From positions 1-64,000 of IMG/VR virus record IMGVR_UViG_3300044960_000113: 64,000 nucleotides of DNA, one strand, 5' to 3'. The DNA is from a virus. Below are positions 1-64,000 of the stretch, in pieces. The translations under genes were made by a program, and so were the position numbers. A model generated the notes under the pieces. The model saw only the letters and a list, made by a program, of their open reading frames with translations. It did not search any database and was not told the DNA's origin. Every line of letters begins with the position of its first letter. Positions within the stretch are counted from its first letter, which is position 1.

Positions 1-366
1 AATTTGTAAATATGTATTATGAAAATTTTTAATATATTCAATAATTTTATTATCAAATAATTCAGGATAAGATGACATGACTTCTTCAATATCAATTAAT
101 AAATATTCAATTGAAGATAATAATGTATTATTTAATATTAAAGGTTTTTCATTTTCTTCTAACATTAAAAATAATTTTTCTACTCTCAATAACCATTTAA
201 AAAAATATTCATATTCTAAAAGCAAAATTTCTCTTGTTGCAAAAGAAAATGATGAATTTGATGTTGTTATTTCATTAAAATCAAATGCTTGACCTGATTT
301 AAATTTTGCAATTGCATTACTAGAAACTATTCTAAATTTAATATTATTTTTTATATATGGTTTCAT
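1..366 (-). CDS. hypothetical protein, runs off window start (not in supplied ORF track)
   Basis: ATG at 366 preceded by AAGGA SD; read by hand as an open frame to base 1 (MKPYIKNNIKFRIVSSNAIAKFKSGQAFDFNE...); same strand as neighbours. Confidence 0.75.
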   Translation of the reverse strand, partial: MKPYIKNNIKFRIVSSNAIAKFKSGQAFDFNEITTSNSSFSFATREILLLEYEYFFKWLLRVEKLFLMLEENEKPLILNNTLLSSIEYLLIDIEEVMSSYPELFDNKIIEYIKNFHNTYLQI

Positions 367-379
367 ATATTATTCCTTT

Positions 380-1813
380 TTACTTCTCTATTGTAAAATT
401 TACATTATTAGTATTTGATATTTTTGGGTCAATTAAAACATTAGCTAAATCTAAAACTGAACGACCTAAAATAACATCATATTTCATATGATCACGCTCA
501 TTAATATTAAATTCAACATTCCTTATTATATTTCCATTAATTGAAACATCAACATTAATAACAGGTCTTTCTTCTGTTTCGCTGTCAGGAGTTTTTATTT
601 TAGCAATTCTAGATAGATAAAATTTATATCTATATTTTCCAAAAGTGAATTTGACTGTATTATCTTTAATTTCTATATCTTTACCATTTATACTACTGTT
701 AGTTGCACCAGTATCAATACGTGCTTCTATTGGTTTCTCATCATTAAAATTTTTAATTATAATATTAGTAACTGTGCCGATTATATTATTAGAATTGTTT
801 TCAAGATCAACATCTGTTAAATTATTTTTTTCTTGATAATTATCATTTTGCTGTGTTTTTTCTTCTTCATTATTTTCTATTTTATCAGTATCAGTTTTAT
901 TATTTTTTGATATATCATCTTCTGTTTTTTCAATTTGATTATCACCGTGAATTATTTTATGACATATATCTATTATTTTTTCAGAAATATTAAAATCAAC
1001 TATTTTTTGTAGAGCTTCATATCCAGGTGAACAATTAATTTCTAATACTATGAGATCTTCACCATTTTTAATGTAATCTACTGCTATAAAATTTAAATTT
1101 ACTATTTCTGAACATTTTTTTGCTAATTCTATTTCTTGCTCACTTGGAAAATAATACTTTAATTCTGAACCTTGATGTGCATTCGTTCTAAAATCATTTT
1201 CTGGCACAGATCTACTTGCAGCTGCAATAACCTCATTGTTTAACATTAATATTCTATAACTTTCTTCATGTTTCAAATATTCTTGAAGAATAAATTTACA
1301 ATCAATTTTTAAAAGATATTGAACGATAGAACGTAAACTTTCTATACTGTCAACACGCATTACGCCAATACCATGTGTTCCATAAATTGTTTTTATTATA
1401 ATTGGAAATTTTCTATCTAATGATTTAACAGCATAATCTAATTGATCATAGTTATTTAACATTATTGAATTTGGTGTTTTAATTCCAGCTTTATTTAATG
1501 TTATTTGACAGTTTAATTTATTAGAAGCAAGTAATATCCCATTTCCAGTATTTAAACATTTAATTCCAGCATTTGATAAATTGTCTACAATAGCGACTTT
1601 ATATTCTATATTGTTTTCAGATATTCTTGGAATACAAATATCTGCTTCTAATAATTTTTCTCCATTATATGATATAAATGGTTCTTCCGAAGCAAAAATA
1701 TAACAATCATCAAAATTTATGATTTTTATATCATGTCCCTTTTCTTCTGCTTTCTTTTTTAATTCTTGTGGAACAAAATTTTCGGGTTCAGTTGTTAAAA
1801 TTATTAATTTCAT
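380..1813 (-). CDS. rimK: RimK-type ATP-grasp ligase fused to C-terminal retropepsin-like (RimB/PF05618-type) protease domain
   Basis: N-terminal ATP-grasp motifs (FPIIIKTIYGTHGIGV, FILQEYL, DFRTNAHQG, AVDYI, LEINCSPG); acidic linker; C-terminal ARIDTGA...ERP...RDHMKYDVILGR. Confidence 0.85.
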   Translation of the reverse strand: MKLIILTTEPENFVPQELKKKAEEKGHDIKIINFDDCYIFASEEPFISYNGEKLLEADICIPRISENNIEYKVAIVDNLSNAGIKCLNTGNGILLASNKLNCQITLNKAGIKTPNSIMLNNYDQLDYAVKSLDRKFPIIIKTIYGTHGIGVMRVDSIESLRSIVQYLLKIDCKFILQEYLKHEESYRILMLNNEVIAAASRSVPENDFRTNAHQGSELKYYFPSEQEIELAKKCSEIVNLNFIAVDYIKNGEDLIVLEINCSPGYEALQKIVDFNISEKIIDICHKIIHGDNQIEKTEDDISKNNKTDTDKIENNEEEKTQQNDNYQEKNNLTDVDLENNSNNIIGTVTNIIIKNFNDEKPIEARIDTGATNSSINGKDIEIKDNTVKFTFGKYRYKFYLSRIAKIKTPDSETEERPVINVDVSINGNIIRNVEFNINERDHMKYDVILGRSVLDLANVLIDPKISNTNNVNFTIEK

Positions 1814-1816
1814 ATA

Positions 1817-2215
1817 TTAAACAAATGTTCCTTTTCCTGGAATTCCTGCTAATTCTCGTACTCTATTATTTAATCTTTTATTTTCTTTATGTTCAATAGT
1901 AATAACTTTTTCAGATGAGAGATCTTTTAACATTTCTGATGCTAAATTTTGTTTATTTATTTCAAATATTTTTTTAACAGATGATGTTATAAATTTTGAA
2001 CCGTCAAATATCATAACATTAAATATTATTTCAAATTTTATAATATCTTGATTTTCATCATTACTAATGACATTAATATTTGATGGATATGCATATATAT
2101 TTTGTTTATTAATTTGATTGTCACTAATATTATTATTTGTTTGTTCTAATGAATTAGGTTCAACACTAATAGGTGTTGTAAATGTTATTTGTTGTTGATT
2201 ATTAATTGTATCCAT
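1817..2215 (-). CDS. hypothetical protein
   Basis: 132-aa ORF packed in minus-strand operon. Confidence 0.7.
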   Translation of the reverse strand: MDTINNQQQITFTTPISVEPNSLEQTNNNISDNQINKQNIYAYPSNINVISNDENQDIIKFEIIFNVMIFDGSKFITSSVKKIFEINKQNLASEMLKDLSSEKVITIEHKENKRLNNRVRELAGIPGKGTFV

Positions 2216-2342
2216 ATTTTAATCCTTTTTAATAAAATTAAATAATTTATTTAATTATTTATTAAAAACTCATATATAATTAAATTTTAAAATAAATTTT
2301 ATATAGTCAAAAAATATAAATGTGTCTTCAAAGTTATTGAAT

Positions 2343-3014
2343 TCAGATATTAATATATAAAGAATAAAATTCGTTTATTCTATCTATTAGCTTTTCTATA
2401 ACATTATCTAATTTTTCATTAAATTCTAACGGAAAACCATTATTATTAACCATCAATATAATTAAATTGTTTATTTTAGTATTAAACATTTCATTATGCG
2501 CAAATGCATAAAAACCGGCTTGTAAGAAATAATCTTCTATTTCATTTTTTGTTTTTAATCTTGTTGTTGTTTTGAAATCGACTATTGATGGAATTCCTTT
2601 ATATTTGCAGATTAAATCACATCTTCCAGCAATTTCTAAAATATCTGAATATAATGTAACTTCTTGGCCCCAAATTTCATTTACATTATTTAAAAATAAT
2701 TTTAAACCATTAAATATCCCAATATGTGACTGGGATATATTTTCATTATCTTTAATTAATGGTTCATTTTTTAAAAATCTTTCGGCTAATAAATGAAGTG
2801 TTGTTCCTCTATCAGCTGCATCTCTTGCTATTTTTGCTGCTTCTTTTTCACCAATAGATTTTTTCCAATTTTCTAATGATTGTATTTTTTCTTTAGGACT
2901 TGTATGACTAAGTATTGTTGTTATAGATGGATATTTTTTATTAATACCGAGGTCATAAAATCTCATCGTATTGATATCCAACGTATCAAAATTTTTATAG
3001 TTAAATTTTGTCAT
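2343..3014 (-). CDS. PD-(D/E)XK exonuclease (Cas4-like/phage exonuclease, no Fe-S cysteines)
   Basis: YPSITTIL, RGTTLH, QEVTL, AGRCDL, IVDFKT, YFLQ..Y motifs. Confidence 0.8.
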   Translation of the reverse strand: MTKFNYKNFDTLDINTMRFYDLGINKKYPSITTILSHTSPKEKIQSLENWKKSIGEKEAAKIARDAADRGTTLHLLAERFLKNEPLIKDNENISQSHIGIFNGLKLFLNNVNEIWGQEVTLYSDILEIAGRCDLICKYKGIPSIVDFKTTTRLKTKNEIEDYFLQAGFYAFAHNEMFNTKINNLIILMVNNNGFPLEFNEKLDNVIEKLIDRINEFYSLYINI

Positions 3015-3026
3015 TTTTATATTATA

Positions 3027-3548
3027 TTATGTTAAACCTGTTCCGCTTATTATCCACTCTGTTGATGTTATCTTAAGTGCTGTTGCAATACCATTTGGTG
3101 CTAATGTTCTATTTCCAGTAGTACCAGCACCAGCTAACCTCATAGTATCACTATTTATAGCAATTGTGATTGTACCTGCACCATTTTGATTTACAAATGT
3201 TACAGCAGTTCCAATTGGGAATGGAACACTACTATTACTTGGAATAGTGTAAGTTCTTGAAGATGTATCAGCTGATGGATGTAATATATGTTTTCCAGAA
3301 TCTGATAATACTAGTGTATATGACGCACTTTGAGAATTTTGTTCAAGTTGTTTAAGAGAAACTTCAGAACCTATTGGTAATGATATTGCCTCAAGCCATG
3401 AAGTTCCATCATATACATAAAGTTTTTTGTCTGGTAATTTATAAAATAATTCACCAGTTGATGGTGAACTTGGTAAAGTTGATCCAGAATCAACTGTAAG
3501 ATTAACTAGTGTTGAACCTTCTAATAAATTAATTCCGTCTATTAACAT
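3027..3548 (-). CDS. probable virion structural / tail-fibre-related protein
   Basis: S/T/G-rich; TGELFY..KKLYVYDGTSW and YTLVLSD..FPIGTAV..AGTITI segments typical of fibre domains. Confidence 0.55.
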   Translation of the reverse strand: MLIDGINLLEGSTLVNLTVDSGSTLPSSPSTGELFYKLPDKKLYVYDGTSWLEAISLPIGSEVSLKQLEQNSQSASYTLVLSDSGKHILHPSADTSSRTYTIPSNSSVPFPIGTAVTFVNQNGAGTITIAINSDTMRLAGAGTTGNRTLAPNGIATALKITSTEWIISGTGLT

Positions 3549-3598
3549 AGTAGATTTTCCCTTTCAAAAAATTAATCATTAATATATTCAACATAATA

Positions 3599-4285
3599 TT
3601 ATCTATATTTATAGGAAATTTTAATATCTTCTTTATTTTTTATAAAATTTTCTATTGATGATTTTTCTTCATTTTTTATTTTATTTTCTATAGATAATAT
3701 TGGGCTAGATAATTCAATTTTTAATGGGTCATTACTTCCTTGAATTATTGCAGCATTTTCTGGAATTAACCCTATCTTTTTCAAAGCATTCCATGTTTCT
3801 GGACATGACATAGCATTTCGTAATCTTGCTGGAGATGGCCTACCATTTGCCAAAATTTCAGCATGAATTTCTTTTGCACACCATACAGTAAATTCATTAG
3901 GTGCATTTATTTCAAACATTTGTTCATCAGTATATCCAGGTATTCTTGTTGGTTCTGCTATTTCATATGCTTCAGCAAGTAATCTTTCTAATATTTCAAT
4001 TTCTTGGCGATTTAATTCATATGCTTCTTTTTTAGTTTCTTCAACAGATTCTAGTTCTACTATTTCTGATTGAAGTTCATAAATTTCATAAAGTGGGCCA
4101 TTATTTTCCTGTAACCATTTAAGTTTTTCTTTTTTTGATAATAATCTGAGACGATCAACTTCTTGTAAAGCTGCTGCGCGTTTTCTACCTTCTAAAAACC
4201 CCTTTAGAATTTTTATTTTTTCCCAAACGGTTTCACCTTGAACCTGAGTACGATAATTAAATTCAGAATTTAATTTTGATGGCAT
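3599..4285 (-). CDS. hypothetical coiled-coil protein
   Basis: 228-aa ORF with SD, helical E/K-rich centre. Confidence 0.7.
   Translation of the reverse strand: MPSKLNSEFNYRTQVQGETVWEKIKILKGFLEGRKRAAALQEVDRLRLLSKKEKLKWLQENNGPLYEIYELQSEIVELESVEETKKEAYELNRQEIEILERLLAEAYEIAEPTRIPGYTDEQMFEINAPNEFTVWCAKEIHAEILANGRPSPARLRNAMSCPETWNALKKIGLIPENAAIIQGSNDPLKIELSSPILSIENKIKNEEKSSIENFIKNKEDIKISYKYR
3606..3613 (-). promoter_or_regulatory. T4-type late promoter motif TATAAATA upstream of structural gene 3027-3548
   Basis: exact motif about 58 nt upstream of start; 8-mer is common by chance in AT-rich DNA. Confidence 0.35.
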
Positions 4286-4297
4286 TTATCCCTCCTA

Positions 4298-4573
4298 TTA
4301 TGAAAAACGTGATTTTATTGTTTTATTTAATCGAATAAGCCTGAAGTGTATGGCCTTTTTCCTAGCTATTTTAGATTTAATTTTTCGTTTAGTACTATTT
4401 CTAATAGCACTAGCTCTTAATTTACTTCTCAAACTTGCTGATTTTTTAGGGGCAAAACATTGTGCAGGATCAGAAACAGCTCTTCCTTTTCTTATACCAA
4501 CAGTACATCTATATACTTTTTTAATAGTTTTTCCGCGCCTTACAAAGGCTCTTATTATTTCATTAAGCAACAT
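4298..4573 (-). CDS. basic protein resembling T4-like prohead core protein (gp68-like)
   Basis: very K/R-rich; RCTVGIRKGRAVSDPAQCFAP resembles the conserved segment of T4-like prohead core proteins. Confidence 0.45.
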   Translation of the reverse strand: MLLNEIIRAFVRRGKTIKKVYRCTVGIRKGRAVSDPAQCFAPKKSASLRSKLRASAIRNSTKRKIKSKIARKKAIHFRLIRLNKTIKSRFS

Positions 4574-4575
4574 TT

Positions 4576-6570
4576 CTATACATTAGATAATATTAAATCA
4601 ATATGTTCATCATTTAATAATATTCCATTTGGATATATATTATCATTCATTTGTTTAACAACATACATATATTTTCCACCTTTTTTAAATGGTCTAAAAA
4701 TAAATTTTTTATTATTTTCACCTTTTACTGTTACTATAGAGTTATCACCAAATGCATTTATTAATTTTTCAACTTCTGTGTCAGATAACTTTATTTTCAT
4801 TTTTTCTGCAGATAACATCATTCCATCAGAACCTAAAGAAGCAATTTGCCACTTTTTTTCCTCTGGATTTATTTCTGGTTTTTTATGCTTTGATTTTGGC
4901 ATATCCATATCATCAATAATACTATCATCTTCTAATTCTTCTACGTTTTCTCTTATTGGGTTTCTTTTAAGAAGATCTTTTGTATATGCAAAACCCTTTA
5001 TTGAACCAACTTGGTATTTATAACCTTTATTTCCCTTCTCATCAACAATCTCATCAGATATTAACGTTACTACATCTAATGGTGAACCGTTAGTTAAGCC
5101 AATTCTATGTTTTACACGTTGACCCTTTTTAAACGGAGCTTTGTTATTAACATCTTGTACTACTATTTCACTTTTTTTTTCTTCTGTTATCTTTGTGTTT
5201 TCATTTATTAAATCAATCAACATTGATATTTTATTTCTTATTAATTGAATATTTTTAAGACTTGCCTTTTTGTCTAATAGAGATCTTCTTAATTGACTTT
5301 TCTTATATTTAAGATTTTCATCTGGTACACCAATAGCTGTTAACAATGATTCAACAGTGTTTATAAACATATCATTTGCTATATCAACTTCTTCAATAAC
5401 AGTTTCTGATGCTTGTTCATCAAAATTATGTTTATTCCCCTCATCATCAGATAACCCTAATGAAATATGTAAATTTTTTAGTATTATCCTCATTTTTGTA
5501 TTTTTTTGTATACTTAATGAAGTATTTCTAAAAAAAGATCTTAAGTTGGTTTTTTTAAATTCAAAATTTTCCTTTGGAATTCCAAAAGCAATTAAAATAT
5601 CAAATAATTGTTTTGATATTTTTTTGATGCCAACATCAGCTACCTCATCTTTAATATCTATATAACTTTCTTTTACAATGTCGGAAGTATGTAGTTCATC
5701 ATTAAATCTTTGAAGCCACATTTTTGCACGTGGATTTTTTTGTATCATTCTTGATGAATCAACAATTCCGGTTCTTACTTTAGAAAAATTTCTAGTTAAA
5801 ATTAATTGTGGAACATTTAATGTTAATAATGTATCCAAAATTAATTTAGTGATAGGTGTCGCAAATTTAAAACGTTTTACAACTATATTTTTTTGTCTAT
5901 CATTTTCATCATATTCAATGTCATCATCTTTTTCTTCTATATCATCATTTTTTTCTATTAATTTTTCTTCACCTAAAACTTTTTTTAAAAATTTATTTCC
6001 TAATGTTAACATTTTGTTTTCTCCTTCATTTTTTAATTTAATATCATTTTTAGATAAATTATTTGTCTCAAAATCTTCATTTTCATTTTCATTTTCATCT
6101 TCATATTCATCTTCATCTTCATATTCATCTTCATATTCATCTTCATCTTCATCTTCATCTTCATCTTCATCTTCATCTTCATCTTCATCTTCATCATCAT
6201 TAGGCCATTCAACAGCAACTATATCAAAATCAGTAGAAAGTTTTTCTAATGCTGATTCAATACTGTCTTCTGTTCCTAACATTTTGCTCATTGCTTCTTC
6301 AAATTTATCTGCATCTTTTACGTTTACATATACTTTAACTATTTCATTATCATCAGTTTCTAATCCAAATGTAACAGTTTCAATTTCTTCAGATTCTTCT
6401 TTAGATTTATTTAGTATATTATTTACTTCATTTTTATCAATTTTTTTAATTTCTGAATCATCATTAATTTTAGAAATTAATGAAAGATCAATTTTTGGTG
6501 ATTGACCTAATGCTTGAACTTCTGTTGTTATTTGTTTATTTTCGTTAATATCTTTAAATAAATTTTTCAT
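4576..6570 (-). CDS. large acidic hypothetical protein with DE tract and three internal helical repeats; possible head/internal protein
   Basis: 664 aa; poly-(DE) tract; three ~50-aa copies of L..lL.a.G/NVP.e...k...R. Confidence 0.7.
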   Translation of the reverse strand: MKNLFKDINENKQITTEVQALGQSPKIDLSLISKINDDSEIKKIDKNEVNNILNKSKEESEEIETVTFGLETDDNEIVKVYVNVKDADKFEEAMSKMLGTEDSIESALEKLSTDFDIVAVEWPNDDEDEDEDEDEDEDEDEDEDEYEDEYEDEDEYEDENENENEDFETNNLSKNDIKLKNEGENKMLTLGNKFLKKVLGEEKLIEKNDDIEEKDDDIEYDENDRQKNIVVKRFKFATPITKLILDTLLTLNVPQLILTRNFSKVRTGIVDSSRMIQKNPRAKMWLQRFNDELHTSDIVKESYIDIKDEVADVGIKKISKQLFDILIAFGIPKENFEFKKTNLRSFFRNTSLSIQKNTKMRIILKNLHISLGLSDDEGNKHNFDEQASETVIEEVDIANDMFINTVESLLTAIGVPDENLKYKKSQLRRSLLDKKASLKNIQLIRNKISMLIDLINENTKITEEKKSEIVVQDVNNKAPFKKGQRVKHRIGLTNGSPLDVVTLISDEIVDEKGNKGYKYQVGSIKGFAYTKDLLKRNPIRENVEELEDDSIIDDMDMPKSKHKKPEINPEEKKWQIASLGSDGMMLSAEKMKIKLSDTEVEKLINAFGDNSIVTVKGENNKKFIFRPFKKGGKYMYVVKQMNDNIYPNGILLNDEHIDLILSNV
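6074..6200. repeat. hexanucleotide microsatellite (TCTTCA/GATGAA)n encoding Asp-Glu tract
   Basis: directly visible, with TATTCA and TTTTCA variant units. Confidence 0.95.
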
Positions 6571-6593
6571 ATTATTTACCTCATTTATATATA

Positions 6594-8945
6594 TTATGCT
6601 TTTTTATTTAATAAAAAAGCATGTATTTTTGGTATTTTTTTATATGTTCTTTTTACTCTTCTAATAATTTTTCCTTTAAAAATTCTAATCGGAACTGTTC
6701 CAATATCAGATGAAGATGTTATTGCACCAGTATCGCTAGAAACTGTTGATCCGTTATCTTCTTCTTCTTTAAGTTTAACAATTTTAATAATATCCTTCAA
6801 TAAATTAGGTTTAACATTCATAGTGTTCATAGGCACCTGTGTTAAAATTTTATTTGATAACTTACTAATTAAATTTAAAAATGGTGAATTAGGCGTATAT
6901 GTTAATAATAAATTAAATACTTTTTGTATAACTAAATTTTTATCAGATACGTCTAATTCTTCCCATCTATCTATTCCATCTCTTATTATATTTATATTAT
7001 TTGTTCTATTTCCCAATTTTAACGTGACTACTCTCATATTATGGTGTTGTACATTCCAATCAATATTTAAAATATTAGATAAACTTAATGTATTATGAAT
7101 AGCTTTAATTCTTTTGGTTAAGAAAGTACCTGCTATTTCTTTAAGTTTTTTCAAAGTATCTGGTTTAAGATATCGTTTAATATCTTTATTATCAGGATAA
7201 AATAAAACAAGACCCCAAAAATTTAATATACTCATATTATTTTTATATTTTTTAAGTGATGCATTATTTGGGTCATATAAAAGTCTTTTAACATCTTTAA
7301 TATTATTTTTTAATAATAAAAGAGAAGCTAATAATGTAGCAGTATATGCATTTCCTATTTGTTCTGCTGAAAGTGTTAATAACTGTTTTCTGTTAATTGC
7401 AGAAGATGATATACTAGATTCTAGTAAAATACATTCTTTCACAAGTGTTTCGTTATGCACATCTTTTATTATTTTTCCATATAAAACATTAATTAATTGA
7501 TTTACATTTTTACTCTTTTTTATTTGAGAAATCATTTCATTTAAATCTTTATTTAATTCAGCAAATGCTAATAAGGTACGTTTAATAACTTCTTGGGTGT
7601 ATCCAATAGTTTTTCCATTTTTTAGAATTAATTTATAATTTTGATTTTCATTTTTAAATGTTTCCAACTTTTCATTTACATTATCCTGTGTAGATTTTAA
7701 TATTGCTAAAATCTTAGTTTTTACATCTTGAAAATTTATATTTTCTAAATTCTTAGAAAAGTTATTAATAGTTTCTTCTGGTGTACTACCTTTAAATTTT
7801 CTAAATATTTTTTTAGCATCTATTGTTCTTGCTAAATTTGGTATGCCAAACAAACTTCCTATTCTTATTTTTGCATCTCCAAATATTCCTCCTCTTACTA
7901 CAGGATCTGAAAGTGGATCAGTTGATTTTACATTTCCAGATATGTTATTTCTAATAGCCCAATTAAATTGATTTATAGTAGTAAAAATATCTTTATCAAC
8001 AATTTTTATTTGATCTTGAGTATTAGGATCAAGAAGAACAACACCTTCTATACCTAAATCTTCATCTTTAGAGATATTTTTATCCTGTAATGATGGTTTA
8101 ATTTTTCTAATTACATTTTGTAGAATACTATCTTTTATTGGAAGTTTAAAATTATTTAAAATTTTATTATTTAGATTATCTCGTTCTTTTTTGATTTTTT
8201 CTCTTTTTTCTTTTTCTATTTTATTTAAATTTATATTTAAAACATCAAAATTTGTTAGATTTAAATTTAATGTATTTGCAAGTTTGTTCTTTTCATTCAA
8301 AAATTTCTTAAGTTTATCAATTTCTTTTTTAAAATTAATTTTTTTAAAATTTATTGTGTCTATTTTTTGTGTACTCACAAATTTCCATCTTATATCTGTA
8401 GGAACTTTTTTAATATTGATACCATCATCAGTATCAAATAAATCAACTGTTATTATAACTTCATCATTATTGAGCTGTTTTGATAATTCTTTAATCTTAT
8501 TTTGATCTGGTTTTTTATTACTATCTGTTCCTTCCACTGATCTTAAAAATGTAATAAAATTATTGCCTTCTTTACCATATGTTATCATATTTGGTTGTTT
8601 ACCAAATAATACTTCAACTTCTATTGCTTCGCCTGGTTCTAAAATTTGTGATAACTTATTTTTAACTGCTTGCAATGCTAGATGAGCTGCTTTAAATTTG
8701 GTTTCGGCAGGAGTATCTTCATAATCTGATTCTTTATGATTTATTTTTTTTGATCCTTTACCTTCTCTAGAAGTGTAAAAATTACCTTCATTATCAAAAC
8801 CAACTCTAAAATTAAAACCATCTAATTTTTCTGTAGCAATAAACTTAGAAATGTTTTCTATAGTATCAATGAACTTATCTATTTCTAAATCTTCTAGATG
8901 ATTTATACTTTCTAAAATATTAATAGATTCTAAAATTGTTACCAT
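6594..8945 (-). CDS. large protein with N-terminal ligase-type (KxDG) nucleotidyltransferase domain
   Basis: ATEKLDGFN (motif I), EVEVL (III), IEGVVL (IV), IKIVD (V); long unrelated C-terminal region. Confidence 0.6.
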   Translation of the reverse strand: MVTILESINILESINHLEDLEIDKFIDTIENISKFIATEKLDGFNFRVGFDNEGNFYTSREGKGSKKINHKESDYEDTPAETKFKAAHLALQAVKNKLSQILEPGEAIEVEVLFGKQPNMITYGKEGNNFITFLRSVEGTDSNKKPDQNKIKELSKQLNNDEVIITVDLFDTDDGINIKKVPTDIRWKFVSTQKIDTINFKKINFKKEIDKLKKFLNEKNKLANTLNLNLTNFDVLNINLNKIEKEKREKIKKERDNLNNKILNNFKLPIKDSILQNVIRKIKPSLQDKNISKDEDLGIEGVVLLDPNTQDQIKIVDKDIFTTINQFNWAIRNNISGNVKSTDPLSDPVVRGGIFGDAKIRIGSLFGIPNLARTIDAKKIFRKFKGSTPEETINNFSKNLENINFQDVKTKILAILKSTQDNVNEKLETFKNENQNYKLILKNGKTIGYTQEVIKRTLLAFAELNKDLNEMISQIKKSKNVNQLINVLYGKIIKDVHNETLVKECILLESSISSSAINRKQLLTLSAEQIGNAYTATLLASLLLLKNNIKDVKRLLYDPNNASLKKYKNNMSILNFWGLVLFYPDNKDIKRYLKPDTLKKLKEIAGTFLTKRIKAIHNTLSLSNILNIDWNVQHHNMRVVTLKLGNRTNNINIIRDGIDRWEELDVSDKNLVIQKVFNLLLTYTPNSPFLNLISKLSNKILTQVPMNTMNVKPNLLKDIIKIVKLKEEEDNGSTVSSDTGAITSSSDIGTVPIRIFKGKIIRRVKRTYKKIPKIHAFLLNKKA

Positions 8946-8979
8946 GTTATTGTTAAGTTATTAAAAATATATAATATTA

Positions 8980-8987
8980 TATTTATA
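8980..8987 (-). promoter_or_regulatory. T4-type late promoter motif TATAAATA upstream of 6594-8945
   Basis: exact motif 35 nt upstream of ATG, directly after a terminator-like hairpin. Confidence 0.5.
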
Positions 8988-8989
8988 AA

Positions 8990-9033
8990 AAATAATGGAA
9001 CTTTCTATTATAGAATAGTCAGTTCCATTATTT
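8990..9033 (-). terminator. probable intrinsic terminator
   Basis: 13-bp inverted repeat (AAATAATGGAACT / AGTTCCATTATTT) with T-run on minus strand, downstream of 9102-9323. Confidence 0.6.
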
Positions 9034-9101
9034 AATTATAAAAACTAAATAAAATTATAATCTTTTATTAATTTACACGTGTATATTAAACTTTGATTGA
9101 A

Positions 9102-9323
9102 TTATTTTTCATCTTTTTTTTCTGTTTCATTTTTAACAACTTCTGTTAATTCACGAGACAGGTCACGTAATGCGGCTTCAGTTTTTGCTAAGTCTAATCT
9201 TTGTTTTTGTTGTTCTTCAACCCATTTTTGATAAATTCTAACTAAAGCTTGGGTTTTAGGTGAAAGTTTTTCTACTTCGTACTCTACATTGTCAATAGTA
9301 ATTGTTTTAATTTGTTCTGTCAT
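9102..9323 (-). CDS. small coiled-coil hypothetical protein (TITID..EY start)
   Basis: 73-aa ORF with GGAG SD. Confidence 0.75.
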   Translation of the reverse strand: MTEQIKTITIDNVEYEVEKLSPKTQALVRIYQKWVEEQQKQRLDLAKTEAALRDLSRELTEVVKNETEKKDEK

Positions 9324-9427
9324 ATAATTAACTCCTTTTAAAAATATATATTATCAAATATTGATTATTTATGCTAAATTTTAAAATATAAAAATATTAA
9401 TCTAAATTTATATCTTATATATGTATT

Positions 9428-10774
9428 TTAATCTTGATTGCCAGTGTCTTTATTCTTTTTTCTTACTAAATTTAATATATTTGTATTTTTTGATTCTGAA
9501 TTTAATATTTTATCGGTTAAATCATCTTTTATATTTTTTGATAATTTTAAATTATCTTTTTTTGCCTCTAATGAATAGACTGTCAAAGTTGATGGATCCC
9601 AACCAAGAACTATTGATTTTCCAACACCAGCAGAGTTTCTAGTTTTTGCAAATGATAGAACATATTCTCCAGCTGCTCTCATTTGATCAGTTTGAATAAT
9701 TGATATTAAATTGTCTACAGTATTAACTTTTGAAATTCCACCTTGAATATGTCCCTGATGAATTTCTTCAGCTTCTAATGCTGCTCTTCCCATTTGAGAT
9801 GCAGATGCTATTGCACAATCAAAATCAAATCCTATTGCTCTAACTTCTTCAGAAAGATATTTATCTTTACCAAATAAATTATCTGCTGATATTTTTTGTG
9901 TTGGTGCCATAATATCTAAATAATCAATAACAAGTAAATCGACATTTTGTCCTGTAGTATCTTGAAATTCTTTTAAATATGTTATAATATGTTTTGCATT
10001 TGTTGTGCTTTCACGCATACGTTTAATAAAAAGTTTTCCATAACTATCTCTTATTTTTTCTAGTTCTGAAGAAACTTTAGGAATATTTGACAAAATTTGA
10101 TTTTGTGCTATATGTGTTATCATTGAATCTATACGCTTTGCAACAATCTTTTCAGAAAGTTCTAATGTTATATAGACGACATTATATTTTTGTTTTAATA
10201 CATTGGCAGTTATATTTGATAATATAATAGATTTTCCAACACCACTATTTGCCATGAATAATGTTAATTCTTGTCTAAATAATCCACCATTAATGTTTAT
10301 GTCTAATTCAGGCCAACCAGTTGAAATTGGAATTGCAGTATTTAAAGTTTCCATTAAACGATTTTCTGGATCTTTAAAATATTCTGTTCCTAAATCTTTA
10401 ATTAAACCAACAGATATAGCATTTTTTATATTTAATTCTATTTTTCCATAATCATCTTTTTCTAATAAAGGAATAGATTCAATGAGTGCTGTTTCAATAG
10501 CTTTTTTCTTACAAAAAATTTCTATTTCGTCAGCAACATATTTTATTTTATCATGCGATAATTTTTTATTGACAAAAGTAACGTTTGTTTCAGTTTTTAT
10601 TGTATCTACATCAGGAATATTTTTATATTTTTCAAAATATTCTTGAACAAACGCAACAACTTTTTTTAATGATGGGTCGAAATATGATGGTTTAATGATA
10701 GAATTACATAATACAAAAAGATTATAATCCGAAATTAAATCATTAAGTAGTAATTTCTGTTTTTCTAAATCCAC
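9428..10774 (-). CDS. replicative DNA helicase, T4 gp41/DnaB-like
   Basis: Walker A ANSGVGKS, YITLELSE, VIDYLD Walker B, ASQMGR, KTRN. Confidence 0.93.
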   Translation of the reverse strand: MDLEKQKLLLNDLISDYNLFVLCNSIIKPSYFDPSLKKVVAFVQEYFEKYKNIPDVDTIKTETNVTFVNKKLSHDKIKYVADEIEIFCKKKAIETALIESIPLLEKDDYGKIELNIKNAISVGLIKDLGTEYFKDPENRLMETLNTAIPISTGWPELDININGGLFRQELTLFMANSGVGKSIILSNITANVLKQKYNVVYITLELSEKIVAKRIDSMITHIAQNQILSNIPKVSSELEKIRDSYGKLFIKRMRESTTNAKHIITYLKEFQDTTGQNVDLLVIDYLDIMAPTQKISADNLFGKDKYLSEEVRAIGFDFDCAIASASQMGRAALEAEEIHQGHIQGGISKVNTVDNLISIIQTDQMRAAGEYVLSFAKTRNSAGVGKSIVLGWDPSTLTVYSLEAKKDNLKLSKNIKDDLTDKILNSESKNTNILNLVRKKNKDTGNQD

Positions 10775-10778
10775 TTTA

Positions 10779-11807
10779 TTATTTTCCTTTACTACAGTTT
10801 AATAATATAGACATTTCTGCTTCTATTTTATTTTTTGGAATGTTTTTCATAATCATATTTACTGTCCAAGAAATTCCTGTTTCTATTACTGCCTTATTCA
10901 CATCATTAAATCCTTCTGGTGGAAATGAAATTTCCCAATTGTTTTTTAATGCTTCATATGCTAAACTAGCACCATTTTTATCTCTTTGAATAACGAATAT
11001 TATACGTCTTTTAACTTTATTTAATAATTCTTTTTTGACTTCATTTATAGTACTTCCTATTAATGCAACACCGTTAATTGGTATAGCATCAAACACGCCC
11101 TCTGTTACAAATAATGGAAGATCACTATACCGTATTAGTTCATCATAATTATATAAAATGGCAGTTTTATTTGAGGGGCAATTTAAATATCTTTGTTTTA
11201 CATCATCATTAATACTTCTTGCTTGCCAATAAATTATTTTTCCTTGACGTAGAAATGGAATTATCACTCTGTTTTTAAATTCATTTTCAAGTGAAATATA
11301 AAAATCGTGATTTGTATTTAAAACTTTACGTTTGAGTAAATAATTTACAACATTTTTTTCAAGATCATTTTGAGGATTAGTTTTATTTATTTTTATACTG
11401 TTTTTTGGTAATTTTACTTCAGGTGTAAAAAATGTCAATCTGCTTTTATTATTGAGTTGATCTAAAGTTATTATTTCTTTTTCTTCATTTTTTGAATTTA
11501 TTTTTAAATTTAATCCCCCATTTTTTATAAAGTTTTCAGCTAATATTTTATCTATTTCATCATCTGGTATTTGAAAAGCATTTAAAATTTTTCTAAATTT
11601 TTTAGACATGTGTGTTGAACCTTCTTCAAATACACCATCAGTTCCACAATTAAAACAATTAAATCCTATGATATTTCCATCAAATTTAAAACCACCACGT
11701 GGTTTATAATCATTACAGACGGCACAGATTACTGGCTCAAAACCAGTATTAGCCTTTTTGTAATTAAATGAAATTTTACTTCTGATTAAATCTTCTATTT
11801 TTTTCAT
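10779..11807 (-). CDS. DNA primase, T4 gp61-like
   Basis: Zn finger CAVC...CFNC; RVIIPF, YWQARS, TOPRIM VTEGVFDA. Confidence 0.9.
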   Translation of the reverse strand: MKKIEDLIRSKISFNYKKANTGFEPVICAVCNDYKPRGGFKFDGNIIGFNCFNCGTDGVFEEGSTHMSKKFRKILNAFQIPDDEIDKILAENFIKNGGLNLKINSKNEEKEIITLDQLNNKSRLTFFTPEVKLPKNSIKINKTNPQNDLEKNVVNYLLKRKVLNTNHDFYISLENEFKNRVIIPFLRQGKIIYWQARSINDDVKQRYLNCPSNKTAILYNYDELIRYSDLPLFVTEGVFDAIPINGVALIGSTINEVKKELLNKVKRRIIFVIQRDKNGASLAYEALKNNWEISFPPEGFNDVNKAVIETGISWTVNMIMKNIPKNKIEAEMSILLNCSKGK

Positions 11808-12454
11808 TAAAGTTTAGACATATATTGTTTTACTTTTTTGACATATTCTAAATTTACAATATTTTCACCAAGTTGTTTAGCACTATTAATACCTTTATTA
11901 TAAGCACCAATTATAAAATTACTATCTTTATTATATCTACTTATAATTAGAAGATATTTTGATGCAACTTCAATATTAAATTCATCATTCATAATTAGAT
12001 GAGCAATAATTTCTTCATCTGTATCAGTATGAAAATTATATTTATTTTTAATATCTGGATATGTTTTGAGAACATCTTTAGCAGCATCAAGTTTAATTTG
12101 AGCTATACCATAATATCTTTCATTAGTTTTAAGTCCAAATTCTTGACCAGCAACTTTAAAAGATTTCATATCTCCAGCACGTGTTTCTTGAAGTAAAATT
12201 GCTTGGAGTATTTCAGGATGTTTATGACCATCTTCTTTTGCTGTTTTATAAGCAAAATTTAGAATACGATTTTGTTCTATTGTTAATTTTTCCGGTAGAA
12301 GAATAGCAGAATTTGAACCACCAACAATTTTTCCATTATTTTTTGGTGCAATGACAGATGTACCAACATATGTATTTATATTTTTATAATACAAAAATAA
12401 ACAACTTAAAAAAATTGCAATAAAAAATGACAATATAGAAATTGTTAATTTCAA
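11807..12454 (-). CDS. SLT-type lytic transglycosylase with N-terminal hydrophobic anchor
   Basis: AILLQET (catalytic Glu), YGIAQI, AYNKG; N-terminal TM segment. Confidence 0.75.
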   Translation of the reverse strand: MKLTISILSFFIAIFLSCLFLYYKNINTYVGTSVIAPKNNGKIVGGSNSAILLPEKLTIEQNRILNFAYKTAKEDGHKHPEILQAILLQETRAGDMKSFKVAGQEFGLKTNERYYGIAQIKLDAAKDVLKTYPDIKNKYNFHTDTDEEIIAHLIMNDEFNIEVASKYLLIISRYNKDSNFIIGAYNKGINSAKQLGENIVNLEYVKKVKQYMSKL

Positions 12455-12570
12455 TTTTTTCTCCTAGTTGTTAAACACGCAAATATTAATTTAATTATAT
12501 AATATAGGTATTATGATGGTTATTTATAATTATATATCAAATTTTATAAAATATAAATATATTCAATATG

Positions 12571-13527
12571 TTATTTTTCATACAAATATACATAATTTCC
12601 AGAATCAAATATTCTATCCCAATTATTTATTTTCATATTTTCTAATTCTGTTTTATTTTCATCAAAAATTTCTAATAATCTTTTTAATTTATGTTTTTGA
12701 AATGTAGATCTATGATATTTTTTATCTGGTGTTTTAAAATACCAATAACAAGGAAAAGATTTTTCCTTTAGTTTAAATCCTAAATTTTCATAAAGTTTGC
12801 CATTACTATATCGTCTATCTGCATATGAAATAATCTTTTTAGGATTAAATGTTTTAACAAAATGACTAAAAATTTTTGATGCTCCACCTATTAAATTCAC
12901 GTTATTTATTGTAGAATATCTTAAAATTTCCCAATCAATATTTTTATTATATCTTGGTTTACTGAATGTCATGATACTTATAATTTTATTATTATGTATT
13001 AATCCAAATGAATTAACACAAGAATTTCCCGGGCCTTGAATATGTGTTTCTGATAAAAATTGTCTAGTTTTTTTGGAATCTATTTGTATTACTTCACAAT
13101 TTCTTGCATAAATTTTTATTTCTGATAATCCTAAAATATGTTTTATTCTAGATAAAACAATATCTGGCTTTGTTATTAGTTCATCTTCAAAAACCTGAAT
13201 TAATCTCCATCCGTTATTTTCAAATGTTTCTAATTGTGTTAAGTTATATTTTTTATCATTAATTTTTCTTTCACATCTTTCTGAAAACAACAAAATATCT
13301 ATTGCTATTTTTTTATTAAAATCTGCAAATGGGATTGTATAGCCAAATATATTAACATCGTGTGTTAAATTATTTAAAAAATCTATATTTATTTGATTAT
13401 TATTTGTTTGTATAGTAGATATTGGTCTATCTGGCAATGTTTCTTTTAGATGCTTATAATTTTTAAATTTAAATTTTTTACCATTTTCATCAATTAATGA
13501 AATTTCTTTAGATAACAATTTATTCAT
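12571..13527 (-). mobile_element. Hef-like putative homing endonuclease (possibly degenerate)
   Basis: GWRLIQVFEDE...KIYARNC...FLSETHIQG...MTF..WEILRY..GGASK..SYADRR..DSGNYVY architecture of jumbo-phage Hef-like proteins. Confidence 0.6.
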
Positions 13528-14270
13528 TTTTTGTCTTCTTTCTTTTGTTTATGTATCAATTTAATAGCATTAGATCTATTTGTTTTTGATTGTTCTAAAG
13601 ATTTTTTACGATATTCATTTATCTCATTTAAATTAATTAAAATATTCGTATCATAATGAAATATCCAACCTTTAAATTTTCCAGATGTCATTATAGAAAA
13701 ATATTGCGTTTTTTCGCTTTGATAAATTTTATCACATAATGTATGATTAGATAATCCTAAGTTTAATTCTCTAAAATCATTTAATTTTATTATTTCATTA
13801 TTATTTGTGATTATCAAAACTGGTTTATTACGCTTTAACGATTTAGATAATTTTTTACGTTGTTCTTCAGTTAATGGTTTTCCTTTTTTTGCTTTACTTA
13901 CTGCTAATCTGCAATTTTCTGATGGTTGATAACCTTTTAAAGTTTCACTCAACACGCGTCTTGATAATTCATATAATTTAGATTTTGGTTTATATCTTTT
14001 TTGATTTTTGTTATTTATCGCATTAAATATTGATAATGCGTGCGCCATTTTTCTTTTATTTATGCCATTAGTCATTTTCACCAATAGCAAATGCGCTATA
14101 TAATGTTCTCTTGCTGTTAATCTAACAACATTAGATTGATCATTTGATCCACCTAATGATAATGGAATAATATGATGTTTTTCACTATAATCAGAAGATG
14201 GTATTTTTATTTTTAATCTTTTGTTTATTAAATTGAAATACCATCTTCTATACTTATTTTCTAAAAACAC
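13524..14270 (-). mobile_element. HNH homing endonuclease with NUMOD3-like DNA-binding repeats
   Basis: GTG start; EKHHIIPLSLGGSND..NVVRLTAREHYIAHLLL; KGKPLTEEQRKKLS. Confidence 0.85.
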
Positions 14271-14278
14271 TCATTTGA

Positions 14279-14713
14279 TTAAATTTTAAACTCTTTTGTT
14301 GCTTTATCTAATGTTGCTTCTGCTGGATTAGTAAATTCTGAGCCAACAATGGTGTCATCAACAACTTTACTATCTTTGATTGATGATAATGATGCACGAG
14401 CACCAGCAGGTCTTTTAACTTTGATAAAGTTATAATGAAAGAAATCCAATGCATTGAGACCGTTGGATAGTCTAGATTGTGATAAAAGTTCCCATAACGG
14501 ATATTTATCAGCATGTGGTGACATTAGAATCTTTTTTAATCGTCCTTTATCAATCTCAGCAAGTGATGCAATATCTATATAATGTAATGTTCCATCTTCA
14601 TCACGTTTAACAACAGCAACTTCACGTAAAAGACCACTGTCATCAATATCTATTAATTCAACATGATTAATATTAGTTTTTTGACCAACTATTTGATTTG
14701 TTTTAGATGCCAT
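14279..14713 (-). CDS. conserved-looking hypothetical protein
   Basis: 144-aa ORF with GGAG SD. Confidence 0.75.
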   Translation of the reverse strand: MASKTNQIVGQKTNINHVELIDIDDSGLLREVAVVKRDEDGTLHYIDIASLAEIDKGRLKKILMSPHADKYPLWELLSQSRLSNGLNALDFFHYNFIKVKRPAGARASLSSIKDSKVVDDTIVGSEFTNPAEATLDKATKEFKI

Positions 14714-14740
14714 AAAATTTTCTCCTATAATTAAAAATAT

Positions 14741-14756
14741 TCTATTTATAAATAGA
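14741..14756. promoter_or_regulatory. palindrome TCTATTTATAAATAGA containing late-promoter motif TATAAATA; second copy at 14763-14770
   Basis: perfect 16-bp palindrome in intergenic gap upstream of 14713. Confidence 0.4.
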
Positions 14757-14789
14757 CATTTTTATTTATAGTTGGTCCAATGACATTTT

Positions 14790-15809
14790 TTAGTAAACTA
14801 TTAAATTTCTAAGCGATTTTAGTTTTTCTTTAGTTTTTTCATTGAGATCATTTTTATCTTTTTGAATATTTTTATATTCACTATTTAAATGTGTCGAACT
14901 TAACATATCTACATAAATTTGGGAATTTTCTGCAATCTTTTTTAATTCATATTTTCCTAAAAATTTATTAAAATGAAAAAAACTAAATTTTCCATGATTT
15001 TGGATTTCGAAATCTATCGTTTCTTTTATTATTTGTTTTATATCATCTGGCTGACATTCTAGATCCATTAATAATTGATTTTCTTTCCACAATTTTCCTA
15101 CGTTCATTTTTAATTCTTCACCTGAAATATCATCTTTTATTGACCATTCTTCATTAAAAATTTGTGTTTTCGTATAGTCATCTTCATATGCTTTTCTTAT
15201 TTTCGTTGAACGAAGCCGTGGATACGCAGACATAACATTATCTCCAGGATCACCTCTAAAACATTTTTCAAAAATAAAATAATTTGCATCTATTTCTTCT
15301 GGATAAATAGGTTTATCTTTATCTGGATTTAAAATCCTGACATTATTATATCTAAGTAATTGTTTAAAATCATTATCTCCTGATAAAATAAATGTTTCAT
15401 CTTCTTTAATATCTTTATATTTTTGACAAAAACCAGCAATGAGATCGTCACCTTCTAAATTTGGATGTGATAAACATATTAAACTTGTATGTTCTCTCAC
15501 TAAAGTTTCAAAATCAGCTACTAAACCAAAAACATATTCCATGAATGAACTTTTTGCTCTATTTGCTTTATATATTCTTTTAGAAACACAATTATCACTT
15601 TTTGTGTATTTTTTTCTCCAATTATCTCTACCTTCGAATACAGTGGCAATTTGGTCAGGTTTTATTTTTCTAAAATATTTTAATAATGTGTTCAATGTGG
15701 TATGCATTGCTAATCCTGCTGCATCTTTCGGATCTACATTTTTTATTGCGCATTGTGCAGCAGCAATTCTATAAATTAAGTTTGGTGTATCTACTATAAG
15801 TCTTTTCAT
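14790..15809 (-). CDS. rnh: RNase H-like 5'-3' exonuclease (T4 rnh/FEN family)
   Basis: LIVDTPN, FEG..WRK, YKANR, EGDD, LSGDNDFKQL, GDPGDNV. Confidence 0.88.
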   Translation of the reverse strand: MKRLIVDTPNLIYRIAAAQCAIKNVDPKDAAGLAMHTTLNTLLKYFRKIKPDQIATVFEGRDNWRKKYTKSDNCVSKRIYKANRAKSSFMEYVFGLVADFETLVREHTSLICLSHPNLEGDDLIAGFCQKYKDIKEDETFILSGDNDFKQLLRYNNVRILNPDKDKPIYPEEIDANYFIFEKCFRGDPGDNVMSAYPRLRSTKIRKAYEDDYTKTQIFNEEWSIKDDISGEELKMNVGKLWKENQLLMDLECQPDDIKQIIKETIDFEIQNHGKFSFFHFNKFLGKYELKKIAENSQIYVDMLSSTHLNSEYKNIQKDKNDLNEKTKEKLKSLRNLIVY

Positions 15810-15818
15810 AAAATAAAT

Positions 15819-16310
15819 TTATCTTTTTAATATTGTATCGGTTGATAAAAGAGGATGAGCATCACTTACAACTTCTTCATCATGTCCTGGGAATTCTTCA
15901 GGTTTTAATTGACAGCCAACTAAGAATAACATTGCAGTTTCTTCTTCTGTTGTTGCAACAATTCCATGTCTATTTACATTTTTAATAAATGCATCATTCC
16001 ATTTCATCTCCATTCTAATTCGGTTATCTTGACCTATACCATTTGAAATTAAAATTAATGTTGGTTCATCTAATTTTTTTATGATATTATCTATATCGTG
16101 TAATATTTTATTAAATTTATCTTTTTGGGTTAATTTTTTACCATTATTATTTGTGATTTTTTTACTATTAGTTTTAGCAACAGTCATACTTTTGAGAGCT
16201 AAAATATCTTTTTTAATTTTTTTCTTTAATTCTTTCTTATTTTTTTCTTGTTTTACATCATTTTCTTTATTTTTCTTTTCCTTTTTTGACATAGAATAAT
16301 TCTCCTTCAT
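15819..16310 (-). CDS. hypothetical protein with basic N-terminus (xxWNDAFI motif)
   Basis: 163-aa ORF; MEMKWNDAFI segment resembles a conserved T4-like phage protein family. Confidence 0.65.
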   Translation of the reverse strand: MKENYSMSKKEKKNKENDVKQEKNKKELKKKIKKDILALKSMTVAKTNSKKITNNNGKKLTQKDKFNKILHDIDNIIKKLDEPTLILISNGIGQDNRIRMEMKWNDAFIKNVNRHGIVATTEEETAMLFLVGCQLKPEEFPGHDEEVVSDAHPLLSTDTILKR

Positions 16311-16717
16311 TTTATTAAATTAGCATTTTGTTTTGCTATTTTTACATTATTTAACATGTTCTTTTTCAATTCATTTAATAATGAACTATCTATTAAAAAC
16401 GTACATATTTTATGTAATAAATCATTAATAGGTGTTTCAATAATTTCATTATTTGTTAAAAAGAACGAATATTCTTTATTATTAATAGTTAAATAAAATT
16501 TATGCATATTGTTTTCTATAGAATATCCAAACTGTGTTGGTAACCAATCAACTGACAATTTTTGTTCTTCAATTATAGTTTCTAATAAAGTATTTAAATT
16601 TAATATAATAGATTTATTAAATATCATTTCATCTGATTCATTATAATTTTGACTTAATAATTCATTTTTAAAAATATTATGAATTTTTGATAATTCTGTT
16701 AACTGTGTTTTATTCAT
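16307..16717 (-). CDS. hypothetical protein
   Basis: start reassigned to ATG 16717 behind GGAGG SD. Confidence 0.65.
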   Translation of the reverse strand: MNKTQLTELSKIHNIFKNELLSQNYNESDEMIFNKSIILNLNTLLETIIEEQKLSVDWLPTQFGYSIENNMHKFYLTINNKEYSFFLTNNEIIETPINDLLHKICTFLIDSSLLNELKKNMLNNVKIAKQNANLIK

Positions 16718-16724
16718 ATATGAA

Positions 16725-17456
16725 TTAAACCTCCACTTGTGGAATAATAGTACATGTATGCTCACCAGCAATTGTCGATATTGTTCCAAGTTCGCCTATA
16801 ATAATATCAATAATATTATCATTATTAATAGATAATTTTAATAATGGAATAAAAATATTAGCATCATAATAATGAACGAATATATTTGATGTTTGATCAT
16901 TTTGTTCATTTATCCAAATTGGTCTATTTTCTAATTTTAGAGAAAAAACATCATTGTTTACATCATAACATTCAATCGTACATTCATTAGATCTATTATT
17001 AACGATTACTTTTTTTGCACCCATTACTCTAACAGCACCAGTAATGTTTTCTAATTCTTCTTTCGTTATTTGCAATAACCAATTTGCTGGGTCATTAATA
17101 CCTTTTGGGGCTTTCATTAAATTTGGTGACATACATCTAAATTGGATCTTAGATGATATGTTTGATAATTCTAATTGTGATATTTCTTTTTTATCATTTT
17201 CTTTTGCAATTATTGAAAAATCTTTTCCATTCTTAAGCAAATTTAATCTAGCATTAAGAATTCCAAGTCTTGACAGACATATTTTATTATCCTGAAAATC
17301 AGATATTCCATTTTGAGAAAGTAAAATACATGATTTTTCATCATTGATACCACTTATTTTTCCATCTTCAATTAATACCATATCTATATGAAGTGGTATA
17401 CATATATTAATCAATTCTTCTATTTTTTTAATACTTTCATTTGATAATTTTATCAT
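16725..17456 (-). CDS. probable DNA polymerase sliding clamp (gp45-like)
   Basis: 243 aa, alternating alpha/beta pattern, directly downstream of polymerase; no diagnostic motif recognised. Confidence 0.4.
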   Translation of the reverse strand: MIKLSNESIKKIEELINICIPLHIDMVLIEDGKISGINDEKSCILLSQNGISDFQDNKICLSRLGILNARLNLLKNGKDFSIIAKENDKKEISQLELSNISSKIQFRCMSPNLMKAPKGINDPANWLLQITKEELENITGAVRVMGAKKVIVNNRSNECTIECYDVNNDVFSLKLENRPIWINEQNDQTSNIFVHYYDANIFIPLLKLSINNDNIIDIIIGELGTISTIAGEHTCTIIPQVEV

Positions 17457-17458
17457 AA

Positions 17459-20329
17459 TTAATATACTATTATTTTGTTTAATAATGTTCTTTGAAATGT
17501 TGGGACATCATATCCTAATGCATTAAATATTCCTTCTAATTTTGCATCAATCATTTTAGTTTCTGTTTCCTCTTTATCTATAACAAAATTATTAAACCAT
17601 TTTGGAAATTTTGTTAAATCACTTGGAATTGCAATACTTTTGAAACCTTCAGCATTTGGCTTTAAATAAAAAATTAAAACTTTATCTCCAGATTTTAAAA
17701 TTTTTGCACCTTTGCCTTCAATTTTTTGAACATATTCATTGTAATTAATAGAAGCTCTAACATGTCCAGGAAGATTAACTTTTCTTTTTCCTGTTTTTTC
17801 TAATCTTGTCCATTCATCATAAAACATATCTAAATTATTTACTGCTTTAGCAATGCCAATAGCTATTAAATTCTTGTCGTTTTTAAATAAAGTTTTTCTA
17901 GAATTATTAATAAATGTTTCTAATTCATTATATGACTTACCATCTAAAACCATATTTAATACATCTTTAAGAAATTTTTGAATTATTTTAGGTGTATCAG
18001 ATTTTTTTATTTCTGATCCCATTGCTTTTAATTTATCAACTGGTTTTCCCTCTTGATCAACAACTCTAATAATATATTTCTTTTTAGCTTGGAATAGTCC
18101 TCTAATACCAACAATTTCTCTAACTGCTCTAATTAAATTATCATAATTTTCATTACACAAAAAAGCATCTTTCATAAAATTTTGAAATGAAGAATTGATA
18201 AAATTAGCGGTTTCATCTGCTATTCGTATTGCTTCTTCTTTGTTTTTTGCGTTTGTTTTAAAATAAACAGAATCGGTGTCACCATATATAATAACTGGGC
18301 AATCAGTTGTATAAATGTGGTTAACTTTACCTTCACTATCAACTTCTGACGTTTTATTTAATTCATAAAATTTATTTGTAATATATTTTCCAGCCATCCT
18401 AATCATATGTGATGTTATTTGTCTGCCTGTTGCTGTTACAGATGCACCCATACGTTCATCAAAAAATCTAAACCAAACATTTAATAATGCTCCATATGTA
18501 GAATTAAGCTGGATTTTTTTTGTATTTTGTAATAAATCATACTTAGAAATCATTTCTTTTGCATAATTTATTTCGTTTTCATTTTTATTATCTTGTTTTT
18601 CCAATTCGGCCAATTTATTTAACCATTCTTTTTTATGTGTTTGTAATTTTTTTCTTTCATTAAACCACTCAGTCAATACAGCAGGAATTACTCCCATATC
18701 ATTACTTTGATCAAAAACTGTTCCATACGCAGATATTGCCCATTTATTTTCTTTAAGAATATTTTTCCATTCTTTTCCAGTAGCTTCGTATTTTTCACCA
18801 TTTTCTAAAACTAAAATATGTGAAATATTATCTTCTTTAAATATTCCATACCAATCATTTTCAAAATCTGTAAACTGTCCTATTATTTTTTCTGGTGAAA
18901 TGTTTAATGAACGTATACATGATGGATATAGAGAATTAATGTCGCAAGATCCTATCCATTCATGTAATCCAATTTTTGGTGTCATAACTATTGCACCTTC
19001 AACTTTACCGTGTGATGGTTTTAATTCTTTATCAGAAACTATTTTATTCATTTCATGATGTGCATAATTAATAATACCAGTTTCTACAAATTTTACGGTG
19101 CCTAATACAGATTCTAGCATGACTGTATTATCATGTGCCATTTGATTTGCTAAAGCAATAAAATTAAATTTTTCATCTAATTTGTGAAGAATTTGAACAT
19201 CTCGAATGTTATAAAGAATAAATTTATAAAATGATATTTTTATAACTTCTTGATTTACTTCGTCATATTCTTTTAATAATTCTTCATTGCTATTATTCTT
19301 TTTAATTTCACGTTTTATTATTTCTCTTTTGATTTCTGCGGCAAGTTTTTGATTATCAATGCTTGATTTTCTATTTTTATAATCTTTTAATATAATTTTT
19401 ATGTCTTTTTCTGAATAATTTGATAAATCTGGACAAAATGTACCATTATATAATTCTTCAAGTGTACCATCATATTCTAATTTTGGAATTTCCAATTCTT
19501 CATCTGCGATTGATGCCAACGACCATGAAGTTCTTCCTTCAAATGTGAATTTTTTAAATAATTGAAGATAGTCCAAATGAATTCGTCCACTTAATTTAAC
19601 AGTAATATTTTTAATGCCAAATTTTTCAATTTCTTTGAATTTAGGATAATCTGCACCTGGAAAACACCAACGCTGTGTCATTTTTTTACCTAATACCATT
19701 TCGGTTCTTTTTATTAAATATGGTATATCAAAAAAATCAGAGTTCCATCCACTTAATAAATCACAATCTTCTATAATTTCTAATGTTGTTAATAATAATT
19801 CATATTCGGATGAAACAATTATTAAATTTGAATTAATGTCCGACGTTAAATCAGAAAAAATATTAGCTGAGCTATCTTTTAATCCCCTTGGAGGAACAGC
19901 AACAGTAACATATTCATCTAGCCATTGTAAATAGATAGTTATAACATTAATTGGTGCATATGGATTATCAGGTGAACTGAATCCTAAATTTTGTTGATAA
20001 TCAACTTCAATATCAATAAAACAATAATGTAATTTTGGTGCATCTTTTTTATAATATTTTTCCATCAATATTTTATCAAGTGGAGAAATATCAGATTCAT
20101 ACTTAATTTTATATTTTTGCGCTGTTTTTTCAAATTCGGCGTAATTTTCAAAATCAAGTCTTGTTAATTTTTTGTTATCGAGGGATATGAATTTTCCATT
20201 TTCATCTTCTATATAAAAATAATAAGGGCAATTATAAACCTTTTTTAATCGCCCTTCTTCTGAACGTTCCCATATTATAACTTTTTCTCTATTATAATCG
20301 ATTATTCCGCTTATATAATTGCTAGACAT
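17459..20329 (-). CDS. family B DNA polymerase (T4 gp43-like)
   Basis: ExoI FIDIEVD, ExoII WNSDFFD, ExoIII YNIRDV; motif A DINSLYPS, B KIQLNSTYG, C YGDTDS. Confidence 0.97.
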   Translation of the reverse strand: MSSNYISGIIDYNREKVIIWERSEEGRLKKVYNCPYYFYIEDENGKFISLDNKKLTRLDFENYAEFEKTAQKYKIKYESDISPLDKILMEKYYKKDAPKLHYCFIDIEVDYQQNLGFSSPDNPYAPINVITIYLQWLDEYVTVAVPPRGLKDSSANIFSDLTSDINSNLIIVSSEYELLLTTLEIIEDCDLLSGWNSDFFDIPYLIKRTEMVLGKKMTQRWCFPGADYPKFKEIEKFGIKNITVKLSGRIHLDYLQLFKKFTFEGRTSWSLASIADEELEIPKLEYDGTLEELYNGTFCPDLSNYSEKDIKIILKDYKNRKSSIDNQKLAAEIKREIIKREIKKNNSNEELLKEYDEVNQEVIKISFYKFILYNIRDVQILHKLDEKFNFIALANQMAHDNTVMLESVLGTVKFVETGIINYAHHEMNKIVSDKELKPSHGKVEGAIVMTPKIGLHEWIGSCDINSLYPSCIRSLNISPEKIIGQFTDFENDWYGIFKEDNISHILVLENGEKYEATGKEWKNILKENKWAISAYGTVFDQSNDMGVIPAVLTEWFNERKKLQTHKKEWLNKLAELEKQDNKNENEINYAKEMISKYDLLQNTKKIQLNSTYGALLNVWFRFFDERMGASVTATGRQITSHMIRMAGKYITNKFYELNKTSEVDSEGKVNHIYTTDCPVIIYGDTDSVYFKTNAKNKEEAIRIADETANFINSSFQNFMKDAFLCNENYDNLIRAVREIVGIRGLFQAKKKYIIRVVDQEGKPVDKLKAMGSEIKKSDTPKIIQKFLKDVLNMVLDGKSYNELETFINNSRKTLFKNDKNLIAIGIAKAVNNLDMFYDEWTRLEKTGKRKVNLPGHVRASINYNEYVQKIEGKGAKILKSGDKVLIFYLKPNAEGFKSIAIPSDLTKFPKWFNNFVIDKEETETKMIDAKLEGIFNALGYDVPTFQRTLLNKIIVY

Positions 20330-20334
20330 TATTT

Positions 20335-20643
20335 TTAATTGCTAATTTTGTTTCCTGTTAAAAGTTCAATAACCATTTCTAATTCTTCAGCTTCCATTTG
20401 TATTTCTGTAAAATTATTATTGTAATACATTTTAACAAGTTGATTAAATTTTTTACCTTTAATACCTAATTTGTCAATTGCTTCATCTCTTAAATTTTTT
20501 ATTGATTCGTTTTCATCAGCTATTCTTGTTTTGCAACGAACAGCTTCATCAATAAAACCTTGAAGTTTTGCTCTATCAGATGGATTATTTAAAATGTCAA
20601 TTAAACTTCTAAACTGTGTTTTTTGTTTTTTAGTGCGTGCCAT
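20335..20643 (-). CDS. dsDNA-binding protein, T4 DsbA-like
   Basis: IDEAVRCKTRI..E.ESIKNLRDEAIDKLGI.GK.FNQLVKMYY pattern. Confidence 0.6.
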   Translation of the reverse strand: MARTKKQKTQFRSLIDILNNPSDRAKLQGFIDEAVRCKTRIADENESIKNLRDEAIDKLGIKGKKFNQLVKMYYNNNFTEIQMEAEELEMVIELLTGNKISN

Positions 20644-20708
20644 AAAATATACTCCTTTTGATTAAGAAAGAAATAAAGAATTTTTTAAAATATATTTAAA
20701 TTTATTTT

Positions 20709-21146
20709 TTAATGAACGTATAATGACCCTATTTCTCCAGGTTCGACAATTATCGTAGACATTAAAAATGATTCAAACCTTTTTCTTTTACCTTTTAAAC
20801 TTGATAATTTTACTATATAAAATTTTAAAAGATCAGTTAAATTCCAATTTTTTGTATGTTCTATTAAATAATTATCTATTATATTATCTGAAATAATAAA
20901 TTTATATCTAGGATTATATTCCCAGATGATTCCATATTGCTTATTTGAAGAATTATTTATTTCTGATAATTTATCTTCTAAAAAAAGATTACATGTATTA
21001 AAACATTCTATATAATCTTCAAATGGCTCAGATAGCATTATTATTTCATATATATTTGGAAAATAAAAACATAAATCATCATTTTGATAATCTTTCGATA
21101 ATGGCATCATCTGAACACTATATCTATAAGTCGTTTTCTTATTCAT
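20709..21146 (-). CDS. hypothetical protein
   Basis: 145-aa ORF in operon. Confidence 0.65.
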   Translation of the reverse strand: MNKKTTYRYSVQMMPLSKDYQNDDLCFYFPNIYEIIMLSEPFEDYIECFNTCNLFLEDKLSEINNSSNKQYGIIWEYNPRYKFIISDNIIDNYLIEHTKNWNLTDLLKFYIVKLSSLKGKRKRFESFLMSTIIVEPGEIGSLYVH

Positions 21147-21161
21147 ATATTATTTGTTATT

Positions 21162-21674
21162 TTAATGCACAAGTGTTTCTTTTTCTTGGTGGATTATGTC
21201 TATTAAATTTTCTTTTCTCGAAATAACAAAAACTTTAATTTCTAATCCATTTTTAATTTTTAAAGGTGATAAAAAATTTGTTTCTTCTTCATTTTCATCA
21301 TAACTGTCATCATCGTTAACAATATCTTCATCATCGTCTTCTGTTTTTTCTTTGTTGTCAATGACTGTTATATATGCTATAGGATTAATGACTTCTTCTA
21401 ATGTATATTCTTTAAAAAGATTAAATAATTTTTCTATTTTACTTGATACTTTATCGTTATTAGGAAAATATTTTTTGTTAAAATAAAATTTAATGTTATA
21501 ATTATTAAAAATTATAGGATCATTTAAAATTTTTGAAAGTTCCCCAAATGCTTCTATATCAGAAATAAAATCATTTGATGCTATTGTTATTTTTTCAAAT
21601 TTATATTTTGGATTATATAATGTATGTATTAAATCACCATATATATTAATTAAATAAAAATATCTCTCATTCAT
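21162..21674 (-). CDS. hypothetical protein with acidic patch
   Basis: 170-aa ORF coupled to upstream stop. Confidence 0.65.
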   Translation of the reverse strand: MNERYFYLINIYGDLIHTLYNPKYKFEKITIASNDFISDIEAFGELSKILNDPIIFNNYNIKFYFNKKYFPNNDKVSSKIEKLFNLFKEYTLEEVINPIAYITVIDNKEKTEDDDEDIVNDDDSYDENEEETNFLSPLKIKNGLEIKVFVISRKENLIDIIHQEKETLVH

Positions 21675-22741
21675 TATACTGGACCTAGTATTTTTTTATT
21701 TTTATAAGTATTTAAAAATTGCACTCCATTTTTATTATTTAAATTATATTTCTCTTGTGTAAATAACCCGCCAATATTTGGAATTCTAATTGGAGGAAAT
21801 GCATCAGAAATTCCAAACTCGCTGATTTCTATTACTAAATCATTATCATTTTTAATCATTCTAATATTTGCAACATCATTTATTATTTTATTACAATCAC
21901 CATAATATGTAAATATTCTATCTGTTATATTCCATGGTTTATTTCCTAATAAAAGCATTATATTTGATATTGTTGAATTCACGACAGAATTTAGTGTTAA
22001 TGAAGTATTTACATCAATAACCAATTCTGTTGAATTGCATGTATACAAAAAATACGTTTGATTTCTAAATACAATTTTATTCACATTACCCCATACAGAA
22101 GATATATTTCCGCCAAGTGTATTTCTATTAAATGTTAAAGTTTTTTGAAATACTGGTAATTCTGGAGACACAATAACAATAATCGAAGAATCCTCTAATA
22201 TAGGAGGTGAAAATAATATTGTATGTGTTGAAACATTTCTATTCCAATCTGTTCCTTCAATTACTTCTATACCATTTACAAATACTCTAATATTATCTGT
22301 TAAAGTAAATCGTAAAAGTTTTTTTTCTGGTGTATCATCTAAACCATTGACTTGAGATATTGGCTGATTTTTATTATAAACATATTCTTTATATTCGGTT
22401 GATTTAGATTTTACAACATTAAAAATTAAATCTATACTAGGAACATTATCTATAGATGCTAGAGTTATTTCATTATTTTCACCACTAGATAATGATATAA
22501 ATTTTTCTTCTTTAATTTCTTGTGTTACAATATTTTTTGTTCCTCTAGGACGCCAATCTTCTAATCCTGCGACAGAAGAATGTAAAATTCGTCTTTTAAC
22601 ATTTTGTTCATTTATTTTTTGAAGAGTTCCTCGACATCCTAGTGTTATTGTACACTTGGGAACAAAAAACCTCTTAATATCATTTTCTAATATTATTGTT
22701 CTTTTACATGTGTCACATTTATATTCTGAAAAGTTTTTCAT
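21674..22741 (-). CDS. hypothetical protein with N-terminal Cys cluster (CxxC...C..C); possibly structural
   Basis: YKCDTCKR...KCTITLGCRG; beta-rich RVFVNG segment. Confidence 0.65.
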   Translation of the reverse strand: MKNFSEYKCDTCKRTIILENDIKRFFVPKCTITLGCRGTLQKINEQNVKRRILHSSVAGLEDWRPRGTKNIVTQEIKEEKFISLSSGENNEITLASIDNVPSIDLIFNVVKSKSTEYKEYVYNKNQPISQVNGLDDTPEKKLLRFTLTDNIRVFVNGIEVIEGTDWNRNVSTHTILFSPPILEDSSIIVIVSPELPVFQKTLTFNRNTLGGNISSVWGNVNKIVFRNQTYFLYTCNSTELVIDVNTSLTLNSVVNSTISNIMLLLGNKPWNITDRIFTYYGDCNKIINDVANIRMIKNDNDLVIEISEFGISDAFPPIRIPNIGGLFTQEKYNLNNKNGVQFLNTYKNKKILGPV

Positions 22742-22983
22742 TCTTGTTTAACAACCTTTCTATAATTACGTAAAATAATATCAACATCTTGGCAATTATA
22801 TGATTCTCCATTTTTATAGTTAATAACTTTTATACAAGAATTATCACTACTTTTAATAACAACTTCTGGTAGTGAATAATATTCTTTTATTATATTATTT
22901 ATTTCAATACCACTTATTGTCAAAATACATATTAATAATGCAACAAATGCTAATTGTTTAGTTGAAACAATATGATATGACAT
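22738..22983 (-). CDS. small membrane-anchored hypothetical protein
   Basis: N-terminal hydrophobic segment, GGAGG SD, ATGA overlap. Confidence 0.7.
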   Translation of the reverse strand: MSYHIVSTKQLAFVALLICILTISGIEINNIIKEYYSLPEVVIKSSDNSCIKVINYKNGESYNCQDVDIILRNYRKVVKQE

Positions 22984-23407
22984 TTTTAATCCTCCATTAA
23001 TAAATATTTTTCTTCAACATTCATATTAAAAATTGTATACAATTCAGATTGTTTTATCCATTTTGACCAAGTTAAATCTTTATCTATATAGATTTTATTT
23101 CACAACAAATACAAAATTTGGATACATTTTAAAATAAATTTTCCATATAAATTTGTATAAACTATATAAACATATACAAAACTTATAAAAAATACCAACC
23201 AAACTAGTTGATGATTGAAAAATTTTAAAAATCGATTAATCTGGAATTTGAACTCTATATTTTAATTTCGAGTTTTAAACCCAAGAATGCAATTTCTCCC
23301 ATGTTTTCACCAAAGGTATCTCGGTTTCCTTCTATGGTCTACAAGTTAAACGTACAAACGTACTTTAGTTCTATCATAAACATACGTATTTAAAATATTT
23401 AATTTCA

Positions 23408-24022
23408 TTATTTTTCTAACGCATAATTTATTAATAAACGAATACTTTTTGCTAATTCAATTGTGTATTCAACATCTTGTAATGGATCGTGTTCATTTCT
23501 ATTTTCTAATCCTATTAATTTAAATAAATCATTTGATTTAAATTTGTTAAATGCTATCAATCCGGCAGAAGAAGTATCTAATTTAACATGATGAATTTTA
23601 AACATTATATCATATGGTTCTAATAATTGTTTCGTAAATGCTATATCAAAATCAACATTGTGCCCCAAAATTAAAACTTTTGGTGTTATGCCAAAATACG
23701 TTAATACAAAATTTCCTAAATCTATTGCTGCTTCTTCTTGTGTTTTGCCATTTTTATCAAGAAATTCGCGTGTTAAACCATGAATTTTTTCTGCATCATT
23801 TGACCATTTATATTTTTTATTATCAAATTTAATATATCGTTTCATTTTATCAACAATTGAAAAATCATCAGTATTGAAAACTGCTGCACCAAATGCAATA
23901 CCTTGATAATCAATACTAGAATCTCCATCAAAATTAGATCCACTTGTTTCCCAATCAATACATAATCCATATTTTGGGATAAATCCAGATTTTGTATAAA
24001 CGGTTCCAAATAAATTAGACAT
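23408..24022 (-). CDS. DEDDh 3'-5' exonuclease (DnaQ/RNase T-like)
   Basis: CIDWETSG, IHGL, GHNVDFD, EHDPLQD. Confidence 0.85.
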   Translation of the reverse strand: MSNLFGTVYTKSGFIPKYGLCIDWETSGSNFDGDSSIDYQGIAFGAAVFNTDDFSIVDKMKRYIKFDNKKYKWSNDAEKIHGLTREFLDKNGKTQEEAAIDLGNFVLTYFGITPKVLILGHNVDFDIAFTKQLLEPYDIMFKIHHVKLDTSSAGLIAFNKFKSNDLFKLIGLENRNEHDPLQDVEYTIELAKSIRLLINYALEK

Positions 24023-24070
24023 AATTTATTATTTTATAAAAATTTGGTTAAACTTGTATTATAATCAAAG

Positions 24071-24718
24071 TTATATTACTTTTGAATTAAGTAATTCATT
24101 AATATAATTTATACAAATTTGTACACGTTCATTTAAAGTATCAGATTTTAAATGCAATATTGGTAAATTAAAACATAACTTATTTGATGTTAATTTATCA
24201 ATTATAAAATTATGAATATTATCACGTGAAGCTAAATCTGCCCTATTTGGATCTTTTTCAAATTCAATATTATCTAATGGATAAACAAGAATTAAACCAC
24301 TATATAAAGACATCATTTCACAACATCTTTCAAAATAATTTTTATACCAAGAATGTAAATCTAAAATATCAGCTTCTGAAATATTTTTATTTAAACATAA
24401 ACGGGTAACCCATTCTTTTGCATATGCTGCAATATCTAAATATGAACGTTCAGTTATAGAAATAGATTTATTAGATGACAATAAAATATTGTAATCTGAT
24501 TTACGTTTTTCTTTTAAAATCAATTCTTGAAATTGTTTCATTTTTGGGATAGTTTCATAAGCTTCATCTAATTTTGAATATCCTAATTTTTCTTGACATG
24601 TTCTAGACACTTTAAAAGTATCTTCATATATAAAATTTGAATACATATCTGATAGTTTTTTTATAGTGCTTGATTTACCAGTACCATGAGTACCGCAGAA
24701 TGCTATAAGTTTTGTCAT
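24071..24718 (-). CDS. P-loop nucleotide kinase/NTPase (AAA_28/NadR-like)
   Basis: GTHGTGKS, ITERSYLD. Confidence 0.75.
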   Translation of the reverse strand: MTKLIAFCGTHGTGKSSTIKKLSDMYSNFIYEDTFKVSRTCQEKLGYSKLDEAYETIPKMKQFQELILKEKRKSDYNILLSSNKSISITERSYLDIAAYAKEWVTRLCLNKNISEADILDLHSWYKNYFERCCEMMSLYSGLILVYPLDNIEFEKDPNRADLASRDNIHNFIIDKLTSNKLCFNLPILHLKSDTLNERVQICINYINELLNSKVI

Positions 24719-24786
24719 ATGTTTTTAGTATAAAATATTTCTATTGTTTGCTATTATAATACATTCTAATGATTAAGTACATTGTT

Positions 24787-25555
24787 TTAAATATTTATTT
24801 CAAAAAAATTATAATAAGATTCATATACTCGATAAATAGCATCAATATTTTTAAAATATTGTTCGGGTTTTTTTGTAAATCGTTCACTATTAGTACTAAA
24901 TTTTTTATCAACGTTAAATTTAAATCTTAAATATTCATCTGGGTTATTTTCAAAATCTTCGAAATATATAATCGGGACTTCTTTAAACATTATATTTTTA
25001 TATCTAAATGCTTTAACCATAAAAAATAAATCTTTTTTAAGTGTGTTAATATTAATTGTTATTTTATTAGATTTTAAATTTTCTTGTATATTTTTGGATA
25101 TATCTGGTGATGTTACTTGCCAAATCTTTAAATGATCACATATATATCTTGATAATAATGCTGATAATTTATTTTTTCGTTCTAATCGAATTAATTGAAT
25201 ATTGTCTGCTTTTAATTTTGTAGTTAATTCAGAATATTCATTTATATATATCAAAAACTTTAAATACTCCATATATGTTATTTAATGCTAATTTATTTAA
25301 TATATCTATTCTATTATTAAATTCTATTTTTGGATTTAAATTACGTATAATATCTAAAAAATTATGCTTGATATCTAAAATTTCTAAATTATTTTTATTT
25401 AATTTAAATATATGAGTGTTATGCAAGTTTAACATTTCATAAAAGTTTTGTTTATTAAATGCATAACATAAAAATTCTTGAAGAATTGTAGATCCAGTTC
25501 TTGGATAACTTAATATACCAATATGTTTATTTGGTTCAATTATTATAGTATTCAT
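24787..25555 (-). pseudogene. Stf0-like sulfotransferase split into two ORFs (25238-25555 and 24787-25272) by a frameshift
   Basis: 5' half has PAPS-binding SYPRTGST; 3' half has LIRLERKNKLSALLSRYI..W and IYFEDF; one extra AT in the run at 25243-25251 fuses them into 256 aa. Confidence 0.65.
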
Positions 25556-26231
25556 AGAACTGTTTCTTTAACCAATCAAAATTATTAATTAACATCAATT
25601 TTTCTTTTTCATTTTTATTTTCTAATCCATATTTTTTACCGGCATTTGCACCATCTATAACAAATTGGCCAAATTTTTTATCATTACCAACTGTACACCA
25701 AATATTTAATCTATGTTCTGTTTCATGATCTATTTGTCCATTTATAGATTTACTTGCTAATTTAACACATTCTCTAAATGCACCTCGCCAAGCGTGAAAT
25801 GGGCTAGAATTAAAATTTGTAATACTTGCTATATCATTATGAATATAAAGACCATCTGAAATATTACTAGTAACATCTATTAATGTTTTATTATTATTTT
25901 GTATTTTAAAAAAATTTTTAGATAATATCTTTACACCACCATAACCATAATCTAAATCATTTACTGGATTTTTACTTCTCCAAACATGTGTTAAATTACG
26001 TATACCAACAGGTGGTTTATATGAAAAATCAAAATTTGGTAATATTTCTGCATCACCATCTATAACATAAAATAATTGTGTGTTTGATATTTCAGCAGCT
26101 TTTTTATGAGCATTAAATATTCCATTTATTCCATGCACACGCTTTGCATTTTGAAAAACAGAAACAAGTTTATTCCAATTTTCATCTGCATTTGGTTCAT
26201 CATATGAAATAAAAATAACATCCATCATCAT
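25536..26231 (-). CDS. GT-A fold glycosyltransferase-like protein
   Basis: DVIFISYDE, AHKKAA, VIDGD (DxD), YGYGGVK. Confidence 0.7.
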   Translation of the reverse strand: MMMDVIFISYDEPNADENWNKLVSVFQNAKRVHGINGIFNAHKKAAEISNTQLFYVIDGDAEILPNFDFSYKPPVGIRNLTHVWRSKNPVNDLDYGYGGVKILSKNFFKIQNNNKTLIDVTSNISDGLYIHNDIASITNFNSSPFHAWRGAFRECVKLASKSINGQIDHETEHRLNIWCTVGNDKKFGQFVIDGANAGKKYGLENKNEKEKLMLINNFDWLKKQFYEYYNN

Positions 26232-27619
26232 AGTGTAATATCTCTACATTCATAAAAATAATTTTCTAATTCTGGAAATGTTTCAACGAAATTTGTTTTT
26301 CTTCTTTTATCAGCTTCTGTATAATATAAATAAAAATCTTTCATTAATGTTTTTTCTGGTTCTTTAGAATTCATATATGCACACAATCTATCTATTTGAT
26401 CTATTTCTTCTAAATAAAACATACCAATTTTTTTATTATCTGAATTAGATCTAACAAAATCTTTCCATTCTTCTGTGTATTTCTTTTTTAATTCATTTGG
26501 CAATTGTGTAACAGATATAAATGGTGGATGTCTTAAATATGGTATATTAATGCTTACTCTATTATAAGCATTTGTTATGTTATGTTTTTGTCTTAATTTT
26601 AATATAAATTCTAAAAATTTTTTAAAACTTGGTGATCCTAATAAATTAGCTGTTACCATAAAATTAATTCTTGCTCTTTTATCTGTCATTTCTAAATATG
26701 TTTCTATATTTTTACAAAATAACGTCCAATCCATACCATATCTTATATATTCACATTGTTTTTCTATTGATTCAGCGCTAGTAAATAACATAAATGCTTT
26801 TACCTTATTATTTTTAATAATATCATTTGAGTATGATATTAATTTAAGAACTAAATCATGTGGAATTCCCATATTACTATTAATAGCAAATGTTAATTCT
26901 TTTCTTGGATTGTCTTTGATATAATCTAATATTTTCCATGTATTTTCTGATAATAATGGTTCTCCACCAGTTATTCTAAATGTATGTAAATCATTGTATA
27001 AAGTTGGCCACCATTTCCAAAATGCTTCAATATATGGATTATATTCCTTATGATGAATTGGAAATCTTCCAATTCTTTTTAGATAATCTAAATTATGTAA
27101 TTCATATTCTGATAATTTGTATGGCCCATGATGTTGTATTTCTTCCATCCATCTAGATGAAATATCTGGCATACAATATGTGCATTTAAAATTACATATA
27201 TTTTCAAACGCTATTTCCATATATGTTGGATTAATGTTTTCACCCAATTTAGAATCTAAAACTTTATAAAAATATGGAGCAGCCCAACTACTAGAACTTT
27301 TATATATTCTATCACTTATTGTTTTTTCTGGAAGATTTTCAATATTCCAACAATATTGACATTCTTTAGTTTGAATACCTTCCAACATTTCTTTTCTAGC
27401 AAAAATTTTTATTGGCGTATTATGTAGTGAATTAGGGTTATTTAATAAATCATTTTCATCTATTTTATGCGAAGTTGGATGATGACACGAATGTGTTGTT
27501 CCATTATATAAATTAGTAGTAACTTGTAACCATTTCGCTAAACAAAATGTTGGTGACACAGAATCTAATTTTTCTTTAAATTTTTTAACTTTGTCTAGGT
27601 GTTCTTTATTTGATAACAT
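26228..27619 (-). CDS. radical SAM protein with N-terminal twitch/SPASM-like Cys region
   Basis: CNFKCTYC (CxxxCxxC), TGGEP; N-terminal FCLAKW..HSCHHP..ECQYCW. Confidence 0.9.
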   Translation of the reverse strand: MLSNKEHLDKVKKFKEKLDSVSPTFCLAKWLQVTTNLYNGTTHSCHHPTSHKIDENDLLNNPNSLHNTPIKIFARKEMLEGIQTKECQYCWNIENLPEKTISDRIYKSSSSWAAPYFYKVLDSKLGENINPTYMEIAFENICNFKCTYCMPDISSRWMEEIQHHGPYKLSEYELHNLDYLKRIGRFPIHHKEYNPYIEAFWKWWPTLYNDLHTFRITGGEPLLSENTWKILDYIKDNPRKELTFAINSNMGIPHDLVLKLISYSNDIIKNNKVKAFMLFTSAESIEKQCEYIRYGMDWTLFCKNIETYLEMTDKRARINFMVTANLLGSPSFKKFLEFILKLRQKHNITNAYNRVSINIPYLRHPPFISVTQLPNELKKKYTEEWKDFVRSNSDNKKIGMFYLEEIDQIDRLCAYMNSKEPEKTLMKDFYLYYTEADKRRKTNFVETFPELENYFYECRDITL

Positions 27620-28590
27620 TATTTTACTCCATTATCGGCCTCAAATTCTGTTGTTAATATTCCGGTGCGTCTTGGATTTTCATAAACGTATTTAAAAAAT
27701 TTACTTTGGTTTTCATCTAATAATGCAATATCTAATCCAGTGTGTTTTTGTATATTTTCACCTATTTTAATAATTTCTTTTATTAATAAATCTTTTGACC
27801 ATGAATATTTAGTATATTTACAATAATAATCTTTTCCAATAAATTTATCTTTAATTTCATTATTCCAAAAATCTTTAAACCAATCATAATTACTTATTGA
27901 GCTTATATCCCAATCTGTCAAATTGGCCATATATAAACCAAGCCTTGAACCATATATAGACCATAAACCATTTTCAACATCTGCACCAACAGACATCCAA
28001 ATTATTAACCTTTTAAGATTTTTTTCATGTATCGTTGTTTTAATGAGATTTGGTGGTATTTTTTTACCCCTATCAAGGGACATTTTTACACCTTCTCTCA
28101 TACCCGCTCTAAATGCTTGAAATGGTGAACCATTTGGATATGTTGTTGAATATATATTATTTAATTGGATATATTTTTTATCCCAACAAAAATCAACAGT
28201 TTCTTCATCTCGTTCTGCATTTTCGTGTGTTTTCATATTTAAAACGAAATCTTTTGTCCAAAGTTTTAAACCACCATTTCCATAAACTAAACCATTAATA
28301 AAATTTTTACCAGCCCACGAAAAAACACAGTCATTATATATTTCTGGAATATTTATTTTATTTTCTAAAAATTTTTCATCTATTAAATTATCACCATCTA
28401 CTGTAATAAATCTATCTGTTTCAGATTGATTTGCACATGCTTTATGAGCATTATCAAAACCTTTTACACCATGAACACGTTTAGCCCATGGTGCAAAATT
28501 TAAAAGATTTGCCCAAAATTCTTCACATCTTGGTTCATCATATGATATGAAAAAAATATCAAATTCTGTCATATTATATTCTTTACTCAT
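27619..28590 (-). CDS. GT-A fold glycosyltransferase-like protein (paralogue of 25536-26231)
   Basis: DIFFISYDE, RVHGVKG..NAHK, TVDGD, YGNGGLK, FQAFRAGMREGVK. Confidence 0.7.
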   Translation of the reverse strand: MSKEYNMTEFDIFFISYDEPRCEEFWANLLNFAPWAKRVHGVKGFDNAHKACANQSETDRFITVDGDNLIDEKFLENKINIPEIYNDCVFSWAGKNFINGLVYGNGGLKLWTKDFVLNMKTHENAERDEETVDFCWDKKYIQLNNIYSTTYPNGSPFQAFRAGMREGVKMSLDRGKKIPPNLIKTTIHEKNLKRLIIWMSVGADVENGLWSIYGSRLGLYMANLTDWDISSISNYDWFKDFWNNEIKDKFIGKDYYCKYTKYSWSKDLLIKEIIKIGENIQKHTGLDIALLDENQSKFFKYVYENPRRTGILTTEFEADNGVK

Positions 28591-29146
28591 TTAAAAACTC
28601 CATATAATAATTATTAAATATTCTTTTTGTAAATATTGAATATTGATCACGTATATAATCTATATTAAATGTATTATCATTTAATTTATCTAAATAAATA
28701 ATACGTAATAAATTAGACGGATCATTTTTACCAGTTATATAAAAGCATATAGGTTCTTTAATTAAATCTTTTATTTCATTAGAAATAAAAATTTTAATTT
28801 TTTTTGATTTTTTATAAAATATTAATTTTATATCAACAGAACTAAATTTTTTATTTACATTATTTTCAATTATTTCTACTAAAGGTAATGTGTCTATTAA
28901 ATTGATCGCTTTTTCAACTTTTTTAATAGCCATTTCTTTTTCTAATAATGAATATTTATTATCATATGATTTAAAAACAATCAATGATTTATATGATTTT
29001 TTACCTATTAAAATATCATTGGCTAATGATTCATCAATTTCAAAACACACAGTATATTTAGTATCTGTATCTCTTGATTTTTTTACAGGAGATATTCTTA
29101 AAATTTTATTGATTTTAGTATCATAAAAACAATAATATTTAGACAC
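28583..29146 (-). CDS. hypothetical protein
   Basis: 187-aa ORF overlapping neighbours. Confidence 0.7.
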   Translation of the reverse strand: MSKYYCFYDTKINKILRISPVKKSRDTDTKYTVCFEIDESLANDILIGKKSYKSLIVFKSYDNKYSLLEKEMAIKKVEKAINLIDTLPLVEIIENNVNKKFSSVDIKLIFYKKSKKIKIFISNEIKDLIKEPICFYITGKNDPSNLLRIIYLDKLNDNTFNIDYIRDQYSIFTKRIFNNYYMEFLNE

Positions 29147-29996
29147 CTAATTTTTTCTCCATATAATAAATTTTTTCGTCTGTTAAAAAATTCTTTACAT
29201 AATAATGTAAAGGATATATTTGTAAATAGTTTCCTATTTTGCATATACATTCTGGCGTAAAATATACTGGTATCATTTTTGTCCAGTCTTCATTTGAATA
29301 AATATCATCTGGCCAATTTTGCATTTTTGTTTTCATATGCACGAAAGTTGGCATCAAAATATTTCTATTATGATTTAATTCTTCAAATTCTAATATTTTA
29401 GCAGCTATAGCAAAAACAACATCTGTACTAACATAATGTGGTCTATGAATTGGTTCTAAAAATTCTTCAAAAAATTTCTGCCAATTATTAAATATCAATT
29501 CTGATAATTTAAAAAATTCAAAAACTTTATCTGTTTTCTTAAAATAAAAAAATGCAGAATATACATTAGGTAAATTATTTTCAACAAAAACTTTTCTATA
29601 ATATGTTGATGTAGCTTTTTCGTTTCTATATGTTAAAACGTCCGTTGTGAATACAGCTTCATTTCCTTCTAATATAGACCACCAATTAGTTATGTCTGTA
29701 AAGAAAAGCATATCTGCATCTAATTTTATTGTTTCATCATATGGAGACATATAAATGGATTTCCATTCATTTTCGAGTTTCCATTTTGATTTTTTTGCAT
29801 CATCTTTCCATGGTATTTCGACTATTTCATCGAATACCATTTTATATTTTGATGGTATTTTTTTGATTTCTTGTTTTGTTACACCTATTGATAAATTTGA
29901 ATATTTTTTTTGACTTAATTTTAATGACAATGCAAGACCATATGCCATTCGTTGGTATTGCTTTCCTTGAGCAATAGTAAAAAATCCCTTACTCAT
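29139..29996 (-). CDS. glycosyltransferase-like protein (GT8-like DxD)
   Basis: SPYDETIKLDADMLF. Confidence 0.65.
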   Translation of the reverse strand: MSKGFFTIAQGKQYQRMAYGLALSLKLSQKKYSNLSIGVTKQEIKKIPSKYKMVFDEIVEIPWKDDAKKSKWKLENEWKSIYMSPYDETIKLDADMLFFTDITNWWSILEGNEAVFTTDVLTYRNEKATSTYYRKVFVENNLPNVYSAFFYFKKTDKVFEFFKLSELIFNNWQKFFEEFLEPIHRPHYVSTDVVFAIAAKILEFEELNHNRNILMPTFVHMKTKMQNWPDDIYSNEDWTKMIPVYFTPECICKIGNYLQIYPLHYYVKNFLTDEKIYYMEKKLGV

Positions 29997-30885
29997 TTAT
30001 AACTCTCATTATATTATCAAAATTATTTAATATAGACAGTTTATTCATACAATGAATGTTTATTCCTTTTATTGTAGATGCGTAAAATTTCCATTTTTCT
30101 TTCATATCATTAACAAATACACATATTTCATTTTTATTTTTAAATTTATATAATTGATCTTGATCAGTTAATGTTAATAATGGCCCACCAGGTAATGGTT
30201 TAATTTCATCATTTTCTAGAAAACCATTTAATACATGTAATGCTATAGAAAATGCATAATCATTTCTAAATAAACTACCAGGAAAGTCATAAACTAATTT
30301 ATAAAATTCCCAATGATTTTTAATATGTTCAACAAAATCAAATAAAAGTTTAACCCTTGGCGTTTTCTTGAAATAAATGGCAGTTGCCCAAAACATTTTA
30401 ATTCCATATGGATTTAATCTAAATTCTGGGCCAGTAAGTTTTTCATAATGTAAATTTATTGCATCTGAATTTATTAAAATATCCTCTTCACAACCCCATA
30501 TTGTATTCAAAACATCATTTAAAACAAAATAATCAACATCTAACAAAAGTGTTTCATCATATGGTGATAATTTATATATTTCAGATCTGGATTTATTTTT
30601 AAATTCTGCATTTATTGAGTGATATTGTGTATCTCTATATACTCGAATATTTTTATTATTTAAAATTGAATCATCATTAAATATGATAATATTATCAAAA
30701 ATTGATTCAAATTGTTTTTGATTATTTTTAAAATAATCCCATCCAATACTGTAATCATCAGTAATTATTGATATGGGAATCCCATGCATATTTTTATTAA
30801 CAAGACTTCCAGCAAGATGTACTAATTTTAAGTAATCAATACGATCATTATTGATAGCAAAAAAAACTATTCCACGTTTTGACAT
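29989..30885 (-). CDS. glycosyltransferase-like protein (paralogue of 29139-29996)
   Basis: SPYDETLLLDVDYFV; FRNDYAFSIA. Confidence 0.65.
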   Translation of the reverse strand: MSKRGIVFFAINNDRIDYLKLVHLAGSLVNKNMHGIPISIITDDYSIGWDYFKNNQKQFESIFDNIIIFNDDSILNNKNIRVYRDTQYHSINAEFKNKSRSEIYKLSPYDETLLLDVDYFVLNDVLNTIWGCEEDILINSDAINLHYEKLTGPEFRLNPYGIKMFWATAIYFKKTPRVKLLFDFVEHIKNHWEFYKLVYDFPGSLFRNDYAFSIALHVLNGFLENDEIKPLPGGPLLTLTDQDQLYKFKNKNEICVFVNDMKEKWKFYASTIKGINIHCMNKLSILNNFDNIMRVINE

Positions 30886-30891
30886 ATATTA

Positions 30892-31266
30892 TCACCAAGT
30901 AACAACTTTTGATGTAGTTCTAGCTGATTTTAATCTATTATATTCTTTTAAATGTTCATCCATTCCAGCATTATATAATTCTACTAATTCTTCTAAAAAG
31001 TTTTTTAGATTATCTATTTTTATTGGGTTATCGTTATTATCTAATAACACTGCTTCTTGTTTGTTTAAATTTAATAATGCTGAAACAAATGAAATTAAAT
31101 CTCTATCGGCAGTAAATATACCACCATTAATTGAAAATGTTAAATCACTTTTAAGTTTTAATTTAGATGCATTTTTTTGTAATTGTAAAGTTACTCTATA
31201 GTTAGATGCTTCTAATGCAGCAGCTAATCTTTCATCTATAGCATTCATTGTAGTAGTATCTGACAT
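30892..31266 (-). CDS. hypothetical protein
   Basis: 124-aa ORF with AAGGA SD. Confidence 0.75.
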   Translation of the reverse strand: MSDTTTMNAIDERLAAALEASNYRVTLQLQKNASKLKLKSDLTFSINGGIFTADRDLISFVSALLNLNKQEAVLLDNNDNPIKIDNLKNFLEELVELYNAGMDEHLKEYNRLKSARTTSKVVTW

Positions 31267-31295
31267 ATTATTATCCTTTATAAAATATAAAAATA

Positions 31296-31328
31296 TTTAT
31301 GGCTAAGATTTTCATTCTTAGCCATAAA
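31296..31328 (-). terminator. probable intrinsic terminator downstream of 31356-32645
   Basis: perfect 13-bp stem TTTATGGCTAAGA/TCTTAGCCATAAA with 7-nt loop and T-rich tail on minus strand. Confidence 0.7.
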
Positions 31329-31355
31329 ATTCTAAAAATTTATTTTTAATATTTT

Positions 31356-32645
31356 TTATATATTAGATGTACTAGACATAGTAGCAAATGCTATTTCTGG
31401 ATCGTTTAGATATAACTCAGATGCTTTAACTTGTGTTACATCAGATGTTATTGTTCCATCAATCCCTGAATAATAATACATATTTGTCATATCAAATTCT
31501 ATATATACTCTTATATCTTTTCCATTTTCTATTTTACATTGAACCTTATAACCATTGTCTAATGGATTTCCACCAACATGCGCTTCAAAATATGTCTGAT
31601 ATGATGTAGTCATATTATAGAAACCCTGTACTCCAACACCCGACATTAATGAAGCTGTTGTATTACATGCAGAAATAGTAATAGTTCCAATTGATGCTAA
31701 AAGTGCATCATATGCTAAATTTATAGGATCTGGTGGTGGTGTAGGATTTAAATCTGGTGTGATTTGAATTCTTCCACCAGAATTAAAAAATGCTTTCATG
31801 TGATTAGCATTTGTAAATTGTATAAATACTTCATGATATTTTGTGGTTCCCCAAACACTTGTTGATTGATGGAATCCACCTGCATTACTTGATTCTAATG
31901 ATGTTGCTTGGAATCGTGTAGTAAATAAATCGTTAATATTAATTTGAGTATTATTGAATTCATTTAATAATGTTGTAATACCACATTGAATATTTGAAGT
32001 ATGATCATAAATAAATCCACGCGTACTTATATTTGCACTACTTACTCCTTGATGGTTTGCAATATTTCTAAATTTATTTAATAAATTTATCCAATCTAAA
32101 TTTGTCATTGATGTTAGATGTGGTAAATTATTCTGACCATAACCAAATACTGTTGAACATCCAGAGCTTAGTGGTCCAGTTGGTGTTCCAGCTATTTGAT
32201 TATATAAATCAACTAATGAATTATATTCTTCTAAATATGCAACTGCAACAAAATTACTACTAACCTTTTTCCATGCTGATCCATCCCATACCCACATTAT
32301 TTCATCATCACTATCCCACCATAAAAGTCCTGTTACAACATTTGTTGGTGCTGTTGGAGATACAACACAAATACCACCTATTGGCTTCCAAGTATTATTT
32401 GTGTCATAAATATATGGAACTCTGTCTCCAGTATTAAACCAAATTTGCCCGTGAGTTGGGTGTGGTGGTGGATTAGGAGAAGCAAAATTTTCTAGGATTT
32501 TAAGAATGCCTTCTTGTTGACCTTCACCATAATTTGGTGCACCTTTACCAAATAAAGTAATACTTGTTGATGTGGTATCAACTGCTAAAGGATTTAGTAT
32601 AATTGTACCTTTAACAATGTCTGACCAATTTAAAACGTATGCCAT
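31356..32645 (-). CDS. virion structural protein (tail fibre/baseplate-associated, jumbo-phage type)
   Basis: LFGKG..NYGE..Q...LENFAS..P..P..GQIWF motif; GLLWWD..MWVWDGSAW. Confidence 0.7.
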   Translation of the reverse strand: MAYVLNWSDIVKGTIILNPLAVDTTSTSITLFGKGAPNYGEGQQEGILKILENFASPNPPPHPTHGQIWFNTGDRVPYIYDTNNTWKPIGGICVVSPTAPTNVVTGLLWWDSDDEIMWVWDGSAWKKVSSNFVAVAYLEEYNSLVDLYNQIAGTPTGPLSSGCSTVFGYGQNNLPHLTSMTNLDWINLLNKFRNIANHQGVSSANISTRGFIYDHTSNIQCGITTLLNEFNNTQININDLFTTRFQATSLESSNAGGFHQSTSVWGTTKYHEVFIQFTNANHMKAFFNSGGRIQITPDLNPTPPPDPINLAYDALLASIGTITISACNTTASLMSGVGVQGFYNMTTSYQTYFEAHVGGNPLDNGYKVQCKIENGKDIRVYIEFDMTNMYYYSGIDGTITSDVTQVKASELYLNDPEIAFATMSSTSNI

Positions 32646-32737
32646 AATTTTATTCCTCTATTTGCGCCGGTTCACAAAAAGTTAAATAAATCCGCCGGTA
32701 TTTTCAGATTTATTTAATATACTATATATAATAAATA

Positions 32738-32745
32738 TATTTATA
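32738..32745 (-). promoter_or_regulatory. T4-type late promoter motif TATAAATA upstream of structural gene
   Basis: exact motif in intergenic gap. Confidence 0.4.
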
Positions 32746-32792
32746 TAAAAATACATTTTTTAATATTTTTAATTTATTTAAGAATAATAAAT

Positions 32793-33509
32793 TCATTTTT
32801 TAGATGATTCTAAATGTGTTAGAATAGTTTCAATCAATGGATGCCGTACAACATCTTTTTTATTAAATTCATGAACTATAATATCAGAGCTAACACCTTT
32901 TAATTTATTTGATATCCATATTAATCCATTATCAAATTTATTAGGTAAATCTGATTGAGAACTATCTCCATTAATAGCAAAATATGAATTAAACCCAATT
33001 CTTGTAATAAACATTTTAATCTGTTCTTTTGTTGCATTTTGTGCTTCATCTAATATTACGAAACAATTATTAAATGTTCTTCCCCTCATAAATGCTAATG
33101 GTGCTATTTCTATTTTATTGTTATCAAATAGTTTTTTCGTCATTGTAGGACCTATATGATCTTCTATGCTATCAAGCAATGGTAACAGATATGGATGAAG
33201 TTTTTCACTTAATGTACCTGGTAAATAACCTAAATGTTCACCTGCTTCTACAACAGGACGAGTTATTACTATACGATTAACTTCTTTTGATAATAATTTT
33301 TCTAATGCGATTGCTGTTACTAGATATGTTTTTCCTGATCCAGCAGGACCTAAACATATTGTGATTGGTGTTTCTCTTAAAAAATCTAAATATAATTGTT
33401 GGGCTGTATTTTTTGCATTTATTTTATGTTTTATAAATATTTCTTTTTCGATAGATGATGGATATTTTTGTTTTGAATTAGTTAAATTACCTTTTAATCT
33501 TTTTGACAT
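32793..33509 (-). CDS. phoH: PhoH family ATPase
   Basis: GPAGSGKT, ITRPVVEAGE.LGYLPG...EK..PY, PLAFMRGRT, LDEAQN, GDSSQSDL, VRHP. Confidence 0.95.
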   Translation of the reverse strand: MSKRLKGNLTNSKQKYPSSIEKEIFIKHKINAKNTAQQLYLDFLRETPITICLGPAGSGKTYLVTAIALEKLLSKEVNRIVITRPVVEAGEHLGYLPGTLSEKLHPYLLPLLDSIEDHIGPTMTKKLFDNNKIEIAPLAFMRGRTFNNCFVILDEAQNATKEQIKMFITRIGFNSYFAINGDSSQSDLPNKFDNGLIWISNKLKGVSSDIIVHEFNKKDVVRHPLIETILTHLESSKK

Positions 33510-33749
33510 TATTTTATTACCTCTCTGTTAAATTAACAGATAAACCCATTTTATTATAATATATTAACTTAATTTTGTTATTCCTCCTTTCTTTAATAGT
33601 GTTATGAACATATTTTAAATTATTTATAACCTGTCATAATTAATTAAAATTTCATAAAAATATTTTTATTAAAAATTAAATTAAATTTGATAAACAAATA
33701 TTTTTGATATCAATAAATGATTTATCTGGTTTTGATTCAAAATTGTTAT

Positions 33750-34607
33750 TTAGTTCCATTCCCAGATAAAACCTCCACCAACATTAATAAATGAATGATC
33801 TGGCTCTGATTTAAAATTATTATTAAAACAATAAAAACCACCACCAACTTCTCTTGGTGCACCTAGTAATGATGTTAATAGATTATTTGAACAATCAAAA
33901 TTACCACCTATTTCTTTTGGTGCACCTTTTAATGAAGTTAATTTATTACTATAACATGTAAAATTGTCACCTACTTCTCTTGGTGCACCTAGTAATGATG
34001 TTAATAGATTATTTGAACAATTAAAATTGCCACTCACTTCTTTTGGTCCACCTTCTAATGATGTTAATTTATTATCTGAACAATTAAAATCACCATCTAT
34101 CTCTTTTGGCGCACCTAGTAATGATGTTAATTTATTATTTGAACAATAAAAATCACCACTTACTTCCATTGGTGCACCTTGTAAAGATGTTAAATCATTA
34201 TATGAACAATTAAAATCATTATTTACTTCTCTTGGTGCACCTTTTAATGATTTTAATTGATTATCATGACAATCAAAATCACCACCAACATATTTTGGCG
34301 CACCTTCTAATGATTTTAAAATATTAAATGAACAATCAAAATTACCACCCACTTCTCTTGGTGCACCTAGTAATGATTTTAATTGACTAAGTGAACAATT
34401 AAAATTACCATCTACTTCACCAAATTGAACTGGTATATATTCTAATTTTTTATTAGAAATATCAACATCTCCATTAACATCAACTATACCATTATCATGA
34501 ATTGTATAATTTTTAATATACATTTCTTTTAACCAATTCTCTATTTCTTGTTTATCGGTTAAAAATTTATGTTGTTCTTCTTTTAAAAATAATTCTTGTA
34601 GTTTCAT
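33750..34607 (-). CDS. LRR-like repeat protein, 9 repeats
   Basis: MKLQELFLKEE N-cap, 21-aa repeats, FKSEPDHSF C-cap. Confidence 0.9.
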   Translation of the reverse strand: MKLQELFLKEEQHKFLTDKQEIENWLKEMYIKNYTIHDNGIVDVNGDVDISNKKLEYIPVQFGEVDGNFNCSLSQLKSLLGAPREVGGNFDCSFNILKSLEGAPKYVGGDFDCHDNQLKSLKGAPREVNNDFNCSYNDLTSLQGAPMEVSGDFYCSNNKLTSLLGAPKEIDGDFNCSDNKLTSLEGGPKEVSGNFNCSNNLLTSLLGAPREVGDNFTCYSNKLTSLKGAPKEIGGNFDCSNNLLTSLLGAPREVGGGFYCFNNNFKSEPDHSFINVGGGFIWEWN

Positions 34608-35137
34608 TTCCAGATAAATTCTCCACCAATATTAATAAATGAATGATTTGGTTCTGATTTAAAATTGTTATTTTTACAAATAAAATTACGACCTACTTCT
34701 TTTGGTGCACCTTGTAATGATGTTAATTGATTATCTGAACAATTAAAATAACCACCCACTTCTCTTGGTCCACCTTGTAAAGATATTAATTGATTATCTG
34801 AACAATCAAAATTACCACCTACTTCTTTTGGTGCACCTTGCAATGATGTTAATTTATTACCATGACAATAAAAACCATCACGAACTGCTCTAGGCGCACC
34901 TTGCAATGATATTAATTGATTATGTGAACATGAAAAATAACCATCTACTTCACCAAATTGAACTCGTAGATATGTTAATCTTTTATTAGAAATACCAACA
35001 TTACCATTAACATCAACTATACCATTATCATGAATAATATAATTTTCAATATATAATTTATTTAACCAATTCTCTATTTCTTGTTTATTAGTTAAGAATT
35101 GTTGTTCTTCTTTTAAAAATAGTTCTTGTAGTTTCAT
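34604..35137 (-). CDS. LRR-like repeat protein, 4 repeats
   Basis: start reassigned to ATG 35137 (ATGA overlap, MKLQEL). Confidence 0.9.
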   Translation of the reverse strand: MKLQELFLKEEQQFLTNKQEIENWLNKLYIENYIIHDNGIVDVNGNVGISNKRLTYLRVQFGEVDGYFSCSHNQLISLQGAPRAVRDGFYCHGNKLTSLQGAPKEVGGNFDCSDNQLISLQGGPREVGGYFNCSDNQLTSLQGAPKEVGRNFICKNNNFKSEPNHSFINIGGEFIWK

Positions 35138-35922
35138 TTCCAAATAAATTTTCCGTTAATATCAATAAATGAATGATCTGGTTCTGATTTAAAATTGTTA
35201 TATTTACAAAAAAAATTACCACCTACTTCTTTTGGTGCACCTTCTAATGATGTTAATTTATTATTTGAACAATCAAAAAAACTACCAACATATATTGGTG
35301 CACCTTTTAATGATGTTAATTTATTATGCGAACAATGAAAACCACCACTAACTTCTCTTGGTCCACCGTGTAATGTTATTAATTCATTATTATTACACAT
35401 GAAATCTCCACCTACTTCTCTTGGTGCGCCTTCTAGTGATGTTAATTTATTTATATGACAATCAAAATTACCACCTACTTCTTTTGGCGCACCTAGTAAT
35501 GATGTTAATAGATTATTAAAACAATAAAAACCAATGTTAATTTCTCTTGGTGCACCTTGTAATGATATTAATTGATTATATGAACAATCAAAAACACCAT
35601 CAACTTCTATTGGTCCACCTTCTAATGATTTTAATTGATTATTATAACACTCAAAATTACCACCTACTTTTCTTGGCGATCCTTTTAATGATGTTAATTT
35701 ATTAAATGAACAATTAAAATAACCATTCACATTACCAAATTGAACTGGTATATATGTTAATTTTTTAAAATGAATATCAACATCTCCATTAACATCAACT
35801 ATACCATTATCATGAATGTTATAGTTTTTAATTTTCATTTTTTTTAACCAATTTTCTATTTCTTGTTTATTGGTTAATAATTTATGTTCTTCTTCTTTTA
35901 AAAATAATTCTTGTAGTTTCAT
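35134..35922 (-). CDS. LRR-like repeat protein, 8 repeats
   Basis: family architecture. Confidence 0.9.
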   Translation of the reverse strand: MKLQELFLKEEEHKLLTNKQEIENWLKKMKIKNYNIHDNGIVDVNGDVDIHFKKLTYIPVQFGNVNGYFNCSFNKLTSLKGSPRKVGGNFECYNNQLKSLEGGPIEVDGVFDCSYNQLISLQGAPREINIGFYCFNNLLTSLLGAPKEVGGNFDCHINKLTSLEGAPREVGGDFMCNNNELITLHGGPREVSGGFHCSHNKLTSLKGAPIYVGSFFDCSNNKLTSLEGAPKEVGGNFFCKYNNFKSEPDHSFIDINGKFIWK

Positions 35923-36833
35923 TTCCAGATAAATTCTCCACTAATATCAATAAATGAATGATCAGGTTCTGATTTAAAATTGTTATATGAACAATTAAAA
36001 TCACCACCCACTTCTTTTGGTGCACCTTCTAATGATACCAATTTATTGCCATAACAATAAAAATTATTACCAACATATTTTGGTCCACCTTTTAATGATG
36101 TTAATTTATTATAATAACAGATAAAATTATCACTTACTTCTCTTGGTGCACCTTCTAATGTTGTTAATTTATTATATGAACAATCAAAAAAGCCACCAAC
36201 TTCTTTTGGTCCACCCTGTAATGATGTTAATTGATTATGTGAACATATAAAATCACTATCTATTTCTCTTGGTGCACCGCGTAATGATGTTAATTGATTA
36301 TATGAACAATTAAAAACACCATCAATTTCTATTGGTCCACCTTCTAATGATTTTAATTGATTATTATAACAATCAAAATTACCACCTACTTTTATTGGCG
36401 ACCCTTTTAATGATGTTAATTTATTAAATGAACAATCAAAATTACCATTTATTTCTCTTGGTGCATCCTGTAATGTTGTTAATTTATTATCTGAACAATT
36501 AAAATTACCACTTACTTCTCTTGGTGCACCTTGTAATGATGTTAATTGATTATTTGAACAATAAAAATCATCACCTACTTCCTTTGGTCCACCTTTTAAT
36601 GACGTTAATTGATTATATGAACAATCAAAAACACCATCTACTTCACCAAATTGAACTGGTATATATTCTAATTTTTTATTAGAAATATTAACATCACCAT
36701 TAACATCAACGATACCATTATCATGAATGGTATAATTTTCATTAATGTTCATCTTTTTTAACCAATTCTCTATTTCTTGTTTATCGGTTAAGAATTGTTG
36801 TTCTTCTTTTAAAAATAGTTCTTGTAGTTTCAT
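35919..36833 (-). CDS. LRR-like repeat protein, 10 repeats
   Basis: family architecture. Confidence 0.9.
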   Translation of the reverse strand: MKLQELFLKEEQQFLTDKQEIENWLKKMNINENYTIHDNGIVDVNGDVNISNKKLEYIPVQFGEVDGVFDCSYNQLTSLKGGPKEVGDDFYCSNNQLTSLQGAPREVSGNFNCSDNKLTTLQDAPREINGNFDCSFNKLTSLKGSPIKVGGNFDCYNNQLKSLEGGPIEIDGVFNCSYNQLTSLRGAPREIDSDFICSHNQLTSLQGGPKEVGGFFDCSYNKLTTLEGAPREVSDNFICYYNKLTSLKGGPKYVGNNFYCYGNKLVSLEGAPKEVGGDFNCSYNNFKSEPDHSFIDISGEFIWK

Positions 36834-37492
36834 TTCCAGATAAAATCTCCCCCAATATTAATAAATGAATGATCAGGTTCTGATTTAAAATTGTTATGTG
36901 AACAATCAAAATCACAACCCACTTCTCTTGGTGCATCTTTTAATGATATCAATTTATTGCTATAACAATAAAAATTACTACCAATATATTTTGGTCCACC
37001 TTGTAATGATGTTAATTGATTATCTGTACAATCAAAAAAACTACCAACATATATTGGTGCACCTTTTAATGATGTTAATTTATTATGCGAACAACGAAAA
37101 CCACCACTAACTTCTCTTGGTCCACCATGTAATGTTATTAATTCATTATTATTACACATGAAATCTCCACCTACTTCTCTTGGTGCGCCTTCTAGTGATG
37201 TTAATTTATTATTAAAACAATAAAAACTAATATTAATTTCTCTTGGTGTACCTTTTAATGATGTTAATTGATTATATGAACAATCAAAAACACCATCTAC
37301 TTCACCAAATTGGACTGGTATATGTGTTAAATTTCTATTAGAAATATTAACATCTCCATTAACATCAACTATACCATTATCATGTATGGTATAATTTTCA
37401 ATTTCCATTTCTTTTAACCAATTCTCAATATCTGATTTATTGGTTAAAAATTTATGTTGTTCTTCTTTTAAAAATAGTTCTTGTAGTTTCAT
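36830..37492 (-). CDS. LRR-like repeat protein, 6 repeats
   Basis: 70-aa N-cap + 6x21 + 24-aa C-cap = 220 aa. Confidence 0.9.
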   Translation of the reverse strand: MKLQELFLKEEQHKFLTNKSDIENWLKEMEIENYTIHDNGIVDVNGDVNISNRNLTHIPVQFGEVDGVFDCSYNQLTSLKGTPREINISFYCFNNKLTSLEGAPREVGGDFMCNNNELITLHGGPREVSGGFRCSHNKLTSLKGAPIYVGSFFDCTDNQLTSLQGGPKYIGSNFYCYSNKLISLKDAPREVGCDFDCSHNNFKSEPDHSFINIGGDFIWK

Positions 37493-38340
37493 TTCCAGAT
37501 AAATTCTCCACCAATATTAATAAATGAATGGTCTGGTTCTGATTTAAAATTGTTATACATACAATAAAAATCACCACCTACTTCTTTTGGTGCACCTTTT
37601 AATGATGTTAATTTATTATTTGAACAATAAAAATCACGACCTACTTCCCTTGGTGCACCTTCTAATGATGTTAATTGATTATCTGAACAATCAAACGTGT
37701 TAGCTACTTCTATTGGTGAACCGTGTAATGATGTTAATTTATTGTTATTACAATAAAAACCACCACCTACTTCCCTTGGTGCACCTTGTAATGATTTTAA
37801 TTGATTATTATGACAATCAAAATAACCATCTACTTCTCTTGGTCCATCTTGTAATGATATTAATTTATTACTATAACAATAAAAATTGCCATTTATTTCT
37901 CTTGGTGCACCTTTCAATGATGTTAATTTATTATTTGAACAATAAAAATCACCACCTACTTCTCTTGGTGCACCTTGTAATAATGTTAATTGATTATCTG
38001 AACAATCAAAATTACCACCTATTTCTCTTGGTGCACTTTCTAATGATGTTAATTTATTGTTATTACAATAAAAACCACCACCTACTTCCCTTGGTGCACC
38101 ATGTAATGATGTTAATTTATTATTTGAGCAACCAAAATTACCATCTACTTCACCAAATTGGATTGGTATATATGTTAATTCTTTAAAAGAAATATTAACA
38201 TCACCATTAACATCAACTATACCATTATCATGAATTGTATAATTTTTAATATACATTTCTTTTAACCAATTCTCTATTTCTTGTTTATCGGTTAAAAATT
38301 TATGTTGTTCTTCTTTTAAAAATAGTTCTTGTAGTTTCAT
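37489..38340 (-). CDS. LRR-like repeat protein, 9 repeats
   Basis: family architecture. Confidence 0.9.
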   Translation of the reverse strand: MKLQELFLKEEQHKFLTDKQEIENWLKEMYIKNYTIHDNGIVDVNGDVNISFKELTYIPIQFGEVDGNFGCSNNKLTSLHGAPREVGGGFYCNNNKLTSLESAPREIGGNFDCSDNQLTLLQGAPREVGGDFYCSNNKLTSLKGAPREINGNFYCYSNKLISLQDGPREVDGYFDCHNNQLKSLQGAPREVGGGFYCNNNKLTSLHGSPIEVANTFDCSDNQLTSLEGAPREVGRDFYCSNNKLTSLKGAPKEVGGDFYCMYNNFKSEPDHSFINIGGEFIWK

Positions 38341-38999
38341 TTCCAGGTAAATTCTCCACCAATATTAATAAATGAATGATCTGGTTCTGATTTAAAATTG
38401 TTATTTTTACAAATAAAATCACGACCTACTTCCATTGGTCCACCTTCTAATGATGTTAATTGATTATTTGAACAATTAAAATAACCACCAACTTTTCTTG
38501 GTCCACCTTCTAATGATGTTAATTGATTATTTGAACAATTAAAATAACCACCAACTTCTCTTGGTCCACCATGTAATGATGTTAATTGATTACGTGAACA
38601 ATAAAAATCACCACCTACTTCTCTTGGTCCACCTTGTAAAGATGTTAATTGATTATCTGAACAATTAAAATAACCACCTACTTCTCTTGGTGCACCTTCT
38701 AATGATGTTAATTTATTGTTATTACAATAAAAACCACCACCTACTTCCCTTGGTGTACCTTTTAATGATGTTAATTGATTATATGAACAATCAAAAATAC
38801 CATCTACTTCACCAAATTGAACTGGTATATATTCTAATTTTTTATTAGAAATATCAACATCTCCATTAACATCAACGATACCATTATCATGAATGGTATA
38901 ATTTTCAATTTCCATTTCTTTTAACCAATTCTCAATATCTGATTTATTGGTTAAAAATTTATGTTGTTCTTCTTTTAAAAATAGTTCTTGTAATTTCAT
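38337..38999 (-). CDS. LRR-like repeat protein, 6 repeats
   Basis: family architecture. Confidence 0.9.
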   Translation of the reverse strand: MKLQELFLKEEQHKFLTNKSDIENWLKEMEIENYTIHDNGIVDVNGDVDISNKKLEYIPVQFGEVDGIFDCSYNQLTSLKGTPREVGGGFYCNNNKLTSLEGAPREVGGYFNCSDNQLTSLQGGPREVGGDFYCSRNQLTSLHGGPREVGGYFNCSNNQLTSLEGGPRKVGGYFNCSNNQLTSLEGGPMEVGRDFICKNNNFKSEPDHSFINIGGEFTWK

Positions 39000-39529
39000 T
39001 TCCAGATAAATTCTCCACCAATATTAATAAATGAATAATCAGGTTCTGATTTAAAATTGTTATTTGAACAATCAAAATCACCACCCACTTCTTTTGGTGA
39101 TCCTTGTAATGATGTTAATTTATTACTATAACAATCAAAATTACCATTTATTTCTCTTGGTGCACCCCGTAATGTTGTTAATTTATTATCTGAACAATCA
39201 AAATTACGACCTACTTCTCTTGGTGCGCCTTGTAAAGATGTTAAATCATTAAATGAACAACTAAAAGTACCACCCACTTCACTTGGCCCACCTTTTAATG
39301 ATGTTAAATTATTATATGAACAGTCAAAATTACCATCTACTTCACCAAATTGAACTGGTATATATGTTAATTTTTTAAAAGAAATATTAACATTACCATT
39401 AACATCAACAATACCATTATCATGAATGGTATAATTTTTAATGTTCATCTTTTTTAACCAATTTTCTATTTCTTGTTTATCTGTTAAGAATTGTTGTTCT
39501 TCTTTTAAAAATAGTTCTTGTAGTTTCAT
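38996..39529 (-). CDS. LRR-like repeat protein, 4 repeats
   Basis: family architecture. Confidence 0.9.
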   Translation of the reverse strand: MKLQELFLKEEQQFLTDKQEIENWLKKMNIKNYTIHDNGIVDVNGNVNISFKKLTYIPVQFGEVDGNFDCSYNNLTSLKGGPSEVGGTFSCSFNDLTSLQGAPREVGRNFDCSDNKLTTLRGAPREINGNFDCYSNKLTSLQGSPKEVGGDFDCSNNNFKSEPDYSFINIGGEFIWK

Positions 39530-40566
39530 TTCCAGATAAAACCTCCCCCAATATTAATAAATGAATGATCAGGTTGTGATTTAAAATTGTTATTTTTACA
39601 AATAAAATCACGACCTACTTCCCTTGGTGCACCATATAATGATGTTAATTGATTATGTGCACAATCAAAATAACCACCAACTTCTCTTGGTCCACCTTCT
39701 AATGATGTTAATTTATTATTTGAACAATTAAAATCACCACCTATTTCTTTTGGTGCACCGTGTAATGATGTTAATTGATTATGATAACAATAAAAACCAT
39801 CACCTACTTCCATTGGCGCACCTTCTAATGATATTAATTTATTACTATAACAATAAAAATTGCCATTTATTTCTCTTGGTGCACCTTTCAATGATGTTAA
39901 TTTATTATTTGAACAATAAAAATCACGACCTACTTCCCTTGGTGCACTTTGTAAAGATGTTAAATAATTATATGAACAATCAAACGTGTTAGCTACTTCT
40001 ATTGGTGAACCGTGTAATGATGTTAATTTATTGTTATTACAATAAAAACCACCACCTACTTCTCTTGGTGCACCTTGTAATGATTTTAATTGATTATTAT
40101 GACAATCAAAATAACCACCTACTTCTTTTGGTCCACCTTCTAATGATGTTAATTGATTACGCGAACAAATAAAATAGCCACCTACTTCCCTTGGTGCACC
40201 TTGTAACGATTTTAATTGGTTATTATGACAATCAAACGTGTTAGCTACTTCTATTGGTGCACCTTCTAATGATGTTAATTTATTGTTATTACAATAAAAA
40301 CCTCCACCTACTTCCCTTGGCGCACCATGTAATGATGTTAATTTATTATCTGAGCAACTAAAATTGCCATCTACTTCACCAAATTGGACTGGTATATATG
40401 TTAATTTTTTAAAAGAAATATTAACATCACCATTAACATCAACAATACCATTATCATGAATAGTATAATTTTTAATGTTCATCTGTTTTAACCAATTCTC
40501 AATATCTGATTTATCGGTTAAAAATTTATGTTGTTCTTCTTTTAAAAATAGTTCTTGTAGTTTCAT
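39526..40566 (-). CDS. LRR-like repeat protein, 12 repeats
   Basis: family architecture. Confidence 0.9.
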   Translation of the reverse strand: MKLQELFLKEEQHKFLTDKSDIENWLKQMNIKNYTIHDNGIVDVNGDVNISFKKLTYIPVQFGEVDGNFSCSDNKLTSLHGAPREVGGGFYCNNNKLTSLEGAPIEVANTFDCHNNQLKSLQGAPREVGGYFICSRNQLTSLEGGPKEVGGYFDCHNNQLKSLQGAPREVGGGFYCNNNKLTSLHGSPIEVANTFDCSYNYLTSLQSAPREVGRDFYCSNNKLTSLKGAPREINGNFYCYSNKLISLEGAPMEVGDGFYCYHNQLTSLHGAPKEIGGDFNCSNNKLTSLEGGPREVGGYFDCAHNQLTSLYGAPREVGRDFICKNNNFKSQPDHSFINIGGGFIWK

Positions 40567-41411
40567 TTCCAGGTAAATTCTCCACCAATATTAATAAATG
40601 AATGATTTGGTTCTGATTTAAAATTGTTATTTTTACAAATAAAATTATGACCTACTTCTTTTGGTGCACCTTGTAATGATGTTAATTGATTATCTGAACA
40701 ATAAAAACTACCACCAACTTCTCTTGGTGCACCATATAATGATGTTAATTGATTATTTGAACAATTAAAATAACCACCAACTTCTCTTGGTCCACCATGT
40801 AATGATGTTAATTGATTACGTGAACAATAAAAATCACCACCTACTTCCCTTGGTCCACCTTGTAAAGATGTTAATTGATTACGTGAACAATAAAAATCAC
40901 CACCTACTTCCCTTGGTCCACCTTGTAAAGATGTTAATTGATTATCTGAACAATCAAAATTACCACCTACTTCTTTTGGTGCACCTTCTAATGATGTTAA
41001 ATCATTATATGAACAATTAAAATCACCATTTATTTCTATTGGTCCACCTTGTAATGATGTTAATTTATTAAACGAACAATCAAAATTACCACCTACTTCT
41101 TTTGGTGCACCTTCTAATGATGTTAATTTATTACCATGACAATAAAAACTATCACGAACTGCTCTAGGCGCACCTTGCAATGATATTAATTGATTATGTG
41201 AACATGAAAAATAACCATCTATTTCACCAAATTGAACTCGTAGATATGTTAATCTTTTATTAGAAATACCAACATTACCATTAACATCAACTATACCATT
41301 ATCATGAATTGTATAATTTTTAATATACATTTCTTTTAACCAATTCTCAATATCTGATTTATCGGTTAAGAATTGTTGTTCTTCTTTTAAAAATAATTCT
41401 TGTAGTTTCAT
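40563..41411 (-). CDS. LRR-like repeat protein, 9 repeats
   Basis: family architecture; contains an exact 63-bp tandem duplication. Confidence 0.9.
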   Translation of the reverse strand: MKLQELFLKEEQQFLTDKSDIENWLKEMYIKNYTIHDNGIVDVNGNVGISNKRLTYLRVQFGEIDGYFSCSHNQLISLQGAPRAVRDSFYCHGNKLTSLEGAPKEVGGNFDCSFNKLTSLQGGPIEINGDFNCSYNDLTSLEGAPKEVGGNFDCSDNQLTSLQGGPREVGGDFYCSRNQLTSLQGGPREVGGDFYCSRNQLTSLHGGPREVGGYFNCSNNQLTSLYGAPREVGGSFYCSDNQLTSLQGAPKEVGHNFICKNNNFKSEPNHSFINIGGEFTWK

Positions 41412-42130
41412 TTCCAGATAAATTCTCCACCAATATTAATAAATGAATGGTCTGGTTCTGATTTAAAATTGTTATTTTTACAAATAAAATCATGACCTAC
41501 TTCTCTTGGTGCACCATATAATGACGTTAATTGATTATCTGAACAATAAAAACCACCAACTTCTTTTGGTCCACCTTCTAATGATGTTAATTGATTATTT
41601 GAACAATTAAAATAACCACCAACTTTTTTTGGTCCACCTTGTAATGATATTAATTTATTACTATAACAATAAAAATTGCCATTTATTTCTCTTGGTGCAC
41701 CTTGTAATGATGTTAATTGATTACGTGAACAATTAAAATAACCACCCACTTCTCTTGGTGCATTCTGTAATGATGTTAATTGATTATCTGAACAATCAAA
41801 ATTACCACCTACTTCTTTTGGTGTACCTTGTAATGATGTTAATTTATTACCATGACAATAAAAACCATCACGAACTGCTCTAGGTGCACCTTGCAATGAT
41901 ATTAATTGATTATGTGAACATGAAAAATAACCATCTACTTCACCAAATTGAACTGGTATATATGTTAATCTTTTATTAGAAATATTAACATTACCATTAA
42001 CATCAACAATACCATTATCATGAATAGTATAATTTTTAATGTTCATCTTTTTTAACCAATTCTCAATATCTGATTTATTGGTTAAAAATTTATGTTGTTC
42101 TTCTTTTAAAAATAGTTCTTGTAGTTTCAT
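41408..42130 (-). CDS. LRR-like repeat protein, 7 repeats (one with a 1-aa deletion)
   Basis: family architecture; EVGGFYC lacks one residue. Confidence 0.9.
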   Translation of the reverse strand: MKLQELFLKEEQHKFLTNKSDIENWLKKMNIKNYTIHDNGIVDVNGNVNISNKRLTYIPVQFGEVDGYFSCSHNQLISLQGAPRAVRDGFYCHGNKLTSLQGTPKEVGGNFDCSDNQLTSLQNAPREVGGYFNCSRNQLTSLQGAPREINGNFYCYSNKLISLQGGPKKVGGYFNCSNNQLTSLEGGPKEVGGFYCSDNQLTSLYGAPREVGHDFICKNNNFKSEPDHSFINIGGEFIWK

Positions 42131-42723
42131 TCCCAGATAAATTCTCCACCAATATTAATAAATGAATGGTCTGGTTCTGATTTAAAATTGTTATTTTTAC
42201 AAATAAAATCACGACCTACTTCTCTTGGTGCATCTTTCAATGATGTTAATTTATTATTTGAACAATTAAAATAACCACCTACTTCTCTTGGTCCACCTTG
42301 TAATGATATTAATTTATTACTATAACAATAAAAATTGCCATTTATTTCTCTTGGTGCACCTTGTAATGATGTTAATTGATTACGTGAACAATTAAAATAA
42401 CCACCCACTTCTCTTGGTCCACCTTCTAATGATTTTAATTGATTATGATAACAATCAAAATTACCACCCACTTCTCTAGGTGCACCTAGTAATGATTTTA
42501 ATTGACTAAGTGAACAATCAAAAAAACCATCTACTTCACCGAATTGAACTGGTATATATGTTAATCTTTTATTAGAAATATTAACATCACCATTAACATC
42601 AACTATACCATTATCATGAATGGTATAATTTTTAATGTTCATCGGTTTTAACCAATTCTCAATATCTGATTTATCGGTTAAGAATTGTTGTTCTTCTTTT
42701 AAAAATAGTTCTTGTAGTTTCAT
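42127..42723 (-). CDS. LRR-like repeat protein, 5 repeats (first of main array)
   Basis: family architecture. Confidence 0.9.
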   Translation of the reverse strand: MKLQELFLKEEQQFLTDKSDIENWLKPMNIKNYTIHDNGIVDVNGDVNISNKRLTYIPVQFGEVDGFFDCSLSQLKSLLGAPREVGGNFDCYHNQLKSLEGGPREVGGYFNCSRNQLTSLQGAPREINGNFYCYSNKLISLQGGPREVGGYFNCSNNKLTSLKDAPREVGRDFICKNNNFKSEPDHSFINIGGEFIWE

Positions 42724-42724
42724 T

Positions 42725-43087
42725 TTAATCTTGTTTTCTTAAAACATATTTAATCCATTCTAATGTATTCATTGAATGACATTGTTGAGGAGTGTCATAT
42801 AATTCAGCAGATGCCATTTGATTATATAACCATTCAGCTAAATTTACTTGATATGATGGATCTAAATCTCTAATAGTTTCAAAAATTTCTTTTGGTGCTG
42901 GATGTTCACGTAGATATCTAACTTTATCTGGTGTCTTATAACGTAACATTTCTACTAAGTTAGCCATTAACACAGTCTGAGCATTATCTGTTATTTTCCC
43001 AGATTTAATGACGTTTTTTAACATCATAAAAATTTCAATAGGAACAAGTCCTTCATTAAGTATTGGTTTAATTTCATTAAGTTTCAT
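42725..43087 (-). CDS. hypothetical protein with CTS-like leader, heads the LRR operon
   Basis: MKLNEIKPILNE|G N-terminus; AAGGA SD. Confidence 0.7.
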   Translation of the reverse strand: MKLNEIKPILNEGLVPIEIFMMLKNVIKSGKITDNAQTVLMANLVEMLRYKTPDKVRYLREHPAPKEIFETIRDLDPSYQVNLAEWLYNQMASAELYDTPQQCHSMNTLEWIKYVLRKQD

Positions 43088-43122
43088 AATAAATTTCCTT
43101 ATAAAATATATATTAAAATTGA

Positions 43123-43138
43123 TATAAATATATTTATA
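43123..43138. promoter_or_regulatory. back-to-back late-promoter motifs TATAAATA/TATTTATA between divergent genes
   Basis: perfect 16-bp palindrome between 43087(-) and 43168(+). Confidence 0.55.
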
Positions 43139-43167
43139 CTAAAAACATAAATGTATGAGGTAATAAA

Positions 43168-43362
43168 ATGATAGTAGACGATGAAATAAAACAAGTTAAT
43201 CCAAGTAAATGGGAATCAATGACGTTTTCAGAATTATTAGAAGAAAAAAATATTCTTATGGATAGATATTATTATGCTTTATCTATAAATGCTAATTATG
43301 CTAAAGCAATTCTTAATGGAATAGATAGAATAAACAGTTATTTAGATAAATTTTCTAAATAA
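43168..43362 (+). CDS. small hypothetical protein
   Basis: GAGGT SD, intergenic position, promoter motif upstream. Confidence 0.7.
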   Translation: MIVDDEIKQVNPSKWESMTFSELLEEKNILMDRYYYALSINANYAKAILNGIDRINSYLDKFSK

Positions 43363-43363
43363 T

Positions 43364-43966
43364 CTATTTTTTATTCATAACAAAATAATCAGAAACTATA
43401 TCACAAAGACCATATTTCTTTGCTTCGTTAGCATTTAACCATCTATCAGATGGTGAAAATAATATATCTTTTATTTGTTTTTCGGTCATTGTAGAATGTT
43501 TTTTAAAATGATCTAAAAATTGTTTTTCTAATCTTTCATGAAAACGTTGAGTTGCTACTAAATCATGATATTTACCATGAATAAAACCATGGAATTGATG
43601 AGCCATAATTTCAGTATTTTTTGTTAATATTCTTTTTCCTTTAGTTCCAGCACTAGTAATTAATAATCCCATTGATGCAACTAAACCAATACCAACTGTT
43701 TGAACATCTAATCTAGACGTTGCCATTGCGTCTATAATACACCAACCATCTGAAACTGTTCCACCAGGACTATTTACAAATAATGTTAAGTCTTGTGAGG
43801 AATCAAAAAGTAAATTCGCCTTAATAATAAATTCAACTGCTGCACAACTTTTATCTTCATCTATTTCACCAAATAACATATGAGATCCTAAAGATCCCAA
43901 ACTTATCATATCAAATGGAAGCGTCTGTTGATCTTGCTGAATTTCAATATGGTTATTTTTTATCAT
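43364..43966 (-). CDS. clpP: ClpP-like serine protease subunit
   Basis: LFVNSPGG, VASMG (Ser), MAHQ (His), DRWLNANEAKKYGLCD (Asp). Confidence 0.92.
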   Translation of the reverse strand: MIKNNHIEIQQDQQTLPFDMISLGSLGSHMLFGEIDEDKSCAAVEFIIKANLLFDSSQDLTLFVNSPGGTVSDGWCIIDAMATSRLDVQTVGIGLVASMGLLITSAGTKGKRILTKNTEIMAHQFHGFIHGKYHDLVATQRFHERLEKQFLDHFKKHSTMTEKQIKDILFSPSDRWLNANEAKKYGLCDIVSDYFVMNKK

Positions 43967-44012
43967 TATTGTTCCTAAAAGAATAAAAATTTTGTTAATA
44001 AATTAATAAATA

Positions 44013-44020
44013 TATAAATA
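44013..44020 (+). promoter_or_regulatory. T4-type late promoter motif TATAAATA upstream of nucleotidyltransferase
   Basis: exact motif 25 nt upstream of ATG 44046. Confidence 0.5.
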
Positions 44021-44045
44021 TAACGTTATTATTATTTATTTAATC

Positions 44046-44819
44046 ATGAAAACTGGATTTAAAGAATTTTTAATTCTAGAATTAGATTATAATAATTTAG
44101 ATACTAAAATTGATTATCATAAAACACTAAATATTAAACTCTGGGATAATCCCGAAAAACCCAGTGATGCTAAACTTAAAAATGATGTAAAATATGCTTT
44201 AAATAATATAGCTAATGAGTTTATAGAATTTTTAGAAATTCCTAAACAAGATGTTAAAGATATTATTATAACTGGTTCTAATGCTAGTTTTAATTATGTA
44301 GAAGGTTTATCTGACATTGATTTACATATAATAGTTGATTTTTCAAAAAATAATATATGCACAGATTGTAAAACAGAGTTTGTTAATTCTTGTTTTCAAG
44401 CTAAAAAATCACTGTGGAATTCAACACATAATATAACAGTAAAAGATCAACCTGTAGAATTATATGTTCAAGATGCAAATGAACCACATATTGCATCTGG
44501 AGTATGGAGTTTAAAACAAGATAACTGGCTTATAGTACCACAATATGTTCATCCAACATATGATACGACAGCAGTTAAAATTAAAGCATCTGAAATTATG
44601 AATCAAATTGATGACTTAATTTCAAGTCAATCTGATGATATAACAAGTTTTGAAAAATTAAAAGAAAAAATACGTACGATGAGGAAGACTGGATTATATT
44701 CTGGTGGTGAATATTCAATAGAAAATTTAGTGTTTAAAACACTCAGAAATAATGGATATTTAGAAAAGCTCTCGTCCTATCTCATTAAGATCAAGGACAA
44801 GAGCTTAAGTTTAGATTAA
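44046..44819 (+). CDS. DNA pol beta-superfamily nucleotidyltransferase with CTS-like leader
   Basis: IITGSNASFNY...SDIDLH, PVELYVQD; N-terminus MKTGFKEFLILE. Confidence 0.8.
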   Translation: MKTGFKEFLILELDYNNLDTKIDYHKTLNIKLWDNPEKPSDAKLKNDVKYALNNIANEFIEFLEIPKQDVKDIIITGSNASFNYVEGLSDIDLHIIVDFSKNNICTDCKTEFVNSCFQAKKSLWNSTHNITVKDQPVELYVQDANEPHIASGVWSLKQDNWLIVPQYVHPTYDTTAVKIKASEIMNQIDDLISSQSDDITSFEKLKEKIRTMRKTGLYSGGEYSIENLVFKTLRNNGYLEKLSSYLIKIKDKSLSLD

Positions 44820-44820
44820 T

Positions 44821-45348
44821 TTATTTTTTTATTGTATTATCAATATCGACAGGTTTTTCTAATTTATCAATAAGTCTATTATATTCTCTCATAATAGCAG
44901 CATCTCTTAAACCAACATATAAAGAACTTACAATAAGAAACGGTATACCCCATTTAAAAAATGCTTCAAATATTGCTAAATATGTAAAAGTATCTATCAT
45001 TTTATCACTAAACCATAAATAATATTTACCTTCTGATATAATTAAAAATCCTAAGAAACTTACCCCAATTCCTATAACACATGCAGCTAATGACATTTGA
45101 TGTAAACTTTCATCTTTTTTTCCAACTTTAAGCATAATAGTATATGCTAACCAATAATAAAAAAATCCCAGTGATAAAAACGCAAAACCTGTTTCAAGTA
45201 AAATAAATCCTTCCCACGTCTTGTGTTTTAATACACAGAATAACAATGAAAGTAATAAAAAAATTAGGAAACAATTAAGAGATATTTCATAAAATACAGA
45301 AATAAATGGATCTTTTCTATATTCATAATAACCATCATAATCAGACAT
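44821..45348 (-). CDS. multi-pass membrane protein
   Basis: four hydrophobic segments; GGAGG SD. Confidence 0.75.
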   Translation of the reverse strand: MSDYDGYYEYRKDPFISVFYEISLNCFLIFLLLSLLFCVLKHKTWEGFILLETGFAFLSLGFFYYWLAYTIMLKVGKKDESLHQMSLAACVIGIGVSFLGFLIISEGKYYLWFSDKMIDTFTYLAIFEAFFKWGIPFLIVSSLYVGLRDAAIMREYNRLIDKLEKPVDIDNTIKK

Positions 45349-45409
45349 ATATTATCCTCCTATTGGTGTGTTGAAAAACGATCTTTACTTAAAAAACTTT
45401 TACATAACA

Positions 45410-46516
45410 TTAAATCTGCTCAAGAGAATATTCATGTAGATAATTTTTTTTAAAAAATGAAACATAATCTATATCTGCTGTTAAATATCTTTTCATTAAT
45501 AAACTGAACATATCTGAATTTTTAAACTTTATCGCAAAATCTTTTCTAGATAAATGTGCATTTTCCTTAAACATTTTTTCAACTGCATCAGATATTTGTA
45601 AAATTTTCATCTTAACATCATGTTCAATTTTATTAATCTTTTCAAGTTGTAAAACATCATCAATCATACTTTTTATATCATCTATTTTTTCATCTAATAC
45701 TAATTCTGCAATATCACGCTCTCGTAAAAATACAATAGTTTTATGTAATTCTAAATACCATTTAGATTTTGCTTTAACCATATTACCATCAGCAAACTGG
45801 AAAATATAGCCTTCGATACCTTCAACAGTTTCAAGATTTTTAACAAGTTCTTGATTAGTCATTTCACTATTGACTTGATCAATAAGCTCAATATTGAACT
45901 TCGAAATTAAGTTATGAACAAATTCTTCTTCTTCGATATCCATACCAGCAAGAAAATACTTGCCAGAATACGTATTACGAACATGAAGAAGTTTCATCTG
46001 TGGTTCAGAACCATAATTTATAACAATTCGTGAGTTTGGCGCAGTATACTCAAAAGTTGGGGTCAGACCTGCTTTAAGTAAACTGTCTGAGAATTGATAA
46101 TAGTTTTTATTAACATCAGCAAACTTGTTAGCAGCTAATGCAACGTCAGACGTAAATGACTTTTTGGACTTAAAACAGACGTTTCCATCGACTAGGACTG
46201 GATGGACCATTGAACCATCTCGTTTGTCTAGAGTAGCTACGATTTTATTCCAATCAAGATTTTCTAAACGAGTTTCTTCACATTCACCAATGTTAAAAAA
46301 TTTATGAAGTGGTCGGCTTACAATATTGCCATTTCTATCAAAAGTAATACCACGACATTCCCGTGCCCACCAAGCATTCTCACCGTGGAATGTATCTTTA
46401 TCTGAAATCATGTAGCAAACGACAGTAAAGCCGTTTTCTTGTTCCATGAATCGAATTTCTTTCATATGACCAACTTTTTCTTTAAGTTGGTCAATATGTT
46501 GTATATATGGAAACAT
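45410..46516 (-). CDS. rnlA: RNA ligase 1 (T4 Rnl1/RnlA-like)
   Basis: RECRGITF, RPLHKFFN, KRDGS (motif I), TFEY, EGYI, KAKSKWY. Confidence 0.9.
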   Translation of the reverse strand: MFPYIQHIDQLKEKVGHMKEIRFMEQENGFTVVCYMISDKDTFHGENAWWARECRGITFDRNGNIVSRPLHKFFNIGECEETRLENLDWNKIVATLDKRDGSMVHPVLVDGNVCFKSKKSFTSDVALAANKFADVNKNYYQFSDSLLKAGLTPTFEYTAPNSRIVINYGSEPQMKLLHVRNTYSGKYFLAGMDIEEEEFVHNLISKFNIELIDQVNSEMTNQELVKNLETVEGIEGYIFQFADGNMVKAKSKWYLELHKTIVFLRERDIAELVLDEKIDDIKSMIDDVLQLEKINKIEHDVKMKILQISDAVEKMFKENAHLSRKDFAIKFKNSDMFSLLMKRYLTADIDYVSFFKKNYLHEYSLEQI

Positions 46517-46544
46517 CAATATTCCTTTATTACTTAACAGGAAT

Positions 46545-46573
46545 ATTATAACACAATTTTAATAATTTGTAAA
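46545..46573 (-). promoter_or_regulatory. sigma70-type (early) promoter for rnlA
   Basis: TTTACA-17 nt-TATAAT with TG extended -10, about 30 nt upstream of SD/ATG. Confidence 0.7.
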
Positions 46574-46580
46574 CTATTGA

Positions 46581-46730
46581 TTATTTGACTAATAGAAAAA
46601 CTATTAATCCTAAATTTATGATATTTAATGTTAAACTTAATAAAATAAGTTTATTTTGTTTTTTATCTACTTTATTAACTAATTCGTCAAATTCTTGACG
46701 TTGAACTGCGTTATTTGATAATACTCTCAT
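46581..46730 (-). CDS. 49-aa protein with C-terminal TM helix (not in ORF track)
   Basis: AAGGA SD; MRVLSNNAVQRQEFDELVNKVDKKQNKLILLSLTLNIINLGLIVFLLVK. Confidence 0.65.
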   Translation of the reverse strand: MRVLSNNAVQRQEFDELVNKVDKKQNKLILLSLTLNIINLGLIVFLLVK

Positions 46731-46782
46731 AGTTTTATTCCTTATATTTTATAAAATTAAAATTTATATTCTTAAAACAGTT

Positions 46783-47388
46783 TCATTCCCAGATAAAACT
46801 TCCACCAATATTAATAAATGAATGGTCTGGTTCTGACTTAAAAAAATTGTTTGAACAGTTAAAATTGCCACTCACTTCTTTTGGCCCATCTTGTAACGAT
46901 GTCAGTTTATTATATGCACAATCAAAATCACCATTTATCTCTTTTGGCACACCTTGTAATGATGTTAATTGATTATTTGAACAATCAAAATCACCATGAA
47001 TTTCTTTTGGTGCACCTTGTAATGATGTTAATTGATTATGATAACAATAAAAACTACCACCAACTTCTCTTGGTCCGCCTTGTAATGATGTTAATTCATT
47101 AAATGAACAATCAAAATCACCACCAACTTCTTTTGGCGCACCTTGTAATGATGTTAATTTATTATTATCATAACAATCAAAATCACCATCTACTTCACCA
47201 AATTGAACTGGTATATGTGTCAAATTGTTATAAGAAATATAAACACTACCACTAACATCAACTACACCATTTTCATGAATGGTATAATTTTTAATTTTCA
47301 TTTCTTTTAACCAATTCTCAATATCTGATTTATCAGTCAAGAATTTATGTTGTTGTTCTTCTTTTAAAAATAGTTCTTGTAATTTCAT
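46783..47388 (-). CDS. LRR-like repeat protein, 5 repeats (second cluster)
   Basis: family architecture. Confidence 0.9.
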   Translation of the reverse strand: MKLQELFLKEEQQHKFLTDKSDIENWLKEMKIKNYTIHENGVVDVSGSVYISYNNLTHIPVQFGEVDGDFDCYDNNKLTSLQGAPKEVGGDFDCSFNELTSLQGGPREVGGSFYCYHNQLTSLQGAPKEIHGDFDCSNNQLTSLQGVPKEINGDFDCAYNKLTSLQDGPKEVSGNFNCSNNFFKSEPDHSFINIGGSFIWE

Positions 47389-48224
47389 TTCCAGATAAAA
47401 TCTCCACCAATATTAATAAATGAATGGTCTGGTTCTGATTTAAAATTATTACGTTTACAGTCAAAATTTCCACCAACTTCTCTTGGTGCATGTTTTAATG
47501 ATGTCAAATTATTATATGAACAAATAAAATCACCACCAACTTCTTCTGGACCACCTAATAATGATTCTAATTTATTTCCTGAGCAATTAAAAATATTACC
47601 AATTTTTTTTGGAGCTCCATTTAACGTTACTAAATCATTATTATAACAATTAAAATTGTTACCTACTTCTTTAGGTCCACCTTCTAATGTTGTTAAATTA
47701 TTATTGTAACAATTAAAACTACCATCTATTTTTAATGGTGATCCTTTTAATGATGTTAATTTGTTTCCATAACACGTAAAATTATTTCCAATTTCTTTTG
47801 GTCCATCTAATAATGATGTTAATTGATTATTTGAACAATCAAAACTACCACCTATTTCTATTGGTGCACCACGTAATGTTGTTAATTCATTATTTGAACA
47901 ATCAAAATATCCATTTATTTCTCTTGGTGCACCTTGTAATGACGTTAATCTATTATATGCACAATAAAAATCACCACCCACTTCTTTTGGTGATCCTCGT
48001 AATGATGTTAACATATTTTCGTAACAATAAAAATTTTCACTTATTGAACCAAATTGTACCGGTATATATGTTAAATTTTTATTAGAAATATCAACAATTC
48101 CATCTACATCAACTATACCATTATTATTAATAGTATAATTTTTTATTCTCATTTCTATTAACCAGTTCTCTATTTTATTTTTATCGGTTAAAAAATTATG
48201 TTCAAATAAGTCACTTAATTTCAT
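47385..48224 (-). CDS. LRR-like repeat protein, 9 repeats, most divergent copy
   Basis: MKLSDLFE leader; same repeats and C-cap. Confidence 0.9.
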   Translation of the reverse strand: MKLSDLFEHNFLTDKNKIENWLIEMRIKNYTINNNGIVDVDGIVDISNKNLTYIPVQFGSISENFYCYENMLTSLRGSPKEVGGDFYCAYNRLTSLQGAPREINGYFDCSNNELTTLRGAPIEIGGSFDCSNNQLTSLLDGPKEIGNNFTCYGNKLTSLKGSPLKIDGSFNCYNNNLTTLEGGPKEVGNNFNCYNNDLVTLNGAPKKIGNIFNCSGNKLESLLGGPEEVGGDFICSYNNLTSLKHAPREVGGNFDCKRNNFKSEPDHSFINIGGDFIWK

Positions 48225-48430
48225 GATATAAATTGTTTAAACGTAATTTTTGATGATTCTTTTATTCCAAGTTTATGTTGGACTATTTTATTAACATATG
48301 CCCAAAAAGATGGTGATTCATTTTTAAATTTTTCTTTAACTTCTTTTTTTGTTTCATCCCATATTTTTTCTACTTCTTTTTCTGATTTTCCAGATTTTTT
48401 AGAAAAAGACTTAATTAATGGTGTTGGCAT
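48221..48430 (-). CDS. small basic protein, possibly ChaB-like
   Basis: MPTP..K...KKSGKSEKEVEKIWDETK..FWAYV pattern. Confidence 0.55.
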   Translation of the reverse strand: MPTPLIKSFSKKSGKSEKEVEKIWDETKKEVKEKFKNESPSFWAYVNKIVQHKLGIKESSKITFKQFIS

Positions 48431-48441
48431 ATTATTTTACC

Positions 48442-49128
48442 TCATTTGTAAACAATATTTTTTTTAATTAATCTAAATACTGGTTGTATTATTGGTTGTT
48501 CTTTGATTTGTAAATTTTTGTCTGATAAATTAATATCTTCAATTATCATTATATCTTTTAATGGTTTATTATTAATTTTTTGTTGTATTTTTTTAGATTT
48601 ATTATCATTAAATGGTTTTAATTTATATGATTTTTTATTTTTAATTTTTTCTTCTTTAATAATATTATTATTAATAGATTTTTCAATATCCATTAATAAA
48701 GATTTAACTTCTTTTTTAATATTTTCTTCTACTTGTCTGACATCAATAGGTTTATTTTCTTCAGGTTTATTTTCTTCAGGTTTATTTTCTTCAGGTTTAT
48801 TTTCTTCAGGTTTATTTTCTTCAGGTTTATTTTCTGGTTTTGAGTCAAGTAAAGTAATTTCTCTATTATATGGGATAAATGTTCTACCATTAACAACAAT
48901 TTCTATAGAACACATTACTGGTGTTGAAATATATTGAAGTAAACCTGTTAATTGTGGAATTTCAGCAATCCATTCGTTTTCTGTTGTTCCTTTTTTTGCG
49001 GTAAAACATAATCTTTTCTCATCATTTCCAATAAAAACTCTAACTTTTGATGGGAGTGATGATGTCCCAATTATACCAACATCAAAAGTGATTAAATTAT
49101 TTTCATTTATGTTTAAAACTAAACTCAT
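48442..49128 (-). CDS. hypothetical protein with PEENK repeat linker
   Basis: beta-rich N-domain, (PEENK)5, basic C-terminus. Confidence 0.7.
   Translation of the reverse strand: MSLVLNINENNLITFDVGIIGTSSLPSKVRVFIGNDEKRLCFTAKKGTTENEWIAEIPQLTGLLQYISTPVMCSIEIVVNGRTFIPYNREITLLDSKPENKPEENKPEENKPEENKPEENKPEENKPIDVRQVEENIKKEVKSLLMDIEKSINNNIIKEEKIKNKKSYKLKPFNDNKSKKIQQKINNKPLKDIMIIEDINLSDKNLQIKEQPIIQPVFRLIKKNIVYK
48749..48835. repeat. 15-bp tandem repeat GGTTTATTTTCTTCA x5 plus partial copy
   Basis: directly visible. Confidence 0.95.
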
Positions 49129-49463
49129 TTTTTAACTCGTAAATTATTAATATTTACAGAAATTTGAAATTCATGAATATCTATATTATTTATATAAACA
49201 ATTGAACCTACGTCTAATGGAATATTTTCCTGTGTTTCTGTAAATCTGTCACCTAATAAATCTAACGTTACAGTAACATATGGTTGTTCTAAATTAATAA
49301 ATAAGTCATCATCTGTTTCATCTATATTTCTATAAAATCTTCTATAAATTGATGGTGGTATGTTTCTAATATGACCTTTTTGTAATGGTACAATAATTAT
49401 CGCAGATAATTTACATCTACCATTTATTGTTTGTTTATTTATTGAACATGCATTAATAGGCAT
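49125..49463 (-). CDS. hypothetical protein
   Basis: 112-aa ORF in structural operon. Confidence 0.65.
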   Translation of the reverse strand: MPINACSINKQTINGRCKLSAIIIVPLQKGHIRNIPPSIYRRFYRNIDETDDDLFINLEQPYVTVTLDLLGDRFTETQENIPLDVGSIVYINNIDIHEFQISVNINNLRVKK

Positions 49464-49472
49464 ATAAATAAA

Positions 49473-50093
49473 TTATCTTTTTATTTCATAAACAACTTCA
49501 AAGTCAGAACAATCTCTAAACATTTGAGGATGTAAATTTTTATACTTTTTAATAAGTTTTTCGAAATTCGCAAATTTTGTATTATAGTCTGGTAAAGCTT
49601 GAAGTGAAATTCTCACTAATTCTACACAACTTAATTCTTTATCTGATTTTAAATCAAACAATGTATCATATGGTTTTCCTAATTCTGTTCTAGCTTTATC
49701 CATTATTTCTGTCCATTCTGTTAATGTTAATCCTTTCGGTTTTAATAACGCAACAGAATGACAATTAAATACTTGATCAAATGGAGTATAATGAACACCT
49801 ATTCCAGTTGCTTCTATTAATCTAAAATCTTTTTCTTCTGTAACTTCATTTTCTAAATTCATCAATGCATGAGAATAATAACCAAATTTTCCTGTCATCA
49901 AAAAATATAAAAATGATATTAAATATGTTGATAAATGATTATTTCTTCTTGTAAGTATAATATAATAATCTGGTGTTAATAATTTAATTATATTTTCTTT
50001 ATCTTCTTGTGTTAATCCACCCTTTTGTTTCCAATGTATTTTTCCAAGAAATAATGTTAATGATTTTCTTAATTTTTCAATTTTTTTCAACAT
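49473..50093 (-). CDS. permuted papain-like (NlpC/P60, YiiX/YaeF-type) amidase
   Basis: YSHAL (His), LIEATGIGV, GKPYD..F, ELSCVELV (Cys); start reassigned to ATG 50093 behind GAGGAG. Confidence 0.8.
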   Translation of the reverse strand: MLKKIEKLRKSLTLFLGKIHWKQKGGLTQEDKENIIKLLTPDYYIILTRRNNHLSTYLISFLYFLMTGKFGYYSHALMNLENEVTEEKDFRLIEATGIGVHYTPFDQVFNCHSVALLKPKGLTLTEWTEIMDKARTELGKPYDTLFDLKSDKELSCVELVRISLQALPDYNTKFANFEKLIKKYKNLHPQMFRDCSDFEVVYEIKR

Positions 50094-50129
50094 ATTTTTC
50101 TCCTCAAATTTCAAAAATCATTGATATCA

Positions 50130-50687
50130 TTATTCTTCACCATAAATTAATGGCCAACCAGTTAAATAATTATATGATAATGGATCTTGACTTGCATACA
50201 TGTTCGCTTTATGTTCTTCCGCTTTTGCAAAAATAAGCATATCTGCTTGAGCTACAGCACTAAATATTTGTTGTGCTAATGTTGGTGTCATTAGTACAAA
50301 TGATCCATCCATTGTTTTCCAATAAATATTAGAAGGCATATTTTGTCCAAGCAATACTAAACCTATATGTTGAATTCTAGAAGTATCATCTGTATGAAAC
50401 CATTTACCGTTAACTTTAACACCACCCATTTTTCTTCTATCTCTTTCTTGTTGTATTTTTCTCCACATATCTAATCTTATTTCAGCCAATTCTCTTGCTG
50501 CTATTTCTTCAGGCGACATTGGGCTAATAATATTATTTGTGTAAACCCAATTTGCTGGACCTACTTGTTTACATGCAGCTTCATCTGAAAATACGGGGTC
50601 AATGACCCAATCTTCTGCTGGTGTAAGCAATTCTGGGTTATCTGTTGTTTCCCAAATCCAAGTTTTTTTGTTAAAGCATAATGCCAT
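50130..50687 (-). CDS. DUF4376-like tail-fibre-associated protein
   Basis: RDRRKMGGVKVNGKWFHTD..SRIQ..G..WKTMDGSFV; start reassigned to MALCF at 50687. Confidence 0.7.
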   Translation of the reverse strand: MALCFNKKTWIWETTDNPELLTPAEDWVIDPVFSDEAACKQVGPANWVYTNNIISPMSPEEIAARELAEIRLDMWRKIQQERDRRKMGGVKVNGKWFHTDDTSRIQHIGLVLLGQNMPSNIYWKTMDGSFVLMTPTLAQQIFSAVAQADMLIFAKAEEHKANMYASQDPLSYNYLTGWPLIYGEE

Positions 50688-50688
50688 A

Positions 50689-52368
50689 TTATAATAACTC
50701 CAATGTATGATAATGTTTAGTCCAAGTAATACCAGCACCATTAAATGTTACAGAAACGTCTAATGTTTGATTTGTGGCACTGTTTATAGAACCATTATTT
50801 CCAACAATCATAGCATTTGATGTTATTTCATCTGTTGCAATATCACCAGTAACACCAGTTGTAACTGCACCTGTTGAACCTATCATTATAACACCTATTA
50901 ATTTTTGTGATGTGGTTGAATTATTAGCAATTAATTCAAATTCAATATTCCATCCAGTTGTACTACCAGTTGCTAAAGCAGCACTTATATCAGAATATAA
51001 TGTTGTTCCACCATATGATATAGCTATTGTAACTGTTCTATTAGCACCTGACGCATTACTCCATCTTCCTGCTGATTTAAATCTTAATATTCTATCTGTT
51101 CCCAGTGTACCACCAGGTACATTAAAACTAAACATAGAATTAGGACCAGCTGTAGTGATAACAGTATCTACAACAGATTTATCTATAATTCCAATATTTC
51201 TAACCCAATTACTTGCACTATATACTTCTTCACATTCTAATGTTGTGTTATACCTTGTCATTCCAGCAACTGGTGTTGCAGGTCTATTAGCTGTGGTACC
51301 TGAAGGTTGTTGGAAAAAGTTTGTATCAATTGATGCTATTTCAGTGCCATTTACTTTCCATGAAAATCCTGTTGTTGCACCAGCTGTAGGACCTCTACCA
51401 CCAAATGTATTGCTATATAATGGTGCTGCATATGTACCTGATCCAATCACATTAAATTGGATATATGGTGGATCATCATCTTCATCAGTTAATCTAATAT
51501 TTGGTGTTGAACCATCATAATGATATGTAATCCAACCATTAATGCCTGGTGAATTTCTTTTAAAATATACCCTTTGGCCTTCTGATATTGCATTTCCATT
51601 AACTTGAATATAAACTGCGGCAGTTGAAGGATCATCACTTCCACCAATTCTTAATCTTTGTGTTTGATCTGCTCCAAGAATATCTAATCTATTGTTTGTA
51701 TTATCCCATAATAAATTGCTTGTTCCACCAAATGCTCCAGCATTATTAAATTGAACAGAATTAACAGGTGAAGCTGGGCTACCACTACCTCCACCTGATG
51801 CACTTATTGTTAAACTACCGGCAGAAGGTGTTATTGTAATATTTGTTCCAGCAACTAATGTTTTATATTCTAATCCTGTTCCGCTAGTGTTAACACCTAA
51901 TATTTGATTAGCTGTTCCAATAGTTGTTAATCCTGTACCACCTTTTGAAGTACTAATTGTTGTGGCGTTCCATGTACCTGTAGTAATTGTGCCAAGAGTA
52001 GTTATAGATGTTTGCCCTGGATAATTATTATCAATAGAGAGTGTTATATTATTGTTTGGACCACCATCTGTTATAGATATTTGATTTGCTGTACCTGTTA
52101 AAATTCTTTCATTTGGCAAGTTACCATCTGATGATACTGTGATATATGAAGAATTTAATGGAGCAGCAGAAGAAATTAATTTTTCCCAATTTGTATCTAA
52201 AACGTTTGTTTTTATATATAAAGAACCAGTATTTTGATTTAAATATAAAGAACCTACTGGAGATTCAAATCCACTTAATGATGGATCTAAACCTCCAGTA
52301 AAAATACCAACAGAATCATCTATGCTTATGCCATCATCAACTCTAAATAATGTATCTAAATTTGCCAT
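50689..52368 (-). CDS. tail fibre-like structural protein
   Basis: G/T/S-rich; PGQTSITTLGTITTGTW, QFNNAGAFGG, GTTANRP..AGMTRYNT fibre motifs. Confidence 0.75.
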   Translation of the reverse strand: MANLDTLFRVDDGISIDDSVGIFTGGLDPSLSGFESPVGSLYLNQNTGSLYIKTNVLDTNWEKLISSAAPLNSSYITVSSDGNLPNERILTGTANQISITDGGPNNNITLSIDNNYPGQTSITTLGTITTGTWNATTISTSKGGTGLTTIGTANQILGVNTSGTGLEYKTLVAGTNITITPSAGSLTISASGGGSGSPASPVNSVQFNNAGAFGGTSNLLWDNTNNRLDILGADQTQRLRIGGSDDPSTAAVYIQVNGNAISEGQRVYFKRNSPGINGWITYHYDGSTPNIRLTDEDDDPPYIQFNVIGSGTYAAPLYSNTFGGRGPTAGATTGFSWKVNGTEIASIDTNFFQQPSGTTANRPATPVAGMTRYNTTLECEEVYSASNWVRNIGIIDKSVVDTVITTAGPNSMFSFNVPGGTLGTDRILRFKSAGRWSNASGANRTVTIAISYGGTTLYSDISAALATGSTTGWNIEFELIANNSTTSQKLIGVIMIGSTGAVTTGVTGDIATDEITSNAMIVGNNGSINSATNQTLDVSVTFNGAGITWTKHYHTLELL

Positions 52369-52372
52369 ATTT

Positions 52373-53704
52373 TTATGATAATGTTGTTACTCTTCTAGCA
52401 ACGACATCGACAGATGTTGTAGATTGAACTCTTAGTCGTAAATCTGTACCACCTAATAAATCAACAGTAACATTTAGTCCAGAAATATTAGGACCTAATT
52501 TAAGAATTGCAAATTTAGTGAAATCAACATTTACACCATTATGTGTAGCAAATACTTTTGCTGCATATACTTTTGTTGGATCAGCGGTTTCAACAACTCT
52601 TATATCCCATTCTGCTAATTGAGATGGTACAGTATCTATTGTTGTTATAGAAGTTATACCACCAACAGTTATTTTTTTAGATATATTTGTTAATGAAGCA
52701 TCTAAATCGCTTATTGCTACATTAACTGCAGTTTCATCAGTAACATATGTTGTTGATGTATAATTAGGTGTACTATCTCCTACAACTTTTCCTAAATATG
52801 ATATTATTGAACCAACTTCAGAATCAAGTGCAGTGATATTAGCATTTACTTTATTAGATGCTAAAATAACTGTTCCATTTGAAACGTTTGATCCAAATTC
52901 AGTATCTAATTTATCAATTGCTGTTAATAAACTATCATTATTATTAATGAAATTATTTGCTGAATATGATGGTAAATTATTTCCTATTAATGTTTTACCA
53001 ATGAAAGCATTTTGATAACCATCTTCAGCATCTAATTTTCCAATAGCTGTTTCTAAACTATCACTATTTGCAACAATATTTGTTGAGCTATATGAAGGTG
53101 TTTCAGATCCTGGGCCTGATTTACCTATAAATGTACGAATATATCCATCTTCTGTAGCATCAGCAGAATTTATCCAAACCCAATCTGTTCCATTATATTG
53201 ATATGTTTTTCCAGCATTTGTTCCACCATTAACATAAACTGTGTCACCAGCTGTTTCTGTATTACTATCTTCTGTTAATGTCCAATTACCAGAAACACCA
53301 CCAACAATAAACACATTTTTATTACCGGTAACATTAGTTGCTAGAATGCGCATTCCAACCGTAACAGTGACACCTTGAATTAAATCATCTGTATCTAAAT
53401 CAGTTTTAATATCTGCTGTTGTTGATGATGTAGTATCTACAACATCAACAGGTTCTCTCCAAGATGTTCCAGTTGTTATATAATTTTGAACATACGTATG
53501 TGTTGCAAGTTGTGACCATTTATCTGTTCCTGATCCTGATGCAATTTTTACATAAAAATTACCAGTATCAATATCAGTATAATATGAACCACGTTGTGCT
53601 ATATCTGTATCTCCACCAGTTCCTGGCACACCAGAGCCAGTCAAGAATAAAGATGCACCATCTAATTCTAGACCTTTACTTATACGAAAAAATGATTCAC
53701 TCAT
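52373..53704 (-). CDS. virion structural / fibre-like protein with internal repeats
   Basis: WREPV.V, repeated Y.STN...D.L..AI.KLD units. Confidence 0.7.
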   Translation of the reverse strand: MSESFFRISKGLELDGASLFLTGSGVPGTGGDTDIAQRGSYYTDIDTGNFYVKIASGSGTDKWSQLATHTYVQNYITTGTSWREPVDVVDTTSSTTADIKTDLDTDDLIQGVTVTVGMRILATNVTGNKNVFIVGGVSGNWTLTEDSNTETAGDTVYVNGGTNAGKTYQYNGTDWVWINSADATEDGYIRTFIGKSGPGSETPSYSSTNIVANSDSLETAIGKLDAEDGYQNAFIGKTLIGNNLPSYSANNFINNNDSLLTAIDKLDTEFGSNVSNGTVILASNKVNANITALDSEVGSIISYLGKVVGDSTPNYTSTTYVTDETAVNVAISDLDASLTNISKKITVGGITSITTIDTVPSQLAEWDIRVVETADPTKVYAAKVFATHNGVNVDFTKFAILKLGPNISGLNVTVDLLGGTDLRLRVQSTTSVDVVARRVTTLS

Positions 53705-53745
53705 AATTATCTCCTCTTTAAAAATTTTTTAATCAAAATATATTT

Positions 53746-54387
53746 TTATAAATATTCTATTCTAAGTATATTTATAGATAATGTATTTACATCATTATTT
53801 GTTATTTTTATATTAATATTATTTCCACTTTGAAATACTTCAATTGTGTAAGATATATTATCACCAATTTTTCCATAAACATTATAATATGGTGATAATA
53901 ATGGTGATCTATATGCTATTAACATTTCAAACATAGAAATGTTATTATTAACTATATCTTTAATTGTTATTAACCATTTTCCTGATCTTTTTTCTAATGT
54001 TGTTTGATACGTGTCAGCGATAACAAAATTTCCTGGTGTACATAGTAAATTTCTAGTTGTTTTTCCAGGAATTCTAAACCGTTCAAATTTATTATAACCT
54101 TCAGCAGTTTGTCTATGATCTACGAAATCGTCAGTTGTCCAGCTTTGTGGAGTTGTTCCTTCATATCCACGTTGTCCAATTGTAAATACATCTCCAACTC
54201 TATTAACTATTTTAACTATTTCTAATTTTGTAGCATTTGTATCTTCCAATGTTACTAAAAAATAATCATCAGAATTTACAATATTAGGAAAATAATTACC
54301 TGTTCCAGGTAATACGGTTAATGTCATATCTGTATCAGATATATTTTGATTTAATTTTGATATTGCATTATTTGTCCAAAGTTGCAT
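53746..54387 (-). CDS. probable virion structural protein
   Basis: NNAISKL...EIVK...GDVFTIGQRGYEGT motif typical of phage baseplate/tail proteins. Confidence 0.6.
   Translation of the reverse strand: MQLWTNNAISKLNQNISDTDMTLTVLPGTGNYFPNIVNSDDYFLVTLEDTNATKLEIVKIVNRVGDVFTIGQRGYEGTTPQSWTTDDFVDHRQTAEGYNKFERFRIPGKTTRNLLCTPGNFVIADTYQTTLEKRSGKWLITIKDIVNNNISMFEMLIAYRSPLLSPYYNVYGKIGDNISYTIEVFQSGNNINIKITNNDVNTLSINILRIEYL
53769..53776 (-). promoter_or_regulatory. T4-type late promoter motif TATAAATA upstream of 52373-53704
   Basis: exact motif 65 nt upstream of start. Confidence 0.35.
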
Positions 54388-54628
54388 TATTTTTCTCTTT
54401 TATAAAAGGTCTGATATGTTCAATATGCCCATTAAATTCTTTTAATAATGATTTTATTTTTTCAACTGTTGTTGGTTTAATTTTGTTAATTTTTTCTTCA
54501 AATAGATTAACATAATCAAATGGAATAAGTATATCAACCTGTTCCAATCCAATATCAATACTATATGATTGATATTTTATTTTTGGTTTATCATTTTCTA
54601 ACGAATTTAAAAAATTTAATGAATTCAT
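54368..54628 (-). CDS. hypothetical protein
   Basis: 86-aa ORF with ATGA overlap. Confidence 0.65.
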   Translation of the reverse strand: MNSLNFLNSLENDKPKIKYQSYSIDIGLEQVDILIPFDYVNLFEEKINKIKPTTVEKIKSLLKEFNGHIEHIRPFIKEKNNATLDK

Positions 54629-55119
54629 CCTTTATATCCTCTATAATCATCATATATTTTCAAAAATTTTTTTCTATCGAAAAAATCATCACCAATAGCA
54701 CGTTTAATATCTAAAATATCAGATAATCTATAGTATTTGTCATCATCTCCTTTTATTAAAAGACCTTTTCCAAGACCTTCAGCTTTATTATGAAGACTTA
54801 ATTTCTCAACTTTAACTAAATTATTTTCATCGATATCTGAATTGTCAACAACAATCAAATCGTTTGGCTGTGGCAAATGAATTTTACGTTTAATGTTTCC
54901 ATATGCAAAAAATACTTTTTGGGACGGTATATAATCAACTCTTACATCATTAATAGTTTCAATATCAAAAAAATAAATAGCAACACTTGGTTTTCTAATT
55001 CCTGTATGTACATATACTGCTGGTTTTAATTTATAATTAGTATATGAAATGACAGATAATGGTTTTCTATCACTATCTTTTATTGTAATTTTGTCCCCAG
55101 CAATAGGAACTATTAACAT
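54625..55119 (-). CDS. hypothetical protein
   Basis: 164-aa ORF with GGAG SD. Confidence 0.7.
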   Translation of the reverse strand: MLIVPIAGDKITIKDSDRKPLSVISYTNYKLKPAVYVHTGIRKPSVAIYFFDIETINDVRVDYIPSQKVFFAYGNIKRKIHLPQPNDLIVVDNSDIDENNLVKVEKLSLHNKAEGLGKGLLIKGDDDKYYRLSDILDIKRAIGDDFFDRKKFLKIYDDYRGYKG

Positions 55120-55131
55120 TTTTAATCTCCA

Positions 55132-55326
55132 TTATTTTATGTTTAAGTCATCAATTTCGTCTTCAAGTTCTTCTTCAAAAACATTATTAAGATATTTTTT
55201 AAAATTAATCTTTTGATGTCTTTTTGCTTGATAATCTATTGTTTCATTATATGTTTTCTTTTTATTTTTTTTAAAAGATTTACACCTAGATGTTTTCATA
55301 AATATATCTTCAATTTTTTTTGACAC
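55132..55326 (-). CDS. small hypothetical protein (basic N-, acidic C-terminus)
   Basis: GTG start with GGAGG SD; TATAAATA at 55363-55370. Confidence 0.65.
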   Translation of the reverse strand: MSKKIEDIFMKTSRCKSFKKNKKKTYNETIDYQAKRHQKINFKKYLNNVFEEELEDEIDDLNIK

Positions 55327-55365
55327 TTGTAATTTACCTCCTTTATAAAAATTTAATTAAATTAT

Positions 55366-56304
55366 TTATATTTTTAATGCAACTCTAACATGTTCTCTTG
55401 ATATTCTATAAATATCAATATTTTTTTCATTTAATGTTAATAATTTTATTGCTTTTTTATTATTTGTATTTAGAAATAAAAATGGATGATCTACTATTTT
55501 GCTATTTAAAATATCATTTTTCCAAATATCTATAATTGTTTGAATATTTGTTATTTTATTTTTATTAAATTTTGGTTCATATGTCATACTTAATTTCTTA
55601 AGTTTTGGTAATGCATCTTTATTATTAATATTTGTTATTTTTTTATCATCTATCGATGTAAAAATATCACCTTTTCTTGTCATTTCTAATTCAATTTTTA
55701 TATCATTATTTTTATAGAGTGACTTATCATTTAAATCTATTTTTTTCCATTTTTCTAACGTCGATGATGAAATTTCACCAGGTTGATCTTCTTTATATCC
55801 AGGTGGAAAATTTCCTGTAATTTTTTTATAATTTTTAACAAAATTCATTAAATTTGTAAAAAAATGAATATTTGCTTTATTTGCTTCTGTTCCAAATTTA
55901 AAATCATTTATATAACCGTTTTTTGATATATTTTGAACACCTTTAACTTCAGCAATAGGTTTACCATTTTTTGTAATAAGATCAACTGAAGATTGTGTTC
56001 CACCTAAATATATATCATCAAATATAAAATAAAGCAATATTTCTCCGGGACCAGTTGTCCTAGAAACAGTTAAATTGAAAAGAGCATTTGTTAAATTAGG
56101 ATAATCATTTATCCAGTCATTATAATCATCTACTATATTTTTTATTGATTTTTTAAATTTTATATTAGTATCAGTATTTCCTATTTCTGTCAATATTTTT
56201 TCTCTACCTATATCTTTATTCGATTTTGGTAATAAATCAGATTCTGTTAACTTGGGCATTAAAAATTTGTTTTCTTTTTCTAATAAAAAATCACTAAATT
56301 TCAT
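55366..56304 (-). CDS. putative PD-(D/E)XK restriction-endonuclease-fold protein with CTS-like leader
   Basis: GPGEILL...SVDL...AEVKG; start reassigned to MKFSDFLLE at 56304; TATAAATA at 56366-56373. Confidence 0.55.
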   Translation of the reverse strand: MKFSDFLLEKENKFLMPKLTESDLLPKSNKDIGREKILTEIGNTDTNIKFKKSIKNIVDDYNDWINDYPNLTNALFNLTVSRTTGPGEILLYFIFDDIYLGGTQSSVDLITKNGKPIAEVKGVQNISKNGYINDFKFGTEANKANIHFFTNLMNFVKNYKKITGNFPPGYKEDQPGEISSSTLEKWKKIDLNDKSLYKNNDIKIELEMTRKGDIFTSIDDKKITNINNKDALPKLKKLSMTYEPKFNKNKITNIQTIIDIWKNDILNSKIVDHPFLFLNTNNKKAIKLLTLNEKNIDIYRISREHVRVALKI

Positions 56305-56391
56305 TTTTATGAAATGATTTATAAAATATTCTCTATATTTAATAATTGTTGTTAACAATATATTTTATTTATAAAAAAGAGAATATTTTAT

Positions 56392-56847
56392 TTATATTTG
56401 TTCATCTTCTTTAAGAACCCAAACATAACTTTCATGCCCGTTTATTTCTTCTTCTATAATATTTTTGACTATATTCCAATCACCACCGCCTAATCCACAC
56501 CCAATTTTTGGAAAATGAATAGGAATATTATCAATTGCAGCTAAAGGATATATTTTTTCAAATGCTTTTCTAACCGCGTCATAATTAACATATCTTTTAT
56601 CTCTACCATAATTTTCTTGGGTTATTGCATTACAAATAATTTTGTTATATGAAATAAAATAGAATTGAACTTCTCCTAAATTAAATCCTGATCGTCTTTC
56701 CCATTCATCTCTATAAAGTTTATATGCTTCAGGATACTTTCGTTTTATTGATAATGCTAAACCTGCACCCCATACACCTTGATTGTTACAACCATGCACT
56801 ATAATACCATTCTCTACATTTAAAATATTACCAACTCTTTTTTCCAT
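56392..56847 (-). CDS. macrodomain (Poa1p/DarG-like) ADP-ribose hydrolase
   Basis: IVHGCNNQGVWGAGLA..IK.KYP, NAITQ..YG, FPKIGCGLGGGDW. Confidence 0.88.
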   Translation of the reverse strand: MEKRVGNILNVENGIIVHGCNNQGVWGAGLALSIKRKYPEAYKLYRDEWERRSGFNLGEVQFYFISYNKIICNAITQENYGRDKRYVNYDAVRKAFEKIYPLAAIDNIPIHFPKIGCGLGGGDWNIVKNIIEEEINGHESYVWVLKEDEQI

Positions 56848-56852
56848 AATTT

Positions 56853-57215
56853 TTACCTATTATTTTTTAATATTATTTCTTTCTCTAAAATATCAAAAAT
56901 TAATTTTTCCATTTGCACAAACTTGTCCAAATTATTATCTTTTGTTAAATCATAATTTTCATAATTGACATTTATTTCAATTTCGTTTGGATCAGTTTTT
57001 CCATTCCATGTTCCAATGAAATTAAAATTTTTAAATACGCCTAATGAAACTGTTAGATTACCAGAATCGTCTTCATCTACTTCCCAACTAAATTCTGGGC
57101 AATTATATTCCATGACCATATCGTTTGTATCAAATAATGTTTTCAACATTATAGAAGTTTTTATAAATAATGCTGATACTAATTTAAATGTGAAATTATT
57201 TTGAATAGTGTACAT
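56853..57215 (-). CDS. hypothetical protein
   Basis: 120-aa ORF with SD. Confidence 0.65.
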   Translation of the reverse strand: MYTIQNNFTFKLVSALFIKTSIMLKTLFDTNDMVMEYNCPEFSWEVDEDDSGNLTVSLGVFKNFNFIGTWNGKTDPNEIEINVNYENYDLTKDNNLDKFVQMEKLIFDILEKEIILKNNR

Positions 57216-57249
57216 ATTTTATATTTCCCCTTATATAAAAAATATATTT

Positions 57250-58158
57250 TTATATAGCCATAGGTGCTTTAATTTGTTCATCACAAACATAATCTATCAA
57301 TTTAATATCATCAATTGAAAATGAATCTATATCTGTAATATTTTCATTCAGATATAATTTTGGTAATTTGTGTGGTTTTCTGGTCAATTGTTCATTGATT
57401 GCATCTAAATGATTATGATAAATGTGAATATCTCCACCTATCCAAATAAATTCACCAACGTTTAAATTTGTAACATGCGCAATCATATGTGTTAACAATG
57501 CATATGAAGCTATATTAAATGGTAAACCTATAAATACATCAACTGATCGTTGATACATTTGGCAAGATAGTTTATTGTTTGAAACATAAAATTGTGACAT
57601 TACATGACATGGTGGCAATGCCATTTCTTCAATTTCAGCAGGATTCCAAGCTGTTAAAATCATTCTTCTATCATATGGATCGGTTTTAATTTTATTAATT
57701 ATATTTTTAATTTGATCAATATATTCTATAGCATATGATTTATAATAATTAAAAGAATCTATCCCTAGCATTGACCACATATCATCTGGTTTAATATATT
57801 TTTTCCATTTTCTCCATTGAACTCCATAAATTCTACCAACATCTCCATCGAATTTTGCTTTTGGTTTCCAGTAATCGGCTTGTGCATTTGCAGTCCATAT
57901 TGTCGTTTTTTCTTTATCACGAGTATTATGAAGTATTTCAGCTAATCGTCTTTCATCATCTGATCCTTCTAAGAACCAAAGAAGTTCAGATACTACAGCT
58001 TTCCATGCTAATTTTTTAGTCGTAATTGCTGGAAATCCATCTTCTAAATTAAATCGCATTTGGTAACCAAATATACCACGAGTATCTATACCAGTTCTAT
58101 TTGGTCTATCCTCACCATTTTTTAAAATATACTCACAAAGATCTAAATATTGTTTCAT
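57250..58158 (-). CDS. thyA: thymidylate synthase
   Basis: RPNRTG, ELLWFL, ALPPCH, YQRSVD..GLPFNIASY, DIHIY. Confidence 0.97.
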   Translation of the reverse strand: MKQYLDLCEYILKNGEDRPNRTGIDTRGIFGYQMRFNLEDGFPAITTKKLAWKAVVSELLWFLEGSDDERRLAEILHNTRDKEKTTIWTANAQADYWKPKAKFDGDVGRIYGVQWRKWKKYIKPDDMWSMLGIDSFNYYKSYAIEYIDQIKNIINKIKTDPYDRRMILTAWNPAEIEEMALPPCHVMSQFYVSNNKLSCQMYQRSVDVFIGLPFNIASYALLTHMIAHVTNLNVGEFIWIGGDIHIYHNHLDAINEQLTRKPHKLPKLYLNENITDIDSFSIDDIKLIDYVCDEQIKAPMAI

Positions 58159-58164
58159 AATTAT

Positions 58165-58623
58165 TTATGCTCCGGTTGAACCAAAACCACCACTTCCTCT
58201 GTTAGAAGCTATAGCTATTTGTGTGTATAAATCTTCTTCTGATACTTCAATTATTTGAGGTTTAACTATAGGAAATAAAATAGCTTGGGCTATTTTATCA
58301 CCGGGAACAATCCAACGACTTTCAAGTCCAACATTATGAAGATCAATATGCACTTCTCCTGAATATCCACAGTCTATTACCTGTGCACCTATTAATAATT
58401 CTTTTTTAGCTGCTATACCAGATTTATTCATAAAAATTAAAGCATATCCAAATGGAACTTCTACTTTAATTCCAGATGGTATAAGAACATTTTTACCAGA
58501 TAATAATTCAAAAGGCTTGCCTTTGTTAAAATCATCTGGTATAAAAAAATCTAATCCTGCATCAGATGGATTTGCTCTCACTGGTGTTTTTACATTTCTC
58601 ATTTTAGATATTTTTATGTACAT
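58165..58623 (-). CDS. dut: trimeric dUTPase
   Basis: AGLDF, KSG, IDCGYSGE, IAQ, RGSGGFGSTG. Confidence 0.95.
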   Translation of the reverse strand: MYIKISKMRNVKTPVRANPSDAGLDFFIPDDFNKGKPFELLSGKNVLIPSGIKVEVPFGYALIFMNKSGIAAKKELLIGAQVIDCGYSGEVHIDLHNVGLESRWIVPGDKIAQAILFPIVKPQIIEVSEEDLYTQIAIASNRGSGGFGSTGA

Positions 58624-59177
58624 TTTTTTATTTTCTCCTTTATTATGTAAAAAGCTTTTAATAAAATAAAAAATGATTCATGATAATGAAAACCGAATCC
58701 ATTTCTTGGTGTTTTATCTGAATTGCCAGCAACATTTAAGATAGAAATTTTATTATCTAAAACAAACTTAATTATTTTCGATATTTCGTCTTCTCTATTG
58801 TTATTTGGATCAATATTTAATGATATATCAAGATATGGTTTCTTAAACTTATTTATCGCGTCAAGAGTGCAAATTTCACCAGGAGAACTAAAATTAGATG
58901 CTAAACGAATGGTACCATCACTATCTCTAACGTTAGCATATGTTCGTTCTTTATATCCACCAGAGTGTTCAACAAGATTAAATGATTTTAAAAATTCTTC
59001 TTGTGGGCCAACACATGTTTTCCAATTTTTAGGAGCCCATCCACCAGTTAATAATCCAACATCTTTTGCTGCCTGAAGAGCTGCTTGATCTACACCACAT
59101 TGCCCACCAGAAATTATTTTTTCCAATCCTTTATAATCAAATTTTATTGTGTTCATTGTAGACTTTATCCATATCAT
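58614..59177 (-). CDS. SLOG-superfamily protein (cpYpsA / 'putative molybdenum carrier')
   Basis: IISGGQCGVDQAAL..A..TGGWAP, RT..NVRDSDGT, LNVAGN. Confidence 0.8.
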   Translation of the reverse strand: MIWIKSTMNTIKFDYKGLEKIISGGQCGVDQAALQAAKDVGLLTGGWAPKNWKTCVGPQEEFLKSFNLVEHSGGYKERTYANVRDSDGTIRLASNFSSPGEICTLDAINKFKKPYLDISLNIDPNNNREDEISKIIKFVLDNKISILNVAGNSDKTPRNGFGFHYHESFFILLKAFYIIKEKIKKCT

Positions 59178-59425
59178 AACTTATCCAAATAGTAATTTCC
59201 TAAACCGTCTATATATCCTCTATCACCTTGAAAATCTATATCAAAACGTTTTCATTATTTTCCGGACTTTTTACAAACTCCATTGTTCTTCTATTCTTTT
59301 CGTTCACTATTAATGCCCATAACATCATTATCAAAAATTATAACATAAAAATAGAGATGATATCATCTGTAAATATAGTTATTCCTATTAATAAAAAACA
59401 CATAATTAAAAATATAAATTGCATA

Positions 59426-60235
59426 TTATTCCTCCAAAATTTGTTTAATTTTTCTAATTTTATCATCTGTTATTTTTGGCATTATTGGATTTATACGTAC
59501 AAGCATATCACCTCTTCCAATATCTTTTTTAGGATATCCAAGCCCTGGCATCTTTAATATTTTACCAATTTGTGTATTTTGTGGTATTTTAAGTTCAAAA
59601 TTTTTGTTGAAAATATCAGTAACTATTACTGTTCCACCACATAACATCGTCAAAAAATCTACATTTTTTATTACTAATATATCACCATTTTCTGTTAAAT
59701 TAAAATTTTCATTAGATTCAGATATTATTTGTATTTTTAAAATATAAACTACATTTTTTATATTTTTTGACGGAATTTGTATGGTTTCATTTGGGAATAT
59801 TCCACGTGGAATATAAACGTCTTCTAAAATTTCACCTATAGGAGTATCAATAGTTTTTGTAACTCCATTTGCTATTTCTTCAATTGTTAATGGTATTGTA
59901 ATAATTACAGGTTTTTTAAAATTATCGTAAAAATGGTTTCTAAAATGGAAATTCATCATTTTATATAAATCATCTATATTATTAATATCAATAGTATCAT
60001 CAAATGTAAAATGTTGACGATTGAATCCTCTATTTTGATAATGTTGATGTCTAAATTTTTCTGGTTCAGTTATTCTCTCATATGCCTCTTTTACTTCTTT
60101 AAATTTTTCTTCAGCATTTTTATCTCCAGCATTTTTATCTGGATGATATTTATTTGCAAGTTTCCTATATGCTTTTTTGACATCCTCTGGAGATGCTCCA
60201 GGAGAAAGTCCTAAAACTTCATATGGATTTTTCAT
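59426..60235 (-). CDS. dnaJ: DnaJ-class co-chaperone lacking zinc finger
   Basis: J domain with HPD; C-terminal substrate-binding domain ([16 protein letters not shown]). Confidence 0.92.
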
Positions 60236-60288
60236 TTTTTCCTCATGTTATAATATCTTTTTAAAATCATATCACACAACATATTTTG

Positions 60289-60525
60289 TTATTTTTTCCT
60301 TTTACGTGATGATGTCTTTTTAGTGTATTTAACACCAAAATTTATATGATCTTTACCTTTAGTGACAACAAATTTAAATAATCTACTTCTTTTACCACTA
60401 TCGTGTTCAATCAATGCATCTGGATCTAATTCATTTCGTTTTAACTTTGCTGTTTGTTTGTCACTAAATGGACCAGCAACAATTTTTTTAGAATTTGCTT
60501 CTCTCACATTAAAAAGTTCTTTCAT
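60289..60525 (-). CDS. small basic hypothetical protein
   Basis: 78 aa, AAGGA SD. Confidence 0.7.
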   Translation of the reverse strand: MKELFNVREANSKKIVAGPFSDKQTAKLKRNELDPDALIEHDSGKRSRLFKFVVTKGKDHINFGVKYTKKTSSRKRKK

Positions 60526-60574
60526 AAAATTATATTCCTTTCATTTAGTATGGTTGTATTATTTCATTTATATA

Positions 60575-61261
60575 TTATAATAAATGTTGTTCAATATAAT
60601 TTCTATCTTGTGTAAAAATTGGAATTTCATTATCTATATTAATTTTAGAGCAACAAGTTCCTCGTTTTTTCCATGTATCTAAATCATTCCAATTTATATT
60701 AAATATATTTACTAACATATCCATTATATCTTTCGTATTTTTTCCTTGTAATTGATTATGAGAAAAATAATACCGTCCTAACATATTAATACTATTCCGT
60801 GTTGCATCTTGTTGACGCCATATAAAATAATTACACACTTCTTCTTTAGGTAAATTAAATACTCTAGAATCAAATAGTGCTTTTTTATTAGATTTTTTCC
60901 ATATATTGTTAAATATCATTGTTGCTATAGATGCTGAAACTGATGCCATTTTTTGAATATTATAATCAAACCATGCATCAGTTGTTACAGTATCCCAATC
61001 TCTTAATAAAATAGAAATTTCGTCGCTTTGAGTATATGCAAAAACTGCTCCTTGTATTTCTTTTGTTAATTCAAATGTAACTTGTGTCATAGTAATATGT
61101 AAATCATCATCAAAAGGTCTATCTAGATCTTTAGTAAAATTATGAAATGCTTTACCATCTAATCTAATAATTACGGGAGTACGTCGTGATAAATGATAAC
61201 GATTAACATCTTCATATCGTTTCATTCTAGTACCCAATGAATCTTTATCAAATTTACTCAT
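60575..61261 (-). CDS. tRNA(His) guanylyltransferase Thg1-like protein
   Basis: RMKRYE, IRLDGKAFHNFT, YTQSDEIS, KMASVSAS, FDSRVF, YFIWRQQDATRNS. Confidence 0.93.
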   Translation of the reverse strand: MSKFDKDSLGTRMKRYEDVNRYHLSRRTPVIIRLDGKAFHNFTKDLDRPFDDDLHITMTQVTFELTKEIQGAVFAYTQSDEISILLRDWDTVTTDAWFDYNIQKMASVSASIATMIFNNIWKKSNKKALFDSRVFNLPKEEVCNYFIWRQQDATRNSINMLGRYYFSHNQLQGKNTKDIMDMLVNIFNINWNDLDTWKKRGTCCSKINIDNEIPIFTQDRNYIEQHLL

Positions 61262-62570
61262 TTTTAAATTCTTCTAATTCATTTATATACATATCTTTTG
61301 CTGTTGTTGATTTAAGCTTTTTAATAAGAAGTTCTATATCAGCAATTTCTTTTTTAAGCGATTCTATTTCATCTTTAGTTAGAGAATAAATCGGAATTCT
61401 AATTAATTTATCAATATCTATAAATTTTTCCTGTTCTAAAATATCAATCATTTCTTTTTTGTTTTTATTTGAAAATTCTTTTGAATTTTTTAAATAATAA
61501 AGAATAAATCTTAATTTATTGTTTAACCATTCTAGTTCATCTGAATTTTTCTTAATAAGTGCTTGACGACGTTCTTCATATCGTTCAAGTCTCCATTTAA
61601 CAAAATCTTCAATAATTTCTTCTGGTGAAGAATATTCTCTTATTTTTCCATTAGTGTCCCAAAGTGTGAAATTTTCTGTTTCACGTGAAATAAGTTTAAG
61701 TTTTTGTTTAATAATATCTTCACTTAAAGCTGTTGTAGATCTAGGAACATTGAGGATGAATTCAAATCCATTTTCTGTTGATAGATCCTCAAAACTTTTA
61801 ATAAATCCATTATCTTCTAATTTATATAGATTATTTTTAAAATCATTTAAAAATGTACCAATTGGTAACTCTGTTACTTTAATTGTTGTACCATTGACTA
61901 TTTCTATTTGTCCTTCAATAATAGTTTGATTTCCATTTCTATAAATTTTTCCTTTAAATCCACGATACCAAGGAATCAATGGCTTAATTTTTTTACCTGA
62001 TAAAATTGAAATAACAGCATTCTTAATATCAATTGGGTTATAACCTAAAATTTTACATGCATAACCAGTTCCAACACCTTGAGCACCATTAATTAAAATT
62101 GTTGGAAGAATAGGAATATAATATTTAGGTTCAATTCTAACACCATCTTCTTCTTGATATTTAAGAATAATGTCATCTTCTTTTCTAAATAATTTTCTAA
62201 AATTTTCAGAAAATTTTGTAAAAACATAACGAGGTGATGCTGATTCTGGACTTAATCTTGACCCAAATTGTCCAGATGGTTCAAATAAATTCATGTTATT
62301 TGAACCTGGATAATTTTGAGCCATACCAATGACTGTCGTTTCAAGAGATGCAGTTCCATGATGATATACTGAAACAGCTGCAATATGTGCTGCAATTCGT
62401 TCTACTTGGATTTCAGGTGCATTTTCACCTCTATCTAAAAATCCATAAATTGATTTTCTTTGAGAAGGTTTTAAACCATCACAAACCGATGGTATAGAAC
62501 GAACACAATCATATAGTGAAAATTGTTTAAATTCATTATTAATGAAATCTTTAACTCTTAATATTTCCAT
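61254..62570 (-). CDS. DNA topoisomerase II, GyrA/ParC-like subunit (T4 gp52-like)
   Basis: RSIPS..DGLKPSQRK, YHHG, GQFGSR, ASPRYV (catalytic Tyr), NGAQGVGTG. Confidence 0.95.
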   Translation of the reverse strand: MEILRVKDFINNEFKQFSLYDCVRSIPSVCDGLKPSQRKSIYGFLDRGENAPEIQVERIAAHIAAVSVYHHGTASLETTVIGMAQNYPGSNNMNLFEPSGQFGSRLSPESASPRYVFTKFSENFRKLFRKEDDIILKYQEEDGVRIEPKYYIPILPTILINGAQGVGTGYACKILGYNPIDIKNAVISILSGKKIKPLIPWYRGFKGKIYRNGNQTIIEGQIEIVNGTTIKVTELPIGTFLNDFKNNLYKLEDNGFIKSFEDLSTENGFEFILNVPRSTTALSEDIIKQKLKLISRETENFTLWDTNGKIREYSSPEEIIEDFVKWRLERYEERRQALIKKNSDELEWLNNKLRFILYYLKNSKEFSNKNKKEMIDILEQEKFIDIDKLIRIPIYSLTKDEIESLKKEIADIELLIKKLKSTTAKDMYINELEEFKNE

Positions 62571-62610
62571 AATTAAACCTTTATTTTTTTAAGAGAATTA
62601 TATTACAAAA

Positions 62611-63999
62611 TTAAGCTATATTTAGCCATTTTTTCCTATCATCTGCTCTTTGTTTATTAAATGCTAAATCTATAGCATCTGAATCAGATTCATCATCTAT
62701 TGACATTTGAACAATATGTTTATCCATATGTTCTAAATATTCGCTAAATTCTTTTGATGTAGATGTACCTAATCCTTTATAATATTTCATTTTATGTTTA
62801 ACGTTTGAATTATTAGATAACCAATGGTGATATTCTTCTTCATTATAAAACCATTTTTCCTCTTTCTTCTTACCTTCTATCCATATTTTAATAAGCGGCG
62901 TTTTAAAAAATCCTATAACACCCATTTTAAATAATTCTGGCCAAAATGTATAAAATAAGTTTTGAAGAAGTCCTTTAATATGTGAACCATCTAAATCAGC
63001 ATCTGTTGTTGCTAAAATTTTACCAAATCGTAATTGTGCAATTGATGTAACTGGTTCACCAATTTTTAGTCCAGTAATAGTTAATATCTTCTTTATTTCT
63101 TCATTTTCTAAAATTTTTTTTATGTCTTCTTTTGACGTTAAATCACTAACATTAAGTGGTTTACCTTTAAGTGGAAATGACGCAATATATGGATTTTTAC
63201 CACGACCAGACTGAATTGCTGCTGCAGCAGAATCACCTTCACATAATAAAAGAACGCATTTATGTCTATCCCGTTTTTCTAAAGCATCAGAAAATTTTTC
63301 AATTCTTCGAGGATCTGTTTTATCAACTTCTTTATTTAATTTTCTTAACTCAGCCATTTGCTGTGCATGAGCTTTAGCATTAATCCAATCCAATACAGAT
63401 TGAATGATGTGAGATTGAGATAACTTTTTGATTAATTTTTCTGAAACTTCACATTTATCACGAAGATCCTTTGGTAATTCACTAATCAATTTTTCTTTTG
63501 TTTGTGAATCATATTTAGGATTAATGATCGTTGCGTCAACAAAAAGAATAATATGTTGTCTAATTTCTGATGGTTTAACATCTATTTTAAATTTTTTCTT
63601 AAAAAGTGTTCTAAGTTTTTCTGCTATGTCTAATGCAATAAAATCAACATGTGAACCACCAACAGTTGTTTCAGATCCATTAACGAATGATACATGTTGG
63701 AATCCATCATCAGAATGTGCTATACCTATTTTCCATCCAGACGAAAGTTCCTCATATTCATATTCATCTGAATACATTTCAATATAATCTTTAAATGAAT
63801 GTATATGTATACGTTCACCATTAAGATATACTTTAAGGTTTGGATTACATGCTGCAACATCTACAACACGTTTAAGAATTTTGGAATAATTTCCATCATC
63901 TAATGTACATCCTAAACGTTCATAGTCTGGAAGAAATGTTATTTTTGTGTGTGGTTTATCACCATCTCTTACTTTAGGATCTTTTTTTATGTGATTATT
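62611..63999 (-). CDS. DNA topoisomerase II, GyrB/ParE-like subunit (T4 gp39/60-like), 5' part beyond window
   Basis: EGDSA, PLKGKPLN, TDADLDGSHI, YYKGLGT; frame stays open upstream of 63777 to window end. Confidence 0.95.
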   Translation of the reverse strand, partial: NNHIKKDPKVRDGDKPHTKITFLPDYERLGCTLDDGNYSKILKRVVDVAACNPNLKVYLNGERIHIHSFKDYIEMYSDEYEYEELSSGWKIGIAHSDDGFQHVSFVNGSETTVGGSHVDFIALDIAEKLRTLFKKKFKIDVKPSEIRQHIILFVDATIINPKYDSQTKEKLISELPKDLRDKCEVSEKLIKKLSQSHIIQSVLDWINAKAHAQQMAELRKLNKEVDKTDPRRIEKFSDALEKRDRHKCVLLLCEGDSAAAAIQSGRGKNPYIASFPLKGKPLNVSDLTSKEDIKKILENEEIKKILTITGLKIGEPVTSIAQLRFGKILATTDADLDGSHIKGLLQNLFYTFWPELFKMGVIGFFKTPLIKIWIEGKKKEEKWFYNEEEYHHWLSNNSNVKHKMKYYKGLGTSTSKEFSEYLEHMDKHIVQMSIDDESDSDAIDLAFNKQRADDRKKWLNIA

Positions 64000-64000
64000 T

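What the first reader, a model, noticed from the sequence alone, without database searches (positions are those of the whole stretch)
33750..48224. A 14-member repertoire of modular LRR-like proteins with capsid-targeting-like leaders: candidate phage 'variable receptor' / injected effector system
Seen in the sequence: 14 paralogues share a ~70-aa N-cap and a 24-aa C-cap around 4-12 copies of the 21-aa unit CxxNxLTSLxGAPxEVGGxFx. Repeat counts in transcription order are 5,7,9,12,4,6,9,6,10,8,4,9 (main array) and 9,5 (second cluster). The 12 main-array genes are coupled by ATGA overlaps, and all 14 frames are intact. Established: VGGxFxCxxNxL maps onto the LxxLxLxxNxL core of LRRs (the 21-aa length and xCxxNxL recall IRREKO-class LRRs), whose concave face binds partners. 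T4 internal proteins carry an N-terminal CTS (MKTYQEFIAE), are cleaved after Glu by the prohead protease and are injected with the DNA; IPI* blocks the GmrSD nuclease. Inference: these are virion-packaged binding proteins with diversified specificity, structurally analogous to lamprey VLRs, possibly acting against variable host defence proteins.
Basis: partly seen in the sequence, partly recalled or inferred. Interest (0 to 1): 0.93.

Follow-up and report, generated by a model that had tools for sequence, protein, structure and literature searches.

The report
Phage array of variable LRR binders
An uncultured giant T4-related phage carries at least 16 back-to-back genes for small leucine-rich-repeat proteins that keep a fixed scaffold but differ in length and on the predicted binding face, which looks like an inherited panel of binding proteins whose targets, and whether they travel in the virus particle, are still unknown.

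Summary
There are 14 intact paralogues on the minus strand. Repeat counts are 5,7,9,12,4,6,9,6,10,8,4,9 and 9,5, and the genes within each cluster (11 + 1 junctions) are joined by ATGA overlaps. Two more copies lie outside the window: one is frameshifted and one is cut by the contig end.

AlphaFold gives a confident LRR solenoid (pLDDT 94). The closest solved relatives are Listeria InlJ, a 21-residue cysteine-ladder LRR, and the LRR domains of YopM, SspH and IpaH.

Variation is concentrated at the x positions of the LRR beta-strand motif (pN/pS 1.4, against 0.02 in the core). The same positions vary in four independent phage arrays. Paralogues share out-of-register blocks, so units are exchanged between genes. 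A related phage has PhoH directly after the gene that precedes the array here, so the array is a lineage-specific insertion or expansion.

The family is large, almost entirely viral and unnamed. This scan has already found the same kind of array in several other huge-phage genomes. I found no paper describing it.

The T4-like capsid-targeting, injected-effector reading is neither shown nor excluded. For it: the first 9 residues are predicted flexible, an L-x-E site is present, similar starts occur on other late ORFans, a TATAAATA box heads the operon, and the nearest cultured relative has a gp21-type protease. Against it: some family members have no leader. Display on the virion and action in the cytoplasm remain open.

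The parts
43131..43138 (-). TATAAATA box (T4 late-promoter consensus), 43 nt upstream of the first gene of the operon. It is half of a palindromic back-to-back pair at 43123-43138.
   Evidence: Sense-strand intergenic copies number 38, against 17 expected from shuffles and 14 for the antisense motif. About half of such boxes could be chance.
42725..43087 (-). 120-aa non-LRR gene that heads the operon. It starts M-K-L-N-E-I and ends 1 nt before the first LRR gene.
   Evidence: Its orthologue in a related phage (L002 9974-10393) is followed directly by PhoH, with no array. It has no Pfam or PHROG family.
42127..42723 (-). LRR paralogue 1, 198 aa, 5 units
41408..42130 (-). LRR paralogue 2, 240 aa, 7 units (one unit of 20 aa)
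40563..41411 (-). LRR paralogue 3, 282 aa, 9 units
39526..40566 (-). LRR paralogue 4, 346 aa, 12 units
   Evidence: Pfam LRR_4 gives 41.2 bits against a cut-off of 27.
38996..39529 (-). LRR paralogue 5, 177 aa, 4 units
38337..38999 (-). LRR paralogue 6, 220 aa, 6 units
37489..38340 (-). LRR paralogue 7, 283 aa, 9 units. This is the member that was folded.
   Evidence: AlphaFold2 gives pLDDT 94.2 and pTM 0.87, with residues 1-9 below 50.
36830..37492 (-). LRR paralogue 8, 220 aa, 6 units
35919..36833 (-). LRR paralogue 9, 304 aa, 10 units
35134..35922 (-). LRR paralogue 10, 262 aa, 8 units
34604..35137 (-). LRR paralogue 11, 177 aa, 4 units. The true start is the ATG at 35137, not the listed TTG at 35143.
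33750..34607 (-). LRR paralogue 12, 285 aa, 9 units. It is the last gene of the main array and is followed by a 240-nt AT-rich spacer and PhoH.
48221..48430 (-). 69-aa non-LRR gene whose stop overlaps the start of paralogue 13 (ATGA)
47385..48224 (-). LRR paralogue 13, 279 aa, 9 units. It is the most divergent copy (N-cap 75-82% nt identity to the others) and has a shorter leader.
46783..47388 (-). LRR paralogue 14, 201 aa, 5 units (one unit of 22 aa)

Best explanation
The locus is an inherited ('germline') repertoire of small soluble LRR binding proteins.

Shown here:
- Each gene encodes a flexible leader (residues 1-9 low confidence; 12 residues conserved), a helix-plus-strand N-cap, 4-12 units of a 21-residue cysteine-ladder LRR, and a fixed C-cap.
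- The scaffold residues (F, C, N, L, L, P) are essentially invariant.
- The x positions around the beta-strand (LRR positions 1-3, 5, 7, 8, 10) are close to randomised, mostly with NRT codons that give D, Y, N, H, S, G and R.
- Members therefore offer concave faces that differ in both chemistry and length.
- The repertoire is renewed by gene duplication, by gain and loss of 63-nt units, and by out-of-register exchange of unit blocks between paralogues.

Inferred:
- The twelve main genes form one translationally coupled operon behind a T4-type late promoter box, so all members would be made together.
- They bind variable partners, most probably host proteins or surface structures that differ between strains.

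Where they act is not settled. I rate association with the virion at about 0.45, with the conserved N-terminal leader serving as the tag. That splits into loading into the head and injection (about 0.25) and display on the particle near fibres (about 0.2). Action only in the infected cytoplasm gets about 0.3. The confidence given here (0.65) is for the general statement, a diversified binder repertoire, and not for any one site of action.
For: - Architecture and counts.
- Fold.
- Homology to InlJ (E 2.5e-24) and to SspH2 and IpaH LRRs.
- Per-position entropy and codons.
- Pooled pN/pS is 1.40 at concave x positions, 0.85 at other non-core positions, 0.02 in the core and 0.51 in the N-cap.
- The same hypervariable positions (2, 4, 5, 21, 7) recur in four independent phage arrays.
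- Exact shared blocks of up to 131 nt sit at different repeat registers.
- A frameshifted copy shows turnover.
- The array is absent from the syntenic site of a relative.
- The close relative L005/L006 has a different set of genes built from related units, with differences mainly at positions 5, 21, 2, 4 and 12.
- Late box.
- No Sec-type hydrophobic N-terminus (sequence).
- The family is almost wholly viral.
- Virion-linked hints: tail-fibre-like genes lie next to arrays in two phages, and leader-like N-termini occur on other late ORFans.
Against: - No binding partner, expression data or virion proteome exists, because the phage is uncultured.
- pS is estimated from few, strongly codon-biased sites. 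pN/pS above 1 is therefore suggestive rather than proof of positive selection.
- TATAAATA is only about two-fold enriched, so this particular box may be chance.
- Shared blocks could partly be assembly chimeras.
- Conservation of the leader may reflect gene conversion at the gene junctions rather than selection on a peptide. Its only synonymous changes are CTA/TTA.
Confidence: 0.65

Rival explanations
1. The 10-12 residue leader is a T4-type capsid-targeting sequence. The proteins are loaded onto the prohead core and cut after Glu by a gp21-type protease. They are then injected with the DNA and neutralise variable host defence proteins.
For: - Residues 1-9 are predicted unpacked (pLDDT below 50), yet the leader (codons 1-12) is the least variable part of the cap: pN 0.005 against 0.10 for the rest.
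- L-x-E sites lie within the first 10 residues of all copies.
- The start M-K-[LV]-x-E-[LI] also occurs on 6 non-LRR ORFans, against 0 of 716 internal-Met controls. With the wider post-hoc pattern M-K-[LVF]-x-[DE]-[LIF], 4 of 7 leader-type genes have a TATAAATA box upstream (Fisher p 0.005).
- Homologous arrays in other phages start with a peptide ending in L-F-E plus a small residue. A second phage shares such starts with 12 of 214 non-LRR ORFs, against 7 of 835 controls.
- The nearest cultured relative, RsoM2USA, has a Peptidase_S77 (gp21-type) protease.
- T4 CTS biology is described in PMC3012670 and PMC5694885.
- The genome is said to carry a T4-like hmC/glucosyl pathway.
Against: - No head genes or protease lie in the 184 kb held.
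- Several family members start directly at the cap helix with no leader.
- Similar N-termini sit on a HAD-like enzyme and, in the K-T-F-K-Q-F-I type, a Nudix-like one, which are unlikely cargo.
- The members are acidic to neutral, 20-38 kDa, curved solenoids. T4's internal protein IPI* is small and compact.
- Leader identity could simply be concerted evolution of the gene junction.
Confidence: 0.25
2. The proteins are displayed on the outside of the particle as adhesins. They would be docked through the constant N- or C-terminal module to fibres, baseplate or capsid. Each virion would then carry a mixed set of receptor-binding heads that widens host range or adhesion.
For: - A late-type promoter box heads the operon.
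- A tail-fibre-like gene lies 1.1 kb downstream, at 31356-32645.
- In phage G001 the two LRR arrays flank a tail-spike-like gene, and one leader-bearing non-LRR protein hits a tail-fibre family.
- The closest solved relative, InlJ, is an adhesin (title of Sabet et al. 2008, as listed in PMC7291126).
- LRR or beta-helix heads on fibre-cloud proteins have been proposed for phage Goslar (10.64898/2026.04.21.720040).
Against: - No recognisable virion-anchoring or trimerisation domain is present.
- The caps look like ordinary LRR capping elements in the model.
- Sixteen or more monomeric heads competing for one site has no documented precedent.
- The neighbouring genes PhoH, ClpP and RNA ligase are not structural.
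Confidence: 0.2
3. The proteins stay in the infected cell's cytoplasm and are not packaged. There they bind host or phage proteins, for example to block defence or abortive-infection sensors, or to act as adaptors that hand targets to a protease such as the neighbouring ClpP homologue.
For: - There is no signal peptide.
- The LRR class is shared with the cytoplasm-acting effectors YopM, SspH and IpaH.
- An intact ClpP homologue lies 640 nt upstream.
- The array sits among replication and nucleotide-metabolism genes.
- The single homologue in Vibrio phage SRILMA lies next to the DnaB helicase gene.
Against: - A late-only operon would come too late to counter first-line defences.
- The ClpP gene is not conserved next to the syntenic site in the relative L002.
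- This model does not explain the conserved flexible leader.
Confidence: 0.3
4. There is no binding function. The array is neutrally expanding repetitive DNA, or it is largely an artefact of metagenome assembly.
For: - Exact blocks of up to 131 nt are shared between paralogues.
- The contig ends inside a copy, and one copy is frameshifted.
Against: - Fourteen intact frames with perfect ATGA junctions.
- Core positions have pN/pS of 0.02 with synonymous variation present.
- The fold is confident.
- Thousands of homologues and comparable arrays occur in independent phages.
- A relative's LRR genes assemble identically from two samples.
Confidence: 0.04

Closest known systems
Listeria monocytogenes internalin J (PDB 3bz5), the 21-residue 'cysteine ladder' LRR (Bublitz et al. 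2008, J Mol Biol 378:87, as cited in PMC7291126)
   Same: - The period is 21 residues.
- Cys replaces the hydrophobic residue at LRR position 6 in every unit.
- The N-x-L-T-x-L segment is shared.
- It is the best sequence match among solved structures (profile E 2.5e-24, single sequence 4.7e-19).
   Different: - InlJ is a secreted, LPXTG-anchored bacterial surface protein with an internalin N-cap and inter-repeat domain.
- The phage proteins have no signal or anchor and carry their own caps.
- Their variable segment is G-A-P-x-E-V-G-G, with Gly at positions 1 and 16, in place of InlJ's D-V-S-x-N-x-x-L-T.
- They occur as a tandem multigene array.
LRR domains of type III effectors YopM, SspH1/SspH2, IpaH and SlrP ('bacterial' 20-22 residue LRR class)
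   Same: - These are the top structural matches (4ow2, 3g06, 4nkg, 7wjq) and the second-best sequence matches.
- The unit is short, with a Pro at position 18.
- They are cytoplasm-acting, concave-face protein binders delivered from outside the target cell.
   Different: - The effectors are single genes.
- They are often fused to an E3 ligase domain and are secreted through an injectisome.
- They have no cysteine ladder.
- They are not arranged as arrays of variable length.
T-even phage internal proteins (IPI, IPII, IPIII and the polymorphic IP locus) with the capsid-targeting sequence
   Same: - Both are sets of diverse, fast-evolving accessory proteins in a T4-related phage that share a short N-terminal peptide containing an (L/I)-x-E site.
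- A late promoter box lies upstream.
- Both sit at hyperplastic locations (PMC3012670, PMC5694885).
   Different: - IPs are unrelated to each other apart from the tag, and they are not LRRs.
- For this locus, packaging, cleavage and injection are untested.
- The leader matches the T4 one at only about 4 of 10 positions.
Lamprey/hagfish variable lymphocyte receptors and plant NLR/RLP clusters
   Same: - All are LRR scaffolds with a variable number of units and diversity focused on the xxLxLxx face.
- Diversity is generated by exchange of LRR cassettes or by unequal crossing-over in tandem clusters.
- Hagfish VLR 2o6q is among the fold hits.
   Different: - VLR diversity is somatic and driven by a deaminase. 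Here it is germline, across paralogues.
- The phage proteins have no disulfide-bonded LRRNT or LRRCT caps.
- The host is a virus of bacteria.
Lineage-specific expansions of repeat proteins in giant eukaryotic viruses (LRR, FNIP/FGxxFN, ankyrin)
   Same: - Many LRR paralogues occur per genome.
- BFVD fold hits are mostly LRR proteins of Mimivirus, Marseillevirus and Klosneuvirus. One is a dUTPase-LRR fusion with 41% identity over 176 columns.
- CroV FNIP-type LRR structures are described in PMC9525666.
   Different: - Those viruses infect eukaryotes.
- Their genes are usually dispersed or fused to F-box or other domains.
- Here the arrangement is a polycistronic, translationally coupled bacterial-type operon.

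Membership tests
Leucine-rich repeat superfamily | Tandem units carrying the LxxLxLxxN/CxL core | tested here: met
   There are 103 units. F, C, N, L and L at LRR positions 4, 6, 9, 11 and 14 are invariant or nearly so. Pfam LRR_4 is above its cut-off for paralogue 4 (41.2 against 27 bits), below it for paralogue 13, and absent for paralogue 12.
Leucine-rich repeat superfamily | Curved solenoid with a parallel beta-sheet | tested here: met
   AlphaFold2 gives pLDDT 94.2, with two short strands per unit. Foldseek probability is 1.00 to YopM, SDS22, SspH2 and IpaH.
InlJ-type cysteine-ladder LRR | 21-residue period with Cys at position 6 of every unit, and sequence similarity to InlJ | tested here: met
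   Cys is present in 101 of 101 standard units. The match to 3bz5 has E 2.5e-24, with Cys and Asn aligned in register.
Internalin family (as a protein family, not only the repeat type) | Signal peptide, internalin N-cap, inter-repeat Ig-like domain, cell-wall anchor | tested here: not met
   The N-terminus is charged and has no hydrophobic stretch. The protein ends 26-28 residues after the last unit, with no LPXTG.
IRREKO@LRR (Matsushima et al. 2010, PMC2946307) | Nested 10/11 periodicity, with hydrophobic residues at positions 1/11, 4/14 and 6/16 | tested here: not met
   Positions 1 and 16 are Gly in most units. Only the 21-residue length and Cys6 fit (against the consensus read).
T4-type internal proteins with capsid-targeting sequence | A short N-terminal propeptide shared by otherwise unrelated proteins | tested here: inconclusive
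   The M-K-[LV]-x-E-[LI] start occurs on 6 non-LRR ORFans, against 0 of 716 internal controls. It is also on a HAD-like enzyme, and some LRR relatives lack a leader.
T4-type internal proteins with capsid-targeting sequence | A gp21-type (Peptidase_S77) prohead protease in the genome and an (L/I)-x-E cleavage site | tested here: inconclusive
   L-x-E is present in all leaders. No S77 match lies in the 184 kb held, which is about half the genome. S77 is present in the nearest cultured relative, RsoM2USA (E 2.5e-30).
T4-type internal proteins with capsid-targeting sequence | Presence in virions in processed form, and injection | not testable with these tools
   The phage is uncultured and no proteome is available.
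Diversity-generating retroelement targets | A reverse transcriptase plus a template/variable repeat pair, with adenine-specific changes | tested here: not met
   No RVT_1 match lies in the 184 kb. Variation is spread over many paralogues rather than one VR/TR pair.
Variable lymphocyte receptors | Somatic assembly from flanking cassettes, with LRRNT and LRRCT disulfide caps | tested here: not met
   All genes are complete germline ORFs. The caps contain no Cys clusters. The resemblance lies in architecture only.

The most novel reading that the evidence does not exclude
Giant T4-related phages use a short N-terminal tag of the T4 capsid-targeting type to load a whole class of late, fast-evolving proteins into the head. 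That class would include a recombining library of 16 or more LRR binders. The mixture would be injected with the DNA as a pre-made, antibody-like arsenal, from which whichever member fits the local host's defence protein disarms it.
Probability: 0.2. Interest if true: 0.9.

Novelty: new variant of a known kind. Interest (0 to 1): 0.6.

Why it matters
If these are diversified binders, phages hold a natural library of small, cysteine-ladder LRR scaffolds. Variation is confined to about seven positions per 21-residue unit, and the number of units is adjustable.

This matters in two ways. First, it would be a new layer of the phage-host arms race, because nothing is known about what such arrays bind. 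Second, it would be a ready-made scaffold for engineered binders.

The family is very large: 7,472 of the 8,000 candidates scored passed E 1e-5 in one capped search, and its clusters are almost entirely viral. It is still annotated only as 'hypothetical protein', so assigning even one target would annotate thousands of genes.

The leader question is directly testable. It bears on how far T4's protein-packaging signal extends across giant phages.

Tried and rejected
- **DGR mutagenesis.** I considered this because the variable codons are NRT. I rejected it because the 184 kb holds no reverse transcriptase.
- **IRREKO membership.** Rejected on positions 1 and 16.
- **Intrinsic terminators inside the array.** The hits from the scan are the 6-bp inverted repeat that encodes G-A-P-x-E-V-G-G in every unit, not terminators.
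- **Plus-strand ORFs over the array.** These are antisense artefacts.
- **Head genes.** Searches for gp23 and gp21 families in the genome found nothing, and nothing rang in the bacterial control genomes either. The negative therefore says only that the held half shows none.
- **Close relatives.** Megablast of the array against 50,697 phage records gave no match. An exact-pattern scan for the gene junction found only one related phage in IMG/VR (two contigs identical over their 10-kb overlap) and nothing in the metagenome contigs.
- **Domain fusions.** Pfam scans of fused relatives gave no informative partner domain.
- **Names for homologues.** A cluster look-up of NCBI-sourced homologues returned no names.
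- **Late box in a second phage.** The TATAAATA test does not transfer to phage G001, which hardly uses that box.
- **Literature.** Searches for LRR arrays in jumbo, huge or mega-phages found nothing relevant.
- **Complex prediction.** Not used, because no specific partner could be justified.

Full report
**Observation**

One search lists fourteen minus-strand ORFs with the same start and end motifs: twelve contiguous at 33750-42723 and two at 46783-48224.

A script shows a strict 21-residue period. Each ORF has one stop. All eleven junctions in the main array and the one in the second cluster are ATGA overlaps. The listed TTG start of the eleventh gene is spurious, and the ATG at 35137 restores the ATGA overlap.

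The window is the first 64 kb of a 184,280-bp IMG/VR virus record that CheckV rates 52% complete. Two further copies lie outside the window. One, at 138956-139592, is frameshifted inside a repeat. The other, at 183680-184279, is cut by the contig end. The repertoire is therefore at least 16 genes.

**What phage this is**

GC content is about 25%. The window encodes a T4-type DNA polymerase, DnaB, topoisomerase II subunits, PhoH, Rnl1-type RNA ligase and a ClpP homologue.

By polymerase, the nearest cultured relatives are Ralstonia phage RsoM2USA (48.7% identity; 344 kb), Xanthomonas phage XacN1 and other 310-385 kb myoviruses. This fits a genome of roughly 350 kb.

**Fold and class**

AlphaFold2 on paralogue 7, with a 20-sequence alignment, gives pLDDT 94.2 and pTM 0.87. 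The model has two short strands per unit. Only residues 1-9 fall below pLDDT 50.

Foldseek finds YopM, SDS22, SspH2, IpaH and a hagfish VLR. In the viral library it finds LRR proteins of giant viruses and of uncultured Caudovirales. A sequence profile finds Listeria InlJ first (3bz5, E 2.5e-24), then SspH2, SspH1 and IpaH. The alignment keeps Cys and Asn in register over many units.

The repeat is thus an InlJ-like cysteine-ladder LRR with a short 'bacterial'-type variable segment.

It is not IRREKO. That class needs hydrophobic residues at positions 1 and 16 (PMC2946307), and here both are Gly.

**Where the variation lies**

F, C, L, L and P are invariant in 101 standard units, and N is present in 99 of 101. 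The highest entropies are at my unit positions 5, 21, 12, 2, 7 and 4, followed by 19 and 20.

In LRR numbering these are positions 8, 3, 15, 5, 10, 7, 1 and 2. Apart from position 15, they are the solvent-facing x residues of the strand and its flanks.

The codons there are mostly NRT, giving D, Y, N, H, S, G and R.

Pooled pN/pS values:

| Region | pN/pS |
|---|---|
| Concave x positions | 1.40 |
| Other non-core positions | 0.85 |
| Core | 0.02 |
| N-cap | 0.51 |

Four independent arrays from other phages show the same hypervariable positions: 2, 4, 5, 21 and 7. Because synonymous sites are few and codon-biased, I read this as consistent with diversifying selection, not as proof.

**How the repertoire changes**

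Paralogue pairs share exact blocks of 83-131 nt at different repeat registers, for example residue 102 of gene 1 with residue 124 of gene 2. N-caps are 85-95% identical in nucleotides, and 75-82% for gene 13.

Unit exchange, gain and loss of units, and one frameshifted copy all point to unequal recombination. The same blocks mean that a short-read assembler could have mis-joined units, and in-frame chimeras would go unnoticed.

**Surroundings**

The operon begins with a 120-aa non-LRR gene at 42725-43087, which ends 1 nt before gene 1. Its orthologue in a related phage, L002, is followed directly by PhoH. The twelve genes are therefore an insertion or expansion at a plastic site.

Only one close relative was found, as two contigs that are 100% identical over 10 kb. 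It has the same leader and caps, but three genes at other positions built from related and differently ordered units. Differences fall mainly at positions 5, 21, 2, 4 and 12.

That condition is not met.

**Distribution**

One search returned 7,472 proteins at E below 1e-5 out of 8,000 scored candidates. All are 'hypothetical'. The nearest ESM Atlas clusters are 98-100% viral.

Arrays of 2-7 genes with variable unit number occur on other large phage contigs (L007-L010). The 735-kb phage LR756501 has four tandem genes plus a 1,032-residue open frame (a single long protein, if one gene) that starts with the LRR module. Vibrio phage SRILMA has a single copy next to DnaB.

Earlier notes of this scan report the same kind of array in several other huge-phage genomes. 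This is therefore a repeat sighting on new DNA.

I found no paper on such arrays.

**Timing**

A TATAAATA box lies 43 nt upstream of the first gene. It is part of a palindromic pair that also faces a plus-strand ORF with a good ribosome-binding site.

Genome-wide, the box is enriched in intergenic DNA on the sense strand: 38 copies, against 17 expected and 14 antisense. It precedes genes with tail- or virion-like PHROG hits.

Late transcription is therefore likely but not shown. No real terminator lies inside the array.

**The leader**

Points in favour of a tag:
- Residues 1-9 are predicted flexible, yet the leader (codons 1-12) is the least variable part of the cap.
- All copies hold L-x-E within ten residues.
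- The same kind of start occurs on six non-LRR ORFans, against 0 of 716 internal-Met controls. With a slightly wider post-hoc pattern, four of seven leader-type genes have a late box (Fisher p 0.005). None of the five checked matches a PHROG family.
- Relatives elsewhere often begin with a peptide ending in L-F-E plus a small residue.
- In a second phage, G001, such starts are shared with 12 of 214 non-LRR ORFs, against 7 of 835 controls.
- RsoM2USA has a gp21-type protease.
- T4 propeptides of 10-20 residues, cut after Glu, target proteins to the prohead core (PMC3012670, PMC5694885).

Points against:
- Several relatives have no leader.
- A HAD-like enzyme carries a similar start, and a Nudix-like one carries a related K-T-F-K-Q-F-I-type start.
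- The only synonymous changes in the leader are CTA/TTA, so its identity may come from gene conversion at the junctions.
- No head module lies in the sequence held.

**Alternative sites of action**

- *Display on the virion.* Tail-fibre-like or tail-spike-like genes lie beside arrays in this phage and in G001. InlJ is an adhesin. Both keep this option open.
- *Cytoplasmic role.* The proteins have no signal peptide, their LRR class is shared with type III effectors, and an intact ClpP homologue lies nearby. These keep a cytoplasmic role open as well.

**Verdict**

This is a real, diversified LRR binder repertoire in a giant T4-related phage. The architecture and the pattern of variation are established. 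The partner, the timing and the location of action are inferred. The injected-effector model is a reasonable minority hypothesis, at about 0.25.

Noticed in passing
window 43123-43138: A palindromic pair of TATAAATA boxes sits back to back between a plus-strand 64-aa ORF (43168-43362, with a GAGG ribosome site) and the 120-aa gene that heads the LRR operon. It looks like a divergent late promoter.
   Followed up: partly
window 42725-43087 and 55366-56304; genome 113360-113884, 136613-137290, 140061-140552, 140572-140988, 142172-142678: Unrelated small proteins, five of them checked and without any PHROG family, share an N-terminus of the type M-K-(L/V/F)-x-(E/D)-(L/I/F). Four of seven have a TATAAATA box upstream. 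They may form a leader-tagged class of late proteins.
   Followed up: partly
genome 139646-140059 and 142692-142964 (outside the window): Two proteins start with K-T-F-K-Q-F-I-x-E, which is closer to the T4 internal-protein leader than the LRR leader is. One looks Nudix-like by eye. The relative L006 has two more such starts (11371-12345 and 10610-11341).
   Followed up: no
window 43364-43966 (-): A ClpP homologue of 200 aa has Ser, His and Asp aligned to bacterial ClpP (E 4e-23 to solved ClpP). It sits among non-structural genes and is absent from the syntenic region of the relative L002.
   Followed up: partly
window 48442-49128 (-): A 228-aa protein carries seven tandem K-P-E-E-N repeats after a beta-rich N-terminal part. 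It lies just upstream of the second LRR cluster, has a TATAAATA box upstream, and matches no family.
   Followed up: no
genome 138956-139592 and 183680-184279 (outside the window): The fifteenth LRR copy is frameshifted inside a repeat. The record ends inside a sixteenth copy, which suggests the assembly broke on this repeat family.
   Followed up: yes
every 63-nt unit, e.g. window 33842-33859, 40712-40729, 42465-42482: The codons for G-A-P-x-E-V-G-G form a 6-bp inverted repeat (CACCAA, 6 nt, TTGGTG). The terminator scan flags it. Whether it promotes slippage or exchange is unknown.
   Followed up: no
L023 (G001:C1) 1-9809: A second phage (180-kb contig, GC 38%) has seven LRR genes plus one cut by the contig start. 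They form two ATGA-coupled arrays that flank a 684-aa tail-spike-like gene, and they carry a helical C-terminal domain different from the C-cap seen here.
   Followed up: partly
window 3027-3548 (-) and genome 91005-94031 (+): Two genes share the start M-L-I-D-G-(I/V)-N-L. Both have weak hits to minor-tail or virion structural families, and both have a TATAAATA box upstream. They are probably fibre genes scattered among replication genes.
   Followed up: partly

What the first reader, a model, noticed from the sequence alone, without database searches (positions are those of the whole stretch)
34604..42723. Repeat cassettes are shuffled between paralogues (mosaic assembly)
The same distinctive repeat blocks recur in different genes at different positions. 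About 180 bp at 35269-35451 matches 37028-37210 with only two differences that I could see (NNELITLHGGPREVSGGF.CSHNKLTSLKGAPIYVGSFFDC). CSHNQLISLQGAPRAVRD.FYCHGNKL occurs in the genes at 34604, 40563 and 41408. CSLSQLKSLLGAPREVGGNFDC occurs in both the first and last main-array genes. GAPREINGNFYCYSNKLISL occurs in four genes, and GSPIEVANTFDC in two. N-cap alleles (EEQQF vs EEQHKF; TD vs TN; KQE vs KSD) also assort independently. This points to ongoing recombination or gene conversion generating combinatorial diversity, not simple serial duplication.
Basis: seen in the sequence. Interest (0 to 1): 0.8.

Follow-up and report, generated by a model that had tools for sequence, protein, structure and literature searches.

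The report
Recombining LRR gene array in phage
A large uncultured phage from a hot-spring microbial mat carries twelve back-to-back genes for small leucine-rich-repeat binding proteins that have repeatedly copied short stretches of DNA into one another, a familiar way of evolving for tandem repeat genes, seen here in a phage protein family of unknown function.

Summary
The 183-nt tract 37028-37210 equals 35269-35451 with 2 mismatches, three repeat units out of register. All quoted peptide blocks occur in the genes named. The three N-cap alleles occur in 7 of 8 possible combinations. The array is 12 co-oriented genes (33750-42723, minus strand) joined by ATGA overlaps. Each gene has a constant N-cap, 4-12 units of 63 nt (89 units, mean identity 79%) and a constant C-cap.

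No single gene tree fits:
- PHI p=0.0002.
- At least 7 recombination events in the 207-nt N-cap.
- 108 of 660 triplets give significant breakpoints.
- Distances in neighbouring 60-80-nt segments are uncorrelated.

Near-identical patches (90-240 nt, 98-99%) have background-level flanks, which indicates short-patch gene conversion. Older duplications span the gene junctions.

The proteins fold as short cysteine-ladder LRR solenoids with a variable concave face. I found no reverse transcriptase or invertase, and all copies are complete genes, so ordinary homologous recombination suffices; a RecA/UvsX-like recombinase is encoded.

"Ongoing" shuffling is not shown: no sister strain was found and no long reads were examined. 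This scan has already found arrays of this family in other huge phages. The process is known; the family's function is not.

The parts
42127..42723 (-). g01: LRR paralogue with 5 units, first gene of the array. Its start abuts the stop of the upstream 120-aa gene.
41408..42130 (-). g02: 7 units. The last unit (41492-41551) has lost one codon and is 20 aa long.
40563..41411 (-). g03: 9 units. Shares 236 nt (4 mismatches) and 140 nt (2 mismatches) with g11, eight genes away.
39526..40566 (-). g04: 12 units, the longest paralogue. Collinear with g07 at +1 unit, except for a 122-nt patch (39826-39947) that matches g07 at -4 units.
38996..39529 (-). g05: 4 units.
38337..38999 (-). g06: 6 units. This protein was folded: LRR solenoid, mean pLDDT 94, residues 1-10 disordered.
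37489..38340 (-). g07: 9 units. Its first 137 nt match g12 with 1 mismatch; further along, the nearest paralogue switches to g04, g06, g03, g04, g01, g04 and g10.
36830..37492 (-). g08: 6 units. Contains the 183-nt tract 37028-37210.
35919..36833 (-). g09: 10 units. Shares a two-unit block with g10 at a different position.
35134..35922 (-). g10: 8 units. Contains the 183-nt tract 35269-35451, which equals 37028-37210 with 2 mismatches.
34604..35137 (-). g11: 4 units. The true ATG is at 35137, which gives the same ATGA overlap as the other junctions.
33750..34607 (-). g12: 9 units, last gene of the array, with a slightly longer C-cap. It lies 240 nt upstream of phoH.
42725..43087 (-). Conserved 120-aa gene directly upstream of and abutting g01. 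In the related phage locus L012 its homologue lies directly before phoH, with no LRR genes between. A TATAAATA box lies at 43131-43138 on the minus strand.
46783..48224 (-). Two further, more diverged paralogues (46783-47388 and 47385-48224), also joined by an ATGA overlap, upstream of the RNA ligase gene.
38028..38791 (-). Junction-spanning segment (3' part of g06 plus 5' part of g07), 92.5% identical over 764 nt to 40254-41017 (g03/g04). This is the trace of an older unequal-crossover duplication.

Best explanation
What it is. The locus is a lineage-specific, tandem, translationally coupled array of genes for stand-alone 21-residue cysteine-ladder LRR proteins, which are probable protein binders. 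The array evolves by general homologous recombination between its own members.

Why recombination is harmless here. The repeat period is 63 nt, a multiple of three. Every unit has an almost invariant core (F2, C4, N7, L9, L12, P16, with nearly fixed codons). Every gene junction is an almost identical stretch of about 80 nt: C-cap, Shine-Dalgarno sequence, ATGA overlap and N-cap. Any misaligned pairing between two genes therefore stays in frame.

What the events do:
- Unequal crossovers duplicate or delete blocks that span junctions. Older traces of these are 91-93% identical over 460-764 nt.
- Short-patch gene conversion copies 90-240 nt, one to four units or part of a cap, from one gene into another, often out of register.

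The result is concerted evolution of scaffold and caps, together with reassortment of the hypervariable concave-face residues (unit positions 1, 3, 5, 6, 8 and 13) among genes.

Shown: the mosaic structure, the rejection of a single tree, the patch-like tracts, the LRR fold and the position of the variability.

Inferred:
- The enzyme. The phage's own RecA/UvsX-type recombinase and recombination-dependent replication are likely, but host RecA is possible.
- That selection favours the resulting variety.
- That the proteins bind host proteins.
For: Cassette map and unit statistics:
- 89 units have a mean identity of 79%.
- Of the 25 unit pairs with 3 or fewer mismatches, 12 sit at a different index counted from both ends, and only 1 pair lies within one gene.

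Tracts:
- g08/g10: 183 nt, 2 mismatches.
- g03/g11: 236 nt, 4 mismatches.
- g01/g02: 180 nt, 4 mismatches.
- g07/g12: 137 nt, 1 mismatch.
- g04/g07: 122 nt, 2 mismatches, at -4 units, while the rest of that pair is collinear at +1 unit.
- The internal tracts are flanked on both sides, and those that reach a gene end on their one free side, by 64-86% identity where the register holds; three flanks are shifted by a codon indel or lie at a gene end.

Recombination tests:
- Painting: the nearest paralogue switches every 60-200 nt.
- PHI: p=0.0002 for the N-cap and 0.005 for the C-cap; 68% of informative site pairs are incompatible.
- Minimum number of recombination events: 7 in the N-cap and 3 in the C-cap.
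- Max-chi-square: 108 of 660 triplets at p<=0.01; the top triplets give p=5e-5 to 3.5e-4, and 5e-5 is the permutation floor.
- Mantel r of about 0.1 between adjacent segments.

Substrate and enzymes:
- The junctions are nearly identical and carry GGTGGAG followed by ATGA.
- The longest self-matches span junctions.
- A RecA-family gene lies at 172323 of the record. No reverse transcriptase and no serine recombinase were found.

Protein:
- Variability sits on the x positions of xFxCxxNxL.
- AlphaFold2 gives mean pLDDT 94. The best fold matches are the SspH1, IpaH and YopM LRR domains and a hagfish VLR.
- The best sequence match in the PDB is internalin J, 3bz5, E=1.5e-17.

Generality and origin:
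- An independent phage array (L014) shows the same mosaicism, with 287 nt and 1 mismatch between its genes 4 and 8.
- The array is absent from the syntenic site of the related phage L012.
Against: - No population data: the timing and rate of exchange are unknown.
- Synonymous diversity is low everywhere (pS 0.03-0.56). This is probably caused by the 25% GC codon bias, so the pN/pS values above 1 at some positions are not a clean test of positive selection.
- The long-range order of the array rests on one metagenomic assembly. Logan's k=31 contigs break into pieces of 150-330 nt inside the array and cannot confirm the order.
- The function of the proteins is not shown by anything here.
Confidence: 0.8

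Rival explanations
1. Programmed, high-frequency combinatorial assembly. This would resemble lamprey VLR assembly or the cassette-based antigenic variation of vlsE, pilE/pilS and msp2: a dedicated mechanism rebuilds expressed genes from donor cassettes during each infection or generation.
For: The proteins share their fold class with the VLRs (a hagfish VLR is rank 3). Blocks are reused out of register in several genes. Variability is concentrated on the concave face.
Against: All 12 copies are complete genes with their own start, Shine-Dalgarno sequence and stop in one operon. There are no promoterless partial cassettes and no single expression site. No reverse transcriptase or serine recombinase is present in the 184 kb held. 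Tract lengths and positions look like ordinary conversion patches. Only about half of the genome is available, so absence of an enzyme is weak evidence.
Confidence: 0.05
2. Assembly artefact. The metagenome assembler took wrong paths through a repeat graph, or merged strains, and so produced chimeric genes.
For: Logan contigs fragment within the array. The two long flanking contigs (27.7 kb and 4.1 kb) stop at its edges. Some short contigs join distant array positions.
Against: The longest exact repeat inside the array is 131 nt, and only seven are 90 nt or longer, so 150-nt paired reads can resolve nearly all of it. All 12 reading frames and all 11 ATGA junctions are intact. In run X1, 230 of 318 contig pieces match the window at 99% or more, and all bins are covered. 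Wrong paths could reorder blocks but could not create the shared tracts. The odd joints can come from the other paralogues in the record (at least four), or from further ones in the unassembled part, since each paralogue is itself a mosaic of the same cassettes. An independent phage contig shows the same pattern.
Confidence: 0.06
3. Serial whole-gene duplication followed by point mutation and gain or loss of units, without exchange between paralogues.
For: Some gene pairs are largely collinear (g04/g07, g03/g06, g02/g03/g11). Junction-spanning duplications do exist.
Against: This was rejected by PHI, the minimum number of recombination events, max-chi-square and the Mantel tests. It is also contradicted by internal tracts of 98-99% identity with diverged flanks on both sides and by the g04/g07 patch at -4 units within a +1-unit collinear pair.
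Confidence: 0.02
4. Convergent selection. The same blocks arose independently because particular unit sequences are favoured.
For: Hypervariable positions use a restricted alphabet, mostly N, D, Y, S, H and G.
Against: Tracts cover up to three or four consecutive units and are identical at nearly all nucleotide positions, synonymous sites included (183 nt with 2 mismatches; 131 nt exact). Linked multi-nucleotide haplotypes in the N-cap reassort as blocks.
Confidence: 0.02

Closest known systems
Tandem LRR protein locus of Flavobacterium psychrophilum (Altae-Tran et al. 2020, QRB Discovery, PMC10392669; read)
   Same: Up to 19 tandem genes, each with 2-14 LRR units of about 22 residues. Hypervariable positions lie on one face, N- and C-terminal parts are conserved, and there are extensive signatures of recombination and modularity.
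   Different: That locus is bacterial and encodes secreted cell-surface proteins with a signal peptide and a T9SS signal. It is littered with broken gene fragments joined at 1-5-bp microhomologies, which points to illegitimate recombination, and it differs between sequenced strains. The phage array here has no fragments, all 12 genes are intact and overlap by ATGA, the exchanges look homologous, and no second strain is available.
Staphylococcus aureus lpl tandem paralogue cluster (Tsuru and Kobayashi 2008, PMC2568036)
   Same: Homologous recombination at conserved sequence inside each ORF shuffles the 5' and 3' parts of a gene, so their phylogenies are incongruent. The unit that spans the 3' end of one gene and the 5' end of the next tends to be kept. 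Here the longest self-matches span junctions, and C-cap(j) against N-cap(j+1) gives r=0.45, p=0.005 over the first 140 N-cap columns, but not over the first 80 or over the whole N-cap.
   Different: The lpl genes have one central conserved region and are not solenoid repeat proteins. Here every 63-nt unit is a potential crossover site, so exchange also happens out of register and changes the number of repeats.
Listeria internalin J (PDB 3bz5) and the short bacterial LRR domains of SspH1, IpaH and YopM
   Same: 21-residue repeat with a conserved cysteine in the LxxLxL ladder. Sequence match to 3bz5 at E=1.5e-17. Fold matches at TM 0.45-0.58. In the effectors, the LRR domain is the target-recognition module.
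   Different: There is no signal peptide, no LPXTG or Ig-like inter-repeat domain, and no E3 ligase (NEL) domain. These are stand-alone LRR proteins with their own N-cap and C-cap, and the nearest Atlas protein clusters are 98-100% viral.
Gene amplification and recombination in phage and virus arms races, for example the T4 tifA segmental amplification (Srikant et al. 2022, PMC9391042; abstract seen)
   Same: A large phage (T4 in the published case) uses recombination to rearrange and amplify an accessory gene that interacts with the host.
   Different: The T4 case is an experimentally evolved amplification of one gene. Here there is a standing array of diverged paralogues with mosaic exchange.
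Arrays of the same phage LRR family seen earlier in this scan (e1-5408115, e1-5408138, e1-5689773, e1-5807589)
   Same: Tandem arrays of 21-residue cysteine-ladder LRR genes in huge phages, with variable faces and mosaic identity patterns.
   Different: These are other genomes with other caps. Some of those reports had sister strains showing turnover, which is not available here. They are AI notes, not publications.

Membership tests
Leucine-rich repeat (LRR) superfamily | Tandem 20-30-residue units carrying the LxxLxLxxNxL core | tested here: met
   88 of 88 full units have F2, C4, L9, L12 and P16, and 86 of 88 have N7, at a period of 21 residues. Pfam LRR_4 scores 41.2 bits against a cut-off of 27 for the 346-aa paralogue.
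Leucine-rich repeat (LRR) superfamily | Curved solenoid fold with a parallel beta-sheet on the concave face | tested here: met
   AlphaFold2 model with mean pLDDT 94 and pTM 0.87. Foldseek probability is 1.00 to the SspH1, IpaH, YopM and VLR LRR domains. This is a predicted structure only.
Internalin family (InlJ type) | 21-residue cysteine-ladder LRR | tested here: met
   Invariant Cys at unit position 4. phmmer match to 3bz5 at E=1.5e-17 over 206 residues.
Internalin family (InlJ type) | Signal peptide, Ig-like inter-repeat domain and cell-wall anchor | tested here: not met
   The proteins are only N-cap, units and a 28-residue C-cap. The N-terminus MKLQELFLKEE is acidic and not hydrophobic. 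No other Pfam domain was found. No dedicated signal-peptide predictor was run.
VLR-type somatic assembly | Incomplete expressed gene plus banks of partial donor cassettes | tested here: not met
   All 12 copies are complete ORFs with Shine-Dalgarno sequence, ATG and stop in one co-oriented operon. There are no partial cassettes in or beside the array.
VLR-type somatic assembly | AID/APOBEC-like cytidine deaminase driving the assembly | not tested
   Not searched for. A phage dCMP deaminase would confound the result, and only about 52% of the genome is held.
Diversity-generating retroelement (DGR) | Reverse transcriptase with a template and variable repeat pair | tested here: not met
   No RVT_1 match in the 184-kb record. 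The variation is reassortment of blocks, not adenine-specific substitution. The record is incomplete.
Shufflon or invertase switching | Site-specific recombinase with inverted crossover sites | tested here: not met
   No serine recombinase was found. All genes and repeats are in direct orientation. Tyrosine recombinases were not searched for.
Gene conversion and unequal crossover in tandem paralogue clusters (lpl type, plant R-gene type) | Phylogenetic incongruence along the gene, and patchy identity with diverged flanks | tested here: met
Gene conversion and unequal crossover in tandem paralogue clusters (lpl type, plant R-gene type) | Differences in array content between strains | not testable with these tools
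   No relative with the same caps at 80% identity or more was found in IMG/VR or the JGI metagenomes. Only Logan contigs were laid, not raw or long reads.

The most novel reading that the evidence does not exclude
The array could be a phage-borne, population-level combinatorial library of LRR binders. On this reading the binders are loaded into the capsid through the invariant, disordered N-terminal leader (MKLQELFLKEE, which contains an LxE motif like the T4 capsid-targeting sequence) and are injected with the DNA to neutralise variable host defence proteins. Recombination in the array would be frequent enough that individual virions in one bloom carry different gene sets.

The hints are weak:
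- The leader is invariant, and residues 1-10 are predicted to be disordered.
- A TATAAATA box, like a T4 late promoter, lies upstream of the operon. The motif is not enriched in this AT-rich window.
- Unrelated genes at 136-142 kb of the record start with the same MK(L/V)xE(L/I)(F/L) signature.
- A ClpP-type protease whose best PHROG matches are head-maturation proteases lies 0.3 kb upstream of the operon.
- No gp21-like protease was found in the half-genome held.
Probability: 0.15. Interest if true: 0.8.

Novelty: new member of a known kind. Interest (0 to 1): 0.45.

Why it matters
The process, gene conversion and unequal crossover among tandem repeat genes, is textbook and by itself adds little.

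What deserves attention is the substrate. This is a family of stand-alone cysteine-ladder LRR proteins whose nearest Atlas clusters are 98-100% viral. It has thousands of metagenomic homologues, all labelled hypothetical (7705 hits among 8000 scored candidates). It forms expanded, fast-shuffling arrays in several unrelated large phages. I found no description of such phage arrays in five literature searches.

A standing, recombining repertoire of binders in a virus of bacteria would mirror the LRR-based recognition repertoires of plants, jawless fish and bacterial pathogens. If their targets turn out to be host defence or surface proteins, the arrays would be a new class of phage counter-defence or host-range determinant, and a natural source of compact designed-binder scaffolds.

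Tried and rejected
- Megablast of the whole array against 50,697 phage records gave no match.
- PADLOC gave no match for the LRR proteins or the upstream gene. PHROGs gave only families of unknown function.
- A search for a sister strain failed. An exact junction pattern in the JGI metagenome contigs gave 0 hits. An N-cap protein search there gave only relatives of 39-61% identity. IMG/VR gave four loci with other caps and one syntenic relative that lacks the array. Strain-to-strain turnover therefore could not be tested.
- Public runs: three distinct data sets from hot-spring and microbial-mat metagenomes hold the stretch. Only Logan contigs were available. They break into pieces of 150-330 nt within the array, so they neither confirm nor contradict the long-range order. 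The few contigs that join distant array positions have short sides (21-52 nt) and can come from other paralogues. I do not count them as evidence of population heterogeneity.
- A T4 gp21-type prohead protease (PF03420) was not found in the record, but the control genomes did not ring either and the record is about 52% complete, so this says nothing.
- The small palindrome CACCAAGAGAAGTTGGTG inside some units was flagged as terminator-like at 4 sites. It follows from the Ala-Pro...Val-Gly-Gly codons and is not kept in most units, so I dropped it as a recombination signal.
- The phase of the tract ends was not analysed, because ends are defined by mismatches and would be biased towards variable positions.
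It was repeated successfully later.

Full report
**Setting.** The window is the first 64 kb of a 184,280-bp linear IMG/VR virus record. CheckV estimates the record to be about 52% complete, so this is a jumbo-size phage. GC content is about 25%. Public runs holding the stretch are hot-spring and microbial-mat metagenomes. Around the locus lie phoH (PF02562), a ClpP protease (PF00574) and a T4 Rnl1-type RNA ligase.

**Anatomy.** Twelve co-oriented minus-strand genes fill 33750-42723 without gaps. I number them g01 (42127-42723) to g12 (33750-34607) in the direction of transcription.
- Every junction is an ATGA stop/start overlap preceded by GGTGGAG. About 80 nt around each junction are almost identical in all eleven junctions.
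- The gene listed at 34604-35143 really starts at the ATG at 35137.
- There are 89 units in all. One of them has lost a codon.
- More diverged paralogues lie at 46783-47388 and 47385-48224. A frameshifted one lies at 138956-139592 of the record, and one at 183680-184279 is cut by the contig end.

**Checking the observation.** Unit pairs differ on average at 13 of 63 nucleotides. Only 25 of 3916 pairs have 3 or fewer mismatches.
- All quoted peptide blocks are in the genes named.
- The three N-cap alleles occur in 7 of 8 combinations.

**Is it more than serial duplication?**
- A cassette map, built by single linkage at 4 or fewer mismatches, shows the same blocks at different positions.
- g04 and g07 are collinear at an offset of +1 unit over 242 nt. 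A 122-nt patch with 2 mismatches links them at -4 units.
- Of the 25 closest unit pairs, 12 sit at a different index counted from either end. Only one pair lies within a single gene, so intragenic slippage is not the source.
- Painting each gene with its nearest paralogue in 63-nt windows shows switches every 60-200 nt. For example, g07 goes g12, g04, g06, g03, g04, g01, g04, g10.

*Formal tests on the positionally homologous caps.*
- PHI: p=0.0002 for the N-cap and 0.005 for the C-cap. 68% of informative site pairs are incompatible.
- Hudson-Kaplan minimum number of events: 7 in 207 nt and 3 in 84 nt.
- Max-chi-square: 108 of 660 triplets reach p<=0.01, against about 7 expected by chance. The best 20,000-permutation p-values are 5e-5, the floor of the test.
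- Mantel correlations between paralogue distance matrices of adjacent 60-80-nt segments are about 0.1 and not significant. The one exception is the pair of directly abutting segments.

A single gene tree is therefore rejected.

**Kind of events.** The most similar tracts are 98-99% identical over 92-236 nt. Where a flank exists and stays in register, it shows background identity of 64-86%. This is the signature of short-patch conversion or closely spaced double crossovers. The longest, somewhat older similarities (460-764 nt at 90-93%) all span a gene junction, for example g06/g07 against g03/g04. This is what unequal crossover between misaligned genes would produce. It also recalls the junction-spanning evolutionary unit described for the S. 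aureus lpl cluster (PMC2568036). The linkage of a C-cap with the following N-cap is modest (r=0.45, p=0.005) and holds for only one of the three N-cap spans tested.

**Why it works without a dedicated machine.** The 63-nt period keeps any unit-to-unit misalignment in frame. The unit cores use almost fixed codons: TTT 86/88, TGT 86/88, TTA 86/88 and CCA 84/88. Together with the near-identical junctions, they provide abundant homology.
- The record encodes a RecA/UvsX-family protein.
- No reverse transcriptase and no serine recombinase were found. The record is only about half of the genome.
- All copies are complete, translationally coupled genes. There is no silent-cassette and expression-site layout.

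**The proteins.** Variability is concentrated at unit positions 1, 3, 6 and 13, and to a lesser degree at 5 and 8. F2, C4, L9, L12 and P16 are invariant.
- Positions 1, 3, 5, 6 and 8 are the x positions of xFxCxxNxL, the concave beta-face of an LRR.
- pN exceeds pS several-fold at some of these positions, but pS is depressed by the AT bias, so I do not claim positive selection.
- AlphaFold2 gives a confident solenoid (mean pLDDT 94). Only residues 1-10 are disordered.
- Foldseek finds the short bacterial LRR domains of SspH1, IpaH and YopM and a hagfish VLR.
- The best sequence match in the PDB is internalin J, the 21-residue cysteine-ladder LRR, at E=1.5e-17.
- There is no other domain.

The family is very large: 7705 hits among 8000 scored candidates, all labelled hypothetical. 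The nearest Atlas clusters are 98-100% viral. Single copies sit among early or replication genes in smaller phages and in Vibrio phage SRILMA.

**Origin of the array.** A related phage (L012, PhoH 71% identical) keeps the order RNA ligase, ClpP, 120-aa gene, phoH, fibre-like gene. It has nothing between the 120-aa gene and phoH. The twelve genes are therefore a lineage-specific expansion at that site. Independent arrays of the same repeat type, with other caps, occur in other IMG/VR phages (L014 with eight genes, L016 with five). L014 shows the same mosaicism, with 287 nt and 1 mismatch between its genes 4 and 8 while other parts of gene 8 match gene 3.

**Assembly caveat.** Logan's k=31 contigs fragment inside the array, and the two long flanking contigs stop at its edges. 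Long-range order therefore rests on the original assembly. The longest exact repeat is 131 nt and only seven are 90 nt or longer. All frames and junctions are intact. Wrong graph paths cannot create the shared tracts. I put the artefact reading at about 6%.

**Comparison with what is known.** The nearest published analogues are:
- the F. psychrophilum tandem LRR locus (PMC10392669), which differs in being bacterial, surface-exposed and full of gene fragments joined at microhomologies;
- the S. aureus lpl cluster (PMC2568036).

Five literature searches found no description of LRR arrays in phages. The Goslar preprint mentions LRR or beta-helix domains only as appendages of DUF7941 virion proteins. 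This scan has already reported arrays of the same family in other huge phages. I checked two of the leads those notes gave, InlJ as the closest solved relative and the Altae-Tran paper, and both hold here.

**Verdict.** The mechanism is most likely ordinary homologous recombination and gene conversion. The process is known. The protein family and its function remain the interesting open part.

Noticed in passing
L012:6305-6901: The related phage that lacks the LRR array carries a different repeat protein near its RNA ligase gene: 198 aa with about six copies of an (E/Q)GEAAIAKD... helical repeat. In the window, the corresponding region upstream of the RNA ligase holds two LRR paralogues.
   Followed up: no
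G000:C1:138956-139592 (outside the window): A paralogue broken by a frameshift inside a repeat unit. The N-cap and four units read in one frame, and the last units and the C-cap read in another. It is either a pseudogene or a sequencing error.
   Followed up: partly
G000:C1:136613-142678 (outside the window): Four genes with no LRR repeats visible in the N-terminal 60 residues read, on the same strand, start with MKVSELFE, MKVSEIFE, MKVSELLN and MKLKELLKE. This is the same N-terminal signature as the LRR paralogues (MKLQELFLKEE). It could be a shared leader or targeting peptide, or chance: about 3 matches are expected genome-wide, but these are clustered.
   Followed up: partly
window 43131-43138 (minus strand): A TATAAATA box, the T4 late-promoter consensus, lies 44 nt upstream of the ATG of the 120-aa gene that heads the LRR operon. 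Similar boxes precede phoH (33621-33628) and the gene at 31356-32645 (32738-32745). The motif is not enriched overall in this AT-rich window (30 found, 31 expected).
   Followed up: partly
window 41492-41551: The last unit of the gene at 41408-42130 has lost one codon (20 residues, GGFYC instead of GGxFYC) but stays in frame.
   Followed up: yes
window 48442-49128 (minus strand): A 228-aa protein with seven tandem PEENK pentapeptides, just upstream of the two outlying LRR paralogues. It has no Pfam match.
   Followed up: no
window 33600-43100 (reads laid): In run X1, 88 of 318 Logan contig pieces match the array at only 90-99%, at depths similar to the main sequence. They probably come from further paralogues in the unassembled half of the genome, or from co-occurring strains.
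   Followed up: partly
window 44046-44819 (plus strand): A 257-aa protein of PHROG 36119 (unknown function) with a weak PADLOC match to oligonucleotide cyclases (E about 0.002). It may be a nucleotidyltransferase.
   Followed up: no
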